64,000 nt of DNA from an uncultured Acidobacteriaceae bacterium (GTDB taxonomy: Bacteria > Acidobacteriota > Terriglobia > Terriglobales > Acidobacteriaceae), in NCBI GenBank assembly GCA_963718985.1, contig CAVRAQ010000028.1, positions 5,048-69,047 on the forward strand. Direction: 5' to 3'. A program made the translations under genes and the position numbers. Shown piece after piece: positions 1-64,000 of the stretch. Within the stretch, counting starts at the first letter, position 1, and every line of letters begins with the position of its first letter. The notes beneath the pieces were generated by a model, which was not told the DNA's origin, did no database searches, and worked only from the letters and a program-made list of their open reading frames with translations.

Positions 1-187
1 CCGGGCGAAGGCCGGTGACATAGTTTCCCCTGCTATCCGTCACGGCAATGTTGAGCTGCACCAGAACGACATTTACGCGGAAACGCGATGTCTCGTCCTG
101 GGCCGCGGGACGCGGCACAGCAGCCGTCAAGAGAAGCAAACCCGCGCATACCTCGAGGCATGCAAAAATTCTTTTTGACCGAATCAT
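1..187 (-). CDS. VWA-domain protein (Acidobacterial VWFA-related type), 5' part only; runs off the window edge
   Basis: Manual translation gives MIRSKRIFACLEVCAGLLLLTAAVPRPAAQDETSRFRVNVVLVQLNIAVTDSRGNYVTGLRP: a signal peptide plus the 'FRVNVxLVQLNxAVTDxxGxYVTGL' N-terminus typical of this family. GGAGG lies upstream. An alternative in-frame ATG at 361 overlaps the upstream stop (TAATG). Confidence 0.75.
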   Translation of the reverse strand, partial: MIRSKRIFACLEVCAGLLLLTAAVPRPAAQDETSRFRVNVVLVQLNIAVTDSRGNYVTGLRP

Positions 188-360
188 CGCGTTGCGCCCT
201 CCCGCCCGTTGCGTCTTCGCGGTATCCCCCGGATCGCTGCGCCCGATTCGGGTTTGTTCAAAGCCGAGGCTCCCGGTTGGCTGCGTCGGCTTGGGATTGC
301 TGCTCCGGGTGATGTCTTCCCGGTGTGTCCGTAGGCCCGCACCCGGGAAAAAGCCACTCA

Positions 361-3300
361 TTAGTTGCTGCTTCCAGCCGCGGCAATCGGCAAACTACCG
401 ACTTGCCCAGCCGTCGTACCTATCCCTTGCACGGTAACTTTGCCCTGCCGGAATTCATCGCCTGCTTTTTGTATGGCTCGCAACAAAGCCGGCCAATCGT
501 CGGTGTTGGTGGCAAAGATGTTCGCGACCATGCGGCGGGTCAGATTGGGGACCAGAACGTTGAGCATCGCCGGAGCATAGCCCATTTCATCGGCGAGGCG
601 CGCCCAGTAAAGATTGCTGGATTCCCAGGATTCGCCAAAGAGCCGGTCATCAAACGCCCCAGAGGCGGGGAATATCCCCATGTTGAGCAGACTGCAGGCG
701 TTGCTTTGCGCCATGGCCAGGTGGGGTATGCCAAAGTCTTTCGAGAGCCGCTCCGGGTTGGTATTGGAGGGGTCCCGGCGGGCAAGATCTTCCAGTTCCC
801 GGCCGGCATTTCCCCAGCGATGCAACTCCCCGGGAGACTTTCTACGATATTCGGCAGCCAGAAAGAAAGTGTCTGCCGGTGGCATCTGGGGAATAAACGC
901 GGTGGCGCTGTCCGGCTGCCTCAGGGCCTGTTCGGTCTCTTCCAAACGCGCCGGCGACATGTGATCGGAGAGGATCCCCAATACTTCTTCTCTGAGTTGC
1001 GGGTCCGATGCCGAAGCGATCAGGAGTTCTTCGCCGACCCGTTGATAGAGCGCCGCGGCATGCATTTCGTCCTGCCGGATGCCCCACCAGCGCGGCAGTA
1101 CCGCGCCCACCAGGAGCTCGGGGACGGTCTCTTTCCAGATCAATGCCTGGACGTTCGCCGGGGCAATAAAGTCCTGTTCCATCGAAGCCAGCGCATAAGG
1201 CAGATCGGCGAGCGATCCCAGCAAATAAGCGCCGCCGCCCGCGGTTACGCCGATTCCGACCAACTCCGGAGCATCCCAGACGTGCTCGATGCCCTGCACC
1301 GATGTGGCCGAGAAGTCGTGGGAGCGAACGAAGAGTGGGTTGTTGTGCAGAACCTGGGCGCCGGGAGGCTCATAGTAGGCGTAATTCAAGCCCACCAGCG
1401 TATCCCTGAGAAAGGGAGTCAGACGGCCGCGCGCGGCTTCCAGTTGGGCCGGAGAGCTCGGAGAATGAAGAATCTTGGTCAGGTCGGTTCGTACCTGCAA
1501 CTCCGCGTGACGGCTGGTGTAAACGATCGGAGCCCAGGCCGCCTTTTCACTTCCCGTGAAGATGGGGCGGGGCAGCTCGAATTCCCGCAGGTCTGCCGCA
1601 AGCGGAAGCAGGCTGTCGCCGATGGCCGCTCCGTGCGCCATATCCTCCAGGCCATCGAAAAGGCCGAAGAGGGAGTCGAGGGAAACCAGGCGCTGGTCAT
1701 CCATTACGGTGCGGATTCTCCGCGCCAGTTCCTGGTGCGCGCGCCGGCCGGCCGCACTGTCCTGTGCGGGGCCGGCGAGTAAATCGACGACCTGGTCCTG
1801 GGTAAGGTGCAGGCTTCCTGAGGCCGCGCCCAGGATCGACTCTAGCGAGTCGCGGGCTGCGTCAAAAAGCTGGACCGGCGATGAAACTGCGGAAAAGGGC
1901 TGAACCGCGTTTTGCCATGATCGATTCAGGCCGGGGGTTGGAATCTGCCCCTGCCGCGCGAAGATCTGCCAGAGTCCGATATCGGCCTGAAAGGCGCCCA
2001 GTGCATTTGAGCGAAGTGCGGGGTTCGAGGTCTTGTCGATTCGATCCGCCGTATCCACAAAACGAGTGATCGATGCGTCGTCCAAAGACGGAAATTCGGC
2101 GAAAACCGGGTACCAGTTGCTGAATTCCGAGAACCTTTCGGCAAGTAGCCGCACAGTCCCATCAGACAGCTTGTCTCCCTCGGGTCTTCCGCTGTCAATT
2201 GCGGTCAGCACGAGATAAATCTGCAACGGGCTGGCGCTGCCTTCAGCAGCCGAAGAGGCTACCAACGCCCCCAGCAACTGCTCCGGGGTATCCACAGCCC
2301 GGTTGCTTTTTGTCCAAGTGCGCACGCTGTTTGACTCGTACTTGCGGTTCAGGATCTCCTCCCAGACCTGCAGATTCCCTGGGACCCGAGGCTCGCCGTT
2401 GGCCTGCCATTGCAGGCGAGTCAAGAGCACCAGGAGCCCTGCGTTCCTTGGGAAGACACTTGCCGCCGCGGCGGTGTGAGAGTAATTGGCGGCTGAGCGG
2501 TAGGCCTCGTAGAGACTCTTGAGGCGAGTACCTTCAACCAGGTGGCTTTGCTGCGTTGAGCCGGCACGCGACACAGCGTCAAAATATGCCGCCAGCCAGC
2601 CTTGATCCTTCGCCAGCAGATGGGTGACGAACTCTCCCGGCGACTTCGGACTGGCTCCTACCAGTTCCCTCCAGGCTTGCTCTGCACCCGCTCCGCCGGG
2701 CACTTTCACTTCGCCGGAGCGAATGCTGATCCAGCTGCCATAGAAGTCAAGCTCAGCCGCATAGGGAAGCAGTCTGCCCAGCCCGGTTGACCGCATCAGG
2801 GCAAGCCTCGTTTGCCCATCGCTTCTGGCCAGGGCCGAATAGAGGCGGCCCACATTCCGGTCGTGCAGCAGGACATCGAGGAGATCTCTTCTATCGCTCC
2901 TCTTCAATGTGCTGAGCGAAGTCCATGCTTTTTCAGAGAACAGGACCGGGACCCGTGTAGCGGGAAACGCATAGGTAAACGGAGTGCCTCTCTGGAGGGC
3001 CTTTTCAAGCGCCGTCAGCGGGAAGCCCGAGTCGATGGTGAGGAAGGCGCGCTCCGCGTCGGCCGTCATCAGGCTGGCGCCGTCGGGTCCGCACCCCTGC
3101 TGAAACTGGTATCCAAGAATCTGAATCAGCCGGTTTACATCGCCGCAACCCCCAACCCGGATAATGCCGTCAGCACCCGCCAGGGAATGAAGCTCCCGGG
3201 CCAGTTGCACATACCGTTCGACCAGCAGCAGGAACTCAGTCGGTTTGTCCTGCGTGTAGCCCCACAGTGAAACATTGCGAGCCAGCATCGGCATCACATC

Positions 3301-3537
3301 GGAGGGGGAGATCTCCTGGCTGATGCCGGTCATGCGCAGGAAGGAGCGCAGCGGGCCCGGAATCACAACCATATCCCCCGATGAGGATGGCGGCGAAGCA
3401 TCCGCGGTAGCTTCTACGCGCGTGTTGGCGGGTGAAGAGTCCGGTTGCGGCGTTTTGCCCGCGCCTGCGGCGAAACACGCTTCCATGCACAGAAGCCCCG
3501 CTGCAAATGCAGCGAGAGAACGAAGAGGAGGGTTCAT
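361..3537 (-). CDS. Large secreted hypothetical protein (1058 aa)
   Basis: Long ORF with N-terminal signal peptide and GGAAGGGG upstream; co-directional with and abutting the VWA gene; no recognisable catalytic motif. Confidence 0.85.
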   Translation of the reverse strand: MNPPLRSLAAFAAGLLCMEACFAAGAGKTPQPDSSPANTRVEATADASPPSSSGDMVVIPGPLRSFLRMTGISQEISPSDVMPMLARNVSLWGYTQDKPTEFLLLVERYVQLARELHSLAGADGIIRVGGCGDVNRLIQILGYQFQQGCGPDGASLMTADAERAFLTIDSGFPLTALEKALQRGTPFTYAFPATRVPVLFSEKAWTSLSTLKRSDRRDLLDVLLHDRNVGRLYSALARSDGQTRLALMRSTGLGRLLPYAAELDFYGSWISIRSGEVKVPGGAGAEQAWRELVGASPKSPGEFVTHLLAKDQGWLAAYFDAVSRAGSTQQSHLVEGTRLKSLYEAYRSAANYSHTAAAASVFPRNAGLLVLLTRLQWQANGEPRVPGNLQVWEEILNRKYESNSVRTWTKSNRAVDTPEQLLGALVASSAAEGSASPLQIYLVLTAIDSGRPEGDKLSDGTVRLLAERFSEFSNWYPVFAEFPSLDDASITRFVDTADRIDKTSNPALRSNALGAFQADIGLWQIFARQGQIPTPGLNRSWQNAVQPFSAVSSPVQLFDAARDSLESILGAASGSLHLTQDQVVDLLAGPAQDSAAGRRAHQELARRIRTVMDDQRLVSLDSLFGLFDGLEDMAHGAAIGDSLLPLAADLREFELPRPIFTGSEKAAWAPIVYTSRHAELQVRTDLTKILHSPSSPAQLEAARGRLTPFLRDTLVGLNYAYYEPPGAQVLHNNPLFVRSHDFSATSVQGIEHVWDAPELVGIGVTAGGGAYLLGSLADLPYALASMEQDFIAPANVQALIWKETVPELLVGAVLPRWWGIRQDEMHAAALYQRVGEELLIASASDPQLREEVLGILSDHMSPARLEETEQALRQPDSATAFIPQMPPADTFFLAAEYRRKSPGELHRWGNAGRELEDLARRDPSNTNPERLSKDFGIPHLAMAQSNACSLLNMGIFPASGAFDDRLFGESWESSNLYWARLADEMGYAPAMLNVLVPNLTRRMVANIFATNTDDWPALLRAIQKAGDEFRQGKVTVQGIGTTAGQVGSLPIAAAGSSN

Positions 3538-4259
3538 TGCGAATACCCCTTCCGATCTGCTTTAGTTCAACTTCAATTCATGAACTAGCAAGATACCTGT
3601 ATCACCGTGCGCACAGCGATGTGCGGTTCCTGGGAGGCCGCGCTGCCGTCTGGCTTGCACCTGTGCCTGTTCCGCGCTATTCCCAATTCCCCGGTTCTCT
3701 AATTCCTGGACAAATGAATGCCGTTGGGTGCCGGTCTCATCAGGATCCCGGGAAGTGGTTTGGGAAGCTATAGGGTCTCTGCCTTGCGAGCCCGGTCATG
3801 CCAGTCCTTCAGTGGTCAAAGAAGACGGGAATACACGCACACCGGTGAGCCATTCTCGCAAATACGAAATCATTTGGGCAAGTTTATTTTTGATAAAGTT
3901 GCTGCTGGTCCGGCTACCGCGAAACATGCATGAACCACGGAAAAGAACGGCTAAGTCCGGCCATTACACCGTCGATATCGGGTGAAAAAGCGGATGCTCC
4001 AGGACCGGACATTGGTTCTACCGATGTCTCCTCTGTTCCGCAACCAACGCCTTTGCACCGAAAATGCGACATTTGAGCCCCGGCACGGACCCCAGGCATC
4101 TCCTGCCGAATCGAACCACCACTCCGGCGCCGATGCGCACCTTGTTCTGGTGGTTGTTGACGCCGGCGTCGGTTTCGAATTTCGCACTGCGGGTAAACCA
4201 GCGCGCATTGAGCTCTCCGCCAATCACATGCAGATCGTCCCCGGCTGGGACCACGTGGA

Positions 4260-5717
4260 CTATATCGCCGCGGCCGCGGAGTGGGAACCATGCCTTGAAG
4301 CGAGCGGAAGGGAAATTGTAATCCGGGCTCCGCCGCTCTCGCGATTCGAGGCTGCAACGGTTCCCCCATGGGCGCGCGCGACGGCATCGATAAATGCCAG
4401 ACCAAGCCCGTGCCCGTTCGAATCCCGCCCCTTCACCCTGCGCTCGAACAAATGGAGAAACACTTCGGGATCGAATCCTGGTCCGTCGTCTTCGAGGATC
4501 AACCGCGCGCTATCCTCTTCGCCCCGCAGTTCGATCGTGAGGCTACAGGCGGGCGGCAAGTGCTTCAGCTCATTGTCAAGGAGATTGGCGATCATGCGAT
4601 GGAGAAGCGCGGCATCGGCGGAGATCTCCACCGGGCCGCGGCTGCGCAGCGTTACCCGCAATCCTCTCTCCGACATGGAAGGTTCATAGAGATCGATCAT
4701 GACTCTGAGCAACTCGTTCAGATCGATGGCGCTGCGCGTAAGCCGAAGCGCATCCGCTTTGGCCTCGGCAACATCCAGCGACTTGTTGAGAAAGTCGGTG
4801 AGTCGATCCAGTTCCTCGATTGCCGAGACAATCGGTTCGGCCTGCTCGCCATCCGTGACTGTCGATAACGACATCTCGAGCTTTCCGCGAATTGCCGTCA
4901 GGGGGCTGCGCAAATCGTGAGCCAGCGAATCTGTGATGGTATGCAACTGGTGCATGGAACTCTCGATCCGGTCGAGCATGCGATTGAGAGTCAGGGCCAG
5001 GTGGCTGACCTCGTCGTTGCGTTTGGTGGTTGGCACTCTGGCGTCGAGATCGGAATGGCCAATTCTCGAAGCGGCTTCGGTAATCTCCCGGACGTGGCTC
5101 AACATGCGCCTGGTGGTGAGGAATACAATGCCGAACCCCAGCAGAACAATCAACAGCCACAACAGCAGAAAGCGCAGGCGCAGGCTCCAGAGCACCCGCC
5201 GCTCATCCCGCTCCGACAGGCCCAGAAAGATCTGGCTGCCATCCTCGATGCGGATTGAAGCCACGCGAAAGGGGACTGCGAATCCGGGGACACGCAGGTC
5301 GGTTGGCAGGTTCGGAGGGATCCTGCTGGCCTGAATTGCCTTCAGGTGGGCCTCGCCGCTGCCAGCGCCTACCCAAAGCTTGAGAGAGCCGTCCCCACCC
5401 GATTGAAGAAAGAAAACCGAATCGTTGGAATCGCTCTCTGAGGCCTGCTTGTCGGGCACCTCTCTGGCCGCCAGCTCCGCCACTTCTCCCACCACGCGGC
5501 CATAGAGGGCGTCGTTCGGTGTCCGCTCGGCCACATCGCCCAGCACCTCCACTTCGCCCGAAAGCCATGCATCGCTGCGGCGTTGAATATCGCCGGCGAC
5601 AAAATCTTGCAGAAAGACGAAGACCACCATGGTTCCGCACGCAAATGCAAGAGTTGCCCACAACGAAATGCGCCAGGCGGCGCTGCGCATGGTCGGCCTA
5701 TCGGTCTTTGAGGACAT
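4260..5717 (-). CDS. Sensor histidine kinase (2 TM, HAMP, HisKA, HATPase)
   Basis: H-box AHDLRSPL, N-box NLLDNELKH, G-boxes DDGPG and GHGLGL; overlaps the 3' end of the response regulator gene. Confidence 0.93.
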   Translation of the reverse strand: MSSKTDRPTMRSAAWRISLWATLAFACGTMVVFVFLQDFVAGDIQRRSDAWLSGEVEVLGDVAERTPNDALYGRVVGEVAELAAREVPDKQASESDSNDSVFFLQSGGDGSLKLWVGAGSGEAHLKAIQASRIPPNLPTDLRVPGFAVPFRVASIRIEDGSQIFLGLSERDERRVLWSLRLRFLLLWLLIVLLGFGIVFLTTRRMLSHVREITEAASRIGHSDLDARVPTTKRNDEVSHLALTLNRMLDRIESSMHQLHTITDSLAHDLRSPLTAIRGKLEMSLSTVTDGEQAEPIVSAIEELDRLTDFLNKSLDVAEAKADALRLTRSAIDLNELLRVMIDLYEPSMSERGLRVTLRSRGPVEISADAALLHRMIANLLDNELKHLPPACSLTIELRGEEDSARLILEDDGPGFDPEVFLHLFERRVKGRDSNGHGLGLAFIDAVARAHGGTVAASNRESGGARITISLPLASRHGSHSAAAAI

Positions 5718-6375
5718 AGCCCACACCTCGCATGGTTCGAATCAGCGGTTGCTGTCCTGCGCCGTCGACCTTGCCGCGCAGCCGGTAAATATGCACGTCG
5801 ACCACGTTGGTGTCCGGTTGAATGCGCATGCCCCACACCTTGTCCAGAATCATCGAACGCGTCACCACGCGTCCTGCATTCCTGCACAGATACTCGAGAA
5901 GGACGAATTCCTGCTGGGTCAGTTGCAGAATCTGTCCGCCGCGCGATGCCTCCCGCCGCAATAGATCCAGCTCAAGATCCAGCACCCGCAACCGCGTTGC
6001 CTCTCCGGCCGCCGGGCTGTTGCGCTTGAGCAGGTTGCGGAGGCGCGCCAGCAACTCTGCAAGCGCGAACGGCTTGGTCAGATAGTCGTCTCCGCCCTGT
6101 TCCAGCCCTCGCACGCGATCGTCGACTGATCGGCGCGCGGACAGAATCAGTACCGGAGCCCTCACGCCCAGTTGACGCAAGCGAAGAATCAAGCTGATTC
6201 CGTCCTGATCGGGCAGTCCAAGATCGACGATGAGTATGTCGAATGTGCCCTCGACCGCAAGCCGCTCGGCCGTTTTGCCGTCCGGCGCAGCTTCCACCTG
6301 GTACCCCGCTTCCTCAAGTGAACGCCGCAGGAAACTCTGAATATCGATTTCGTCTTCAACGAGCAGAAGGCGCAT
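5698..6375 (-). CDS. OmpR/PhoB-family response regulator (resembles CusR/CzcR heavy-metal subgroup)
   Basis: LLVEDE, DLGLP, GGDDYLTKPF receiver motifs; winged helix TNVVDVHIYRLRGK...IRTMRGVGY. Confidence 0.95.
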   Translation of the reverse strand: MRLLLVEDEIDIQSFLRRSLEEAGYQVEAAPDGKTAERLAVEGTFDILIVDLGLPDQDGISLILRLRQLGVRAPVLILSARRSVDDRVRGLEQGGDDYLTKPFALAELLARLRNLLKRNSPAAGEATRLRVLDLELDLLRREASRGGQILQLTQQEFVLLEYLCRNAGRVVTRSMILDKVWGMRIQPDTNVVDVHIYRLRGKVDGAGQQPLIRTMRGVGYVLKDR

Positions 6376-6464
6376 GAAGCGATATTAGTGCATCTGCATT
6401 GCTTTTTTCGAGCGCGCCCCTCTGGTTTCACTCTCTCAGTCCCGGAAGCGGCTGCTATTTTTGC

Positions 6465-6484
6465 CAAGATGAACGTGATGTCAT
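6465..6484. promoter_or_regulatory. Putative response-regulator operator, copy 1 (CAAGATGAA-N6-GTCAT)
   Basis: Imperfect palindrome ATGAA-N6-GTCAT, repeated at 6655-6674 in the same divergent intergenic region. Confidence 0.45.
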
Positions 6485-6654
6485 CTGGGCGTTCACTCTC
6501 AGTCATCTCTCTTCACTACCATTAGACGCAGGTTCCATGAAAACCCCACGCGACTATTCCGCGCGAGCGGACGGAGAACCTATGGGAATGGCCGCGGCTT
6601 CATCACACTCTGCAGGTTTCCTCTTTCGCCACGCAACGCGTTGTACCGTCCCGT

Positions 6655-6674
6655 CAAGATGAAGGAAACGTCAT
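6655..6674. promoter_or_regulatory. Putative response-regulator operator, copy 2 (CAAGATGAA-N6-GTCAT)
   Basis: Same 9+5 nt arms and same spacer length as 6465-6484. Confidence 0.45.
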
Positions 6675-6818
6675 GGAAACAAGCTTGATTACGCGCTTTC
6701 CAAAGCGTGCCTGAATTCGTCTCACCAGTGAATTGAAACCCGCGGTGCCGTGGTTGTTACGCGACCCGGTTTTCCTGCACAAAGTAACCGCCCTATCCAA
6801 ACGATATCGAGGATCAAA

Positions 6819-7764
6819 GTGTATTCGGCGAACGTCATGGATCAATTGGACACGAGTTTTCTTGCGCAAGCTTTCAGCACCTTTCTTTCGCTGCCGGCGG
6901 CTCTCGATCCCAACTTCGAAGATCGCGCTTCGTCATGTGCTCGACAACCCCGGAAGCCTGGTTCGCCCAAAGCTGGTTTTTCAAATGGCGACTGCGTACG
7001 GACTGGATCCTGCTCAAGCCCAGGAACTCGCCATCGCGCTCGAGTACTTCCACACCGCTTCTCTTCTGTTCGACGACCTGCCCTGCATGGACAATGCGCT
7101 GGAACGGCGCGGCGCTCCCTGCACTCATCTCGTATTCGGCGAGGAAGGCGCCATCCTTACCGCGCTTGCTTTGATCAATCGCGCTTACGCGCTCACCTGG
7201 CGCGCTGTTGCAGGCTGCCCGCGGGACCAGACAGGCCCGGGCACTCGACTTCATCGAGCATTGTCTTGGCGTGGAAGGGCTGCTCAACGGGCAAAGCTTC
7301 GACCTCCATTACTCAACTTTGCCCCGCACGCTGGAGACAACCGAACGCATTGCCCGCGGCAAGACGGTTTCGCTGATCCGGCTTACGCTGGTGTTGCCGG
7401 CCATGCTGGGCGGAGCTTCGGCCCGCGAACTCCAGCAGATCGAGCGGATCTCGGTATTCTGGGGCCTCGGTTATCAGATCGTGGATGACCTCAAGGATGT
7501 GCTTCAGAGCTCAGCGCAAACCGGAAAGACCCCGGCCCGCGACGTGGTGCTGGACCGCCCGAACATCGCGGCGGTCATCGGAATTCACGGCGCCGTTCAG
7601 CGCCTCACGCGGTTGATCGATCTCGGAGACAGAGTGCTGCGCAGCCTTCTCGCTTCACGGCCCGGAACTCGACTTCCTGGAGAGACTGCGCGGCGAACTC
7701 CAGGAGAGAGCTTGCCCGGGTTACACGGGATTCCTGCGTGCTGGCGGAGAAAGGCGGGCTGTGA
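6819..7764 (+). CDS. Polyprenyl diphosphate synthase (trans-IPPS, CrtE/IspA-like); frameshifted in this sequence
   Basis: FARM HTASLLFDDLPCMD...RRG (frame of 6733 ORF); GQSFD, KT and SARM YQIVDDLKD (frame of 7208 ORF); N-terminus in frame of 6750 ORF. Apparent shifts near 6925, 7230 and 7665-7720. Likely ends at the GTGA overlap with the next gene. Confidence 0.85.
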
Positions 7765-8876
7765 TCTTTCTCAAGTTGATTCTGACCAACCTGCGCCGCC
7801 ATCGCATCCGCTCGCTGATCAGCGTGGCCGGAATCGCCTTCAGCGTAGCGGCAATGCTGACTGTAGTCACGATTCTGCAGGGCGCCGATCGGCATGTTCT
7901 CCGGCATTCTCTCCAACGACAGCGAGATCATCGTCTTCGAGCGCGACGTCTCCGACCTTTTCTTCAGCAACGTTCCCGCGGACGCGGCTGCGCAGATTTC
8001 CAGCTTGGCCGATCGTGGCTCACGCGAACCCGGTGTTGTTCGGAATCGTCTCCAGCGCCGGTCACCCGATTATCACCTGTTTTGGGGTGACTGCCTACGG
8101 ACGCGCGCATTCAAAAGGCATCGTGGCTCGAAGGCGATCGCGGCAGTTTTGCGCAACGTGCCGATGACGTGGTGCTGGGCGCGCGCGCAGCCGAGTTTCT
8201 CTCCGCAGCTCTCGGCAGCCAGGTTCAGATCGGACATGGAACATTCCACGTCATCGGCGTGCTGAAGACGGCCAACGGCTTTGAGGATGGCGGAGTCTTC
8301 ATGCCGCTCGCTTCCGCGCAGTCCTTCTTTCACAAGCAGGGAACTTCCTCGGTGATCACGGTCAAACTGCGCAATAAAGACGATGCCGCCGCTTTCAAGA
8401 ACATGGTCAGAGCGAAGTATCCGAACCTGATCGCACTGGAAGATGCGGAGTTTACACGCTCCTATTCGCAGTTCAGGATTCTCAAGGCCACGGCCTGGGC
8501 GGTTGGTGGTTGCGGCCTGCTGCTCGGCGGACTGGGAGTGGCGAACACCATGATCATGTCGGTGTTCACGCGCATCCGCGAGATCGCGATTCTCCGCGTC
8601 AACGGATTTTCTCAAATGCAGATTGGAGGAGTGATCTTCGGCGAGTCCGCGGTTGTGTCGGTTTCCGGCGCAGTGACTGGACTGCTGGTTGGAACCTGCT
8701 TTCTGTACGCGCTCAAGCTGATTCCCGCTCTTGACGGATACGTCGACCCAACCATTCATCCGCTCCTCATGCTGGTTGTGCTGGTGCTGGCCTTGCTTAC
8801 CGGAATCGCGGGCGCCCTCTATCCGGCTGTCTACGCCATGCGGATTCGCGCGGTGGAGGCGCTTCGATTCGAATGA
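7761..8876 (+). CDS. ABC transporter permease, MacB/FtsX/LolE-like; frameshifted in this sequence
   Basis: NLRRHRIRSLISVAGIAFSVA N-terminus, periplasmic segment, C-terminal FtsX motif NTMIMSVFTRIREIAILRVNG...YPAVYAMRIRAVEALRFE; pieces in ORFs 7761, 7894, 7208(end) and 8169. Confidence 0.88.
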
Positions 8877-9577
8877 GACTCGCGTTTGAAAGCAATGGAA
8901 ACCGGCGCATCGTTTTGCGCGCGGAGAATTTATGGAAGAGCTACGACGAGGGGACAGTTGCGGTTCTCAAGGGCATGGATTGCGAGGTCTCCGCGGGCCA
9001 AACGGTGGCTCTTTGCGGACCTTCGGGCTGCGGCAAGAGCACGCTGCTGCACCTCTTCGGCGGGCTCGATATGCCCGACCGCGGGCGAGTCTCGGTCAAC
9101 GGCGTTGAAGTCAACCGGCACTCGAACCTGCTGCGCCTTCTGCGCCACGAGGTTGGCTTCGTCTTTCAACTTCACAATCTGATTCCCGACCTGACTCTCG
9201 CGGAAAACTGTCTCATCCCCACTGTTGCCGCGGGGATTGACGGCCGCACCGCAAAGGCGCGTTTGGTGGAACTCGCGGAGCGCACCGGGCTCAGCCATCG
9301 GCTCGGCCATCGCATCCAGAAACTCTCCGGCGGAGAACGCCAGCGCACGGCGCTCTGCCGCGCTCTGATGAACAGGCCGAAGATCCTGCTGGCCGATGAG
9401 CCGACCGGCTCGCTCGATGAGCAGGCCAGCAACGTGGTCTTCGATCTCTTGCTTGACCTGGTGGCCACCGAGGGCGCAACCCTGCTGATGGCCACGCACG
9501 ATCGCAGTCTTGCCGGGCGCTGCGACCGCCTTGTGGAGATGCACGATGGAAAGATCCATGAGCACGCACACGCTTGA
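8873..9577 (+). CDS. ABC transporter ATP-binding protein, LolD/MacB-like
   Basis: Walker A GPSGCGKS, LSGGERQR, ILLADEPTGSLD, ATHD; ATGA overlap with the permease gene. Confidence 0.95.
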   Translation: MRLAFESNGNRRIVLRAENLWKSYDEGTVAVLKGMDCEVSAGQTVALCGPSGCGKSTLLHLFGGLDMPDRGRVSVNGVEVNRHSNLLRLLRHEVGFVFQLHNLIPDLTLAENCLIPTVAAGIDGRTAKARLVELAERTGLSHRLGHRIQKLSGGERQRTALCRALMNRPKILLADEPTGSLDEQASNVVFDLLLDLVATEGATLLMATHDRSLAGRCDRLVEMHDGKIHEHAHA

Positions 9578-10895
9578 CCGGATGGAATCGCCGCGCCAAC
9601 ATCCGCGGGCCGTCGCCTGCGCCGCATGGCACAGCCTTTTTTGGCTTGTCTTTGCCAACTCCGTGGGCGTACTGATCGCGATTCTGCTGCTGGTTCCCGC
9701 TCTCAACCGGCAATTGGGCGAGTGGACTTACGGCCGCTGGATGATGGTGCACATGAATCTGGAGCTCTACGGCTGGGCCAGCCTTCCACTGGTGGGATTT
9801 CTCTTCAGGGTCTACGGCGCGGACCGCGGACCGGTCGCAGATTGGTGCCGGCCGGTGCTCTGGGTCTGGTCCGCCTCCCTCGGCGTCGCCGTATTCTCCT
9901 GGCTCTCCGGACATTCCAGCGGCAGGCTCTTCCTCGACTGGAGCGGATACCCACGCGTGCTGTTTCCCGGTGCGCTTCTGGCGCTTTGGCTGCTTCTGGT
10001 CTTCGCCCTGGTCGGAAGCCGGAGCAATTCGGAGCATACAAACGTGACTGCCTGGGCGGCGAAGCTGCTCGGCCTTGTGATTCTGCTCGCTGTCCCATTT
10101 CTCATTTACATCGCCTCGGGACCCGGCACCTATCCTCCGGTGAATCCCGATTCAGGTGGCCCGACATGCGCAAGCCAGTTGGAATCCTCGCTGGCCATCG
10201 TCGCTGTCCTGCTGATGCTTCCCTTCGGGATTGCACACCGCAAGCCGGCGAAAACCAGAATCGTCTCCATCGCCTGGATCGTCCTGGCCGCGGAATCTAT
10301 CCTCTGCGTCGCGCTGGGCCGCGCCGACATAAGCCATCACAGCCCGGTGCAGTTTCTCAGCCTAAGCAGCCTTCTCCTGTGGTTGCCGCTTACGCCCGCA
10401 TACTATGCGGCATTCGCCTGGCACCAAAGCACCCGCCGCTGGCAATTGGCTTTCCTCTGCTGGTGGTCAGCTCTAGTAGCCACTGGCTGGGTCTTCTTTC
10501 TTCCCGGAGTCCTCGACCACTTCAAATTCACCGACGGCCTGGTCGGTCACTCCTTCATCGCCATGGCAGGATTCACGTCGAGCCTGATCATCTTCGTCAT
10601 GGTGCAACTTCTGGGCGAGGGTGGATGGATCTTCAATCGGACGCGATCCTTTTATCTATGGAACGGCAGCGTCATCGCCTATGTCGTGCTGATGACCGTG
10701 GCCGGCTGGCGCGAGGGCTTCGACCCAACCTTCACCATCGTGCCGGGCATCGCGCGCAACGTCCTCTATGCTCTCCGCCTCGTTACCGGAATCCTGATGC
10801 TCCTTGCCTCATTCGACTGGCTCGTCGATGCGTCAACGCTGCTTCGCGAACCTGTCGCCGCTTCCATTGAAATTCCACAGGAGGAGACAGCATGA
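9558..10895 (+). CDS. Divergent CcoN-like (cbb3 heme-copper oxidase subunit I homolog) membrane protein with an incomplete His-ligand set
   Basis: About 12 TM. TYGRWMMVHMN resembles CcoN TFGRLRPLHTN; DHFKFTDGLVGHS resembles HYTDWTIGHVH; MTVAGWREG and YALRLVTG match the CcoN C-terminal helices; HH present in ISHHSP. Confidence 0.7.
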   Translation: MSTHTLDRMESPRQHPRAVACAAWHSLFWLVFANSVGVLIAILLLVPALNRQLGEWTYGRWMMVHMNLELYGWASLPLVGFLFRVYGADRGPVADWCRPVLWVWSASLGVAVFSWLSGHSSGRLFLDWSGYPRVLFPGALLALWLLLVFALVGSRSNSEHTNVTAWAAKLLGLVILLAVPFLIYIASGPGTYPPVNPDSGGPTCASQLESSLAIVAVLLMLPFGIAHRKPAKTRIVSIAWIVLAAESILCVALGRADISHHSPVQFLSLSSLLLWLPLTPAYYAAFAWHQSTRRWQLAFLCWWSALVATGWVFFLPGVLDHFKFTDGLVGHSFIAMAGFTSSLIIFVMVQLLGEGGWIFNRTRSFYLWNGSVIAYVVLMTVAGWREGFDPTFTIVPGIARNVLYALRLVTGILMLLASFDWLVDASTLLREPVAASIEIPQEETA

Positions 10896-11302
10896 ACCGT
10901 CCCATTCTCATCGGTTATCAGTTGCTGACCGGATTCTCCGATGCCTCAACCGGTGCGTTGCTCCTGCTTGCGCCGGCACTTACGCTGCGCCTGATGCATT
11001 TGCAGGCGCCTTCCGACGCGCTGATCTACAACTCGTTCATCGGCGCATTCGTTTTGTCGGTGGGTTTTGCCTGCCTCTACGGCGCCTACCTCGCATTTCA
11101 CGGCGGCTGCCGCACAAAGCTTGAAATGGTGTGGCTGCTCACAGCCCTCACCCGCGCCAGCGTCGCCATCTTTGTTGTCGGGCAAGTCCTGGTCGGCACG
11201 CTTGAAGCCGGCTGGTTGACCGTAGCGGCTGCTGACGGCGCATGTGTTCTGATTCAGGCGATTGGCTTGCGCAAGGAATGGTTGGCCCGTGCCGCGCGCT
11301 AA
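10892..11302 (+). CDS. Small 4-TM hypothetical membrane protein
   Basis: 136 aa, four hydrophobic segments, GGAGGAG RBS, ATGA overlap with the upstream gene. Confidence 0.8.
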   Translation: MNRPILIGYQLLTGFSDASTGALLLLAPALTLRLMHLQAPSDALIYNSFIGAFVLSVGFACLYGAYLAFHGGCRTKLEMVWLLTALTRASVAIFVVGQVLVGTLEAGWLTVAAADGACVLIQAIGLRKEWLARAAR

Positions 11303-13181
11303 CAGCGGCAGTTCCGGCTGGCAAGGCGCGAGCCTTGTCGCGATCGCGTATGTCTATTTCCTCATCTTCGCTCAGTTCGCATTCCTGAAGCGCCTGGCGA
11401 GCCTGGGCGTAGCCGACGCGCATCTGAATGCCATGATGGCGGCAATGGCCGGCGGCGGAATCCTCCTCAGCCTGCTGGCGCCGCGGATGAGCCTGTGGCC
11501 CTCGGCGAGCCTGCGCCTCCGCATTGCGCTCTTTGCTTCAGGCGCCGCGGCATTCCTCGCGCTTCTTCCGCTCGGCTTCGCCGCTGCCGTGGCCGTATCC
11601 TTCCTCATCGGCGCGGGTCTCGGGCTGCTCACCGTCACTCTGGCCACGCACCTGCGCCGATTCGCCGGCACTCGCAACCCGCTCCTCGCCGTCGCCGTGG
11701 GGACGGGCACAGGCTATCTTGTCTGCAATCTGCCGCGCTTCTTTACCGCCTCGGCTGAAGTGCAGGCATTTTCGGCGGGCATTCTGTGCCTGGCAGGAAT
11801 TGGGATCACTCTTCTGCCTCCGCCCTCGCCGTTTGAAGCGCGTAGCATCGGTCCTCAATCGGCGATCTCTTTTTATCGTGTGCTCGCCGGCTTCACCGCT
11901 CTTGTGTGGCTGGACTCGGCCGCCTTTTTCATCATCCAGAACACCCCGGCACTGAAGGCCGGAACCTGGCAGGGCACATTTCATCTTTGGGCAAACGGTC
12001 TGCTGCATCTTGCCGCGGCCCTCACCGGCGCATGGTTCCTGCGCCGCAGAGGTCTCTCGCCGGTTCTCACCGCCGCCTACCTCGCGCTCGCCATGGCTTG
12101 TTTGCTCCTGCTCCATCCTGACCGCGCACTGCAGGCTTCCGTCTTCTATCCCATCGGCGTCTCGCTCTACTCCGTCGCACTGGTCGCGTATCCATCCCTC
12201 CTCGCTCCCGCTGCTTCCGCCCGGGAGCGGGGCCGAATGGCAGGATGGATTTACGCGATTGCCGGCTGGACGGGCTCTGCGATGGGCATCGGCATGGGCC
12301 GGAATCTAGGCCATGTGCCCCTTGTCTTTGTCGCCGCTGCCGGCGCGGTTGTCCTGCTGCCTCAACTTATTACGGCCTTTCGCCGGCGCTCTCGTGAGCT
12401 TGCGCTCACCGCCCTCGTGATTCTCGCGGCCTTCTCTCTCCATCGGTTTCTTCACGCGTTGGATGCGGTTCCGCAACTTACTCAAGTAGAACGCGGACGC
12501 AGGGTCTACATCTCCGAGGGATGCATTCACTGCCACTCCCAATATGTGCGGCCCAATTCCCCTGACGTACTCATGTGGGGCCCGGTCGAATCCATCTCGG
12601 AGTTGCGCAGTGAACATCCGCCGCTCATTGGCAATCGCCGCCAGGGTCCCGACCTCTCTGAAGTTGGAATGCGCCGCTCGGCCCTGTGGATCAAGGCACA
12701 CTTCTACAATCCCGCCGAGGTCAGCGGCTCCTCCATTATGCCCTCCTATGAATTCCTATTCCGCGACCAGCGCGGGGACGATCTTGTCGCGTATCTCGAA
12801 AGCCTGCGCGGAACAGGCGCAGCGCAACAACTTGCGGAGGAAAGGCTCTGGCAGCCCTCAGCCGCCGCCGTCGCCCAAGCCAATGCAGTCGAAGGAGAAC
12901 GGCTCTACTTGCGCGACTGCGCCAACTGCCACAGCGCGGATGGCCCTACGCGCCGCGCCTGGCAATCGAGCTACAAGCGCCTCCCTCCGGATCTCGCCAA
13001 GGGCCCCTGGCTTTATCTGCCGTCTTCAGATTCCCTTGAGCAGCGCATGGTGCGCCTTGCGCAGATTACCAAGTTCGGCATCCCCGGAACCGACATGCCG
13101 GGACACGAATATCTGTCCGACAGTGACCTCGCCTCTATCAGTCTTTGGTTGTCGCAAGACATCGCGCAATCGAATCGATAA
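11289..13181 (+). CDS. Fusion protein: polytopic (MFS-like) membrane domain + CcoO-like cytochrome c + second cytochrome c domain
   Basis: About 400 aa hydrophobic N-terminal part; GRRVYISEGCIHCHSQYVRP...GNRRQGPDL...HFYNP...SIMPSY (CcoO/FixO signature); C-terminal LYLRDCANCH...GIPGTDMP. Confidence 0.85.
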   Translation: MPRANSGSSGWQGASLVAIAYVYFLIFAQFAFLKRLASLGVADAHLNAMMAAMAGGGILLSLLAPRMSLWPSASLRLRIALFASGAAAFLALLPLGFAAAVAVSFLIGAGLGLLTVTLATHLRRFAGTRNPLLAVAVGTGTGYLVCNLPRFFTASAEVQAFSAGILCLAGIGITLLPPPSPFEARSIGPQSAISFYRVLAGFTALVWLDSAAFFIIQNTPALKAGTWQGTFHLWANGLLHLAAALTGAWFLRRRGLSPVLTAAYLALAMACLLLLHPDRALQASVFYPIGVSLYSVALVAYPSLLAPAASARERGRMAGWIYAIAGWTGSAMGIGMGRNLGHVPLVFVAAAGAVVLLPQLITAFRRRSRELALTALVILAAFSLHRFLHALDAVPQLTQVERGRRVYISEGCIHCHSQYVRPNSPDVLMWGPVESISELRSEHPPLIGNRRQGPDLSEVGMRRSALWIKAHFYNPAEVSGSSIMPSYEFLFRDQRGDDLVAYLESLRGTGAAQQLAEERLWQPSAAAVAQANAVEGERLYLRDCANCHSADGPTRRAWQSSYKRLPPDLAKGPWLYLPSSDSLEQRMVRLAQITKFGIPGTDMPGHEYLSDSDLASISLWLSQDIAQSNR

Positions 13182-13214
13182 CCATAACCGCTCATTGCAC
13201 TCAGGAGAAGAACC

Positions 13215-13793
13215 ATGAAGACGTACGCACAAGCCCTCTTCCTCGCCATCCCGCTCGCGATTGCCCCTGTCGCGCTCGCACAGCATCAGACCTTCCATGT
13301 CAATCCGGACGCCAGCCAGGTCGCCTTCGCCTTGGGCGGCAGCGGCCACCACGTGCAGGGAACATTCCATGTGCAGAGCGGATCGATCGACTTTGACCCC
13401 GGCGCACAGAAGATCTCCGGCTTCGTGGTCGTCGCGGCCGGCAGCGGCAACAGCGGCGAACCGAGCCGCGACAAGAACATGAACGCCAATGTCCTGGACA
13501 CCGATCACTTTGCCCAGGTGACCTTCGCGCCCAACAGCTATCAGGGAGCCATTGCGCCCTCGGGTGATTCCACCATCCAGGTTTCCGGCATCTTTACGTT
13601 GCACGGTACGCCTCATGACCTTACAGTTCCCATGCAAATTCATATCGATGGCGCGAATTTGACCGCCAGGGGACACTTCACGGTTCCCTACGTCAAGTGG
13701 GGTCTCAAAGATCCCAGCATCTTTGTCCTGAAAGTGGCCAAGGACGTTGATATCGACCTGACTCTGAGCGGTCAGCTAACCCGCGGGAACTAG
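13215..13793 (+). CDS. yceI: YceI-family periplasmic lipid/polyisoprenoid-binding protein
   Basis: Signal peptide; VxGxF, SGNSGEPSRD, FTLHGTPH and DVDIDLTL beta-barrel motifs; AGGAG RBS. Confidence 0.88.
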   Translation: MKTYAQALFLAIPLAIAPVALAQHQTFHVNPDASQVAFALGGSGHHVQGTFHVQSGSIDFDPGAQKISGFVVVAAGSGNSGEPSRDKNMNANVLDTDHFAQVTFAPNSYQGAIAPSGDSTIQVSGIFTLHGTPHDLTVPMQIHIDGANLTARGHFTVPYVKWGLKDPSIFVLKVAKDVDIDLTLSGQLTRGN

Positions 13794-13823
13794 GTCTATG
13801 ACCGCTTGACTTTGTACGATACT

Positions 13824-13855
13824 GGGTGCCCCAGGTCTCGATTTTGAGACCTGGG
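13824..13855. repeat. REP-like palindrome
   Basis: GGGTGC followed by a perfect 10-bp stem CCCAGGTCTC-GATTTT-GAGACCTGGG, between convergent genes. Confidence 0.6.
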
Positions 13856-13892
13856 AAAGCGCGAACCCAAGATGCCAATTCACGCGGTCAGA

Positions 13893-13934
13893 GACAAAGG
13901 GCCGAGGCGCTTCATCGCGCCCCGGCCCTTTGTC
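13893..13934. terminator. Probable bidirectional intrinsic terminator
   Basis: GACAAAGGGCCGAGGCGC-loop-GCGCCCCGGCCCTTTGTC hairpin between convergent yceI and TonB-receptor genes. Confidence 0.65.
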
Positions 13935-13951
13935 GGATGGCTTTCAAAAAC

Positions 13952-16900
13952 TCAGAACGAGAATGCAGCCTGGATGAAGATGCGCCGTGCTGCCGAACCG
14001 GACGAGAACATTCCGTAGGCCAGGCTGGTCGATTGGCCAAAATTCGGCGAGTTCACGGTTCCGATCGGTTGTCCACGATCAATGTCGTTGAACAGGTTCA
14101 ACGCCTGGGCGCTGAAGCTGAGCGAGTATTTGTGGCCGGTGCTGGCGCTGCCGCCCATCATTCCCCGGCCGCCTCCACCAAATCCACCGCCAAATCCGCC
14201 GCCTCCGAAGCCTCCGCGCCCGCCGCCGCCGCCACCGCCCGGGGGTGGACCACCGCCAGGGCCGCCGGGGCCACCGCCGCTATTCGAGCCGCTCGCCGAC
14301 TCAAGTTTGGGTCCCAGCCCGAAGGCGCGGCTGACGCGCAGATTCATGGCCACGGCAGCCGGCCCGTGGCCCATGTTTCCCGGAATGATCGTCTCTCCAG
14401 GCTGGGGAATGGTATCGAAGCAGCCAAAAGCAGTCTGCACGTACTGCGTTGAAGATGCTGTGCAATCGGAGGCATTAACGATCGATGGACGGTCGTTGAA
14501 GAAGTTGTCACCAGTCAAATCGTTGGGAGAAACAAAATTGTAGGGACGGCCCGATTGCGCAATGAGAAAAGGGTTGAATGTGATGCCCAGCGGGCCGGCG
14601 TAATTGCCCATCAGAAAGACCATGTTGCGCGAGGCAAAGCCGGCCGGGCGGTAGTCCTGCATCAGGTTGTAGGAGTTTGATGCCGTACCCGTGTCGGAGT
14701 TGGCCCAGGTCAGGTTGTAGAAACCTGACAGCCCCAGGTTGGGCGTCAGGCGTGCGTTGATATTCGCGATGAACTGGGTCTGCTTGAAGACTGCCTGGGA
14801 GTCGTACTGCTCCACGATGCCCAGCGAGGGATTGGGCCGCACTCCGGTCAATGTGGAACTGCCATACAGGAAAGTCCCGGGCAGATAGGCATTCGAGTCG
14901 CGCGTGACCATCTGATGAACGCCATAGCTGCGCAGATAGGTAAAGGAGAGCGACGTTGTTTTAGTCAACTGGCGCTCCAGGCTCGTTGAAAACTGCTCGG
15001 TATAGGGGGAGTGATAGGTGGGCGTGACCTGGATGATCGTCTTCGCATTGGCGCTGGCCGGTCCGCACGTAGACAGGTTGATTGCGCTCAGACTCGTGGC
15101 GCTGAAGCATGTGGGATTTGTGATCGTGTTCTGCGTCTGGCTGTCGGCGCCGCCGCTGTAGCGCGCTATGTTCAGCAGGTTGCCCAGTCCGAAGCGATCG
15201 TAGAAGAAACCATACCCGCCGCGCAGCACGGTCTTGGCTTGTGCGCGGTTCTTGTGGCCATCGAGCGCATAGGCGAAGGCAACCCGCGGACCCCAGTCGT
15301 CGTGATCCGCAACGTGATTCTGTGACTCCCAGCGCAGGCCCCCCGATAGAGTCAGGTTTGCGTTGGCCTTCCAGTCGTCCTGCACAAACAGCGCGCCGTC
15401 GAACACGCTTCTCACCACGGCCGCGGCGCCGGTAGTGTAGTTGAGCTTGTTGGGCAGGCCGCCGGCTGCGGCAATTTGTGAAAACGTCTCGCCCGCGGCA
15501 AGGCCGTTCATCATGATGACGTACGCATTCAGCGAGGGAAAGCTGAAGCTGCCGTTGAAATTGGCGCTTGACGAGTTGGCGTCGCGATTGTAGCGCAGGC
15601 GCGTTCCGAACTTGATGGCATGTGCGCCTGCCGACATGGTAGTCAGGTTCTGCAACTCAAGGTGATCCGTGTGATCGTTGGAGCGTTGGCCGGAAGATCC
15701 GCCGCTCGTAAAGGATCCCGGTACCGAGATGGTTGGCGTGGTGCTCGCGGGTGTTGAGGAGCTGAGGTCGCGAAGATACTGGAACCTCGTTTCGTTCACC
15801 ATGTGTTCGTTGATGGTCTGCGAATCGCTAAGTTGAAGGGTGTGCTCGACAAAGTCTGAAGTCGTGGACTGCGATGGCAGTTGCAGTGACCCGATCCCCC
15901 CGCTCTGGTTGTAACGCTCATATTGGTAGCGCAGCGTGAGCGTGTTCTTCTGCCCCAGTTGGATATCGACGCGCGGCGAAACTTCGGTATGAGTTGAGGG
16001 GTTGAAGAGTCCGCCCGATACGGTTCCCGCGCCGTAGGTATTGGTTGCCGGATTCAAAACCGCCGTGGTCACTGTGTAGATGCTCGCGTTCTGGTTGTCG
16101 CGCTCATCCACGCTGATAAAATACGAAGCGGATTTTGAGATGGAACCGCTGATTGAGCCGTTGTACTGGATGCTGTGGTACGCGGGAATGGCAGTAGTGA
16201 ACGGGTTGCCGGTGTTGAAGGCGTCGTCGTTGCCCTGGGCAAAGAATCTCCCATGCAGTTGGTCGGTTCCGGGTTTGGTCAGAATCTCGATGCGCCCGTA
16301 GCCCAGGTGGTCGAACTCGGCCGAGAAGGGGTTCTGGTTGATGCGAATCTCGCGAATCGCCGACTTGGGGGGAAGTTGCCCGCCAGTGAATCCTGAGATG
16401 TAAACTTCTCCGCCGTTGGGTCCCGCCGCGGGACCGGCCAGAGCCGTCAGTTCGTTTGACAGTTCGTCGGGATCGTCTGAAAGTGCATCCAGGTCCTTGT
16501 CCTTGAGGACCACGGAGCTGGTGTTGCCGCTGGCCTCTACACTCACCATGGGCGCTTCCTCGTCGGAGACCGTCACACTCTGCTGCGCCACCACCATGGC
16601 CAGGGAGATGTCGACGTGCTTCACCTGCCCGGCCGCAACCTGGATGGCAGGCGAAGAAGCTGGAGCGAAGCCCGCGAACACCGCCGTTATGACGTAGCCG
16701 CCGGGCGCCAGCCCGTTCACTGCATACGCGCCCGTGGAGTCGGAGGTAGTAGTAGTCACGGCCGCTCCCGCCGTAGTGGTCACAGTAATCTTCGCCCCGG
16801 GAATCAACGCGCCCGTGGGGTCGGCAATGTGCCCGCGCACAGAAGCTGGCGCTGCGGCCGCCGTTCGTGCGGGAGCCTGAGCGTGCGCAGCGGCCACACT

Positions 16901-16960
16901 AGCCAGGCCCAGCGCCAAAGCAACCAGAAAGCGAATAAAGCAATGCAATTTTAAGTACAC
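13952..16960 (-). CDS. Oar-type TonB-dependent receptor with carboxypeptidase-regulatory-like N-terminal domain
   Basis: Signal peptide, GxxxDPTGAxIPGAxxT domain, NPFSAEFD plug region, FVQDDWK and LSGGLRWE barrel motifs, C-terminal Phe. Confidence 0.9.
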   Translation of the reverse strand: MYLKLHCFIRFLVALALGLASVAAAHAQAPARTAAAAPASVRGHIADPTGALIPGAKITVTTTAGAAVTTTTSDSTGAYAVNGLAPGGYVITAVFAGFAPASSPAIQVAAGQVKHVDISLAMVVAQQSVTVSDEEAPMVSVEASGNTSSVVLKDKDLDALSDDPDELSNELTALAGPAAGPNGGEVYISGFTGGQLPPKSAIREIRINQNPFSAEFDHLGYGRIEILTKPGTDQLHGRFFAQGNDDAFNTGNPFTTAIPAYHSIQYNGSISGSISKSASYFISVDERDNQNASIYTVTTAVLNPATNTYGAGTVSGGLFNPSTHTEVSPRVDIQLGQKNTLTLRYQYERYNQSGGIGSLQLPSQSTTSDFVEHTLQLSDSQTINEHMVNETRFQYLRDLSSSTPASTTPTISVPGSFTSGGSSGQRSNDHTDHLELQNLTTMSAGAHAIKFGTRLRYNRDANSSSANFNGSFSFPSLNAYVIMMNGLAAGETFSQIAAAGGLPNKLNYTTGAAAVVRSVFDGALFVQDDWKANANLTLSGGLRWESQNHVADHDDWGPRVAFAYALDGHKNRAQAKTVLRGGYGFFYDRFGLGNLLNIARYSGGADSQTQNTITNPTCFSATSLSAINLSTCGPASANAKTIIQVTPTYHSPYTEQFSTSLERQLTKTTSLSFTYLRSYGVHQMVTRDSNAYLPGTFLYGSSTLTGVRPNPSLGIVEQYDSQAVFKQTQFIANINARLTPNLGLSGFYNLTWANSDTGTASNSYNLMQDYRPAGFASRNMVFLMGNYAGPLGITFNPFLIAQSGRPYNFVSPNDLTGDNFFNDRPSIVNASDCTASSTQYVQTAFGCFDTIPQPGETIIPGNMGHGPAAVAMNLRVSRAFGLGPKLESASGSNSGGGPGGPGGGPPPGGGGGGGRGGFGGGGFGGGFGGGGRGMMGGSASTGHKYSLSFSAQALNLFNDIDRGQPIGTVNSPNFGQSTSLAYGMFSSGSAARRIFIQAAFSF

Positions 16961-17259
16961 GTGTTCCTCACTTGTTTTCGACGAAAATCTGGAAGCGCAT
17001 GCTGGATTGTCTCCGGCATGCGCGAGTTCGTGCTCCGGTTGGAGAGCAGCTCCCGGCTGGCGGCTGGAGCCTCGGGCTGCGGCTCAAAAGCTACCAACGA
17101 TCGGACCGCCGTGATCGTACCCCGTGAATGGGCAAGCGCCTGCGCGGCGGCGAGGGCCGTGGCAACCAGGAACGCCACCGGCAGCGCCAATTGCACAATT
17201 GAACCTGGAACGCGATTCTTCATCCTGCGCTTCATAAGATAGTGCTCCACGGGCCGCAT
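16951..17259 (-). CDS. Possible small secreted hypothetical protein
   Basis: Signal-peptide-like segment LALPVAFLVATALAAAQALA; stop overlaps the receptor start. Start codon uncertain. Confidence 0.4.
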   Translation of the reverse strand: MRPVEHYLMKRRMKNRVPGSIVQLALPVAFLVATALAAAQALAHSRGTITAVRSLVAFEPQPEAPAASRELLSNRSTNSRMPETIQHALPDFRRKQVRNTCT

Positions 17260-17435
17260 GCTGCCGGGAGCAGGTTTTCAATCTGAAAGCTATTTCGATA
17301 GACGAACCAGTGAGCCGGAAAGTTGAGAGGACGTTTCACACTATGGTGCCTGGCCAGAATGCCATTTTGGCGCAAAAGGGCTTGTCTGCTCAATCTGGAG
17401 ACAGCCTGTCTCGCAAAATGAAGCTAAGCTGTGTC

Positions 17436-20180
17436 TTAGCGCGCCACCAGCCTGACTTGGCCCAGCAAGCCCGATGCCGTATGCGGTGCACTGCCGCGAT
17501 CTGTTCCGCCCATCGGCGCAGCCGGTGCACCCGAAGCGGCAGCCTGTCCCCGGCGTCCTCCCGCTGCCGCAGGAGGCGGCGGTGGCGCCGTGAATGGACT
17601 TGGACGCACGGGCGTGGTATCCACCTCGATCACCAGATCGTTTGCGCCCGCCTTCAGTGCTCCGGTCGCGTCCCAGCGATAAGGCTGCCAAGACCGGGCC
17701 CCCAGCTCTTTTCCGTTGAGCGTGACGCGCGCATAGTCGTTTACGTCGGCAATCTCCAGATACACGTGCTTGCCGGCAGGCGCCTTGGCCGCCGTGAACT
17801 GCCTGTGGTACGTTGCCGGCCCGGTAAAGGAATTTGCGCCCAACTCCTCCCACGATTTCAGAGATGTGGTCAACTGCTTGCCGTTCAGGTCCAGCGCCCA
17901 ATCTCCGTCCAACTCCAGGAGAGTGCTGCCGGAAGCAAACGACGGCTCCGCTGCGGCAACCCCTTTGGGCAACGGCCCCACCACAATCACCTTTGCTTCA
18001 TAGGGTCCGAGCACCAGGGGAATCTGCACCACATCCCCCTCGTACGTCGCGCCCGCCATGGGATGAATCTCGCCCGTGCCCAGGTCCCAGGCTTGCGCCT
18101 TGCCGTGTCCCGCGATGGTCGCCACGCGCGACTCAGCCTTGTCGCTCTCATTGAAGAAGTAGTACATGTCGCCATCGCGCCAGGTCCGGTGCGTGTAGGT
18201 AAGTCTCGGGAAGGCCGCGTCCAGCTTCACATCCAGGCTGGGAAGCGCTGCAATCACCTGTGCCGTAATATCGCCTGAAGGCTCAATCAGCGTGGCGAAG
18301 CTCAGATCGGGCACGTCCTTGGCATCCATGAACGTCCTGTCCAGGATCAACCTCGGGGGCTTGCCGACGAAGATCACCTTGCCGCCCTTTTGCGCAAACT
18401 CTTTCAGCCGTTCCAGCCCGGTGCGCGTGATTACTGTCATTGAGGGCAATACGATCGCCTTGTAAACCTGGCCGCTCAGATTTTTGAAGCCGCCGTCCTC
18501 CAAGGTGGCCACCGAACTGAGCGACTGCTCATCGAAATAGTCCCAGTCCACCTGGTGTTCAAACAGCTCCCAACCCAGCTTGGTGGTGCTTCGGTCAGAT
18601 TCCACTGCGTCTTCGCCGCCCAGCCAGATGCTGTTGCCGGGATGGTACAGCCCAACCTGCGCCGCCGGGCGGCCGATGGCCATCAAATAGCCGGCGCGAT
18701 TGGCATACCAGGCAATCATCGGGGCCTCCGGCGGCACTGGAGGCGGCGGGCCGGTCACTGGCTCGCCGCCAGCGCCGCGCATGATCGGAGTCCGCAGTTG
18801 CAGCGCGTTCACCCCCCGCACCGCTTGAAAATCCAATTGGTACTTGCCGTCGATTCCCACGCCGCCGCCCTCTTCGGCCCACACCTTTGGTTTGCCGAAC
18901 AGATGCGCCGCCGACGAGGCCAGCTTGGGAAAATTGTTGTTGATGTTCCACTTCCCGTCCGGTACGTGCACCGCATCCGGAACCAGCTGGTCAAGATTAT
19001 CGATTCCCGGCACCTCCACATACCGCTCGTCGCGGAAATAGTCGCCTTCGCTGTGCTCCAGCGCCAGCATGGTCTCTTCGTGATTCAGATGGACCAGGTA
19101 CTCCACGTTGTGTTCTTTGGCCCACGCAGCCTGTTCTCCGAAAAAGGAGCTGCGGAAGATCCCGCTCCAAACGTCATAGTAGTCGGCCATGGCGCGTTGC
19201 GACTGCTCCGTCGGTTGGTGCAAGAACCACTGTGGAATATAAGGCGTCAGATCGTAGCCCTTCTGCTCTTTGAACTTATCCAGCAGCGTGGGAGTCCATG
19301 GAATGCCGCTGCTCCAGTCCGGCTCATCGCCGAAAAAGCCCAGCACGATCTTGCCGAACTGGTCGCCGACCGCGGCTCTGTAGGTCTCATGCACGATCTT
19401 GAGAAAGGCGTCAGTGGCCTTGGGATCGAGGTAGTCGATCAGCGAGTAGGTCCCGTCTTTCGCGCGCGTCCCGTCTGCCCGATTGAAGTTTCGCGTCGGC
19501 GAGCTCAGGTAGACGTGGCGCACAAACTGGACCTGCCAGTTGTAATGAGGCTCGCGGGGCGTCGAGCCCTCGGCCGGCGTCAGCCACTTCAGCTCAAAGT
19601 CCGGCGGGACTGGAATCGGAATCACCTGCTTGATCTGCTGGCTCGTATCGGTCTCGATCGCCATGATGGCCAGCGTGTCCTTGGGCACCGGCATTGAAAG
19701 CGTCTGCCCGGGCTGAACGCGCACCTGGATATCCGCGACGATATCCTGCATCCCCAGCTGCGGGTAGCGCTCGCTGATGTAACCGCCGGCAAACCCGCTG
19801 GGATAATCCGACTCGTCCTGGATCCACAGCCGCATGTTTCGCTTCGCTGCCTCCTGGACCGTGAACTTCACCTGGTCCATGTGCTCCGGCGAAAGATACT
19901 TGCCCTCGCCTGGGGCCCTTCGTCCCGGGGAGAGATTCACGATGAAGATGCCGTTGGCCGAGAGCCGGTCGAAGTCACGGACGATCCTCGCTCTTACTTC
20001 CTGGGGATCGGCTCCATTCCAGCTCGCAAACGGCTGAATGGCGCCATACTCGTGCGGAGGCGCCTTGAAATTCGCGGCTGCCTCGCCCACCGACGGCACC
20101 GTAATCTCCTGCCAGGGGCGCTGCGCCTGCATCGCCGGAGCAAGCAGCGGCAAAAGAAATATCGTAAGGAAGGTTTTCAT
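17436..20180 (-). CDS. Secreted glycoside hydrolase, GH106 (alpha-L-rhamnosidase-like) with C-terminal GH2-type sugar-binding domain
   Basis: Signal peptide MKTFLTIFLLPLLAPAMQA; WIQDESDYPSGFAGG, IDYLDPKA, FFGDEP, VPGID and KLASSAAHLFGK motifs; C-terminal FTGPATY...PYRWD...SGLLGQV. Confidence 0.8.
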   Translation of the reverse strand: MKTFLTIFLLPLLAPAMQAQRPWQEITVPSVGEAAANFKAPPHEYGAIQPFASWNGADPQEVRARIVRDFDRLSANGIFIVNLSPGRRAPGEGKYLSPEHMDQVKFTVQEAAKRNMRLWIQDESDYPSGFAGGYISERYPQLGMQDIVADIQVRVQPGQTLSMPVPKDTLAIMAIETDTSQQIKQVIPIPVPPDFELKWLTPAEGSTPREPHYNWQVQFVRHVYLSSPTRNFNRADGTRAKDGTYSLIDYLDPKATDAFLKIVHETYRAAVGDQFGKIVLGFFGDEPDWSSGIPWTPTLLDKFKEQKGYDLTPYIPQWFLHQPTEQSQRAMADYYDVWSGIFRSSFFGEQAAWAKEHNVEYLVHLNHEETMLALEHSEGDYFRDERYVEVPGIDNLDQLVPDAVHVPDGKWNINNNFPKLASSAAHLFGKPKVWAEEGGGVGIDGKYQLDFQAVRGVNALQLRTPIMRGAGGEPVTGPPPPVPPEAPMIAWYANRAGYLMAIGRPAAQVGLYHPGNSIWLGGEDAVESDRSTTKLGWELFEHQVDWDYFDEQSLSSVATLEDGGFKNLSGQVYKAIVLPSMTVITRTGLERLKEFAQKGGKVIFVGKPPRLILDRTFMDAKDVPDLSFATLIEPSGDITAQVIAALPSLDVKLDAAFPRLTYTHRTWRDGDMYYFFNESDKAESRVATIAGHGKAQAWDLGTGEIHPMAGATYEGDVVQIPLVLGPYEAKVIVVGPLPKGVAAAEPSFASGSTLLELDGDWALDLNGKQLTTSLKSWEELGANSFTGPATYHRQFTAAKAPAGKHVYLEIADVNDYARVTLNGKELGARSWQPYRWDATGALKAGANDLVIEVDTTPVRPSPFTAPPPPPAAAGGRRGQAAASGAPAAPMGGTDRGSAPHTASGLLGQVRLVAR

Positions 20181-20515
20181 CGGGAATCTCCGTTTCGGAA
20201 TTGAGTCGCTCGAATTGTACTGCCCGCGGACCGTCTGCACAAAGACCAGCGCCGGTAACAATCGCACCTGGCAGCGCAACGCTGACCTGCAAAACGAGCG
20301 GGGTGCTTGTTCCATCGGGTTGCTCACTATCGCTTCCGGAAACGCCCCAGTGTTCAGGAATAAGGTAGTTATTGGATGGCCGGAAACTCAGGGAGTTGAC
20401 TGCCCTCTCTGTGATTGGCACGGATCATCACGTTTCACAGCGGCCTCGTGCCGATGCGAATCGGTCTTCTCAAGCAAGCTGGCGTTGGATGGAGCTTCAG
20501 GATCAAAGCAGAATC

Positions 20516-20587
20516 AAAAAAACGCGGCGATCGAAGGGTCAACCGTATGGGTCGGACACCCCGGAAGGATCCCTCTTCGTCGCCGCG
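20516..20587 (-). terminator. Extended hairpin plus T7 tract, probable terminator of the 115-aa gene
   Basis: On the minus strand: CGCGGCGACGAAGAGGG...CCCTTCGATCGCCGCG followed by TTTTTTT. Confidence 0.55.
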
Positions 20588-20721
20588 CGGAAGCTATCGA
20601 TGAAAACGGCAAGCGAGAACCTGAATCAATTCCCTCGATCCTGCCATGGCGGCGATACGCTGTCGCCGGATTGCAATGTCCCAAAAAAGTTCTTCCGCCT
20701 CGCCCGCGGATTATCGCCACT

Positions 20722-21069
20722 CTACTGTCCGGAACTCGGTGCGCCTTCCAGTTCAAGGCTGACGTTGCTCAGGTGAATGATATTCAGAACGTCCGCTCCG
20801 CCCTGCGTGTTGGTTTCCACCCCGGGGGCGCTCTTTTCGTCGATCACTTTTGCCGAAAACGTGACCACGGCCTTCTGGTTCTGCGTCAGAGTAGCCTGAA
20901 CATTCGATCCGGAGCCTGTCCAGGTCAGTTTGTAATCACCCGCGGGAACCTTCGTCGATCCTACCTGCACAGTCGTCGGGATGGTCACGGTTGGGGATTT
21001 CTTGCTGCTGCCAAAAGCAGGGGCAGCAACCATAGCCAGCATCAATGCGAAACCAAAGAAACGCTTCAT
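20722..21069 (-). CDS. Small secreted beta-rich hypothetical protein (115 aa)
   Basis: Signal peptide, GAGGAG RBS, VQVGSTKVPAGDYKLTW motif. Confidence 0.85.
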   Translation of the reverse strand: MKRFFGFALMLAMVAAPAFGSSKKSPTVTIPTTVQVGSTKVPAGDYKLTWTGSGSNVQATLTQNQKAVVTFSAKVIDEKSAPGVETNTQGGADVLNIIHLSNVSLELEGAPSSGQ

Positions 21070-21152
21070 TTGTATCTCCTCAATTGCCTCGCGAGTTTTT
21101 TCCGTCGCAGCAGGCGTTGAGAGGATTACACTACGGCTCGTCGTTTTTGAAC

Positions 21153-21168
21153 CTTAAGAATTCTTAAG
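21153..21168. promoter_or_regulatory. Putative response-regulator site CTTAAG-N4-CTTAAG
   Basis: Perfect palindrome and 10-bp direct repeat about 22 bp upstream of a TGTAAT -10-like element on the minus strand; near copy at 23494-23509. Confidence 0.5.
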
Positions 21169-21198
21169 AGGTGGGTTGGCTTTGAACCCAGAGAATTC

Positions 21199-21330
21199 GG
21201 CAATGGGCCAGTTTGAAGAGTACGGGCTTCAGCACGTGAAGGGTACGGGCTTTAGCCCGTACATAAACCCGGCAACACCAACGTGGGCTTTAGCCCCTGA
21301 GGGAATGCTCCTTCAAAGTGACCCACTACC
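21199..21330. mobile_element. 132-bp MITE with 19-bp imperfect TIRs and 8-bp target duplication
   Basis: Left GGCAATGGGCCAGTTTGAA versus reverse complement of right end GGTAGTGGGTCACTTTGAA (15/19); GAGAATTC directly repeated at 21191-21198 and 21331-21338; internal GGGCTTTAGCCC hairpins. Confidence 0.8.
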
Positions 21331-21379
21331 GAGAATTCTAAGGACTTGCGAACCGAACGATTGAGACCGACGCTTCGCG

Positions 21380-22699
21380 TCAATTCAGCGAGGGCGTGGG
21401 CGCCGCGCAAAGCGGGATCGTGATTCTTACCCGCAGACCGGGCGATGCGTTTTCTGCGGTGATCGTGCCGTGATGCACTTGCACGGCCTGTTTTGCAATG
21501 GACAAGCCCAGCCCCGATCCCCCGCTCATCGCATCGCGCGCCTCATCTACACGGAAGAATGGATCGAAGATCCGTGTAAGTGCGTCCTCGGGAACACCCG
21601 GGCCATAATCGCGGATCGCAATGGTCACCAGGCGGGAATCTTCAGCGATGGACACCTCGACAGTGGATTGTTCCGGCGCATAGCGAATCCCATTGCGCAG
21701 CACATTCTCCACTGCGCGCCTCAGCAGTTCAGGATTGCCCATCACCTGGCCCTCAAGCCGGCCATTCACCGCGATGCGGCAGCCGCGAATCTCCGCTTCT
21801 ACCTGGCAATCGCGAATGACTTCATCCATGATGTCTCCGGCTCGCGCAATCTCGGTGCCTTCCACGATAGGGCCGCATTCAATGAAGTTGATTTCCAGAA
21901 TGTCGGCCACCAGCGAGGAGATTCGGTCCACATCACGCTCGATACGATCGAGCGCCGCTTTGCTGTCCGCGGAGGTTCTGGCCAGCTTGATGGCGAACTT
22001 CAGCCGCGCCAGCGGCGATCTAAGTTCGTGCGATATGTCCCCCAGCAGCCTTCGCTCACTCACAATCAATCGTTCCAGGCGTTCGGCCATTTGATTGAAC
22101 GAGCGCCCCAGTTGTCCAATCTCATCCTGCCGTCTGGTTTGCACGCGAACCGACAGGTTGCCCTGGCCGAAGAGCGCAATCGAGGCCGCGATCCTGCGCA
22201 CCGGCGACACCACGCCAACCGACGCCAACCAGCAAAGAACCGCCGTGGCGCCGATCACCAGAAAGTAGTAGGGAAGATACGTCCAGATATGCGGTCCTTC
22301 GGGCACGCCCACGGCGACAATCCAAAATTGTCCGTCCGCCGATCGGTGAGCTCTGATGTAGTGGCCATTCGCACGGGTGCGCCATTGGGAGCGGGGAGGA
22401 GGAGGCAAAAACGCGGCTCTGTCTTCCCCGGTTACCTGGTCTATCCCGCGCGAATCGAGCAAATAATGGGATGATCCCCCAAAGACGCGGTCCAGCCTTG
22501 ACAGATAATCTTCGAGCGCCTTCGGTCCGCCGCTGCCCAATGCTCCCCGCGCACTCTCCAGTTCCAATACGTCAATGCGATCGAATGCGGGATCGATGGT
22601 CTTTTGCTGCAGGCGATTTGAGATGGCGTGAAAAACAAGGAAAGAAAGCGACAGCGTGATCGCCATTGCCAGCAGAACGCCGAGATAGAGAGACTTCAT
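21380..22699 (-). CDS. Sensor histidine kinase, CpxA-like
   Basis: HAMP DEIGQLGRSFNQMAERLE, DISHELRSPLARL, ENVLRNG, RDYGPGVPE, PFFRVDEAR, GGSGLGL. Confidence 0.93.
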   Translation of the reverse strand: MKSLYLGVLLAMAITLSLSFLVFHAISNRLQQKTIDPAFDRIDVLELESARGALGSGGPKALEDYLSRLDRVFGGSSHYLLDSRGIDQVTGEDRAAFLPPPPRSQWRTRANGHYIRAHRSADGQFWIVAVGVPEGPHIWTYLPYYFLVIGATAVLCWLASVGVVSPVRRIAASIALFGQGNLSVRVQTRRQDEIGQLGRSFNQMAERLERLIVSERRLLGDISHELRSPLARLKFAIKLARTSADSKAALDRIERDVDRISSLVADILEINFIECGPIVEGTEIARAGDIMDEVIRDCQVEAEIRGCRIAVNGRLEGQVMGNPELLRRAVENVLRNGIRYAPEQSTVEVSIAEDSRLVTIAIRDYGPGVPEDALTRIFDPFFRVDEARDAMSGGSGLGLSIAKQAVQVHHGTITAENASPGLRVRITIPLCAAPTPSLN

Positions 22700-22709
22700 G
22701 GGCAGTGTT

Positions 22710-23411
22710 CTAAGCCGTTCCGGTAAATACATACCCAACTCCCCTGACTGCGCGGATCAGATTCCGGCCGCCTTCCAGCTTCTTGCGCAAATGACTGATG
22801 TGCACATCGAGAAAGCGATCGTACGGTGTCGCCTCGCGCTCAAACAGGGCCATCGTGATCTCGTCTCGCGAGACCACACGGCCCGCGGAGCGCATCAGCA
22901 TCTCCAGCAGGTCAAACTCGATCGCCGTCAGATCCACCGCTGAGCCCGCAACCCACACCTCGCGCGTCCCGGGGTTCACCTGCATGTCGCCGACGGTTAC
23001 AACCGCGTTGCCTTTCCCGCTCGCCGCATCGGCGCGCCGTAGTACAGCGCGAATCCGAGCCAGTAGTTCATCCGGATTGAAAGGCTTGGGAAGATAGTCA
23101 TCGGCTCCCGTATTCAGGCCCAGGATCCGGTCGTGCTGTTGCACTCGCGCGGTCAACATGATCACCGGAACGTCTTTTCGCCGCCGCAACTGTTGCAGCA
23201 ACGTCAGGCCGTCGAAGACCGGCAGCATCACATCGAGAATTACCAGATCGTATGCGCCGTTGAGCGCACTGTTCAAGCCATCCCGGCCATTGTAGGCGCA
23301 ATCCAGATGATGGCCGGCTTCGGCAAAAAACTCCTTCATCATCCCGCACAGCTCAACGTCGTCATCGACGAGCAGGAGTGATAGTTGTTTTTGCTTTTCC
23401 GCACTCTCCAT
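22710..23411 (-). CDS. OmpR-family response regulator, CpxR-like
   Basis: LVDDDVEL, LDVMLP, GADDYLPKPF, DRFLDVHISHLRKKL, VRGVGY. Confidence 0.94.
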   Translation of the reverse strand: MESAEKQKQLSLLLVDDDVELCGMMKEFFAEAGHHLDCAYNGRDGLNSALNGAYDLVILDVMLPVFDGLTLLQQLRRRKDVPVIMLTARVQQHDRILGLNTGADDYLPKPFNPDELLARIRAVLRRADAASGKGNAVVTVGDMQVNPGTREVWVAGSAVDLTAIEFDLLEMLMRSAGRVVSRDEITMALFEREATPYDRFLDVHISHLRKKLEGGRNLIRAVRGVGYVFTGTA

Positions 23412-23493
23412 CTCTGCTGCCTCAGGAACCGGCGGTCGCTTCGCAACCCCATCGCTTCCTCAGTCTCGCACAGATTTGAGCGGCGGCAGCTTG

Positions 23494-23509
23494 CTTAACA
23501 AATCTTAAG
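23494..23509. promoter_or_regulatory. Putative autoregulatory site CTTAAC-N4-CTTAAG
   Basis: Matches 21153-21168 at 14 of 16 positions; about 80 bp upstream of the regulator start. Confidence 0.45.
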
Positions 23510-23603
23510 GAAATGCGCGGCGGCAAAGCGCCGGCGAGCTGTGCCATGAATCAGGCCGAAATCTTGCGCCGCGCTCGAAGGATTGCGACTGAAACACAGT
23601 TCC

Positions 23604-24725
23604 CTAGGGCATCTCTCGTGCGGTACTCATTTGTACGTCATCCTCATGCCGGACGAAACATCGCTTTTGTATCCAGAATGCGACGTTGACCAGCCCAATA
23701 AGTGCCGGTACTTCAATGAGCGGGCCAACCACGCCAACGAATGCCTCGCCCGAATTCAGGCCAAACACAGCAACGGCTACCGCAATTGCCAACTCGAAGT
23801 TGTTGCCCGCGGCCGTGAACGACAGGGTAGCGGATTGCGCGTAGTTGGCGCCGAGCCGTTTGCCCATCCAGAAGCTGACCAGAAACATGATGAGGAAGTA
23901 AATGACCAGGGGGATTGCGACGCGAATCACATCCAGCGGCAGGCGCACAATCAGATCGCCCTTGAGCGAGAACATCACCAGAATGGTAAAGAGCAGGGCA
24001 ACCAATGTTAGCGGACTAACCCTGGGAATGAAACGCGTCCGGTACCATTCCTCTCCTTTAAGCTGAATGAGAACAAAGCGTGTAACGAACCCCGAGGCGA
24101 ATGGAATGCCAAGGTAGATTGCGACGCTCTTAGCGATTTGCGCGATACTCACCTGCACGACGCTTCCTTGCAGTCCAAACCACTTTGGAAGCACGGTAAT
24201 GAAGGCCCATGCGTAAAAGCTGTAGAAGAGCACCTGAAAGACGCTGTTGATTGCGACTAGGCCGGCAACGTAGTCCGTGTCACCGTCGGCCAACTCATTC
24301 CATACCAGCACCATCGCGATACAGCGTGCGATACCGATCAGGATGAGTCCGCGCATATAGGCGGGTTCGCCGCGAAGGAACAAGATGGCCAGGAAGAACA
24401 TCAAGACCGGCCCAACCACCCAGTTCTGGACCAGCGACAGTCCTAGAACTCGTTTATTGCGAAAGACCTCGCCCAGCATCTCGTATCGCACCTTCGCTAG
24501 CGGCGGGAACATCATGACAATCAGCCCGATTGCGATCGGGATATTCGTCGTTCCACTCTGAAAGCGGTTGACGAATCCGGCGCAGCCTGGGATGAAGTGG
24601 CCGGCCGCAACTCCAATGACCATTGCCAGGAAAATCCAGAGCGTAAGGAAGCGGTCGAGGAAGGAGAGCTTCCTACGTTGCAACGGAGCGCAAATCTGGC
24701 CGTGCGTCAGCGGTGTGCTGGGCAT
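23604..24725 (-). CDS. acr3: ACR3-family arsenite efflux transporter
   Basis: [55 protein letters not shown]. Confidence 0.97.
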
Positions 24726-24777
24726 TGTTATTTTGCCTCAAGAGCGATTGAAGAATCGACAGCGATGGGTGAAGACT

Positions 24778-25269
24778 TCATTGCCGGCCGATGTTGTCCA
24801 GCTCTCTCTGGATTGCGAATTGTCCCAACGTAGAAAGCGGCAAAGATAGGAAGAGGCTGATTCGCCGATCGAGGATAGAAAACGCATCACGGAAGGCGCG
24901 GTCAATCTCTTCAGGCGACCCCTTCACCGCGGCCGGATCGGGAACTCCCCAATGAGCTGTCATCGGCTGCCCCGGCCAGAACGGGCAAACTTCATTGGCT
25001 GCGTTGTCGCAAACCGTGAAAACAAAGTTCATCGTTGGCGCACCCTGACCCGCGAACTCTTCCCAGGACTTGCTCCGCAATCCCGCCGTCGATATGCCGG
25101 CGAGTTCGAGCTGCCTCAGCGCCTCGGGCCGGACCGCTCCGGACGGATGGCTGCCGGCGCTGTAAGCGGTGAATACACCCTTGCCCTTATGGGTCAGAAT
25201 GGCCTCGGCCAGAATGGAACGGGCCGAGTTGCCGGTACATAGAAACAACACATTGTAGTGATCGGGCAT
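24778..25269 (-). CDS. arsC: Arsenate reductase (LMW-PTPase/thioredoxin type)
   Basis: FLCTGNSARS, TVCDNAA..CP, HWGVPDPA. Confidence 0.95.
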   Translation of the reverse strand: MPDHYNVLFLCTGNSARSILAEAILTHKGKGVFTAYSAGSHPSGAVRPEALRQLELAGISTAGLRSKSWEEFAGQGAPTMNFVFTVCDNAANEVCPFWPGQPMTAHWGVPDPAAVKGSPEEIDRAFRDAFSILDRRISLFLSLPLSTLGQFAIQRELDNIGRQ

Positions 25270-25274
25270 TCGAG

Positions 25275-26159
25275 TCATCCTTTTCCTGTTTCGGACGTGG
25301 TTGAGCAGCATTCTGAACCGCAGCATGAACCCTCTTGAGGCGCTGCCGGCTTGGTGGCGCGGATGAACGCGCTCATGAATCGGCCCTGTGTCTGCGCCGC
25401 GATCGCGTCCACATCCATGCCCGAACCAATCAGAAACTGCCGCGCATCCTCAATGTCATAGACCCGGGTCGGCTCGACATCCACGCCAGAGAAGCCCGCG
25501 GCCTCAAGGCGTTTCCGGTAGTCCTGCTCCTCAAGCGCGCCTGCGACGCAACCCACCCAGAGCAGCATGCTCCGCCGCACCTGCTCTGGAACCTCGCCGC
25601 GCACCACTACATCGGATACGGCAAACCGCCCGCCCGGCTTCAAAACGCGAAATGCCTCCCGCAGCACCTTGTCCTTGTCCGCCGAGAGGTTGATCACGCA
25701 ATTCGAAATCACTACATCCACTGAATTGTCCGCCAGCGGAATGTTCTCGATCTCGCCCTTCAGGAACTCGACGTTTCCCTGGCCGGCCTGGCGCTGATTC
25801 TCACGGGCCAGGGCCAGCATATCGTCGGTCATGTCGAGGCCGTAGGCCTTGCCGGTGGGCCCAACCCGGCGCGCGGAGAGCAGCACGTCAATTCCGCCGC
25901 CTGACCCCAGATCGAGCACCACCTCGCCCGGTTTCAACTCAATCAGCGCGGTGGGATTGCCGCAGCCCAGCGACGCCAGCACAGCCTTCTCCGGAATCTG
26001 TCCCTTTTCATCGGAACTGTAGAGATTGGCAGTGATCGGGTCGCAACAGCGGAGCGCCGGGTCGCAGCATGAGGCCAGGCTTCCCGACTTCGCGATCGCG
26101 CGCGCGGCGCTGCCGTACTTCTCTTTCACTTCCTCTTTCACTTGAGTTTCGGCGTCCAT
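25275..26159 (-). CDS. arsM: Arsenite S-adenosylmethionine methyltransferase
   Basis: [32 protein letters not shown]; Cys pairs at both termini; GAGGAG RBS before 26159. Confidence 0.96.
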
Positions 26160-26172
26160 TTCAGTCTCCTCG

Positions 26173-26225
26173 TATACGTTAAAGCGAATATATCTCGGTC
26201 TGGACATATCTGTCAATGCGTATAT
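26173..26225. promoter_or_regulatory. Probable ArsR operators in the divergent promoter
   Basis: Two imperfect inverted repeats with 6-bp spacers: TATACG-N6-CGAATA (26173-26190) and ATATCTG-N6-CGTATAT (26206-26225). Confidence 0.5.
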
Positions 26226-26234
26226 TATTGACTC

Positions 26235-26657
26235 ATGAGTTTCCAGGCCAAGTCGTCCGATCTGACACCCCTGTTTGCGGCCCTTGCCGACCGAACGCGC
26301 CTACGCCTGCTCAACCTGATTGCGGGCCGCGAAGTGTGCGTCTGCTATCTGGTCGAGATCCTGCGCCAAAGCCAGCCCAAGATCTCCCGGCATCTCGCGT
26401 ATCTGCGAAAAGCGGGGGTGGTGGCCGCCCGGAGAGAAGGAAAGTGGATGCACTACCGCATCAGGCGCACCGAAATCGAACGCCCCGAGGATGCGGCGGC
26501 CGCTTCGATCCTGGATGCTGTGCTCGAATCATTCAAGTGGGATCGTGAAATGCAGTCCGACCTTGCCCGCCTCAGCCGGGCCTGCTGCCAGCCTGACAGA
26601 TTTGTCTCGCTTCAGGGAGCTCCCATGCCGATTCGCTCTCAGACCACTGTGGCTTGA
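26235..26657 (+). CDS. arsR: ArsR/SmtB-family arsenic-responsive repressor
   Basis: ALADRTRLRLL, EVCVCYL, SQPKISRHLAYLRKAG, REGKWMHY; C-terminal RACC. Confidence 0.95.
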   Translation: MSFQAKSSDLTPLFAALADRTRLRLLNLIAGREVCVCYLVEILRQSQPKISRHLAYLRKAGVVAARREGKWMHYRIRRTEIERPEDAAAASILDAVLESFKWDREMQSDLARLSRACCQPDRFVSLQGAPMPIRSQTTVA

Positions 26658-26934
26658 ACTCCCCTCACCTCAACTCTCTTTCAGGGCCTTCGGAGCAAAA
26701 ACGTTGGAGACCGTTGCCCTTATAGACGCTCGCCTCTTGATCGGTCGATGAAGAATCGCCAACTCGCGCTAAAGTGTTCTACTAGATAATTGACGGTGCG
26801 CCGTTGAGCTTCATCCGATCCCGTATTCGCCGGCTAACAGGCCTCGGATGCGGGACGGAATCAGACCACAATCTGACCCAGCCGAATGGGGCTCCTGCTC
26901 GATGCGCGCGCCAGTCCGTGGCGAAGGAGTCCTC

Positions 26935-28413
26935 TTGGCAACAATCAAGCGATGGACAGCAGCGGCCGGTCTTGTGTTCTCGATCTTCGCAATTCTGGGA
27001 TCGGCCCAGAGCCCGCCGGACCTGGTGCTCACCGGCGATGTCACGGGCGCGCAGAACAAAACCTACTTTGAGATTCCGTTCGTCGTGCCCGCCGGTACGC
27101 ATCGCATCAGCGTCGATTTCCACTACACGGGCGCCGAGCAGCGCGCAACCCTTGACCTGGGTATCGCCGATCCGGATCGCTTTCGTGGAGAGAGCGGCGG
27201 CAACAAGAGCCACTTCACCATCAGCGAGACCGACGCGACCCCTTCCTATCTGCCCGGCGCCATTCCCGCGGGCCAGTGGCGCCTGCTCATCGCGGTGCCG
27301 AACATGCGCGCACAAACTGTGTCCCATTACAGGGCCGAGATCCGCTTCAACGCCCGCGATGAAGACTCCAGCTTCGCGGCGCAGCCTCTCGCGAGCGGCA
27401 CGCGCTGGTACCGCGGCGACCTGCACATGCACACCGCTCACAGTGACGGCCGGTGCCCGAGCCAGAGCGGCCTCATGGTTCCCTGTCCGGTCTTCGTCAG
27501 CGCGCAGACGGCGGCCTCGCGCCGCCTCGACTTCATCGCTATCACCGACCACAACGCCGACTCACAATACGATGCAATGCGCGAGTTGCAGCCCTACTTC
27601 GATCGCGTGCTGCTGATTCCCGGGCGCGAGATGACGACCTTCCATGGACACTTCAACATCTTCGGCGTAACCCAGTTCATCGATTGGCGGGTGACCGCGG
27701 GCGGGCTGGATTTGAACAGCGTGCTGCGCGACGTGGCCTCCAAGGGTGGCATCGCATCCGTCAGTCACGCCGCATCGCCCGGCGGCGAGATCTGCATGGG
27801 CTGCCGGTGGGAGCCGCCACAGGACCTCGACATGAGCCTTTTTACCGCCGTCGAGGTCATCAACGGCGGTCCCTTTATGCTCTCCAGCACAAAGTTCTGG
27901 GATGTGCAACTCCGCGAGGGCCATCGTCTGGCCGCCATCGGTGGCAGCGACAGCCACAACGCGGCCAACCCGCCGGGGCCGCCGGGATCGATTGGCTGGC
28001 CCACGACCGTTATTGAGGCGAATGAACTCTCCGTTCCCGCGATTCTCAACGGCATCCGCACAGGACGCACGTTCGTCGACCTCACTGCTTCGCATGACAA
28101 GGTGGTAGATTTCGAGGCCGAGTCCGGCGGCGTCCGTGCCCGCATGGGTGAAACCCTTAGCACCGCCGCAGGAGCGGAAATCCGCGTGCGGATTCATACC
28201 GCCGCTTGCGCGGGTTCCGTCGTTCACCTGCTGCTGGATGGCGAGGAGATTGCCGCTGCGCCGCCCAAGCCTGTTGCTAGCGCGAACTCCCCGGTAGAGG
28301 CTGCGCTCACCGTCACTGCCGGCCGTCATTGGCTTCGCGTCGAAGTTCGCGACGCCAAGGGCAGCTTGCAGTTGACGAGCAGCCCGCTCTATATCAACTT
28401 TCCCGGCCAATAG
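26935..28413 (+). CDS. Secreted PHP-domain metallohydrolase (CehA/McbA-like)
   Basis: WYRGDLHMHTAHSDG, AITDHN, GxE..HGHFN, GGSDSH; TTG start after GAAGGAG; signal peptide. Confidence 0.85.
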   Translation: MATIKRWTAAAGLVFSIFAILGSAQSPPDLVLTGDVTGAQNKTYFEIPFVVPAGTHRISVDFHYTGAEQRATLDLGIADPDRFRGESGGNKSHFTISETDATPSYLPGAIPAGQWRLLIAVPNMRAQTVSHYRAEIRFNARDEDSSFAAQPLASGTRWYRGDLHMHTAHSDGRCPSQSGLMVPCPVFVSAQTAASRRLDFIAITDHNADSQYDAMRELQPYFDRVLLIPGREMTTFHGHFNIFGVTQFIDWRVTAGGLDLNSVLRDVASKGGIASVSHAASPGGEICMGCRWEPPQDLDMSLFTAVEVINGGPFMLSSTKFWDVQLREGHRLAAIGGSDSHNAANPPGPPGSIGWPTTVIEANELSVPAILNGIRTGRTFVDLTASHDKVVDFEAESGGVRARMGETLSTAAGAEIRVRIHTAACAGSVVHLLLDGEEIAAAPPKPVASANSPVEAALTVTAGRHWLRVEVRDAKGSLQLTSSPLYINFPGQ

Positions 28414-28498
28414 ACAGCTTTGCGCGGCGAACGCTTCTCTTTTTGAGAAGAATCCACCGCGCGCGGTCTGTCGAGTTTTCGAGAACTGCAAGATCCGG

Positions 28499-31400
28499 CT
28501 AGAAAACGACCTTTGCGGCCACCTGCAACTCGCGTGCGGGAAGGGTTGAGGTGATCACGCCGAAGGTGGTGCTGCCGGCGCCGTTGTACACGCTGTTCGG
28601 CTCGCCGAAGTTGGTCCGGTTGGTCAGGTTGAAGGCCTCGGCGCGGAACTGAAAGTGGGCTTTTTCGGTGATGGTAAAGTCCTTGGTCAGGCCCGTGTCG
28701 AGCTCCCAGAAGGCGTAGCCGCGGACCGCGTTGCGGGGCGAATTGCCAAAGGGCGCATAGGGCTGCGGGGTGGAGAAGTTGGCGGTGTTGAAGTATCCGG
28801 TATAGGACTTGTTGCTGGCTATGGCCGGGCCGCTCTGGTTGGGACGGTAGGAGTTGCGTCCATCGATAGTGATGAGCGGCGAGACCTGCGTGTCGCTGTC
28901 TGGGCTATAGGCAAAGGTGATGGGGTCGCCGCTGCGGGCCTGGAAGATATCGGTCATCTGCCAGCCGCCCAGCACCGTGTTCCAGAAGCGATCGGCGTTT
29001 GTCAGCAGCCATTGCCCCCTGCCGACCGGCAGCGTCCAGACCAGGGAGGTCACGTTAAGCAGCGGACGGTTGTTCGCGGAGATGCCGTGATCCGCCTTGT
29101 AGTTGTAGATGTTCTGCACTGAAGGGATGAAGTTGCCGCAGTTATTGCAACCGCCGCTGCCGTCCTCGGCCTGGGGGGCGATGTCAAGGTCTTTGGACCA
29201 GGTAAAAGCGTTCAGCAGGTAGAGTCCGGAGGAGAAGCGTTTCTCAACCTTGGCTTGCAAGCCGTTGTAATCGGAGTAGCCCCAGGGCAAAGTGCCAACG
29301 ACCGAGGTGAAGTTGGGCATAGGGACGCGGCTCTGAAAATTTGTTATGCAGCCGCTGGTGGAACTACTTTCCGTAGCCGTAGTGCACGTACTCGGCTGCA
29401 TCACGTTTGCCTGGTTGATGTCGTTGATGAGTATTTCGTTAACGCCGTTGTTGCCCACGTAGGCCAGGTCGACCAGCACACTGTGGCCCAGATCGCGCTG
29501 CACTGAGAAGAACCAGCTCCGTACCTGTGTGTCGGGCGAGTTACGCGGCATGTACTGCAGGACCACCTCCAGCGGGTTGTAGCTTTTGGCGCTGGTCATA
29601 TTGGTAGGAAAGCTGCTCTCGGTGTTGAGGTAGTTGGATGTGCCGGGGGCAACGATCCGCACTGCGCTGATGCCATAGGGCGCGTTCTGGGTAAGGTAGT
29701 TGGAGCCGACGCGGTTCCAGCGCGAATAGCTGATGCCGAAGCCGCCGCGCAGCACGGTATTGTGGGTGAGACTATAGGCCGCGCCGAAACGCGGGCCGAA
29801 GTCCTCCTTATTCGGATTGACCGTATAGCGGTCGCTGGAGCTGGCCAGCGCGATGGGCTGGGTGGTGTTGTAGGTGGTGGGATTGTAGGTGGTGAGATTG
29901 AAGTTGGAGAGCTGGTTGGCGGCCTCGTAGAGGGGAGTGCCGTACTCGTAGCGCAGGCCCAGGTTCACCGTCAGCCGATGGGTCACCTTCCAGTCGTCCT
30001 GCACGTAGCCGCTGAAACCCCATTCGCGGATATTGGCGATGGGGGAGTTGGAGAGGCCGATCTCGGCGCGGTAGCCCAGCAGGAAGTCGGCATAGTCGTA
30101 CATCTTTGTCGATTCGAAGTCAGCGGGACTCTTGACAGAAGGAGCGGGATCGCCCGCGACCGCACAGAGGGGTACACCAGGGGCATACATGAGGGTGAAG
30201 TAATTGTCGTAGCAGTAGCCGCTGAACTCGTTGGTATAGACATCGCCGCCCATCACCGGGTGCAGGTCCTGCTGCGCCACGTGGAGCATGGTGTACTCCA
30301 TGCCGGCCTTGAGGGTGTGGCCCGGCAGCAGCCGGGTGTAGTTGACCTTGGGATTCCAGACCGTGGGGTTCTGATACTGGGGGCTGGTCCACAAACGGCC
30401 CAGGTCGGATGAAGCCTCCATTGATGAAGTACTCGTAGGTGATGCCGCCGGTGTATTGCGGGTCGGTGGGCAGGCCGGTGATGCCGAACTGCGCAACATG
30501 CTGGGGCCGCCGGCCAGCGGGGGAGTCTTGCCCGCCTTCATCCGCGAGAAGCCGAAGCGGGCTTCCAGCAGGGATTTCGGACTGATGGTCCAGGTGGCGC
30601 CGCCCACGATTTGAATCGAAGGTGCATAGACGTTGCCGTCACCGCCCAGGCCGGCCGAGCCGTGAATGGTTCCGGGGTCATAGGCATTCCACTGGGCTTG
30701 CGAGTAGCGAGTAAAGAGACGCAGATTCTTGCGCACGTCGTAGTCCACCTTCGCGTCGCCCTTGTCGCGGTCGAAAGTGCTGGGGTGCAGAACGATGTAG
30801 TTGTTGGTCGAGTTGTTGTTGGTGGTGGGCGGAAGGTACATGTTCCCGTTGCTGTCCTTTCCTTCCATGAGCGTCGCGGCGTAGTTGATGACGGCCGACG
30901 CGGGAATCTGGCCATTCGTGTATTCCTGACCGCCGGCTTGGCCCAAGGAGCGCAACAAGCCCGCGCCGAAACCAGTCGAATTGCACGGGTTCGGATTGGC
31001 GTTCGGGCCGCCGTTCGGGCCGACGTAGGGGCACGGGTTGTCAACGGGAAGGTAGCCAGACGAATTATTCGGATCGCCGGGGTCGTCAATCAGGTAGTAG
31101 CCGAGGGCGGGCGCCGGTGCTGGAGAGGCCGCGCTCGGCCGCGGTGGGCAGGGTGGCCGTGTCGGTGTAGGAGCTGGATTGGCGGAAGCCCTCGTAGTCG
31201 ACGAAGAAAAAGAGCTTGTCCCTCTTCAGCGGACCGCCCAGGGTAGCGCCGAACTGGTTTTGGTGCAGCGCCGGTTTGCCGCCCTACATCCGGCTTGAAG
31301 AAGCCGGTGGCGTCGAAGTCCGTGTTGCGAACGAACTCCCATGCCCGGCCGTGGAGCTGGTTGGTGCCGTAGCGGGTGACCACGTTGATCGTGGCGCCGC

Positions 31401-32104
31401 CAGAGCGGCCGTACTCCGCGCTCATGTTGTTGGTCACCACCTGAAACTCAGCTACGGCGTCCGGCGACAACTGCACCACCTGGTTCGAGAATCCCTGGTT
31501 GGAGGTGCCATACATGTTGTTGTCCAACCCGTCCAACATGTAGTTATTGAAGACGCTGCGCAGGCCGTTGATACTGAACGATCCCTCGCGTTGACTGTAA
31601 CCTTCGGACTAGCTGGTTTTGGGTGGGAACGACGCCCGCGGTCAGCTCCACCAACTGCGAGTATTCGCGCCCGTTCAGCGGCAGTTCGGCGATTTCGCGC
31701 TCATTCACCACCTGCCCGCGTTCGCTCGATTCGGTCTCCAACTGGGCCACCTCGGCCGTGGCGATCACCGAAGTGGCTACCGAAGCCACGTGCAGTTGCA
31801 CGTCCACGCGCTGGTGCGCGCCGACCGTCAGGTCGAATTTGGCCGCAGCCGGCTGAAAGCCCTGCGCCGTCATTTTCAGCTCATAGGAGCCGACGGGCAC
31901 ATCCACGAACCGGAACTCTCCCCGGTCGTCGGTGGTTGCCGTGGCCAGGGCCGCCGTGGCTGTGTTGTGCAACGTCACCTGGCAGTTCGGAACCACCGCG
32001 CCGCTTGGGTCGGTCACTGTTCCAAGTACTGTGGCTGTATCAAATTGCGCCCTGACGCTGGCTGCCAATACCACAAGAAGCGCGAACACTGCTATGCGAC
32101 GCAT
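28499..32104 (-). CDS. Oar-type TonB-dependent receptor; several frameshifts between about 30400 and 31600
   Basis: [10 protein letters not shown] signal, [61 protein letters not shown]-terminal F; pieces in ORFs 31544, 31090, 30538 and 28499. Confidence 0.88.
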
Positions 32105-32316
32105 GGCGTCTCCTCCCCGAATCATATTGAGAACCTCTTCACAGGGGCTCCGTGCAGGGCGGGAATCCTTGTTTTCACTTGCGCGAACAAAAGCATTGCA
32201 CCCGCCTTTGCGCCAGCACTCGATCTGAGGGTAATTAGTCTCTGCAAGCACGATACTCGGCAGGGGCCAACAGTCAATGAAATTCTCTGCAAATATCCCA
32301 TGGAAAGTCATGCTTT

Positions 32317-32332
32317 TGTGAGTTGCATCACA
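32317..32332. promoter_or_regulatory. CRP-type palindrome TGTGA-N6-TCACA
   Basis: Exact consensus TGTGAGTTGCATCACA, about 210 bp upstream of the receptor start. Confidence 0.55.
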
Positions 32333-32953
32333 CATAATTGGGTCAAAGCGGTCTCCACCGGCGCCCGGATCGCCATAATCTGGCGCCTCGGGCTTTCTCT
32401 GCATTCTGCACAAAATGCGAGGTTTCCAGCAACTGCTGCGCGTACGCCACGATGCCCTCCACCCGGCCCGCCGGTGAAGTTGGCACGGGACTTCCTTCTC
32501 ACCATCTGGGCTGCTTGAGGCGGAAGAAGGAGGCGGATTTGTATCTGAACTGGAGCCGACGGGCGGGGAGTGAGAATTTGAACCTCTGCCCCCGGGTCCC
32601 GAATCAAAAAAGTCATAATCTAAGTGACTCATCTTGTGCCGCTTAGGGACGAATCACGGGACTTTCTCTCACCTTAAAGTGTACCGAATGTACCGAGATG
32701 ATGAACGGGATGGCCGACCGTCGCTGCCGTGGATATCGGCGTCGAGTACCTCAAGGTGTGGGTGCCGACGTTCCCAATGAACAACAGATGGATTCCCATG
32801 CCCAAATCGCTCTCACTGGGTACCCCTTAACGGCGGCGCGGGCTGTCTTTTTGATAAGGAATTCTCCTTTGGGAATCTTCTGGCCCACTTTCCACAAATG
32901 ACACTGGTTAAAAGGGAAATTCACAAATGCTTTACAAAAGTCGTACTTTTTTC

Positions 32954-32982
32954 TTGCCCCTCCCCCGCCCGCGTGTTATGGT
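32954..32982 (+). promoter_or_regulatory. Sigma70-type promoter for the polysaccharide locus
   Basis: TTGCCC-17 bp-TATGGT with extended -10 TG; AT-rich upstream tract with TTCACAAATG/TTTACAAAAG repeats (32920-32940). Confidence 0.5.
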
Positions 32983-33259
32983 TTTCAATGACAGTCAAGG
33001 CCAAGCGAAGAGAAGAACAGTTCGCTGCTAAGCTCCCAGAAGCTAGACCTCGAACGGCTGGAATGCCGCAGAAAAACACCCTCGCCGCGTGCGCGGGCGG
33101 CGTACTTAGTGTTTCTAAAATAATCGATCCCGGGAATGGGACCGACGGGAGCGAAGCTTGTCCTGTGCGGGTCTCCGGCGGCTGGGTTTGGCTCTCGTCG
33201 TTCACCTGGTCCAAACCTTCCATCCAACAACCTTCCGTCCAACCCTGATTCCTCAAACA

Positions 33260-33607
33260 ATGACAGTCCTGATACCGCGAACACGCGCCATCAGCGTCCG
33301 GCTCTCAGAGGGAGAGTTCTCGGCTTTGGAGAAGTTGTGCGCCACGAGCGGGGCGCGGAGCATCTCCGACCTTGCGCGCAACGCGATGACCGGCCTTTTG
33401 GATCGTGCCAATCAGGAGAGTGCATTACTTTCGAACATAAACGAGCATTCCGCGCAAATGAAGGATCTGAAACAACAGATAGAGAATCTTGCAGCGGAGA
33501 TCGCATCGCTCAAGGCCGATACGCAGTCGGACAGGATCGACGGAACTGGTAACAGCAATCAGGCGCGCGACATTCATGAGCCGCCGGAAGATCAGTCCCT
33601 TGATTGA
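33260..33607 (+). CDS. Ribbon-helix-helix-like DNA-binding protein with C-terminal coiled coil
   Basis: RAISVRLSEGEFSALEKLC...SISDLARNAM (beta-strand + helix + helix pattern), then heptad LKQQIENLAAEIASLK. Confidence 0.7.
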   Translation: MTVLIPRTRAISVRLSEGEFSALEKLCATSGARSISDLARNAMTGLLDRANQESALLSNINEHSAQMKDLKQQIENLAAEIASLKADTQSDRIDGTGNSNQARDIHEPPEDQSLD

Positions 33608-33680
33608 AATAGAGTTTTTCCGTCATGTCGCGCGACGGTTGGGCGACAGCCGGGCGAGACAGCGTCGCAATGATGGCGCA

Positions 33681-35611
33681 ATGGACGAAGATGGGGGTTC
33701 GCGCGTGCTCGTGTCTTCTGCGCGCCTTTGCGCAATTGCATTCGCGGGCATGCTGGTAATCGGCGTCAGTCCGCTTTCCGCTCTCCCTCCAGGAGGGAAA
33801 ACGGCCGCCGACCAGCCTGCCGACGATTCCGGCGGTGCCGTGACCGAGTGCGATCTATCGGTGCCGGGTTCTCCGTACATTTCGCTGGATAGCTGGATTT
33901 ATCCAGCCGTGCTGCGGCTGTATTCGCTGGGCTTTCTGGATCATGTGTACCTGGGAATGCGTCCATGGACGCGCGCCAGCTTGACCCACATGCTGCAAGA
34001 CACCGCGGCCAACATCGATAATGCGGAGCCGGGACCGCTTACCAGTGAGGCACGGGAATTATATGATGCGCTGGACCGCGAGTTGCACCTCGACACCAGG
34101 GGTCCGTGTCCAGCGCAACCGGGCAATGCGCGAATCGAGTCAACCTACACAGTGGCCCGCGCCATCAGCGGCACGCCGCTGCGCGACAGCTTTCATCTCG
34201 GCTCGACAATCGTGAACGACTACGGCCGGCCTTACCAGGGCGGCTTCAATAATTACTCCGGCGCCAGCGGCTACGCTACCGCCGGCCGGTTCACGCTCTA
34301 TGCGCGCGGCGAGTTCCAGGGCGCGCCCTCGGCCACCGGATACTCAGCCGCATTGGCCCAGGCGCTCGCCACGGTTGACGACACGACCTACCTCAACTCC
34401 GCCACCGGGCTGCCGTACAACCAGACCACCATCCCCATGGGACCGATCGCCACCGCCACCCAGGGACGCTTCCTCGAGTTATACGTCTCCGCACAGTACC
34501 TCAACCACATAATCTCCTTCGGCAAACAGGACGAGTGGCTGGGGCCGGGCCAGGGCGCCAGCATGGCCTACTCGAATAACGCCGAGAACATCTACGCCTT
34601 TCACATCAACCGCATCGAGCCGCTGTATGTTCCCCTGCTCTCCCGGCTCACCGGGCCCTTCCGCTATGAATTTCTGGTGGGCCCGCTGCGGGGCCATACG
34701 CTTATGCCCAACCCGTTGTATACGGGACCGGCATCCAGTCAGCCGAACGTCATCAATCCCGGCGACCCCTGGGTGCATGTCGAGAAGATCAGCTTCCGGC
34801 CCACGGACAACCTCGAGTTCGGCTTTGAGCGCACCGTGATCTGGGCAGGCGAGGGCCACTCGCCGGTCACCATCCACACCTTCCTGAAGAGTTTCTTCAG
34901 CACCTCCTCGCCTTCCCCCCAGGTCAAGGAAGGTCGCGACGATCCCGGCGCGCGCTTCGGCGCCTTCGACTTCTCCTACCGGCTGCCATTCGTCCGCAAT
35001 TGGCTCACGCTCTACACCGACTCGGAGGTGCACGACGATGTTTCCCCCATCGACGCTCCGCGGCGCGCTGCGTTGCGCCCCGGCCTCTATCTCTCTCATG
35101 TGCCTGGCATTCCCAAGCTGGACATTCGCGCTGAAGGCGGTCACCACCGATCCGTCCAACTCGACTGTGTCCGCCGAGGCAGTACGGCCAATTCATGTAT
35201 TGGGAGCAGATCGAGAAGCAGGGCTACACCAACCAGGGGCAGCTCTTCGGCGACTGGATCGGGCGAGAGGACAAGGGCGGCCAGGGATGGATTACCTATC
35301 ACTTGAGCGGCAACGAATGGATCCAGGTCAGCGTGCGCAATCAAAAGGCCACCAAGGATTTCATCCCCGGTTCGACCACGCAGACCTACTCGGGCCCAGC
35401 CTGCCCCCTAGCTGCCTGCCTGCTCCCCGGCGGCACCACGCTGAACGACATCGGCTTCCAGGCGGTCAAGCGCATCGGCAAGGACTTCGAGATCAACGGC
35501 AGCTTTGCTTACGAGCACTGGAAGGCTCCCGTCTATCTTCCCGGACAGCAAACCGTGACCACCACAACCATTCAACTCACATGGTTCCCGAATCGGTCGA
35601 TTGGTTTCTGA
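33681..35611 (+). CDS. wzi: Capsule assembly Wzi-family outer-membrane protein; frameshifted near 35140-35190
   Basis: SPYISLDSWIYP, RPWTR, SFGKQDEWLGPG, KISFRPTDNLEFGFERTVIW, GYTNQGQLFGDWIGR. Start uncertain. Confidence 0.8.
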
Positions 35612-35720
35612 AATGTATCCCCAACCTGAACCTAATCTGTTGATGCCATACTGAAGGCCGCGGGATTCTGACTCGTCCTTTACTTCGACTTACAATTGCA
35701 TCTGAGTGCCCAATTCGACT

Positions 35721-38063
35721 ATGACTCATAAGCTCTTGATCCTCTTCTTATTGTCCGGATCCTTTTGCGCCGGCCAATCGGCTCCAACTGTTCCGGCAAT
35801 CGCACCGGCCTGCGTTCCCTCAGAAGGGCATCCTTGTCCTCCCGCTGGCGCGGCTCAAACACCCCCGGGCACGACGCCCTCCTTAGCCGCTCCCACTCCA
35901 TCCGCTTCCTCTCATCCGCGCCCGCGCCCGAAGCTGAGAATGGCGCAACTCCTTTTGTATTAGCTCCTGCTCAAACTGAGAAGAATCCCCATTCCTACCC
36001 GGGTCGTCGGCCCAATTACCACTCGATCGGAATTCGAGTTGTTTGCCGAGGACGCGGCGGGATCTCCGCTTCCGGTGTACGGCAGGCAGTTATTTGACCA
36101 GGTTCCCTCCACCTTTGCTCCCATGGATCGGATTCCGGTTCCCGCCGATTATGTGCTGGGGCCGGGAGATGAACTCCTCATACGGGTGTGGGGAAAGGTC
36201 GAGCTCGATACCAGCGTGACTGTGGACAGGAATGGGCAAATCTTCCTCCCCAAGTTGGGAACCTTGACCGTGGCTGGGTTGCGCTACGAGCAAGTGGAAA
36301 GCTATCTCCGCGCGGCTATCGGCAATCTCTTCAAGGGCTTTGAGCTGAATGTCACGATGGGCCAGCTCCGCTCCATCCAGATCTTCGTTCTGGGCAGCGC
36401 GCGGCAGCCGGGAGCGTACACCGTCAGCTCCCTGAGCACGCTGGTGGATGCGCTCTTTGCTTCCGGCGGACCCTCCGCCACGGGCTCGATGCGGCACATT
36501 CAATTGCGCCGCGCCAACCGTCTCCTGACCGATTTTGACATTTACGATCTGCTGCGCAGGGGCGACAAATCGCACGATGTCCAGTTGCTTCCCGGAGATG
36601 TGATCTATATTCCGCCTGCCGGCCCGCAAGTTGCCATCATGGGGAGTGTTAATGAGCCCGGAATCTATGAATTGAAGGGCGAAACCACGATTGCCTCCGC
36701 ATTGAAGGACGCCGGCGGCATCACCAATCTGGCGGAAGCGGATCGGGCTCTGTTGGAGCGCATTGAGAACCACAGAAGACGGCGGGTCGATGACTTCCCG
36801 CTGGATGCATCGGGATTGCAGCGCGTGCTCAGTGATGGCGATATGTTGCGGGTCTTCCCTATCTCGCCGCGGTTTGAGAACGCGGTGACGCTGCGCGGAA
36901 ACGTCGCTGAGCCGGGCCGTTTCCCCTGGCACGAGGGGATGCGGATCTCGGACTTGATTCAGTCCCGCGGTTTTCTGATTACCCGCCATCATTGGTACCA
37001 GGAAAACCATCTGGCCGGGAACACGCCCGCCAGCGACAACGGGAGCGGGCATAACGTCCTGGCCCTGAACACACAAATTGATATGATGGCCGATTTAGCC
37101 CAGAATACCGCGGAAATCAACTGGGACTATGCGGCCATCGAGCGGCTCGACGAACAGGATTTGAGCACCCGCCTGATTGCATTCAATCTGGGCAACGCGA
37201 TCGACAAGCCTGCATCTCCCGACAACCAGATATTGAAGGCCGGAGATGTCATCACCATCTTTTCGCGTAACGACCTGCCTTTGCCCACCGATAAACACGC
37301 AAAGTTTGTCCGGGTGGACGGAGAGGTCAATGCTCCGGGAGTGTACCGCGTAGAGCTCGGCGAGAACCTGCGAGACGTGGTCCAGCGTGCCGGAGGGCTT
37401 ACTCCGCACTCCTACCTTTACGCTGCGCAATTGACCCGTGTCTCCACCCGCCTGGCCGAAGAAGAGCAGCTCCGGATATCGATCAACCAGATGCAGAGAG
37501 AACTCATGTCGCGCTATGCGGCTGCCCCGTCGCTCAACTCTGCCAATACCGCGGATCAACAGGCGCAGATAGGGCAGCAACAGGCCATCATAGCCCAGCT
37601 CTCCGCGGTTCGCCCCACGGGCCGAATCGTTCTGGACATGAATCCCACTGCCAGTACGGTCGCCGACATCCCGAATTTTCCTCTCGAAGACGGAGACGGC
37701 TTCTATATCCCCCCCAGGGCCAGCACCGTTCAGGTCGCCGGAGCGGTCTACAACGAGAACGCATTCCGGTATCAGCCTCGGAAGCAGGTCTACGCGTATC
37801 TCAACGATGCCGGCGGGCCGACCCGGCAGGCGGATGTGAGGCGCATCTTCTTGATCCGGGCGGACGGCACCGTAGTTAGCAGGCAAAACCACGGAGAATT
37901 CTGGCATACCGATTTTGAAAGGACAACCCTTTTGCCGGGAGATGCGATTATCGTTCCAACCAAGCTGAAGTCGCCCAATAATTTCATGCAGCAGTTGCCC
38001 TTTTACGCCCAGCTTCTTTCGCAAACAGCAATGACCGGAGCGGTCCTCGGGACCGCCTATTAA
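35721..38063 (+). CDS. wza: Polysaccharide export protein (Wza/SLBB repeats); frameshifted near 35920-36040
   Basis: DYVLGPGDEL..VWG..VDRNGQIFLP Poly_export motif and several SLBB repeats; signal peptide in ORF 35706. Confidence 0.88.
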
Positions 38064-38067
38064 CACT

Positions 38068-39325
38068 ATGCCTTTGATGACTGATCAGGACCCACGCAGC
38101 GAAGTTTCAGCGCTCGCCTCTGAAGAGGCGATTCTCCCCGAGGAGCCGCGCCCGGCGACCGGAATGACCTTCCTTGAATTCCTCATAATTCTCGCTCGCC
38201 GCAAAAGGCTGGTCGCATTGGTGACAGTGATCGCGACGCTCGCCGGTGTGGTCACCAGTCTGCTCCTGCCGGTGCGCTATTTAGCCACCACGCAACTGTT
38301 GACCCCGCAGCAAACCCAGTCGGCCGCAATGATGATGAGCCAGTTGGCAAATACCGCGGCAGGTTCGATGGCCGCCTTGACCGCGGGCGGGCTGGGCTTG
38401 AGAAACCCCAACGAGATCTACATTGGCATGCTGAATTCCCGGCCCATTGCTGACTCGATTATCCGGGACTTTAACCTCGCGGAGATCTACCGCGCCAAGG
38501 ACATGACCGACGCCCGAAAGGAATTGGCGGCCAATACCAATATTGCCGCGCAGAAGAGCGGCTTCATCTCGATTTCCGTCACCGATAAGGACAAAAGACG
38601 CGCAGCCGATATCGCCAACGCCTACACCGCGCAACTGCGCAACCTTACACAATCGATAGAGGCAACCGAAGCGTTGCAGCGCCAGATCTTCTACGAAGGG
38701 CAGTCTGAAATCCGCGAAAGAAACACTGGTCGCCGCGGAGATCTCATTTCAGCACGTTGAGCAGACCAAAGGCGTACTCCAGCCCCAAGACCAGGCCAGA
38801 GTTATGATTGAGAGCCTCGCCGCCCTTCGCGCCCAGGCCGCGGCCAAGAGTGTGGAGCTCCAGGCGCTCCGCTCCTACTCGACCGACCGCAATCCGGAGG
38901 TGCAACTGACGGAGAATGAGCTTGCCACGTTACAGGCAGAGGCTGCCCGTATGGGCCAGAAACAGCATACCGCCGGGTTTTCCGATCTTTCATTGGGGGA
39001 CGTGCCCGGAGCGGGGATCGATTACCTCAGCGCCGAGCACGAGCTGGTCTATCGTCAAACTCTATTCGACCTGTTAATCAAGCAATATGATGCGGCCAAG
39101 TTGGATGAATCCAAAGAGGCAACCGTTATTCAGGTGGTGGAACCCGCGATTCCGCCAGACCGCAAGGCATCACCGCATCGAACCTTGATCGTCCTTCTGT
39201 TTATGCTATTCGGTCTCTTGGCTGCGTGCTCTTACGTCTACACATACGACTTCATTCAGAAAAATCCCGCCCTGGCTCAATCTATAACTGAGTTCAGATC
39301 CGCGCTGGTCGGAAAGTGGTCGTGA
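38068..39325 (+). CDS. Polysaccharide co-polymerase (Wzz/GumC-like, no kinase domain); frameshift near 38705
   Basis: N-terminal TM + YxATTQLL, coiled coil, IQVVEPAIPPDRKASP + C-terminal TM. Confidence 0.85.
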
Positions 39326-39380
39326 TGCCAACCTCGCTTCCACGCATTACCCTCGATTCAGCGGACTGCGTCCTGCAATA

Positions 39381-40673
39381 ATGCGCACACGGGATCAGCT
39401 CCTGTCCATGGGAACAGCCCAGTTTGTCTCGGCCGGATTCGGGATCGTATACAGCGTGGTCACGGCAAGAGGCCTGGGGCCTGCCTTGCGCGGAGACCTT
39501 TTCCTCATCCAGGCTTATTTCAACATCGCCACCGTTCTGGTGGGTCTAAGCACGGCTACGATTATGACCGTGCAGGTGAGCCGCGAGCAGTTCGACCTTG
39601 CGGAAATTCACTCCGCCTCTGTATTTCTGAGCCTTTTGCAAGGATTCGGCGGTGGGCTTATTACACTTTTGATTTACCTGCGTACAACCAGGTTGCCGGG
39701 GGCATCGCTCGGGATTCTTGCCTTCTTCTTCCTGTCCTTGCCGGCCATGCTTTATAAGACGAATTGGAGCGCAATCTTCCTCGGTCTCGGCCGTGTCGGG
39801 TTGATAAGCATCTACTTGGTTTTCGATGTTTTTCTGACTACTGTCGGCGCCGGAATCGTGTTGTTCCTTCTACGCGCGGGCCTCGAGGGAATCTTGATCA
39901 TGCTGGCCATCGAGTCGGCGATTATGGCGGCGATCGGCTTCTATCTGACTGTGAAGGTCAGTCGATCCAGGTGGCGCTGGTCAAGCAAGTGTATCTCCGA
40001 TTTGTTGCAGCAAGGGTGGAAGCAGCACGTTGCCGTAACCATTACGCAGTTGTATTTTCGCGCCGATGCGTTCATTCTGGCCCGCTTTCTCTCCCCTGCC
40101 GGGCTCGGACAGTATGCTGTGGCCAGGGGGCTAGCCGACCGCATAACTCTGGCGTTCACTCCCTTTGCCCAGGTTATGTTTCCACACATTGCTTCAAATG
40201 ACCCCGCGCGTTCCAGATGGTTCACGCAAACTACATTTCGCCAACTCGCCGTATTGGCGATTTTGTTATCGGCGGCTTTGATCGTTGTGATGCCGCGCTT
40301 TATTCTGATTATGTATGGAAATGCCTATCAGAGTGCCATCAAATTGGCGGAAATCCTCTGTATAGCACTTATCGTCCGTTCGATCACGGTGCCTATAGAG
40401 CTGTGGTTCGTGGGGGGCCTCTTGAGGCCGAAACTCAATGCGATAACCAGCGCCTTTATGCTGGTCGTGGTTGTAGTGTCCGGCTATGCTCTTACCATGC
40501 GCGCGGGCACGGCAGGTATGGCAATAGCGATGCTTCTTTCATTTGTCCTGAGTCTCGCATTTACCATTTGGCTCGGCAATCGCAACGGCCTGGGAATTCG
40601 TGAGCTCATTCCTGGCCCAAGAGATCTTCGCTATGTACTTGCGAAAGCCGGCAGCTTTCGAACCCGCGGCTAG
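39381..40673 (+). CDS. wzx: Oligosaccharide flippase
   Basis: Many TM helices; ARGLGPALRG, RADAFIL..GQYAVA, YGNAY motifs. Confidence 0.85.
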   Translation: MRTRDQLLSMGTAQFVSAGFGIVYSVVTARGLGPALRGDLFLIQAYFNIATVLVGLSTATIMTVQVSREQFDLAEIHSASVFLSLLQGFGGGLITLLIYLRTTRLPGASLGILAFFFLSLPAMLYKTNWSAIFLGLGRVGLISIYLVFDVFLTTVGAGIVLFLLRAGLEGILIMLAIESAIMAAIGFYLTVKVSRSRWRWSSKCISDLLQQGWKQHVAVTITQLYFRADAFILARFLSPAGLGQYAVARGLADRITLAFTPFAQVMFPHIASNDPARSRWFTQTTFRQLAVLAILLSAALIVVMPRFILIMYGNAYQSAIKLAEILCIALIVRSITVPIELWFVGGLLRPKLNAITSAFMLVVVVVSGYALTMRAGTAGMAIAMLLSFVLSLAFTIWLGNRNGLGIRELIPGPRDLRYVLAKAGSFRTRG

Positions 40674-40977
40674 CCAGAGTTCAAATTCCAACCCGCGCAC
40701 TACCTTGGAGTTCGCGCTGAAACGCAACATCTAGAGTGCTTAACTGATTGCAAGACGTTTATACGCAACCAGCCGCGCCCATCTAACGGCGCACTGCCGC
40801 CGACATCCTGTTCTTCAAATCAAAGCGCGGCATTGGCGTGATGAATGGAATCTGCCAGCGACTGCTCGGCGCATAACGCTGGATTAGAGAGGACTTTCGG
40901 CCCCTCTGGGGTGCACTCGTCACGGTATTGAATCTCAGCTCGAATCTGAGAACTGGAGCAGGAAAAGACAGTACCTC

Positions 40978-42447
40978 ATGACCTCAACCGCTTCTAGTTC
41001 AGTGTCGGCGCGCGCCTCGACGAAGTCGGATGGGAAGAAAGAGGCGAAGCGCGATCACCTGCGCGGAATCACCGTCCTGCTGTTTCTTTTCCTCGCATGC
41101 CTGAATGTCTCCTCCATGGCATCGCTACGCCTGGCGCTGGGTGCATTTGCCGGATTGCTCCTGGTCATAGGTCTCCGCGATCTGCGTTTCCTGATGCTGG
41201 TCATGATCGCCCTAGTGCCGGTGCAATCGAGCGCTCTCGGCTTTGGCACCGTGTTCGGATATCAGTTGACGTTCAACCGGGTCGCTGTGTTGATCGCGGT
41301 GTTATGTTTTCTGTTGCATCGCTCGAAGTATCCGCGGATTCACGGCCGGCGAGAACCGCTGCTTTACATGCTTCTTGCCCTCTTCGCGCTGAGCGTCCTA
41401 ACCGACCTGCTTGGCGACGGATCATACCTGTCCGGGGTCCAGCGAACACTTTCCGAGAGTGTAGAAGTACTGCTGTTCGCCTACATATGCTACCGTGTCT
41501 TCGGTCCCCGCGAACTCGGCTCTGTCACCTCCGCATTCGCCACCGGAGGGATCTTGCTGAGCTCGAGCGTCATTTTGGAACGAGTGACAGGTATGAACCT
41601 CCTGTTCAGCTTCCCTGTCGCTGATGAGATCTATGCCGGCCTGCTGAGCGCGGAGCAAACCCTCGATCGAGCCGACACCCTGCGAGTGCGGGGCTCTTTT
41701 CAAAATCCTGTTTATCTCTCCGGCTTCCTGCCGCTGCTGCTGTTTGCTGCGGCGTATCTTCTGCTGGTGCAGCGGCGGCGCGTCCTGGGCGGCGCCCTGC
41801 TTGTGCTCGTAGTGCTGACTGCCTGCTTTTCAATATCGCGGACCGCGATCTATGCCCTTCTTATCTTCGGGGCTCCCATCTTGATCATGACCCAAATGCG
41901 CCGCGGGGTCGGCCGGATCATCAGATTTGCGGCTCTGACGTTGGTCTTGGGGGGGCTTTTGTATGCCATCTTCCCGAGCGATCTGGAGCGTGCGGTCACA
42001 CTGACAGTAAACCCCTATCAGGCGAGCTTGGGTGGATCAGACACCGCCGACCGCCTGGACTTGATTACCGTTGGCGTACCGTTTGTATTGTCGTTGAACC
42101 CATTTGGCAGCGGGTTTGATCGATCACAACAGTTCAGTCTTCTCTTGGGGCCCGATATTGCCGACTTTTTTATAGGCTACTCAATTGCGCGCGGGGTCAT
42201 CTGGGTTGCGGCCTTCTGCATGCTGCTCGCCTATATGATGTGGCGGACGCTTCGCGGAGGCAACATGGTTTCCTGGATGCTCTTTTGGCTTGTCGTGAGT
42301 ATATCCGCCACATATCTAAGCTACGCGGAGTACTGGATATCGTTTCCCATGCTCCTGGTCTTTGTATTGGTCCACGGCGGACTTAACTCGACCTCCCCTA
42401 AGAGTCAATTGCTGAAAAGGGTGGTATCCGTTGCCGGCACACAATGA
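40978..42447 (+). CDS. Wzy/O-antigen-ligase-like polymerase
   Basis: Polytopic; RVRGSFQNP and SISRTA motifs; position after wzx. Confidence 0.72.
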   Translation: MTSTASSSVSARASTKSDGKKEAKRDHLRGITVLLFLFLACLNVSSMASLRLALGAFAGLLLVIGLRDLRFLMLVMIALVPVQSSALGFGTVFGYQLTFNRVAVLIAVLCFLLHRSKYPRIHGRREPLLYMLLALFALSVLTDLLGDGSYLSGVQRTLSESVEVLLFAYICYRVFGPRELGSVTSAFATGGILLSSSVILERVTGMNLLFSFPVADEIYAGLLSAEQTLDRADTLRVRGSFQNPVYLSGFLPLLLFAAAYLLLVQRRRVLGGALLVLVVLTACFSISRTAIYALLIFGAPILIMTQMRRGVGRIIRFAALTLVLGGLLYAIFPSDLERAVTLTVNPYQASLGGSDTADRLDLITVGVPFVLSLNPFGSGFDRSQQFSLLLGPDIADFFIGYSIARGVIWVAAFCMLLAYMMWRTLRGGNMVSWMLFWLVVSISATYLSYAEYWISFPMLLVFVLVHGGLNSTSPKSQLLKRVVSVAGTQ

Positions 42448-43648
42448 TGGCCCCGAGCGTCTGGAGACAGCCGCGGGCCAGGTTCTCATCCTTGCCGCCA
42501 GCTCTGTCCGTGAATGCGGCGGTTCCGAGCTGTTCAATCATCTGGCGGGGTACTTCCCGCGTCCAACCCTGGCAACCGCGCTTATGTCCACCCAGTGGAC
42601 CGCGACCACCAACTTCCTGGTCCGGATCTGGCGTAACCGTGTCGTGCGGTATATCAAGAACCGGTCACAGATTGTCGCGGCCGTCTATGTCAGGCTGATC
42701 TACGGTTTCCTGAGGTCGCGGCTGGAATGTGAGCTGTTTCGAAAGTATCGCGATTCGGGAATCGTTGGCGTGTGGTGTTTATCCAATGAACTGCTGCCCA
42801 TACTCGCGAACAATTTGGCCCGGCGGCTCGAGTGCCCGCTCCACGTTTCGGTCTTCGATCTGCCCTATACCTTTGGTTATCAGGAAGCGGAGCGCTCCGT
42901 GATCTGGGCCGGCTTCGAGCAATGGGCGCTGGAGGCGAACTCGCTTGATTTTGCTTCACCTGGGATGGAGGCGCATCTCAAACCGTATCGCGGCCGGCGA
43001 GCGGAGCGCGACATTGCTATCTGGTCCTCCGCCGGCGTCTCTCTCGGTCCGCGGCGGTTGCCCATCGTGCGGCCCGGCGTCAAGTCCATCGTCTTCTGCG
43101 GATCGTTGCGCTTTTTTCGGGAATTCGAGGCTCTGAGTGCCGCGCTGGGGCTATTGGAGCGTAAATACGGTAGACGGATCGTTCTCAGGCTCTTCTCCGG
43201 CAAACAGCTCGACCTGCCTGCGGTCGAGTATATGGGTTTCGAGACGGACCGGGTAAAACTGGTCGAAACGTTGCGCGAATCCGATCTGGCATACTCCCCG
43301 CTGTCTCTCGATCCACAAGATCGGTTACTTGTGGAGACATCGTTCCCCGGCAAGATCGCGACCTATCTGCAGGCTGATCTGCCCATACTCGCTCATGCGC
43401 CGGCATCGGCCACCAATTATCGCTTTGTCCTCGAGAACGATGTGGGCATCGGCATCGACACCCTGGACCCTGAACGGATCGCCGAACAGATTCTCAGCTA
43501 CGATGCGGCGTCCGAGCTTCGCCGGCGGCATGCCGGCAATTGCTACGACGTGTTACGGAAGAAGTTCGACCCGGCATCGCGCCAGGAGTTCTTTTCAGCG
43601 CTTTTTGAAGATAGTCCGGTTTACGCGGACACGAAAGCAGGCGAATGA
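42431..43648 (+). CDS. Putative glycosyltransferase (GT-B)
   Basis: C-terminal SFPGKIATYLQADLPIL motif; locus context. Confidence 0.65.
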   Translation: MPAHNDGPERLETAAGQVLILAASSVRECGGSELFNHLAGYFPRPTLATALMSTQWTATTNFLVRIWRNRVVRYIKNRSQIVAAVYVRLIYGFLRSRLECELFRKYRDSGIVGVWCLSNELLPILANNLARRLECPLHVSVFDLPYTFGYQEAERSVIWAGFEQWALEANSLDFASPGMEAHLKPYRGRRAERDIAIWSSAGVSLGPRRLPIVRPGVKSIVFCGSLRFFREFEALSAALGLLERKYGRRIVLRLFSGKQLDLPAVEYMGFETDRVKLVETLRESDLAYSPLSLDPQDRLLVETSFPGKIATYLQADLPILAHAPASATNYRFVLENDVGIGIDTLDPERIAEQILSYDAASELRRRHAGNCYDVLRKKFDPASRQEFFSALFEDSPVYADTKAGE

Positions 43649-44535
43649 CGCGCGTTTTGATTCTCGGAACCAACGGGATGCTCGGCCACAAGGCCTGGCA
43701 GGTGCTCGGCAGGGAATGCCGGGTGTACGGTACGGTCCGGCAATTTGACCCCCGCTTGCGCATGACCGGCATCTTCGACGAAAGCAGGATTGTAACTGAT
43801 GTCGATGCCTGGGAACTGGGTTCTGTGCGCCGCGCGCTGGCGGAAACAAGGCCTGATTGGGTCCTCAACTGCATCGGGCTTATCAAGCAGAAAGAGATCG
43901 CGCATCACGCCAAGCAGGCAGTTTACATCAACGCACTGTTTCCGCACCTGCTGGCCGAGATCTGTGCGGAGAATAGCTGCCGCTTGATTCACGTCAGTAC
44001 GGACTGCGTCTTCTCGGGACGAACGGGATCGTATCGGGAGACAGATCAGTCCGACGCGGAGGATTACTACGGCCGCACCAAGTTCCTTGGGGAAGTGTCT
44101 TCTCCCGGATGCCTGACCCTCAGGACTTCGATCGTGGGCCGGGACTTATTCTCCGACTACTCGCTGATTGACTGGTTTCTCTCCCAGGCCGGCAAGCAAG
44201 TCAAAGGATACGTTCGGGCGAAATACTCCGGGTTCTCGACCATCGCGCTTTGCCGGGAGATATGGAGAATCATCTCCCTGTATCCATCGCTCCAGGGCTT
44301 ATACCAGGTATCGTCGTCTCCTATTTCCAAGTACGACCTTCTGCAAATGGTCAACAATGCCTTTCAGGCGAAGGTCGCTATCGTTCGGGACGAAGACTTC
44401 GTCTTGGATCGCAGCATGCTTTCCGAACGCTATTGGCGCCAGACCAATAGCCAGCCGCCGTCCTGGCCGGATATGGTGGCCGAAATAGCTCAAGACCCTA
44501 CTGGCTACGATGAGTTTCGAAAGCTCTCGCGCTAG
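43645..44535 (+). CDS. RmlD-like NDP-4-keto-6-deoxysugar reductase (QnlA/WbvR-like)
   Basis: GTNGMLG, NCIGLIKQ, STDCVFSG, YGRTKFLGE. Confidence 0.85.
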   Translation: MTRVLILGTNGMLGHKAWQVLGRECRVYGTVRQFDPRLRMTGIFDESRIVTDVDAWELGSVRRALAETRPDWVLNCIGLIKQKEIAHHAKQAVYINALFPHLLAEICAENSCRLIHVSTDCVFSGRTGSYRETDQSDAEDYYGRTKFLGEVSSPGCLTLRTSIVGRDLFSDYSLIDWFLSQAGKQVKGYVRAKYSGFSTIALCREIWRIISLYPSLQGLYQVSSSPISKYDLLQMVNNAFQAKVAIVRDEDFVLDRSMLSERYWRQTNSQPPSWPDMVAEIAQDPTGYDEFRKLSR

Positions 44536-45432
44536 AGCCTGTTATTAACTTTGTACGTTTGTTTTGATTGAGATGAGGTTTTGGTAGTTGGGGTATTCAT
44601 GCTGAGAGCATGGAGAAGCGCGGACGCAGTGGTTACCCCAGCGACGTGACGGACGAGGAATGGGCGTTTGTGTCGCCTTACCTGGCGTTGTGCAAGGAGG
44701 ATGCCGAGCAACGAGATTACCCTCTGCGCGCGGTGTTCAACGGTCTTCGCTACGTGGTGCGCACGGGTTGCCAGTGGCGCTACATGCCCAACGATCTGCC
44801 GCCTTGGAACGTGGTCTATCAGCAGGTGCAACGTTGGATTCGGGCGCACTGTTTCGAGACCATGGTCGAGGATTTGCGCATGTTGCTGCGCGCCTTTGCC
44901 GGGCGCAAGGCACAACCGACGGCGATGATCCTTGACAGTCGCACGCTGCAATCGACGCCGGAGTCTGGTGCGCGCGCGGGCTACGATGGGGCCAAGCGGC
45001 GCAAGGGCTCGAAGGTGCACGCAGCGGTGGATACGCTGGGTCATTTGTTGGCTCTGCATGTGACTCCGGCCGATGAGCAGGACCGCGCACAGATAGGCGA
45101 ACTGGCCCAACAGGTGCAACAGATCACGGGGGAACATGTCGAGCTGGCATATGTCGATCAGGGCTACACCGGCGAGGCCGCCGAAGAAGCTGCGGCTGAG
45201 CACGGCATTCGTTTGGAAGTAGTTAAGCACACCGAAGCCAAGCGCGGATTTGTTCTGCTGCCACGAAGATGGGTGGTGGAGAGAAGCTTTGCCTGGGCCG
45301 CACGCTTCCGCCGTCTGGCACGCGACTACGAACGGCTGGCTGCCACGCTGGGGGCGTTCCACTTCCTGGCTTGCGCTTGCCTCATGCTCGCTAACCTCTT
45401 CCGGTTGCTCGCCGGAAGTTAATAACAGGCTC
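44535..45432 (+). mobile_element. IS5-family insertion sequence, 898 bp, apparently intact
   Basis: Perfect 17-bp TIRs GAGCCTGTTATTAACTT / AAGTTAATAACAGGCTC; inserted in CTAG with TA duplicated. Confidence 0.93.
44610..45422 (+). CDS. IS5-family DDE transposase
   Basis: [55 protein letters not shown]. Confidence 0.95.
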
Positions 45433-45546
45433 TAGAGGCCCGATATGAACATCGGTGCCTGTCAGCATTAGACTCGCAAAGCAATTCTACCCTTCAAGAA
45501 GTTATGAAAACCAGGCAATAGCAGAGTCAATAAGGAGGAAGCTCGC

Positions 45547-46608
45547 ATGATTTTTTCGGATAAGTGTATTCTCATTACCGGCGGCACCGGGTCGCTAGGA
45601 AAGACCTTGGTGCGCCGCTTGCTCGCAGGCGAGCTCGGCCGGCCGCGCAAGATTATCGTCTTTTCTAGAGATGAGGCAAAACAGCATTCCATGCGCATGG
45701 AATACCAGCAGCGCGCCGTCGCTACGGACGAGATCATCTACCACAATTTCGAAGAGCTGGTCGAGTTTCGCATCGGAGATGTACGGGATTACTTCAGCGT
45801 TGCCGCGGCCATCGAGACCGCTGATGTCATCATCAATGCTGCCGCGCTCAAGCAGGTGCCGACTTGCGAATACTTCCCTTATGAAGCCGTTCAGACCAAC
45901 ATCACGGGGCCGGAGAACATTGTTCGGGCAATTCGTCAGAATGGCTTGTCGGTCAAGACCGTTGTCGGGGTTTCTACAGACAAGGCGTGTAAGCCGGTCA
46001 ACGTCATGGGCATGACCAAATCGCTGCAGGAACGCCTCCTTCTAAGTGCGAATATTGGTTGTCCGGACACCCGGTTTATTTGTGTGCGCTATGGAAACGT
46101 GCTGGCCTCGCGAGGTTCTGTAATCCCTCTGTTCCACGAGCAGATACGCGCCGGCGGTCCGGTGACCATCACCACCGAAGACATGACTCGGTTCCTGATA
46201 AGCCTGGACGACGCCGTCAACGTCATTTTTGCCGCTGTTTGCGAAGCGCGCCGGGGCCAGACGTATGTGCCTCGAGCTCTCTCCGCGAGGGTCATTGATA
46301 TCGCCAGGGCCCTGATTGGGGATCGGGATATTCCCATCAGGATTATGGGAATCCGGCCGGGAGAGAAGATCCATGAGATTCTCATCTCCGAGGAGGAAGC
46401 ATTCAGAACCTTTGATGATGGACGTTTCTATGCCATGGATTCGATCCTTCCCGAGATTGCCGGTGAGCGCTCCGGAGAGCCCTGTTTGCAAGGCGAATAC
46501 AGCTCCAATGGCAGCGTGATGTCCTTTGAACAGCTTCGCGAATTCCTCGATGAGCACAACCTTCTGCAGCCGGAGTCAATCGACGGGCCCGCGGAGTTGT
46601 TGCGATGA
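45547..46608 (+). CDS. UDP-GlcNAc 4,6-dehydratase/5-epimerase (FnlA/CapE/WbjB-like)
   Basis: TGGTGSLG, SRDEAKQ, AAALKQVPTCE, STDKA, RYGNVLASRGSVIP, GIRPGEKIHE. Confidence 0.9.
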   Translation: MIFSDKCILITGGTGSLGKTLVRRLLAGELGRPRKIIVFSRDEAKQHSMRMEYQQRAVATDEIIYHNFEELVEFRIGDVRDYFSVAAAIETADVIINAAALKQVPTCEYFPYEAVQTNITGPENIVRAIRQNGLSVKTVVGVSTDKACKPVNVMGMTKSLQERLLLSANIGCPDTRFICVRYGNVLASRGSVIPLFHEQIRAGGPVTITTEDMTRFLISLDDAVNVIFAAVCEARRGQTYVPRALSARVIDIARALIGDRDIPIRIMGIRPGEKIHEILISEEEAFRTFDDGRFYAMDSILPEIAGERSGEPCLQGEYSSNGSVMSFEQLREFLDEHNLLQPESIDGPAELLR

Positions 46609-47708
46609 AGATTTTGACCGTCCTCGGTACGCGGCCCGAGATCATCCGGCTAAGCCTGATCATCCAGAAACTGGACCGCTACTGCAATCATGTTCTGGTT
46701 CACACCGGCCAGAACTACGCGGCCTGCTTGAATGACATATTCTTCGACGACCTCAAGGTCCGCAGGCCGGACTATTGCCTGGGAGTCCGCGGCGACACCT
46801 TCGGCGAACAGATCGGCAAGATCCTGATAGAAATCGAGAAGGTTCTTCTGGCTGAACGCCCGGACCGGCTACTGGTGCTGGGCGACACCAATTCCGGCTT
46901 GGCAGCGGTCATAGCCAAGCGCATGGGAATTGCTGTATTTCACCTGGAAGCCGGCAACCGGTGCTACGACGATCGCGTCCCGGAAGAGGTGAATCGGCGG
47001 ATTATCGATCACTCGAGTTCAGTTCTTTTGCCCTACACCCAGCGAAGCGCAGCCAACCTGGTGCGGGAAGGAATCGACCGCCACCGCATCTACGTCACTG
47101 GCAACCCTATCTACGAAGTCTTGCAAGCCCATAAGCAGACAATTGCGCAGAGTGACGTCCTGGCCAGGCTCGGCCTGACCGCCAGGCAGTATTTTGCCGT
47201 CACCATGCACCGCGCGGAAAACGTCGACGTTGAGGAGCGGCTTCGCAACCTGTTGGAAGCGCTGCGCGCGCTTGCCCAACAGTATTCCCGCCCGGTAGTC
47301 TGCAGCCTGCACCCCAGAACCCGAAGCAAGCTGGTGGAGTTCGGCTTCGGAGCGTCGAGCGATGCCGGCATACGGTTTATTGAGCCCTTGGGTTTCGCTG
47401 ACTTCGTGGCCCTTGAGCAGAACGCCTCGTGCGTGCTCACGGATAGCGGCACTGTGCAGGAAGAGTGTTGCATATTTGGCATCCCCAACCTGACTGTACG
47501 GGATGTAACCGAGCGGCCCGAGACGATCGAGGCCGGCTCCAATATGCTCACCGGCGTTGATCCTCAACTCATCGTCGCCAGTGTCCGAACGGTTTTGGAG
47601 GAGCCTGCGCAATGGAAGCCGCCGGCTGAGTACCTGGATGCTTACGTGTCTAGTAAAATCGTCAAAATCGTTCTCGGATACGATTGGCGAGAAGAACCCC
47701 AATCCTAG
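46605..47708 (+). CDS. Non-hydrolysing UDP-HexNAc 2-epimerase (FnlC/QnlB/WbjD-like)
   Basis: GTRPEIIRLS, HTGQNY, EAGNRCYD..VPEE.NR, HRAENVD, TDSGTVQEE, TERPE. Confidence 0.9.
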   Translation: MKILTVLGTRPEIIRLSLIIQKLDRYCNHVLVHTGQNYAACLNDIFFDDLKVRRPDYCLGVRGDTFGEQIGKILIEIEKVLLAERPDRLLVLGDTNSGLAAVIAKRMGIAVFHLEAGNRCYDDRVPEEVNRRIIDHSSSVLLPYTQRSAANLVREGIDRHRIYVTGNPIYEVLQAHKQTIAQSDVLARLGLTARQYFAVTMHRAENVDVEERLRNLLEALRALAQQYSRPVVCSLHPRTRSKLVEFGFGASSDAGIRFIEPLGFADFVALEQNASCVLTDSGTVQEECCIFGIPNLTVRDVTERPETIEAGSNMLTGVDPQLIVASVRTVLEEPAQWKPPAEYLDAYVSSKIVKIVLGYDWREEPQS

Positions 47709-47935
47709 CGCTGAAGCTGAAGCTGGAACCTGACCTATCTGTTCCGCGGCTCCCGCCGGGCCGCTCCAATCGAGATGCGTGACCGCCGGCAAATAGGCGC
47801 GGCGAGGAGTTCACGGGGGGTGTCCATGAGATCGCATCGAGATGGCGCGGATCATGGACATTGGCCCGGGCCAGGGCCATCCCCGGGGCGCCCGAGTTTC
47901 TGTCCCTTGAGCGCATACCAGGCCAGAAAAGCGAA

Positions 47936-48899
47936 ATGGAGAGTTTAGTGAAGAACGCAGCACGCTCGCGCACCTCCTCTCACCGGCTCCTCTCGAAAGT
48001 AATCGACGAGTGCATTCGCAGGGCGAGGACGGCACTCAACATAAACACTAAGTATCAATTCAATGGCTTCTCCATAGAACTGCCTGCCGAGCATTTGTTG
48101 CCTCGGTACCAGAAACGCCACAAGCTGCATGAGAGGTTCCTGCCGCATTTAGGCAAGTATTTGGCTCCCGGGTCCACTGTCGTCGACGTTGGAGCCAATT
48201 GCGGTGACACCTTGGCGGCGATGTTCGCATCCAATAAGAGTCTGGCCTTCATTTGCATTGAGCCTTGCGAAGCGTTCTTCGAGTTTCTGCAGAAGAATGT
48301 TTTGCTGTTACGAACCTACGATAAGGCCGCGTCAATCAAGACAGTCAAGGCGTTAGTCGGTCAACACATCACAAGGGCATCGCTTGTTGGGGCGGGGGGG
48401 GACGAGACGAGCAGTTGTTGACGATAGTGAAGTTTCGGCGCCATCCAGATCGCTTGACAATATTCTGTCGCAAAGTGGAGCTACACATGTCCGATTGCTC
48501 AAATCGGATGTTGACGGTTTTGACTATGACGTGATCGATTCAGCCGATTCAACCCTTGATGCGGAAGCGCCGATCGTCTTCTTTGAGTGTCAGCTTGATT
48601 ACGCCTCCCAGAAAGCCGGTTATGAGAAGACGATAGCAAATATTGAGACGAAGGGCTACGTAAAATGGGTGATATTTGACAACTACGGCGAGGTGGTGCT
48701 GCATACAAGCGATGTTCGGATGATCAATCAGCTTATTGATTATCTGTGGCGCCAGAACATGGGCCGCTCAACTAGGACCATTTACTATTATGATATTCTC
48801 GCGGCCACCAAGAGAGATGGCGCACTCATCGATAGAGTCATAGAGGACTATTTGACACACTTTCAGAAACCGCTGGACAACTCCCCAAGCCGCATATGA
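47936..48899 (+). CDS. FkbM-family methyltransferase, broken by +1 frameshift in a G8 run
   Basis: VDVGANCGD..IEP in ORF 47861; LLKSDVDGFD in ORF 48384; removing one G at 48394-48401 fuses them. Confidence 0.8.
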
Positions 48900-49104
48900 C
48901 GCGGGTAATGGGGAAGCAACAGGGGAAGAGCGGAGTGGGACAATTTACCTTCGCGTCACCAGCGAGTTTCGAGTCTTTATTGTCTCTTGCCATTCAGTTC
49001 GCGGCGCTGGTCCGGACCTAAGCATGTGTTTCCTCCACGTTCAGGGCCGCATTGGGAACTGGTTAAGCGCGTACGCGCACATCGAGACTTCATAAGTAGG
49101 GTAT

Positions 49105-50254
49105 ATGCGCATTGAGCGAAGAGTTGCCTTTCTTACCAGCAACATCATCTCGGATAGATACGTTCTCTTTAAGGCATTACAGCCCTTGATTGCGGATTGC
49201 GGATATATCTGTCAGGTCGCGCGGAAATGGATGATCCAAGGATGCGCTCCCTGCAAGATTTGCCTGTGTATCGACAAAGGTCGATTCGCGGTGAGGCGCG
49301 CAGTCGAACACAGGTGGTTTTGCGGATTATGTTGAAGATAATTTTCCTTTTGACACCCTGTTTCGATTGTTAGCCTATAAACCGCACATTGTCTTATCCG
49401 GAGAACTGGGCGTTCGCACTTTGCTGAGCGTTATTTATCGCTGATATTTAAAGGACAACGTTAATCGTGTGGGCTACGTGTTCGGAACGAGCGGAAGCAA
49501 TTCGGGCCACCTACTCCGAACCGCCATTGCGGCGTTGGATGCTTAGAGCATGTCGATGCAGCATATGTCAATGGGAGCAGCGGCGAACGTTATATTAGAG
49601 GCCTCGGATTCAAAGGGCGGATATTTGTGATTCCTTATTCGTTCGAAAGCGGCTTATTCGGTGTGGTTCGCGTGCGGCTTTGGGCGATAACGGAAGAAGT
49701 ATCTCTTTTGTGCATGTCGATTGGTTGAAGGAAAAGGCCTCTATCCTTTCCTTGTGGTTTTGGCAAAGTGGTGTAGCGATCATCTATCTCAGAGAGTAAA
49801 TCTTCGAATCGCTGGCTATGGGCCTGAGTTGACGCGGCTGCAGTCGGTCGTAGCCCCGCCAAATCTTGAGATAGAGTATCTCGGCAAGGTGCCGCACGAA
49901 CAGATTGCCGATAGATATCATGCGGCTTCGATCTTCGTGTTTCCAACTTTCGTAGACGAATGGGGGTTGGTGGCTGTCGAGGCACTTAGCGCCGGGCTGC
50001 CGGTTTTGGGAAGTATATTCAGCCAGTCTGTCGAAGAATTGATCGTTGAGGGGGAAAATGGATGGAAGTTTGATCCGCTTGACCCAGGCAGTACATACGA
50101 CGCTATAGGCCGGGCGCTTTTGGCGGATCGTAAGACTTTGGAAGAGATGTCGCGGAGAGCGGTTTCTTCGGTTGCGATTCTTGCTCCAGATATCCTTGCT
50201 CAAAGAATTGTAGATTCAATCCATGCGCTTCACGAGAGTTCGCCGGCGGCATGA
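49105..50254 (+). pseudogene. GT4 glycosyltransferase with multiple frameshifts (pseudogene or sequence error)
   Basis: Fragments SGELGVRT and VNGSSGERY in different frames; intact C-terminal FVFPTFVDEWGLVAVEALSAGLPV. Confidence 0.7.
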
Positions 50255-50406
50255 AGATTTCAACCGTCGGCTCTAATTGGTCTGGCCTGTGTTTTTAAGC
50301 CGGGGCCCGCGCTCACGGTGCAGGTCACCTCGCGGCGGTGTGTTGATTAGGTTACCGCTCGGCTCACGCTTCTGACATTATCATTTCAAGGGAAGATTCG
50401 ACTGCA

Positions 50407-51240
50407 ATGCAATTATCGGTTCTGGAACCGGAATCAGCTCTCAAGCCATCACCGCTTGGCCGCGTGAATATTCTCGGCGTCGGGATTCACGCCATCAACA
50501 TGGAGAATGCGCAGCAGGCAATCGAGGAGGCCATCGCTGGTCGGCGCAAGGGCTATATCTGCGTGACAAACGTCCACGTTGTCATGGAAGCGCAGGAGAG
50601 CGCGGAATTCAAGCAGTTGCTTAACACCTCTTTCCTGACCGTGCCCGACGGGCGGCCGCTTGTCTGGGTGGGACGTTTGCAGGGCTCACGCGTAATTGAG
50701 CAGGTGGGTGGCCCGGAAATGATGGTCAGAATCTGCGAGTTATCCAGCCGGAAGCGTTATACTCATTTCTTCTATGGAGGCGCTCCAGGGGTTGCGGAGG
50801 AGCTGAAGAACAAATTCATGGCTCGTTATCCTGGACTGGAAGTGGTTGGCGTGTACTCGCCGCCGTTTCGCCCCCTGACCGCCGGAGAAGAACGCGAATT
50901 GCGCGCACTGTTTGACCGCCTTAAGCCGGATATAACTTGGGTGGGCCTCGGGGCGCCAAAACAGGAACAGTTCATGGCCGACTATCTGCCTTCTCTCAAT
51001 ACAACCATAATGATCGGAGTGGGCGCGGCGTTCAACATGCACACCGGTAGAATCACCGACGCACCCCATTGGGCGAAGCGTTGCGGGGTGGCGTGGCTAT
51101 TCCGCATGGCTCAGGAACCGCGGCGGTTGTCCGGCCGTTATCTGCGAACCAACCCGCGATTTTTATGGAAAGTATTTCTGCAGCTGACGGGGCTTCGGCC
51201 ATACACCCTGCCGGATACTGCGAGCGATACGACTGTATGA
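50407..51240 (+). CDS. WecB/TagA/CpsF-family glycosyltransferase (GT26)
   Basis: PDGRPLVW, FFYGG, SPPFRP, WVGLGAPKQE, GVGAAF, QEPRRL..RY. Confidence 0.93.
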   Translation: MQLSVLEPESALKPSPLGRVNILGVGIHAINMENAQQAIEEAIAGRRKGYICVTNVHVVMEAQESAEFKQLLNTSFLTVPDGRPLVWVGRLQGSRVIEQVGGPEMMVRICELSSRKRYTHFFYGGAPGVAEELKNKFMARYPGLEVVGVYSPPFRPLTAGEERELRALFDRLKPDITWVGLGAPKQEQFMADYLPSLNTTIMIGVGAAFNMHTGRITDAPHWAKRCGVAWLFRMAQEPRRLSGRYLRTNPRFLWKVFLQLTGLRPYTLPDTASDTTV

Positions 51241-51911
51241 ATACTGAAAGAGTCCTTTCCGAGCAGCTCGAGGAGACCACCGTAGTGCTCTCTCCGCACT
51301 GGAATAGCGCCGTACAGGTTGGTTTGAAACGCGTACTGGAGACGGTTATTTCCGGAACCGCGTTGCTTGTCTGCCTTCCGCTATTCGCCCTCCTGGCCGT
51401 CGCAATAAAGCTATCCTCGCGAGGGCCCATATTCTATCGCTGTGACTGGATCGGCAAGGACGAAGTTCCTTTCTCCGGATATAAGTTCCGCTCCATGGTG
51501 ATGAATGCCGACGAGCTCAAACCGCACCTTCAAGCGCAGAATGAAATGTCAGGTCCGGTTTTCAAGATCACAGACGATCCCCGAATAACGCGGCTGGGGG
51601 GCTGGATGAGACGCCATAGTCTTGACGAGCTCCCGCAACTCTACAGTGTGCTCACGGGAGATTTGAGCCTGGTCGGGCCAAGACCTCCACTCAGGACTGA
51701 ATACGAGAGGTACGCGACATGGCAAAAACAGAAGTTACTGGTCAAGCCCGGCATCACTTGTTTATGGCAGGTTAACGGCAGAAACAGCATTTACGATTTT
51801 CATGAATGGGTTCGGCTCGATTTCGAATATATCCGCACCTGGTCGTTTGGCCTGGATGTAAAAATCCTCTTTAAAACGCTTCGCGAAGTGCTTGCGGGGA
51901 CAGGCAAATGA
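51237..51911 (+). CDS. Priming sugar (phosphoglycosyl) transferase
   Basis: KFRSM, DPRITRLG, SLDELPQL, SLVGPRP, KPGITCLWQVNGR; ATGA overlap. Confidence 0.93.
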   Translation: MNTERVLSEQLEETTVVLSPHWNSAVQVGLKRVLETVISGTALLVCLPLFALLAVAIKLSSRGPIFYRCDWIGKDEVPFSGYKFRSMVMNADELKPHLQAQNEMSGPVFKITDDPRITRLGGWMRRHSLDELPQLYSVLTGDLSLVGPRPPLRTEYERYATWQKQKLLVKPGITCLWQVNGRNSIYDFHEWVRLDFEYIRTWSFGLDVKILFKTLREVLAGTGK

Positions 51912-51957
51912 CTATAGGAATGAGAATGGCATTCATCCCGGAGCGGCCCTGAGAAAC

Positions 51958-53151
51958 GTGAAACTCCTCTACATCTACAATTTATATCAGGAGCAAGGCG
52001 GAGAGAATCTCTGGTTTGAGAGCGAGCCGGATTTGTTTCGGGCTAAAGGGCATGAGGTCTTCGTCTACCGGCGCGACAACAGCGACATTCGCCATATGCC
52101 CGCGTGGAGACGGGCATCGCTTTTCTGGCAAGCCGCTTGGTCGCAGCAATCATATGAAGGCGTGCGTTCTTTGATTCGCAAGCAGCGGCCCGACGTCGCC
52201 CACGTCTATAACACACTTGTTTTGCTTAGCCCTTCGGTCTACTACGCGTGCCGTGACGAGGGTGTCCCTGTCGTACAGAGTGTCTATAATTATCGCCTCC
52301 TCTGCCCGGCGGCGACTCTGGTTCGAAATGGAGGCATCTGCGAAGAATGCCCCGAGCACTCCCTGTGGCGCGCGGTCAGGTATGGCTGTTACCGCGGGTC
52401 GCGTGTCCAATCCGCGGCTGTCGCATGGATGCTTGCCTCTCACAGACGGCGGGGCACATGGGCCGATGCCGTCGATCTTTACCTGGCTCCCACCCGATTC
52501 GTGAGGCTCAAGCTTATCCAGGGAGGCATTCCAGCAGAAAAGATCGTCATAAAACCAAACTGGCACGAGCCCGATCCGGGAATGAGGAAGGATGCGGATG
52601 GGTCGGTTCTATTTGTGGGAAAGCTATCCACGGAGAAGGGTCTGCGCACAGTTCTCAGGGCGTGGAGGTTAATGTCCGATCCGCCACTATTGCGCGTTAT
52701 CGGAGACGGGCCGTTACGCGACGAGGTTCAGCGCGCGGCTGCGGAGAGCACTCAGATTGAATTTCTTGGCCGGCGGCCGCACGCCGAGGTCATCGCATAT
52801 CTGCACCGAGCAAGCGTATTCCTGATCCCATCCGAGTGGTATGAGGCATTTCCGCATACCATCCTTGAAGGCTATGCATGTGGTGTGCCAATTGTGGCAA
52901 GCCGCATCGGCACGCTGGAAGACGTGATTGCGGATGGCAAGACTGGTCTCCTTTTCCCGCCGGGCGACGCCGCTGAGTTGGCAAACAGAGTCAAATGGTT
53001 ACTTGCCAGACCCAACGATGCAATGCGCATTGCCGCGGCCGGGCGCTTCGAATACGACAGCAGGTACAGAGGGAGTCATATTTACGAGTCACTGCTCAAT
53101 ATCTACTCCCAAGTATGCAAGCCCCGGTGTAGCTCGTCGCAACTGGTTTAG
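51958..53151 (+). CDS. GT4 glycosyltransferase
   Basis: YQEQGGE, NYRLLCP, FVGKLSTEKG, PSEWYEAFP..ILEGYACG.P. Confidence 0.92.
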   Translation: MKLLYIYNLYQEQGGENLWFESEPDLFRAKGHEVFVYRRDNSDIRHMPAWRRASLFWQAAWSQQSYEGVRSLIRKQRPDVAHVYNTLVLLSPSVYYACRDEGVPVVQSVYNYRLLCPAATLVRNGGICEECPEHSLWRAVRYGCYRGSRVQSAAVAWMLASHRRRGTWADAVDLYLAPTRFVRLKLIQGGIPAEKIVIKPNWHEPDPGMRKDADGSVLFVGKLSTEKGLRTVLRAWRLMSDPPLLRVIGDGPLRDEVQRAAAESTQIEFLGRRPHAEVIAYLHRASVFLIPSEWYEAFPHTILEGYACGVPIVASRIGTLEDVIADGKTGLLFPPGDAAELANRVKWLLARPNDAMRIAAAGRFEYDSRYRGSHIYESLLNIYSQVCKPRCSSSQLV

Positions 53152-53323
53152 CGCCATCCCAAGCAACAGAAAATCGGCAAAGCAACATGCTATCGCAACG
53201 GCGGCGTGACTGCGGCGTTTCCCGGCTAGAATTGGGATGCGCAACTGCAGCATTGCCTGAGGCGCATGCGTGTCGCTGCTGCAATCCAGAGTCGTTCATC
53301 CACATCAAAGGAGATTAAGCGCA

Positions 53324-54322
53324 ATGACGGCTGTAAAGCCCACAGTGATGATTACCGGTGTTGCCGGGTTTGTTGGAAGCAACCTTGCAGACCGGTTGGT
53401 GAAGGAGGGGTACCGGGTTTTCGGTGTAGATGACCTCTCCGCAGGGATCTTGGAGCAGGTGCCCAAAGAGGTTGACTTCCAACAGGCAGACATACGCTCC
53501 AAGCGCATGCCTGCTCTGCTCAAGGGCATTGACGTTGTCTTTCATCTGGCTGCAAAAAACTGCGTATCGGATTGCCAGGAGCACCCTTATGAAACTGCGG
53601 ACGTGAACATCTTGGGATCGCTCAATATCTTTGATGCAGCGCGCGCGGCGGGAGTCAAACGAGTCATTTACGCCGAATCATCGGCGATTTACGAGGGGAC
53701 CAGCCAGTTACCTACCCCTGAGTCGGATTTTACGCCGCAGACCTTCTACGCCATCACGAAAGCGTCCGACCACCTCTTCGCCAAAGCCTATCAGCGCTTC
53801 ATGGGGCTCCCAATGGTCGGTTTGCGGTACCTGAATGTCTATGGACCGCGGCAGGACTACCGGAGGGCGGTGCCTCCGGTCATGAGCTCATTTATCATCA
53901 GGCTCCTCTCCAACCAGAAGCCGCGCATTTACGGCGACGGCACCAAGCGACGCGATTTCGTTCACGTAGACGACGTTAACGACTTTCATGTGCTATGCAT
54001 CCAGAATGCCGATGTCGTTAACCGAGTGTTTAATCTGGGGAGCGGCACAAATCACTCCATCAGAGAGATTTACGATTTGGTATCCGAGATTGTGGGAGTA
54101 AGGACCGATCCAGAAATGCTGCCGGATGTCCCGGGCGAGGCACTGGCGAATCTGGGAGATATATCGCAGGCGCGTAGCGTCGGCTGGCAACCGCACACGA
54201 ACCTGAAGGATGGCCTGGTAGGAATGGTGGAATACATCCGGAGAGAAATAAAAGCCGGCAACATTTCCAATGCTCTCTTAGCCGCCGATACCAAAGCACT
54301 CTCAACGTCATCGCAAACATAA
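53324..54322 (+). CDS. NAD-dependent epimerase/dehydratase (GalE-like)
   Basis: TGVAGFVGS, YAITK, RYLNVYGPRQ, GDGTKRRDFVHVDD. Confidence 0.9.
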   Translation: MTAVKPTVMITGVAGFVGSNLADRLVKEGYRVFGVDDLSAGILEQVPKEVDFQQADIRSKRMPALLKGIDVVFHLAAKNCVSDCQEHPYETADVNILGSLNIFDAARAAGVKRVIYAESSAIYEGTSQLPTPESDFTPQTFYAITKASDHLFAKAYQRFMGLPMVGLRYLNVYGPRQDYRRAVPPVMSSFIIRLLSNQKPRIYGDGTKRRDFVHVDDVNDFHVLCIQNADVVNRVFNLGSGTNHSIREIYDLVSEIVGVRTDPEMLPDVPGEALANLGDISQARSVGWQPHTNLKDGLVGMVEYIRREIKAGNISNALLAADTKALSTSSQT

Positions 54323-54571
54323 CCTCGATCAGCTGCGATGCCTGAGAGAAATGGCCGGGCGCAGGCACGACCAATGAATGGTATAATAGGAGCGTCGCAG
54401 TTTTTACGGCGCACGCCTTCGTCGAATGCGATGCTGCAAACCTCTCATCAGGGATTGCAAAACACCAAAGCACCTTTATTGACGCGGTACACTGCGCAGT
54501 CGTAGCATGCCGCCTTGGCTGAGGATGTGGCGCTCATCCTCTTGCACGTCGATAGCTGCCAGAAGGAAACA

Positions 54572-55678
54572 ATGATCGTTACCAGAACACCATTCCGAAT
54601 TACGCTCGGCGGCGGTGGAACCGACTTGCCTTCATTCTATCGTGAGCATGGTGGTTTCGTTTTAGCAGTCACGATCAATAAGTACATGTTTCTTAACGTG
54701 AACACACCCATTCTCGACGATCTCATTCGCGTACGCTATACCAAAACAGAAATAGTGAAGCACGTTGATGAGGTATCGCACACCCTGGCGCGAGCGGCGC
54801 TCGAGTATTTCGGCATCCAAAGCGGGATCGAGATTAACTCCATTGCCGATATTCCCGCGGGAACTGGGCTGGGCTCCTCAAGTTGCTACCTGGTTGGGCT
54901 GATGAACGCGTTGCATGCGTTGACCCAAAGCCCAATTGGCCCTCAACAGCTGGCAGAGGAGGCGTGCCAGATTGAGCTCGAGCTTCTAAATAAGCCAATC
55001 GGAAAACAGGACCAGTACATGGCCGCTTTCGGCGGTCTGACCACCTTGAATATCGCGAAAAATGGCGTAGTAGAGGTCCAGCCATTGGCGCTCACCGCGG
55101 ATATCGTCGAGGAACTCGAAGGCAACCTCCTTTTGTTTTATACCGGAAGTGTACGCGATGCCACTGCGATCCTCTGCCAGCAGGACGACGGTGCCAAGCG
55201 AAAAGACGCTAATGTGGTGGGCAGCTTGATGGAAATCAAGGATATCGGTATTCAGATTGCCGCGGCCATCAGCTCCGGAAATCTCCGCCGCTTCGGCGAG
55301 TTGATGGACTGCCATTGGCAGGCAAAGAAACGCTTGTCAAACGGCGTCTCCAATCCCGCGATCGATGCGTGGTACGAGCTAGCCAGGCGAAACGGAGCGA
55401 TTGGCGGCAAGATCAGCGGCGCTGGCGGCGGCGGCTTCCTCATGTTGTATTGCGAGGAGGGCAAGGCGCGCGTGCGGGAGGCGTTGCGCCACGCCGGGCT
55501 GCGCGAACTAAGCTTCCTTTTCGAGTTCGAAGGCAGCAAGGTGGTCTTCGATATCGTGTCACGCGACGGACGTTTGGCTCACATGCATCGCAGCATGAAC
55601 GATGGCAGGAACGGCCGCAATGGCCACTACCACACCGTCCCTGGGAACGGCGCGGGGCAATTTCCCGCTGCTGTTTAA
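54572..55678 (+). CDS. hddA: D-glycero-D-manno-heptose 7-phosphate kinase (GHMP)
   Basis: TPFRITLGGGGTD, PAGTGLGSS, IGKQDQY, GGKISGAGGGGF. Confidence 0.85.
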   Translation: MIVTRTPFRITLGGGGTDLPSFYREHGGFVLAVTINKYMFLNVNTPILDDLIRVRYTKTEIVKHVDEVSHTLARAALEYFGIQSGIEINSIADIPAGTGLGSSSCYLVGLMNALHALTQSPIGPQQLAEEACQIELELLNKPIGKQDQYMAAFGGLTTLNIAKNGVVEVQPLALTADIVEELEGNLLLFYTGSVRDATAILCQQDDGAKRKDANVVGSLMEIKDIGIQIAAAISSGNLRRFGELMDCHWQAKKRLSNGVSNPAIDAWYELARRNGAIGGKISGAGGGGFLMLYCEEGKARVREALRHAGLRELSFLFEFEGSKVVFDIVSRDGRLAHMHRSMNDGRNGRNGHYHTVPGNGAGQFPAAV

Positions 55679-55901
55679 AGGCCGCGCGGATCGCGGAGGC
55701 TCCCGCGCCGATGAGTTTCCCTATTGGCTCCCGGCCCAGAGCGCTTATCACGCTGCATAAGTAGTTACTGCTTCCCGGCGGGGCCTTGTGGCCATGGCAG
55801 GCTCCAGGGATTGCTTTGGCCTTTGGCCCGCTGTTTTTGCGTCCAATGGTCGCAATTGTCGGTCCACGATATTTGATAAATGAAGGTAGGTTCTTTCACG
55901 A

Positions 55902-56510
55902 ATGGCGCGCGATGCCGTATTTCTCGATCGTGATGGGGTAATCAACTCCTATGTTTATGACGCCGATTTTGGGACGGTAGATTCGCCCAGCAACCCAGAC
56001 ACTTTCAGGCTATCGCCTGGCGCCGGAGAAGCAATTGCGGAACTTAACCGTCTCGGCATGGTTGTTGTGGTCGTCTCGAACCAGCCTGGGATCGCCAAGG
56101 GAAAGTTCACGCAGACATTGCTTGATCAGATCACGGACAAGATGCGCGCCGACATTGGCGATTGTGGCGGCCGGCTGGATGCCGTCTACTACTGCTTGCA
56201 CCATCCTGAATCAACTTTGCCGGACTATCGGGTCCGCTGCGACTGCCGCAAGCCGCGCCCAGGCATGCTCCTCCAGGCCGCGCGGGAGCTGGACATTGAC
56301 ATCCATCGCGCCTTCATGATCGGCGACGGAATCACCGATATTGAAGCTGGATGCGCCGCCGGCGCAAAGACCATATTTGTTGGTCAGTCAAAGCCCTACA
56401 TCTTCGAGGCTTTTGAAAGGCACTGTATCAAGCCCGATTTTATGGCCCCCAGCCTCGCCGAAGCGGTCACGATCATCAAGAAACAACTGGCAGTTACGGA
56501 AGGCGCGTAA
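55902..56510 (+). CDS. gmhB: D,D-heptose 1,7-bisphosphate phosphatase
   Basis: FLDRDGVIN, SNQPG, CLHHP..CDCRKPRPGM, MIGD..TD. Confidence 0.9.
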   Translation: MARDAVFLDRDGVINSYVYDADFGTVDSPSNPDTFRLSPGAGEAIAELNRLGMVVVVVSNQPGIAKGKFTQTLLDQITDKMRADIGDCGGRLDAVYYCLHHPESTLPDYRVRCDCRKPRPGMLLQAARELDIDIHRAFMIGDGITDIEAGCAAGAKTIFVGQSKPYIFEAFERHCIKPDFMAPSLAEAVTIIKKQLAVTEGA

Positions 56511-56678
56511 TTTGCAGCGGATGCGGAACTACGCATGCGCATGCGGTAACTCCGGCAAAGGTGGAAGCCTATGCGGGCAGCCGGCCGTGACCTTCCGGCA
56601 TGAGTTTGAAGCTCGCCTTCCCGCGGTCATCGAGTGCGCGTGCGAGTTGAACGTTAACCGAAACCAGGAGCGAATCAA

Positions 56679-57275
56679 ATGACATACACGGAACAATATC
56701 TCGACGAAGCGGTTGATATCCTGAAGCGACTTGATGGCGCCGAGATCGAGCGCATGGTGGACTGCCTGATTCGCACCCGCGAACAGAATGGGCGCCTCTT
56801 CATACTTGGCGTAGGGGGCGGCGCCGGACACGCTTCCCACGCAGTTTGCGATTTTCGTAAGATTGACGGGATCGAAGCCTACTCGCCCAGCGACAACGTT
56901 TCTGAGCTTACCGCGCGAGTGAACGACGATGGGTGGGAGACAACCTACGCCAATTGGTTGCGAGGCAGCCGGATCGCCGCAAAAGACATGGTGCTTGTCT
57001 TCTCTGTAGGCGGTGGGGATGCGGAGCGGAACATCAGCGCCAACCTGGTGCGTGCATTGCAGTGCGCCAAGCAGGCGGGAGCAACGATAGGCGGCGTAGT
57101 GGGTCGTGATGGCGGATTCACCGCGCAAGTTGCCGATGTGTGCGTGTTGGTGCGCGTACCCAATCCCGCCACTGTAACTCCGCACACTGAAGCGTTTCAG
57201 GCCGTGGTCTGGCATTTGCTGGCCTCGCATCCCCGCTTGAGAGTCGCTGAGATGAAGTGGGAGAGCGTGCGGTAA
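56679..57275 (+). CDS. gmhA: Phosphoheptose isomerase (SIS domain)
   Basis: GVGGGAGHASH..CD, TARVND, SVGGG, GRDGG, HTEAFQ. Confidence 0.82.
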   Translation: MTYTEQYLDEAVDILKRLDGAEIERMVDCLIRTREQNGRLFILGVGGGAGHASHAVCDFRKIDGIEAYSPSDNVSELTARVNDDGWETTYANWLRGSRIAAKDMVLVFSVGGGDAERNISANLVRALQCAKQAGATIGGVVGRDGGFTAQVADVCVLVRVPNPATVTPHTEAFQAVVWHLLASHPRLRVAEMKWESVR

Positions 57276-57517
57276 TTTCGTGCTTGAGGGGGTCTCAAAA
57301 TCATTCATCGAGGAAAAACACAAAGACCCATGAGCTGCAAACTGCCATGCGGATAGCAGCGATTGCTATTACGTGTGGCGTTTTCACCTCATGCGAACTG
57401 GCGGACTGAGGGGTATTCAATTCTCGGCGACAGAGGGACGGCCTTCCGTTGGGCCAAGACCCGTGGACGTAAACGTCGCCGTGGCAGTAAAATGACGAAA
57501 GGAAGGGGGCTACCCTC

Positions 57518-59197
57518 GTGAACGGAAAGATAGCCCTGGTGACGGCTTTCATTCTTCTTTCTGTCGCGCCGGACGTGGCTCAATCTGGCGCATCAATAAC
57601 TACGAGTGGGCCGAACATCACGATGCAACAGAATTTGAACGTCACAGGTACTGTCGCGGCGGGGACGACAACTTCCGGGTCGGTCAACGGTGTTCTCAAT
57701 CCAACGCAGTGTGGTAGTAGCCCTGTCCCATCGTGGTGCTCAGGTTCAGCTCTTGCGGCATGGATCGACGCCGCCGACACCGCGCTTGGCTCAAATCCAG
57801 GAGAAATCTGGATCCCGGCCGGAAGCTGGACGGCAACGGATGCGCAGATTTCCATTGGTCCCGGCCATAGTTTGCGCGTGATTGGTAACCTCACCATCGA
57901 TGCGGTAAACAAAGGTCCGATCCTGCTCGCGCAATACGCCAATCTGGATTGCTCGGCGCTCGGTGGCTCCAATTCGGTAGGCAACATTGTGCAGGTGTCC
58001 CCTGGCACTATGACCTCCATGGTCCGGGGCGCAAGCATAACCGGATCGCAAGAGGCGTTCTATGTTGAAAACTGCGATTTATGGGCAAACCAGTCGAACG
58101 TCAGCCGGGGGATTGTCGACGTATCGGGCCTGAATGATCGGGGCAGAATCAGCCATGACTATATCGCCGGAAACATCTCCGGGGCCGGCATCTATAGCGA
58201 CGATAGCGCATCCGGCTTCGTTGGCTCGTCCTACTTCACCATAGAAGATAACTGGCTGCAGCCATACAACAGCGGTACCTGCATTAACTTTCAGCATTCG
58301 AGTAACCCATCCAACGGCCCGGTTGCGCTGGGGATCAGGCTCATTAACAATGAGTGTCAACCCTCGAATACATCCTCGGCCACGCAGCCGCTTGTGCGGT
58401 TCAACAATGATTCGGCAAATCCGGATTTTATCTACGATCTCGACATCGATGGGATGAAGATTCTCGGCATCCCCGCGGGCGGCGCGGGCGCGGCCGGTAC
58501 GGGGCTCTGGCTTTCCGGCGTGTACCTTGGATCCTTCAATGACATTACTTGCCAGGGAGGGACATCCGCCAATCCAGGGAAGTGCGTCTACCTGAATTCC
58601 GGCGGAGACGACATCTTCAGGAACATCCGCGTGCAATATCCAGGATCGCTTTCTTATCTCACCACACTCTACGACACAACCAACCTGGGCTATTGCGGCG
58701 GTGCATGCACGGTGACCGATGCCGTGATTCCGCATTACGAGGTTTCGGCGCGAAATCAATACAGTGCTGGAAGTATATACGCGGCAAACTTCTACGGCGC
58801 CCTGAACACACCGAGCGGAACCTTCGCCCCGAGCTTGCAGTTTGGTGGAGCGTCCACTGGAATGACGGGCACATTCAGCGGATTCTATCGCACCGTCGGG
58901 TCGTTGGTTTATGTGCAGATTTCGATCCAGTTGACCGCTCTCGGCACGGCCACTGGGGCAGCCACGATCGCCGGGCTTCCTTACACAGCGGGCGGGATCT
59001 CTGCGTCAAATCAAGGCTGCGCCATCGGCTATATGGGCGCAATGGCTGGAATCAATGCGCCATTCCTTGCCAACATTCCACAAGGCAGCAATGCGATTGG
59101 CTTGTTTCTCATGGGAACTGCATGGGACAGCCCGATGACTAATAGCAATTTCACGTCGTCCTCCAATATCCAGCTTTCCTGCGTGTATTCCGAGTAG
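57518..59197 (+). CDS. Secreted parallel beta-helix protein with phage tail-fibre-like C-terminal domain
   Basis: Signal peptide; IDAA..GEIWIPAG pectin-lyase-like cap; Gly/Ser/Asn-rich rungs; C-terminal GTFAP..GFYRTVGSLVYV..AGLPYT. Confidence 0.65.
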   Translation: MNGKIALVTAFILLSVAPDVAQSGASITTSGPNITMQQNLNVTGTVAAGTTTSGSVNGVLNPTQCGSSPVPSWCSGSALAAWIDAADTALGSNPGEIWIPAGSWTATDAQISIGPGHSLRVIGNLTIDAVNKGPILLAQYANLDCSALGGSNSVGNIVQVSPGTMTSMVRGASITGSQEAFYVENCDLWANQSNVSRGIVDVSGLNDRGRISHDYIAGNISGAGIYSDDSASGFVGSSYFTIEDNWLQPYNSGTCINFQHSSNPSNGPVALGIRLINNECQPSNTSSATQPLVRFNNDSANPDFIYDLDIDGMKILGIPAGGAGAAGTGLWLSGVYLGSFNDITCQGGTSANPGKCVYLNSGGDDIFRNIRVQYPGSLSYLTTLYDTTNLGYCGGACTVTDAVIPHYEVSARNQYSAGSIYAANFYGALNTPSGTFAPSLQFGGASTGMTGTFSGFYRTVGSLVYVQISIQLTALGTATGAATIAGLPYTAGGISASNQGCAIGYMGAMAGINAPFLANIPQGSNAIGLFLMGTAWDSPMTNSNFTSSSNIQLSCVYSE

Positions 59198-59280
59198 TTT
59201 CACTCGCAGCGCGCGCACTACCACTCTTATTGCTTCAGCCGGACCGGGCACTGGACGTGCCCTGAAAAAGGGGAGATCTT

Positions 59281-60069
59281 ATGCGCGTGCCTTTGCGCGA
59301 GGCTATTATAGGTTGCCGAAACCTTCTGTGGGGGGGGAATGCTGCCTGCCTGCCGAAGCTCCGTCATCCCATGTCTGCCCTGCGCTATGCCGGCGAATGC
59401 CTGTTTCTTAATGGGTATTTAGACGGCCGTGGAATCCTGCCACAGCGTCCCGTATGGGAGGTAACCGGCCATGCTGAGCCGCTTAGCGTAGTCATAGATG
59501 GCGAAGCGGCGGTTGAGTGGTTTATGAACACAGCGTCGTATACCGCCGACCTCGTCTCGCTGTGCATGTTATGCAAAATCCTGGATCCGAAGATCGTCTT
59601 TGAGATCGGAACGCTTCGCGGTTCAGGCGCCCTCCATCTCGCCCTCAATTCGCCGAATGCTCAGATTTTCACCCTCGATCTTCTTCCTGATACGCAGACC
59701 CTGCTAACCACGACCGCCGCTGACCTATGGCACATCGACGCGCATAGGGGCACCCGCCGAATGTTCTTTGGCGGAAAAGCCGAAGCCGGCCGGATCGTCC
59801 AGTTATATGGTGATAGCGCCCAGTTTGATTTCTCAAGATGGAGCAGATCTGTGGATTTGTTCTTCATTGACGGGGCTCACAGCTATAGCTACGTGCGGAA
59901 TGATACTGCAAAAGCCCTGGAGTGCTGTCATAAGGGAAGCCTTATTGCATGGCACGACTACGGTCGCTTTGGCGTAAATGGCGTCTCCCGTTGGCTAAAT
60001 GAATTTGCATCGCAAGGGCGGCAAATCTACCGGGTTCCCGGCGGCTCGCTTGCATACATGATCGTGTAG
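59281..60069 (+). CDS. Class I SAM-dependent methyltransferase (Methyltransf_24-like)
   Basis: FEIGTLRGSG, GDS, DLFFIDGAHSY, WHDY. Confidence 0.88.
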   Translation: MRVPLREAIIGCRNLLWGGNAACLPKLRHPMSALRYAGECLFLNGYLDGRGILPQRPVWEVTGHAEPLSVVIDGEAAVEWFMNTASYTADLVSLCMLCKILDPKIVFEIGTLRGSGALHLALNSPNAQIFTLDLLPDTQTLLTTTAADLWHIDAHRGTRRMFFGGKAEAGRIVQLYGDSAQFDFSRWSRSVDLFFIDGAHSYSYVRNDTAKALECCHKGSLIAWHDYGRFGVNGVSRWLNEFASQGRQIYRVPGGSLAYMIV

Positions 60070-60218
60070 CATTTTGCAGGCGCGGATTACCGGATCCGAG
60101 TCGGTGTTCAAAGTAGAGAACAGCGGCGTTTGTTAAAAACAATAAGAGGTTTTCCAGCGATCGCTCTGGCCTATGAAGTTCCTTGGTGACCCGTTGTCAC
60201 TGCATCGGGTGCTAGATA

Positions 60219-61112
60219 TTGACCAACCCTATTCGCAAAGCCGTTATTCCTGTGGCAGGCCTTGGTACACGGATGCTTCCGTTCACCAAGACGATGCCCA
60301 AGGAAATGCTACCCATCGGCAGCAAACCTCTCATTCAATACGCGGTTGAGGAGGCAGTGGCCAGCGGCATTCAAGAGATCGTTCTGGTCGCTCCGCCAGG
60401 CAATACCACCATACAAGAGTATTTTGCCCGCAACCTGTCACTTGAGAGCCTTTTGGAGAAGCGCGGGCGCCACCAGGAAGCCGAGTCGATCCGTTGGTTG
60501 TCTCGCCTGGCGGACATTCGTTTTGCTTACCAGGACCAGCCCTTGGGTCTGGGACATGCGGTTGGCTGCGCCCGGCAGGCTGTCGGCGACGAACCATTTG
60601 CGCTGATCCTGCCCGATGCTTTGATCGTCAGCTCCCGTCCCTGCGTGCGCCAGCTTATCGACTGTTATGAACTTTTTCCCGGCTCCTATGTTGCCACTCG
60701 GGAGGTCGAAGCCGGGGAGCTTGGCCGATTCGGAATTCTTGACCTGTCTCCGCTCCACTACCCCGCGATGAACGGCCGGCTCTATCGAGTTCGGGGAATG
60801 GTGGAAAAACCTTCTGTCGAAGCCGCTCCCTCGCGATTTGGCGTCTTTGGAAGATACCTCTTTGAACCGGAGATTTTTGACTACATCGGCCGCGTTCCGC
60901 CTGACGCTTCCGGTGAGATCCAAATCACCAATGCCATGGCTATGTATTGCCTGGACTTTCCGCTCTACGGCGCTTGCTTTGAAGGCGATCACTACGACTC
61001 AGGTAACAAGCTCGAATTCCTGCAAGCGTCCGTGAGGATCGGGCTCGACGATCCTGAACGAGGCGGCGAGTTCCGGAAGTTCCTCATCTCAGTGCTATCA
61101 GCACAGAACTGA
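60219..61112 (+). CDS. galU: UTP-glucose-1-phosphate uridylyltransferase
   Basis: KAVIPVAGLGTRMLP..PKEMLP, QPLGLGHAV, VEKP, GEIQIT. Confidence 0.9.
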   Translation: MTNPIRKAVIPVAGLGTRMLPFTKTMPKEMLPIGSKPLIQYAVEEAVASGIQEIVLVAPPGNTTIQEYFARNLSLESLLEKRGRHQEAESIRWLSRLADIRFAYQDQPLGLGHAVGCARQAVGDEPFALILPDALIVSSRPCVRQLIDCYELFPGSYVATREVEAGELGRFGILDLSPLHYPAMNGRLYRVRGMVEKPSVEAAPSRFGVFGRYLFEPEIFDYIGRVPPDASGEIQITNAMAMYCLDFPLYGACFEGDHYDSGNKLEFLQASVRIGLDDPERGGEFRKFLISVLSAQN

Positions 61113-61318
61113 GTTCCTCATTGGCCGAAAAACCATCGTGTGATTCTTATCCGCCTGCGGCATTTTCAGGCATCGCATGGCTTGCCATGTCATTTTTGCC
61201 AAAACGGAACGCCGCTTTTACCGGGCCGTAGAATTTGTATCCCTTCGATCTCTCCATGCACTATTCTTGATAAATGCAATCGCGGCACAACCACCTTTTT
61301 GCGCCTGTGGGAGGCGTT

Positions 61319-62077
61319 ATGAGCCAACTGGAAAGTTTAAAAGTAAAGATCTTCGCTGATGGTGCCAATTTGGCCGACATGCTTGAGCTCTACAAGAACC
61401 CTTTGATCAAGGGCTTCACAACTAACCCTACTCTGATGAAGAAGGCGGGCATCACCGACTATATGGAGTTCGCTCGCACCGTTCTTACCGTCATTCCAGA
61501 CCGCCCGATTTCTTTCGAGGTGTTTGCGGACGATTTCGATGAAATGGAATGGCAGGCGATGGAGATCGCGTCATGGGGCGGCCAGGTGAACGTCAAGATA
61601 CCCGTAACGAATACGCGGGGCCAGAGTTCAGCCAACGTCGTTCGGCGATTGGCACAGGCCGGCGTTCGGCTCAACGTGACAGCCATGACCACGTTGGAGC
61701 AGGTCCGGGATATCGCTGAATGCCTTCGCGATGGGCCAATGTCTTATGTTTCGGTCTTTGCCGGCCGGGTGGCGGATACTGGATGCGATCCCGTCCCGAT
61801 CATGGCCGATGCTGTGCGATTTTTGAGTAAATATCCTCAGGTTGAACTCATCTGGGCCAGTCCGCGCGAGTTGCTGAACATCTTCCAGGCGGATGCTATC
61901 GGCTGCCACGTGATCACTGTTACCAACGATTTGCTGAAGAAACTCCCGCTCGTTGGCCGGGATCTGGATGAATATTCTCTCGACACTGTCAAGATGTTTT
62001 TCAACGATGCGCAGAGCGCGGGATTTCGCCTGATTCAATCAAAGCCGCTGCCGGTTGAAAGTGGTAATCAGTATTAG
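61319..62077 (+). CDS. tal: Transaldolase (short TalC/Fsa type)
   Basis: [38 protein letters not shown]. Confidence 0.88.
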
Positions 62078-62124
62078 TAGCGCAGACCGGGCACATCGCA
62101 ACCAGAGGAGAGTCACGACCGCGC

Positions 62125-64000
<1,876 letters not shown>

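Follow-up and report, generated by a model that had tools for sequence, protein, structure and literature searches.

What does an operon do when an isoprenoid-making enzyme stands at one end, a YceI protein stands at the other, and a MacB-type ABC transporter and degenerate relatives of cbb3 oxidase subunits lie between them? Such a locus is found in the window, i.e., the whole stretch of 64,000 nucleotides that we have analysed from an uncultured Acidobacteriaceae bacterium. A preliminary description had proposed that it could make, redox-modify or use, and traffic an isoprenoid lipid rather than respire. Each element of this hedged proposal has survived testing, with the chemistry being the part that we infer. 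Our main reading, to which we give a probability of roughly 0.5, is that these genes form a regulated envelope module with no role in respiration, built of two coupled halves, one for lipid and one for redox. That a non-respiratory module here couples isoprenoid-lipid handling to haem redox is, in our judgement, very likely. The features of the locus are as follows.

4260..5726, - strand: sensor histidine kinase (HAMP, HisKA, HATPase_c), divergently upstream; best NCBIfam match the CztS/SilS/CopS subfamily, below cut-off
5698..6375, - strand: OmpR-type response regulator; best match the CztR/SilR/CopR subfamily (231 bits, cut-off 279)
6376..6836, no strand: divergent intergenic region of 461 bp, presumed promoter/operator region of both transcription units
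6837..7764, + strand: putative short-chain trans-prenyl diphosphate synthase (IspA/CrtE-like), polyprenyl_synt; frame-broken in the record
7761..8876, + strand: MacB/LolCE-type ABC permease, MacB_PCD and FtsX; frame-broken in the record
8873..9577, + strand: ABC ATPase, LolD/MacB-like; ABC_tran 2.4e-35 (Pfam), LolD the best NCBIfam match
9546..10895, + strand: CcoN-like 12-helix haem protein with predicted C-family haem-copper-oxidase fold, without a canonical CuB/Tyr site
10892..11302, + strand: orphan 136-aa membrane protein of about four helices, between the CcoN-like and MFS::CcoO genes
11262..13181, + strand: MFS-like::CcoO::cytochrome c fusion, 639 aa; FixO 2e-29, Cytochrom_C 1.9e-12 (Pfam)
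13215..13793, + strand: periplasmic YceI-family lipocalin-like protein; YceI 9.4e-20 (Pfam), signal-like N-terminus
about 13829-13855 and 13893-13934, no strand: two GC-rich hairpins in the convergent-gene spacer (z = -7.5), probable terminators

The layout agrees in most respects with the preliminary description: seven co-directional genes on the + strand (6837-13793), a two-component system divergently upstream on the - strand, and yceI (start 13215) separated from the fusion gene by 33 bp. The first six genes had been said to overlap, and they do so at the permease/ABC ATPase (stop 8876, start 8873), ABC ATPase/CcoN-like (stop 9577, start 9546), CcoN-like/small-gene (stop 10895, start 10892) and small-gene/fusion (stop 11302, start 11262) junctions. 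At the synthase/permease junction, the GTG start of the permease (7761) and the stop of the synthase (7762-7764) overlap only after seven extra bases are removed from the record. The unit had been given a start at 6819; the probable synthase start is the ATG at 6837. As for the terminator proposed to close the unit, the 158-bp convergent spacer 3' of yceI contains two strong hairpins (-78 kcal/mol, z = -7.5, equalled by 0/200 shuffles). They were left unflagged by a simple terminator scan, and their folding makes them probable terminators of the operon. A consensus promoter scan on the + strand of the 461-bp divergent region gave nothing convincing.

The preliminary description missed seven frameshifts in the first two genes. 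In the record, the synthase runs through frames 0, 1, 2, 0, 1 and the permease through frames 0, 1, 2, 0. Seven single-base insertions, and no deletions, set the record apart from the closest relative: four break the synthase (6924, 7226, 7659 and 7707) and three the permease (7885, 8004 and 8096). We have compared this DNA with near-identical contigs from four independent public peat/soil metagenome runs, and six of the seven extra bases are omitted at, or within a few bases of, the same place by contigs from at least three runs each. For 6924, the rows listed are those of the more divergent X4 contig, and the spanning X1-X3 contigs carry a matching gap number. With the seven bases removed, the synthase becomes a 307-aa protein with 86% identity to its G017 orthologue, and the permease becomes 370 aa, its stop-to-stop frame being 87% identical to G017 over 391 aa. 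Seven frameshifts within 1.2 kb may suggest that the operon is decaying in this genome and that its first two genes are pseudogenes, but we find this hardly credible. All seven are +1 insertions, without deletions or, once they are removed, in-frame stops, and the 86-87% identity to G017 equals that of the intact neighbours. In addition, the genome's sole canonical cox1 and a yceI paralogue are likewise frame-split, the genome is only 88% complete in 29 contigs, and the same kind of error occurs in the ABC gene of a sister MAG from a long-read survey. Because the extra bases are absent from near-identical DNA of four public metagenome runs, the comparison identifies them as assembly errors, not decay.

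For the lipid half, the gene assignments are rather clear at the level of families. The Pfam polyprenyl_synt match of the synthase is split over two frames (70.7 and 47.5 bits), and the protein has the first and second Asp-rich motifs, DDLPCMD and VDDLKD. An intact orthologue has its best matches with the FPP synthase subfamily, IspA and CrtE, all of them short of the equivalog cut-off. By profile and motif, the protein is classed as a short-chain trans-isoprenyl diphosphate synthase of the IspA/CrtE type. It is the third IPPS paralogue, and since the genome has two other IPPS genes, the operon copy should be a dedicated one. The permease has a MacB periplasmic core domain and FtsX, with lolCE as the best NCBIfam match, and the ATPase best matches LolD (2.2e-64, below cut-off); with the record errors discounted, the domain content assigns the pair to the MacB/Lol-type (type VII) ABC transporters. 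YceI scores 71.9 bits in Pfam against a cut-off of 23.7 and begins with the signal-like sequence MKTYAQALFLAIPLAIAPVALAQ. Its profile match and predicted signal peptide place it in the YceI family, with polyisoprenoid binding putative; a YceI protein of Thermus thermophilus was reportedly crystallised with a bound polyisoprenoid. As a point against the lipid-redox reading, the cluster has no prenyltransferase, cyclase or phosphatase from which the lipid could be told.

The redox half was less easily recognised, as a Pfam search gave no match for either the CcoN-like or the 136-aa protein. The AlphaFold2 model of the CcoN-like protein, built with 89 sequences, has a pLDDT of 92, and its top Foldseek matches are cbb3 CcoN chains (E about 1e-8, TM 0.65-0.68), followed by NorB. 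With hhalign, the probability of relationship to genuine CcoN is 96.6%. The model thus predicts the fold of cbb3 subunit I, i.e., the 12-helix haem-copper-oxidase type. We have then taken a census of the ligands in 89 aligned family members. The helix-6 CuB His falls in an 8-residue deletion in 89/89 members by hhalign, which leaves the set of three CuB His incomplete, and an invariant Gly-rich loop, YPP[IV]NPxSGG[AP]TGxS, is located where the helix-6 CuB chemistry was. H264 and H265 align to the helix-7 HH pair of CcoN and are variable (His in 59/89 and Asn in 27/89 at the former; His in 37/89 at the latter), within a His-rich motif whose consensus is HGDxSHH and which reads RADISHH in the window. 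The cross-linked Tyr, on helix 7 in the C family, is missing: its position is non-aromatic in hhalign and no conserved Tyr lies nearby. H69 (helix 2) and H335 (the first helix-10 His) are invariant. Position 337, the second helix-10 His that ligates the low-spin haem, is His in 81/89 members but Phe in the window and Phe/Leu/Ile in its clade, so that the arrangement of a bis-His low-spin haem b with a His-ligated haem b3 is not kept here. The CcoN fold and the lost ligands bear out the earlier label of a degenerate cbb3 subunit. Judged by its ligands, the protein lacks the copper/tyrosine site needed for O2 reduction and is probably not an oxidase. The window's genome encodes a single canonical oxidase of A type and is without a genuine cbb3.

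The fusion protein seems to retain its electron-carrying parts. Its MFS-like domain (approximately residues 1-370) is followed by a monohaem cytochrome c of the CcoO type and then by a second cytochrome c, of class I. The CcoO domain is thus present, and where cbb3 has the dihaem CcoP there is a single additional c-type haem domain. The two CxxCH motifs and the two Met ligand motifs do not vary, so that the electron input should be intact. The subunit II part matches CcoO models, not NorC. For the MFS-like domain, Pfam MFS_1 matches 7/11 members, at best with 3.9e-6 and in no case reaching the gathering score. The domain also matches MCT1 weakly (E 0.012), and its Atlas neighbours are MFS-like. 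The 136-aa protein has invariant Asp17, Thr20, Arg88, Asp115 and Gln122, and its gene is always found between the CcoN-like and MFS::CcoO genes, in relatives and distant loci alike; no family or solved relative turned up in searches with it.

If these genes work together, their order should be conserved. We have found the family in 232 species genomes and fetched 80 loci from species genomes. The order HK-RR / IPPS-FtsX-ABC-CcoN-like-small-MFS::CcoO-YceI is kept in 80/80 Acidobacteriaceae species genomes, to the contig ends; the full nine genes are present in 64/80, and the kinase is the divergent neighbour in 64/80, i.e., in all whose contigs extend there. The order is also kept on a closed chromosome that is evidently A. 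capsulatum and in eight same-genus relatives, of which six have a response regulator of 89-96% identity and two have one of 73%. On unrelated contigs of 34-72% GC, the CcoN-like, small, MFS-like and CcoO::c parts again occur together at only 30-45% identity, and the distant loci with enough contig also have YceI, an exporter and, except L109, a Pfam-recognised IPPS. No complete locus, whether from a close relative or a distant genome, is without YceI. The gene-neighbourhood check that the preliminary description had called for has thus found synteny with IPPS, exporter and YceI at both ranges, in favour of its claim of one functional unit.

The distant loci also differ from the Acidobacteriaceae version in instructive ways. 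The exporter is a MacB-ABC in L102, L105, L108 and L110, with intact permeases of 370-371 aa, while it is an MMPL protein with a sterol-sensing-type domain in L019, L103, L104 and L109. From gene content and position, we regard this exchange of MMPL/RND for MacB-ABC as a non-orthologous displacement within one functional slot, and the replacement by a lipid exporter in four distant loci supports the role of lipid extractor that had been proposed for the ABC pair. In L019, the 136-aa protein is fused in frame to MFS::CcoO, and in L105, L108 and L109 the MFS and CcoO::c parts are separate genes. A metallo-beta-lactamase-fold hydrolase occurs in 4/8 distant loci and is absent from the Acidobacteriaceae version. 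In L109, the regulator is of LytS/LytTR type instead.

The two-component system raises the question of metals. The kinase's best match is a metal-sensor subfamily, which counts against the lipid-redox reading. It is conceivable that a CusRS/CopRS-like system induces a cbb3-derived metal reductase/transporter for copper homeostasis, with the MFS-like domain as a CcoA-type importer and the c-type haems as cupric reductase. The best NCBIfam matches of kinase and regulator (CztS/SilS/CopS and CztR/SilR/CopR) point this way, as does the MxxM motif conserved in the MFS-like domain, and the MFS copper importer CcoA does serve cbb3 biogenesis (PMC5829832). However, both matches fall below the curated cut-offs of these heavy-metal subfamilies (kinase 195 bits against 293, regulator 231 against 279), and the periplasmic sensor part of the kinase is without conserved His, Met or Cys among 73 orthologues, so neither the score nor the sensor metal ligands of CusRS/CopRS are found. 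The His adjacent to MxxM is not conserved, the regulator is replaced in L109, and IPPS, exporter and YceI would be left unexplained. Overall, we consider the copper explanation very improbable.

Databases label the proteins of this family as cbb3 subunits I and II, and papers speak of a "high-affinity oxidase". The A. capsulatum genes ACP_0885 ("ccoN"), ACP_0887 and ACP_0888 are members of the window's family; ACP_0885 can be identified as such because the published qPCR primers match the A. capsulatum locus exactly, giving the published 338-bp amplicon. According to the available part of the published data, ACP_0885 and ACP_0887 reach 11-14 TPM at 10 uM O2 and about 1 at lower O2, a roughly 10-fold fall as O2 drops, within one kind of condition. 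The A. capsulatum orthologue therefore does not show the induction under O2 limitation that is characteristic of cbb3. Together with the ligand losses, this favours the earlier suggestion that the module does not respire, and the oxidase label is a mislabelling of what is probably an envelope lipid-redox machine. The preliminary description had also stated that no characterised pathway has this composition: our full-text literature search indeed found none, but the cluster has already been annotated and discussed as a cbb3 oxidase.

On the other hand, the helix-7 His-rich motif could bind a metal non-canonically, and catalysis on a small gas is possible. The CcoN-like/CcoO pair might then be a true terminal reductase of O2, NO or N2O with an unconventional site, the lipid genes being accessory; a candidate is the "putative N2O reductase" family near cNOR of Murali et al. 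2024 (PMC11214002). In favour of this, the fold is that of cbb3 and cNOR and so is the CcoO partner, both helix-10 haem ligands occur in 81/89 members beside the His-rich helix-7 motif, and the database names agree. In the available part of that paper, NO reduction proceeds without the tyrosine, other NOR families have altered ligand sets, and the N2O-red family comprises 293 GTDB genomes, of the same order as our 232. Nevertheless, one metal-site His is deleted in all members and the other two vary, the window's clade has in addition lost a low-spin haem ligand, and the subunit II part fits CcoO rather than NorC. The A. capsulatum transcripts drop at low O2, no denitrification genes were seen near the locus in any of the loci, and a gas reductase would leave unexplained why an IPPS, a lipid exporter and YceI are obligatory. 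We thus regard such a function as quite improbable.

Returning to the lipid-redox module, we can outline how it may work. The dedicated short-chain synthase (C15-C20 type) would make an isoprenoid precursor in the cytoplasm, and the lipid would get to the outer leaflet of the inner membrane, possibly via the MFS-like domain. The MacB/Lol-type ABC transporter, or the MMPL pump in other lineages, would extract it and hand it to periplasmic YceI, as LolCDE does to LolA with lipoproteins. The two c-type haems of CcoO::cytochrome c would accept electrons from periplasmic donors and pass them on to the presumed haem(s) b of the CcoN-like subunit, where the high-spin haem ligand is kept; in the window's clade, an axial ligand is lost from the low-spin haem, and the c-to-b-to-b relay may fail as drawn. 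The CcoN-like site would most likely act on the lipid or on lipid-borne oxidants (peroxyl/hydroperoxide species), and the two-component system would turn on the presumably co-transcribed operon by an envelope signal. What the analysis shows is the gene content and its conservation, the predicted fold, the ligand losses, the exchange of exporters, the mislabelling and the O2 response in A. capsulatum; we infer which lipid is handled and by what route, which haems and metals are bound, what reaction takes place and what signal induces the operon. Tentatively, a haem-copper-oxidase scaffold may have been repurposed without copper for redox chemistry in which YceI holds an exported isoprenoid lipid as substrate or partner. 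One possible form is a cytochrome c-driven reductase of lipid peroxyl/hydroperoxide species at the periplasmic face; an antioxidant mechanism specifically, suggested by analogy, is a doubtful proposition. If such a repurposing is real, the module would be a previously unrecognised kind of envelope machine, and part of the 'cbb3 oxidases' reported for Acidobacteriota, Verrucomicrobiota and other soil bacteria would not reduce O2.

The same synteny would serve equally well if the haem module were an oxygenase or oxidoreductase that tailors a prenyl lipid (e.g. by hydroxylation or desaturation) during membrane crossing, its product being a specialised envelope or outer-membrane isoprenoid delivered by the ABC or MMPL pump and YceI. 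The invariant Gly-rich loop could be a head-group or substrate site, the metallo-beta-lactamase-fold hydrolase of 4/8 distant loci could process the diphosphate head group, and an expression that drops with O2 in A. capsulatum is expected of an O2-using enzyme. Yet we know of no haem-copper-oxidase relative that is an oxygenase, electrons from periplasmic c-type haems are unusual for biosynthesis, the accompanying two-component system is a stress-type and not a housekeeping arrangement, and the Acidobacteriaceae version is without that hydrolase. Tailoring of this sort is therefore unlikely in our view.

How does the module compare with known systems? With cbb3 (PDB 3MK7, 6XKW, 8SMR, 9G6B) it shares a 12-helix subunit I (TM 0.65-0.68), the helix-2 His and the first helix-10 His, and a CcoO-type monohaem partner with a membrane anchor, with a further c-haem domain for CcoP. 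It differs by the deleted helix-6 CuB His, the absent Tyr, the variable helix-7 HH, and the low-spin haem His lost in the window's clade. In addition, its CcoO is fused to an MFS-like domain, an orphan four-helix subunit is added, the cluster has no ccoQ, ccoP or ccoGHIS and embeds its genes among lipid genes, and low O2 represses the A. capsulatum orthologue instead of inducing it. The family of Murali et al. is likewise uncharacterised and tyrosine-less, on the C-family/cNOR branch and in a few hundred genomes, according to the available part of its description (PMC11214002); that description is the sole basis of the comparison, and the subunit II here is CcoO-like and not NorC-like.

The lipid half resembles LolCDE-LolA in having a type VII ABC transporter (FtsX-family permease with periplasmic domain, LolD-like ATPase) beside a periplasmic beta-barrel carrier, and in a pump without a membrane-fusion protein. 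It differs in having a single permease gene where LolCDE has two, YceI where that pathway has LolA, and a presumed isoprenoid as cargo where LolA carries an acylated protein; in addition, all matches are below the equivalog cut-offs. It is also akin to HpnN/MmpL, since an MMPL pump, as used for exporting hopanoids or mycolates, can take the place of its ABC pump. For the module as a whole, the analogue is BcnA-LcoA of Burkholderia, where BcnA (YceI family) and LcoA, a membrane b-type cytochrome (cytochrome b561), act against lipid peroxyl radicals (PMC9113575). In both cases, the gene of a periplasmic or secreted YceI-family protein is linked to that of a b-type haem protein in the membrane; both systems are tied to stress, and an action on membrane-lipid radicals is proposed for each. 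The likeness is functional only, as our cluster has no cytochrome b561 but the unrelated CcoN-like haem protein instead, and the module described here adds a prenyl synthase, a lipid exporter and a c-type haem input.

The module occupies positions 6837–13793 of the window with seven genes on the plus strand, and beyond an upstream intergenic region of 461 bp the two genes of a two-component system are divergently transcribed.

Genes of the module in the window
from 6837, plus strand: trans-prenyl diphosphate synthase (IPPS), first of the seven genes, Pfam match split over two frames
second gene, plus strand: MacB/FtsX-type permease, C-terminal half alone in one ORF
8873–9577, plus strand: ABC ATPase
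9546–10895, plus strand: CcoN-like membrane protein of 449 aa, without Pfam match
10892–11302, plus strand: 136-aa membrane protein without family match
11262–13181, plus strand: 639-aa fusion, C-terminal third being FixO/CcoO plus a second cytochrome c
13215–13793, plus strand: YceI protein
5698–6375, divergent, upstream of the operon: OmpR-type regulator
4260–5726, divergent, upstream of the operon: HAMP/HisKA kinase

The preliminary description had claimed overlapping stops and starts, a 33-bp gap and a divergent two-component system; the overlaps and the gap are borne out by the gene coordinates, and both regulator and kinase are in place. The seven-gene operon that it proposed stands as a set of genes, but the synthase and the permease are not open frames as written in the record. 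In the 158-bp spacer before the convergent downstream gene, folding gives two strong hairpins (z = −7.5).

The genes flanking the nine-gene unit are not conserved across loci, and the two neighbours in the window were rejected as operon members on this ground. One of them, downstream of the kinase (361–3537, minus strand), encodes a protein of 1058 aa, signal-peptide-like at the N-terminus and without Pfam family, of which a homologue was found in one of 83 related loci (L038). The other (13952–16960, minus strand) encodes a 1002-aa outer-membrane barrel of TonB-dependent type with an N-terminal carboxypeptidase-regulatory-like domain and, near the C-terminus, an unusual Gly/Pro-rich run of ~40 residues (GGGPGGPGGGPPPGGGGGGGRGGFGGGGFGGGFGGGGRG). 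Further along the window, a candidate MITE-like element (21191–21338) and a candidate capsule locus leader (32893–33607) had been noted from the sequence alone.

Compared with the closest relative (G017, ~80% DNA identity), the synthase and permease genes carry a single surplus base at each of seven positions (6924, 7226, 7659, 7707, 7885, 8004, and 8096), and no deletion appears in the same alignment. Short-read contigs from four independent metagenome runs on peat or soil, near-identical to the window at DNA level, omit one base at or a few bases from six of the seven places, each time in three or more of the runs; at 6924, the rows listed come from the more divergent contig X4 only, and the spanning contigs X1–X3 show a matching number of gaps. 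After removal of the extra bases, the synthase has 307 aa and 86% identity to its G017 orthologue, and the permease has 370 aa, with 87% identity over 391 aa for the stop-to-stop frame. These values match those of the intact neighbour genes, and the GTG start of the repaired permease overlaps the TGA stop of the synthase. Elsewhere in the source genome, outside the window, the sole canonical COX1 gene (A-type oxidase, G000:C9:238451–239781) is split over two frames, and a yceI paralogue (G000:C17:260810–261309) shows in-frame stops and a frame change. Since the metagenome contigs lack the extra bases, the repaired identities are normal and other genes are frame-split as well, we take the breaks for errors of the record and not for pseudogenisation, and local gene decay as their source is extremely improbable. 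The split COX1, the broken yceI paralogue, and a completeness of 88% in 29 contigs point to indel errors across the whole source assembly, where other 'pseudogenes' are to be distrusted. The ABC gene of G017 carries the same kind of error; G017 is a MAG from a survey in which the contig names suggest long reads.

Of 24 genomes sampled in the genus, 8 carry the CcoN-like gene, every time in the same nine-gene arrangement. A pattern scan with one genome per species returned 232 carriers, and the best 80 of these 232 loci belong to the Acidobacteriaceae, mostly Terracidiphilus MAGs from peat, together with Edaphobacter modestus DSM 18101 and Granulicella. Gene order is kept in all of these best 80 as far as the contigs extend, and 64 of them have all nine genes. 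Among 400 sampled Acidobacteriota genomes the CcoN-like protein is rare, with occurrences in the genus and two distant families, and an exhaustive profile search yields 365 clusters at 50% identity. The gene-neighbourhood check suggested earlier finds the module genes together across same-genus, species-level, and distant loci: the module is a unit.

Five Acidobacteriaceae genomes (G462, G473, G491, G529, and G558; one of the loci is L114) contain open frames of 880–960 aa, which match a genuine CcoN at 28–31% identity and may represent a third kind of CcoN-CcoO fusion. G491 holds both such a frame and the CcoN-like module.

When supplied with an alignment of 89 sequences, AlphaFold2 models the CcoN-like protein confidently, with 12 helices (pLDDT 92); the single-sequence model is unusable (pLDDT 47). 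The best structural matches are cbb3 CcoN subunits (TM 0.65–0.68), then NorB, and phmmer against PDB sequences found none. A profile-profile alignment to genuine acidobacterial CcoN (96.6% probability) is the basis for the ligand positions.

Ligand positions in the window protein and among the 89 aligned sequences
helix-2 His: H69, invariant in 89
helix-6 CuB His: falls in an 8-residue deletion, deleted in 89/89
helix-7 HH pair: H264 and H265; at H264 His in 59 and Asn in 27, at H265 His in 37 of 89
cross-link Tyr: no counterpart in the window protein or across the 89
helix-10 first His (high-spin haem): H335, invariant in 89
helix-10 second His (low-spin haem): Phe337, His in 81/89

The former helix-6 site is filled by an invariant Gly-rich loop, YPP[IV]NPxSGG[AP]TGxS, and position 337 is Phe, Leu or Ile in the clade of the window protein. 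This census (n = 89) confirms a separate by-eye note on the gene. The CcoN-like protein cannot do canonical O2 reduction. The source genome has one A-type oxidase, and a genuine cbb3 was not found in it. That the complex of the CcoN-like protein and CcoO is a true but unconventional O2, NO or N2O reductase, possibly corresponding to the undescribed 'N2O red' family of Murali et al. 2024, is improbable.

The public annotation mislabels the module, the CcoN-like protein being 'cbb3-type subunit I' in IMG and the fusion 'cbb3-type subunit II' at NCBI. In Trojan et al. 2021 (PMC8407424), ACP_0885, ACP_0887, and ACP_0888 are given as 'cbb3' genes of A. capsulatum and listed as ccoN, 'cco gene of unknown function', and ccoO, respectively. 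The published qPCR primers for ACP_0885 match a closed 4,127,356-bp chromosome exactly, at sites 338 bp apart, as published, inside a CcoN-like gene (GHSL at helix 10), and the operon of this gene reads YceI / IPPS-FtsX-ABC-CcoN-like-small-MFS::CcoO. That is, ACP_0885–0888, one of the two 'cbb3' loci of that study, belongs to the copper-site-less CcoN-like family. According to the same paper, transcripts of ACP_0885 and ACP_0887 drop from 11–14 TPM at 10 µM O2 to ~1 at lower O2, and the authors leave the non-use of the 'high-affinity oxidase' at low O2 unexplained (PMC8407424); a simple explanation would be that ACP_0885 is not a high-affinity oxidase. From the same cbb3 annotations, Eichorst et al. 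2018 proposed microaerobic lifestyles, and in surveys of Acidobacteria such labels have served as grounds for microaerobic, high-affinity respiration (PMC5900883). Terro_4248–4250 of T. roseus show the same gene pattern (N, unknown, O) as the module, and the ccoN primers of T. roseus KBS 63 match none of the loci examined. Cultured carriers make the system tractable: A. capsulatum and Edaphobacter modestus DSM 18101, with Granulicella as a possible third.

As for the partner proteins, the N-terminal 370 residues of the fusion form a divergent MFS-type domain, in which a CcoA-like HxxxM/MxxxM copper motif was rejected as its His is not conserved. In the CcoO::c domain the two CxxCH motifs and the two methionine ligands are all retained, so the periplasmic electron input looks intact. 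The 136-aa protein is an orphan, with no relative found in Pfam or PDB. The synthase, a short-chain enzyme of IspA/CrtE type, is the third paralogue in the source genome, and the ATPase and the permease are closest to LolD and LolCE, respectively. Complex prediction for YceI with the CcoN-like and CcoO::c chains scored 0.00, which is no answer and carries no weight either way. The kinase and the regulator are closest to metal-sensing subfamilies, below the cut-offs, and no conserved metal-ligand residues were found in the kinase sensor domain; that the module serves metal homeostasis is very unlikely.

In eight distant contexts (30–45% identity, 34–72% GC), the CcoN-like, small, MFS-like, and CcoO::c components occur together again, in shuffled gene order and, contig permitting, with YceI and usually a two-component system. 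Atlas leads for these members are Verrucomicrobiota and Chloroflexota. In three of these loci MFS-like and CcoO::c are encoded separately, and in one the small protein is fused to MFS-like/CcoO::c. A Pfam-recognised prenyl synthase is present wherever the contig suffices, except at L109. In half of the eight (L019, L103, L104, and L109) an MMPL/RND pump takes the place of the MacB-type ABC pair. Since one lipid extractor replaces another in the same slot, we infer lipid export, and this is the strongest computational argument.

L109:7974–19486, on a Logan contig of 36% GC, is a variant in which regulators of LytS/LytTR type replace those of OmpR type and one further gene (162 aa) precedes yceI; its upstream neighbours are a 301-aa protein, weakly matched as futalosine-hydrolase-like, and a 346-aa 'SPL' protein. 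The 1130-aa public call P0285 (L102:8001–11393) was rejected as a 'CcoN-like::MFS::CcoO fusion', i.e., as Rosetta-stone evidence, because an intact small-protein gene lies inside it in the +1 frame and the long call reads through an out-of-frame stretch. Apparent 'fusions' in this family need frame-by-frame checks.

Four of the eight distant loci, and none in the Acidobacteriaceae, have a metallo-beta-lactamase-fold hydrolase of 267–314 aa beside the module.

Metallo-beta-lactamase-fold hydrolase copies
L102:3167–4111
L104:3551–4489
L108:16661–17464 (best NCBIfam match 'metal-dependent hydrolase' PRK00685)
L109:13693–14550

A phosphorylated head group could be the substrate of this hydrolase. 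That the module as a whole serves to tailor the lipid biosynthetically is unlikely.

Overall, we consider the module, with a probability of about 0.8, to be non-respiratory and to combine an isoprenoid lipid with haem redox chemistry. The lipid half (synthase, ABC or MMPL pump, YceI, and possibly the MFS-like domain as well) would make an isoprenoid lipid and move it to the periplasm; the haem half would relay electrons from the c-type haems to haem b and act at the periplasmic face on the lipid or on lipid-borne oxidants. One testable unit links three poorly understood things: YceI proteins, additional dedicated prenyl synthases, and relatives of haem-copper oxidases that lack the oxidase site. 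Hundreds of abundant peat and soil bacteria share this conserved unit. New here are the frameshift explanation, the family-wide ligand census, the ABC/MMPL displacement, and the primer-based proof for ACP_0885.

All parts of the module belong to known superfamilies, with a variant cbb3 scaffold at the core. Full-text literature searches on YceI together with cbb3, polyprenyl, and Acidobacteria turned up no description of it, and the earlier statement that no characterised pathway has this composition held in the searches, no characterised counterpart of the assembled module having been found. In its manner of transfer, the lipid half may be likened to LolCDE-LolA. Specific antioxidant chemistry is a tentative reading, and the nearest functional precedent for the module is the pair of BcnA, a YceI-family lipocalin, and cytochrome b561 LcoA, which counter lipid peroxyl radicals (PMC9113575).

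Follow-up and report, generated by a model that had tools for sequence, protein, structure and literature searches.

One gene of the window (the whole stretch of 64,000 nucleotides that was analysed) encodes a protein in which a transporter domain is joined to a CcoO-type monohaem subunit and a second cytochrome c. The CcoN-like protein of the same operon has the haem-copper oxidase fold and lacks the CuB/Tyr site. Our preferred reading, a tentative one held at slightly less than even confidence, is that the fusion would serve an envelope system outside respiration as its transporter and electron-wire subunit, and that this system would handle an isoprenoid lipid, most likely of the quinone type.

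The fusion gene (11289..13181, + strand) starts with GTG, overlaps the upstream gene and forms a single, uninterrupted frame of 630 amino acids, in agreement with the first-pass annotation, which had described one frame with a CcoO domain and a further cytochrome. The encoded parts, all on the + strand, are a 12-helix MFS-fold domain (residues 8-362; 11310..12374), a 13th helix which is the CcoO membrane anchor and lies behind a basic cytoplasmic RRRSRE linker (12384..12461), a CcoO/FixO monohaem domain (12471..12818) and a second class I (CcoP-like) haem c domain (12864..13172). The haem motifs are CIHCH at residues 412-416 (nt 12522-12536), with Met484 as the axial ligand, and CANCH at residues 544-548 (nt 12918-12932), with Met603. 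Pfam assigns FixO to residues 378-495 (E 1.9e-29, score above cut-off) and Cytochrom_C to residues 534-622, and leaves residues 1-377 without a match. Both CxxCH motifs are present in 85/85 fused homologues, as are C412, C415, H416 and M484; Met603 is found in 84/85. The second haem c domain is missing from some homologues. The CcoO domain scores well below the cut-offs of the cbb3 subunit II equivalogs (TIGR00781, 88 vs a cut-off of 200.65; NF011055, 97 vs 218 bits).

The AlphaFold model of the fusion (103 homologues) has a pLDDT of 91.5, with 12 helices in residues 11-362 and a 13th at about 366-391. About 12 helices had been described earlier ahead of the CcoO domain; the hydrophobic helices are present, but they number 13 and the last is the ordinary CcoO anchor. 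The fold search suggested for residues 1-400 returned a transporter (MFS) fold: residues 1-360 align with MFS transporters with Z 29.2, rmsd 3.2 and 333 aligned residues, and Foldseek gives a probability of 1.0 for the N-terminal domain. By its modelled 12-TM two-bundle fold the domain is a member of the major facilitator superfamily, and solute transport is predicted. The Pfam, NCBIfam and single-sequence PDB searches are blind to the MFS domain of the window protein, so profiles and folds are needed to see it; among homologous domains, 15/34 match MFS_1. A motif A-type signature in loop 2-3 is found in 0/103 homologues, and G-x3-D-R/K in loop 8-9 is found in 52/103 and is absent from the window protein. 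Lys/Arg counts alternate as for an N-in topology (positive-inside pattern), which places both haem c domains in the periplasm and fits helix 13 as an ordinary CcoO anchor; the fusion has 13 helices with both haem c domains outside. The invariant residues of the MFS domain (Y143, N147, F152, D209, F213, W227, H240, Y287, Y294, S295, W327 and S330) are mostly located in the periplasmic helix halves, and nearly all are retained in MFS-only copies. C146, M50, M53 and M336 are also conserved; together with D209 and H240 they could, as an alternative, bind a metal. The segment ERGRMAGW..., quoted in the first-pass annotation, is TM11.

The fusion lies sixth in a run of seven genes that are closely spaced and mostly overlap, beside a divergent two-component system. 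The gene order (+ strand) is a short-chain trans-polyprenyl diphosphate synthase (FPP/GGPP-like; 6819..7764), a MacB/LolE-type ABC permease (7761..8876; 370 aa in homologues), a LolD/MacB-type ABC ATPase (8873..9577), the CcoN-like 12-helix protein of 445 aa (9558..10895), a 136-aa four-helix membrane protein of no known family (10892..11302), the fusion, and a YceI-family periplasmic polyisoprenoid-binding lipocalin (13215..13793). The divergent genes (- strand) encode an OmpR-type response regulator (5698..6375), whose closest model is CusR/CopR-like and below cut-off, and its partner sensor kinase (4260..5726). The order is kept in nearly all of 80 loci, and distant lineages share the gene set and, apart from relocated YceI and regulator genes, its order. 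Over these 80 GTDB loci YceI is present in 79, the 4-TM protein in 80, the CcoN-like protein in 77, the ABC genes in 74-75 and the synthase in 71; many of the gaps sit on short contigs, and the loci were collected via the MFS domain, so its centrality looks inflated. The 136-aa protein has five invariant residues (D17, R88, W108, D115 and Q122) and no match in Pfam, PDB or Atlas; it is fused to the MFS domain in L173 and some loci lack it. A DoxX-like identity for it was a guess without support. Promoter and terminator scans gave results at chance level.

Complex prediction, which had been proposed earlier for the fusion and the CcoN-like protein, gave a score of 0.88 vs 0.00 for the best control; CcoN-CcoO is a solved pair, so this score shows likeness rather than binding and may reflect memory of solved cbb3. 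The score mark is reached by 58/80 solved pairs and 2/110 mismatched pairs. Between runs, 85% or more of the contacts recur, and the partner has a pLDDT of at least 83. The contacts named fall in residues 369-489, which belong to helix 13 and the CcoO domain; no confident contact of the MFS domain with the CcoN-like protein was named, which is not evidence against such a contact. The predicted arrangement is cbb3-like, with the anchor helix and the CcoO domain docked on the CcoN-like protein. The fusion is like CcoO/FixO (PF02433; PDB 3mk7_B, 8smr_F) and CcoP in its CxxCH and axial Met, its anchor, its predicted docking on a CcoN fold and its second haem c; it is unlike them in the 355-residue MFS domain ahead, in scores of 88-97 bits against cut-offs of about 200-218, and in a partner without an O2-reducing site.

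Concerning this partner, Pfam, NCBIfam and single-sequence PDB searches give nothing or a weak N-terminal match. Its 12-helix fold is equally close to CcoN (3mk7_A) and to NorB of cNOR (4xyd_A), with Z 26.4 each; it differs from both in having about 15% identity and lacking the CuB/FeB His triad and the cross-link Tyr. Mapped on P. stutzeri CcoN, H65 (CcoN H60) and H331 (H345) are kept, and the other positions are replaced: A205 at H207, G254 at H257, R255 at H258, F333 at H347 and I248 at Y251. Helix VII of the window protein contains no Tyr. H60 and H345 are invariant among 190 non-redundant homologues. The H347 site holds His in 139/190 and Leu, Phe or Ile in 51/190; the His is retained outside Acidobacteriaceae, and Leu or Phe is found in the clade of the window, where Met336 of the CcoN-like protein is a possible substitute ligand of the low-spin haem b. 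All three distal (CuB) His are present in only 6/190 homologues, and at the aligned Tyr251 site Tyr is absent among the common residues of the 190, which are aliphatic or small. Oxygen reductases require the CuB triad and the Tyr (PMC11214002), and with both lost the partner falls outside the cbb3 oxidases. Judged by sequence as to O2 reduction, this complex of soil bacteria, undescribed in the literature searched, is a variant of the cbb3/HCO type, derived from the cbb3 enzyme, that falls outside the oxidases.

The genes around the fusion point to the lipid. The genome encodes this synthase in addition to two housekeeping copies, and the protein resembles FPP/GGPP synthases. Both of its Asp-rich motifs are kept (DDLPCMD and DDLKD), and family-wide PGSLVRP stands in place of GGKRxRP, which the housekeeping copies keep; nearly all synthase copies lack the Lys of GGKRxRP, so the product may be unusual. 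In L177 the operon itself contains a gene for a type-1 IPP isomerase (above cut-off), and in L187, L190 and L201 one adjoins it; MenA is found beside YceI in L081, and MqnP-like prenyltransferases are found in or beside L091, L108 and L176. An HpnN/MMPL-like exporter is present in 5/7 ABC-less loci holding the MFS domain and in no ABC-bearing locus fetched; in these loci the ABC and HpnN-like genes are mutually exclusive. YceI proteins bind octaprenyl-PP (octaprenyl diphosphate) and menaquinone (PMC5350466). From this gene context (the isomerase, the MenA/MqnP-type prenyltransferases, the HpnN-for-ABC swap and the YceI ligands) we infer that an isoprenoid lipid may be the cargo. The earlier suggestion of a flippase fits this context best, with transport itself being a prediction. 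Two stricter statements were rejected: the synthase is not always present (the single-contig genomes G1064 and G845 keep the Cco, MFS, ABC and YceI genes, and no synthase orthologue was found in them), nor is the ABC, as the seven ABC-less loci demonstrate.

In the preferred reading, the product of the synthase would be a short prenyl diphosphate, to be joined to an aromatic head by an enzyme of the UbiA family. Such an enzyme is encoded in the locus in a few lineages; here its gene would lie at another place in the genome. The operon of the window contains neither a head-group gene nor a prenyltransferase gene. The MFS domain, which has a conserved aromatic/Asp/His pocket in its outer half, would move the lipid or a precursor across the inner membrane, and the haem chain (cytochrome c, the CcoO haem and a b-type haem on H331) would oxidise or reduce it via the periplasmic cytochrome c pool. 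The ABC transporter (or an HpnN-like RND protein) would extract the lipid and YceI would carry it, with the two-component system inducing the operon under some stress. The logic of extractor plus carrier is shared with LolCDE/MacB extraction, the HpnN/MMPL exporters and YceI; unlike here, none of these is linked to a haem-copper-oxidase-derived complex in the literature searched. Somewhat more tentatively still, a haem-copper oxidase scaffold may have moved fully out of respiration to become the redox station for the making, flipping, redox conversion and export of a quinone-like lipid, with the transporter fused to its electron-entry subunit.

An unlikely alternative, though the strongest of the others, is a remodelled haem enzyme that detoxifies or reacts with a gas (an NO, peroxide or lipid hydroperoxide reductase) and whose distal site has been rebuilt; the MFS domain would then import a metal (e.g. 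Fe), and the isoprenoid and YceI genes would form a co-regulated antioxidant module. The equal distance of the fold from cNOR and CcoN agrees with it, as do H345, invariant in 190/190, and the Q207, E209, E246 and H260 found in Acidobacterial copies instead of the distal His, the first three being gains; a rebuilt distal site is possible in these copies. E209 presumably corresponds to the NorB FeB ligand Glu211. It aligns with the Glu position of the cNOR FeB site, but the His triad is absent, which keeps the protein outside cNOR and qNOR. H205 and H260 are nearly mutually exclusive (exactly one of them in 174/190), a pattern that favours the enzyme; however, the H205 state changes once on the tree (FastTree), so the swap is one event and co-evolution of the two was rejected. 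NOR-like families without the Tyr or one His do exist (PMC11214002). The window protein, however, has 0/3 distal His, the distal residues differ widely among clades, and an enzyme of this kind leaves unexplained both the exchange of ABC for HpnN and the presence of the MFS domain without cco genes.

Less probable again is the handling of haem or prenyl-haem, in which the MFS domain and an HrtAB-like ABC would move haem, the synthase would give the tail and the CcoN-like protein would be a haem scaffold or modifier. The invariant TM8 His lies in an aromatic setting, and the CcoN-like protein retains haem ligands only. The 370-aa MacB-type permease and the adjacent two-component system resemble, as we understand them, HrtAB/HssRS. 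Against this, the UbiA enzymes encoded nearby are of MenA/MqnP type by their scores, which lie far above those of haem O synthase models; no CtaB or CtaA adjoins the operon in the annotated loci, and an HpnN-like protein as the replacement suggests a neutral lipid.

The domain forms bear on how closely the transporter and the haem proteins depend on each other. Among 114 representatives covering the MFS domain, two haem motifs are found in 68, one in 11 and none in 35 (some of the 35 may be fragments). The fusion is the commonest form (79/114), and MFS-only proteins make up about a third of the distant homologues. True splits with adjacent genes are found in L081, L085 and L177. G983 and G1013 have an anchored CcoO-cytochrome gene directly behind the CcoN-like gene, and their MFS gene is 315-340 kb away. 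The MFS domain is present in 21/21 sampled genomes with the CcoN-like gene, and that gene was not found in five MFS genomes (G911, G962, G821, G980 and G998, some of them incomplete). L176, L178, G911 and G962 retain MFS with ABC and YceI, and the cco genes are absent from the locus. It seems that the haem complex depends on the transporter and that the transporter does not depend on the haem complex. The first-pass annotation had proposed electron delivery physically coupled to a transporter; the fused gene and the predicted complex agree with this, but the MFS-only, distant and CcoN-less forms, and an interface made of the anchor and CcoO only, argue that the coupling is not obligatory. We infer that the fusion keeps the transporter and the redox module together and is not mechanistically required. 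The same forms stand against a haem complex that acts as a sensor of O2, NO or redox state and as a gate for the transporter joined to it, since the MFS domain occurs unfused, distant or without a CcoN-like gene being found; the frequency of the fusion and the degenerate catalytic site fit such a sensor, which we regard as improbable.

The first-pass annotation had also raised a link to copper through CcoA. That the fusion joins a copper importer of the CcoA kind to subunit II of a functional cbb3 oxidase is very improbable, and copper import for such an oxidase is largely refuted. The likeness to the CcoA/CalT importers consists of the MFS fold, the genetic link to cbb3-like genes and the invariant His in TM8, the helix that bears CcoA His261; the nearest regulator models are also CusRS-like. 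The CcoA signature is MxxxM in TM7 and HxxxM in TM8 (PMC8406296). MxxxM is found in 1/103 homologues, with D209 invariant instead, and HxxxM in 0/103, where HxxxA (H240, A244) occurs. The fusion also differs from the importers in being joined to a cytochrome and in having no copper client: the window partner lacks the CuB His triad and Tyr, and thus a CuB site to fill. The regulator scores are below cut-off, and the periplasmic domain of the kinase has no conserved His/Met/Cys cluster, so a copper-sensing kinase is not supported. None of ccoQ/P/G/H/I/S fits in the contiguous operon, and at low O2 the genes go down, not up.

The quality of the sequence was a fair worry for the fusion, since compared with three close homologues the window contains seven +1 indels (6924-8092), 3-4 kb upstream of it: four insertions in the synthase, which is intact in homologues, and three in the ABC permease (7885, 8004 and 8092), which are probably sequencing errors. 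These indels and the existence of split forms notwithstanding, an assembly artefact joining two genes is refuted here, as the fused frame is free of stops in 80/80 GTDB loci, including the finished Terriglobus roseus DSM 18391 (NC_018014.1), which answers the earlier question of its recurrence in finished genomes. Among the best 120 database homologues, coverage of the fusion is 97-100%.

In the genome of T. roseus FixO matches the fusion alone, and COX1 matches two A-type genes and no others. The same is seen in the single-contig genome G465, which we take to be A. capsulatum ATCC 51196. A cbb3 oxidase is listed for T. roseus KBS 63 (Terro_4248-4250: ccoN, an unknown gene and ccoO) and for A. 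capsulatum (ACP_0885/0887/0888) (PMC5900883, PMC8407424). The 'cbb3 oxidases' of these two species in PMC8407424 are the MFS-fusion operon. The listed genes are at 0-14 TPM and lower at low O2, which the authors left unexplained, and those of T. roseus are at 0-12 TPM at all O2 levels (PMC8407424). On their sequence, these 'oxidases' are probably incapable of normal O2 reduction, which would explain their silence at nanomolar O2, the puzzle of PMC8407424. The published 'high-affinity cbb3 oxidases', on which the strains were called microaerobes (PMC5900883), need re-reading, and database labels carry the same misreading into soil and peat genomes. Occallatibacter has an intact C-type oxidase alongside the operon, and so the operon is no stand-in for one.

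The literature searches returned no paper describing the fusion or the operon; both are undescribed in the literature searched, and the transporter is not CcoA. A published precedent for an HCO-like protein without CuB ligands is OccS of 'Ca. Dechloromonas occultata' (bioRxiv 10.1101/695007), which is likened here by description only and belongs to an extracellular multihaem operon for which MFS and isoprenoid genes are unreported. If the preferred reading is true, one family of haem-copper oxidases would have a role other than the respiration of O2 or NO, and one MFS family would handle a new cargo class; the operon itself is carried by cultured strains.

The occurrence of the fusion is patchy. 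It is found in 11/301 genomes of the family and, in the phylum sample, in 6/401 genomes, one of them a broken fragment. For the phylum of G677, which from the named homologues appears to be Verrucomicrobiota, the count is 26/401 genomes.

A frequent neighbour of the operon is a PRK00685-like hydrolase of the metallo-beta-lactamase fold, present at loci L083, L084, L085, L091, L105 and L177 and at 17 more; it is absent from the window, and possibly provides a lipid-phosphate processing step. A 160-aa exported protein, with no match in Pfam or NCBIfam, also recurs beside the operon in distant lineages (L085:3368-3859, − strand; L093, L098, L177 and L187).

Further fusions are found at L173 and in P0353 and P0300. 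The 4-TM protein, MFS and CcoO parts are joined in a 691-aa product (L173:9124-11199), MFS-CcoO-cytochrome is fused to a metallo-beta-lactamase-fold hydrolase (P0353, 1016 aa), and a third product runs from the CcoN-like part to the cytochrome (P0300, 1130 aa); the 4-TM part of this last join appears to be frameshifted. At L175:6806-6952 (genome G349) only a short piece of the MFS gene is left, interrupted by stop codons and with no other operon genes nearby: a decayed copy.

The cluster is split in a set of genomes that probably belong to Opitutaceae (L096:1453-9001, L113:1301-9013, L183, L195 and L203): the MFS gene is separated from the upstream genes by the histidine biosynthesis operon, which runs on the other strand. 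Where this occurs, cco genes are often relocated or lost.

Nearly all operon synthases carry PGSLVRP at the place of the IPP-binding GGKRxRP motif (window 6950-6970), a site at which two housekeeping synthase copies differ from them. The window frames of the synthase and the MacB/LolE permease are broken by seven single-base insertions (6924, 7226, 7664, 7705, 7885, 8004 and 8092). These are probably long-read errors, since every one is a +1 change, they lie in a cluster, and the COX1 gene of the same genome (on C9) is likewise split over two frames.

The window also contains a TonB-dependent-like outer-membrane barrel (13952-16960, − strand, 1002 aa), convergent with yceI, which is probably unrelated to the operon since its relatives lie near only 6 of the 80 loci with the fusion. 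Downstream of the sensor kinase is an exported protein of unknown family (361-3537, − strand, 1058 aa).

In Occallatibacter (L171:2100-7737), a C-type haem-copper oxidase is intact, with all six histidines present; its operon also encodes cytochrome b, a Rieske protein and a multihaem cytochrome of 597 aa with FixO repeats.
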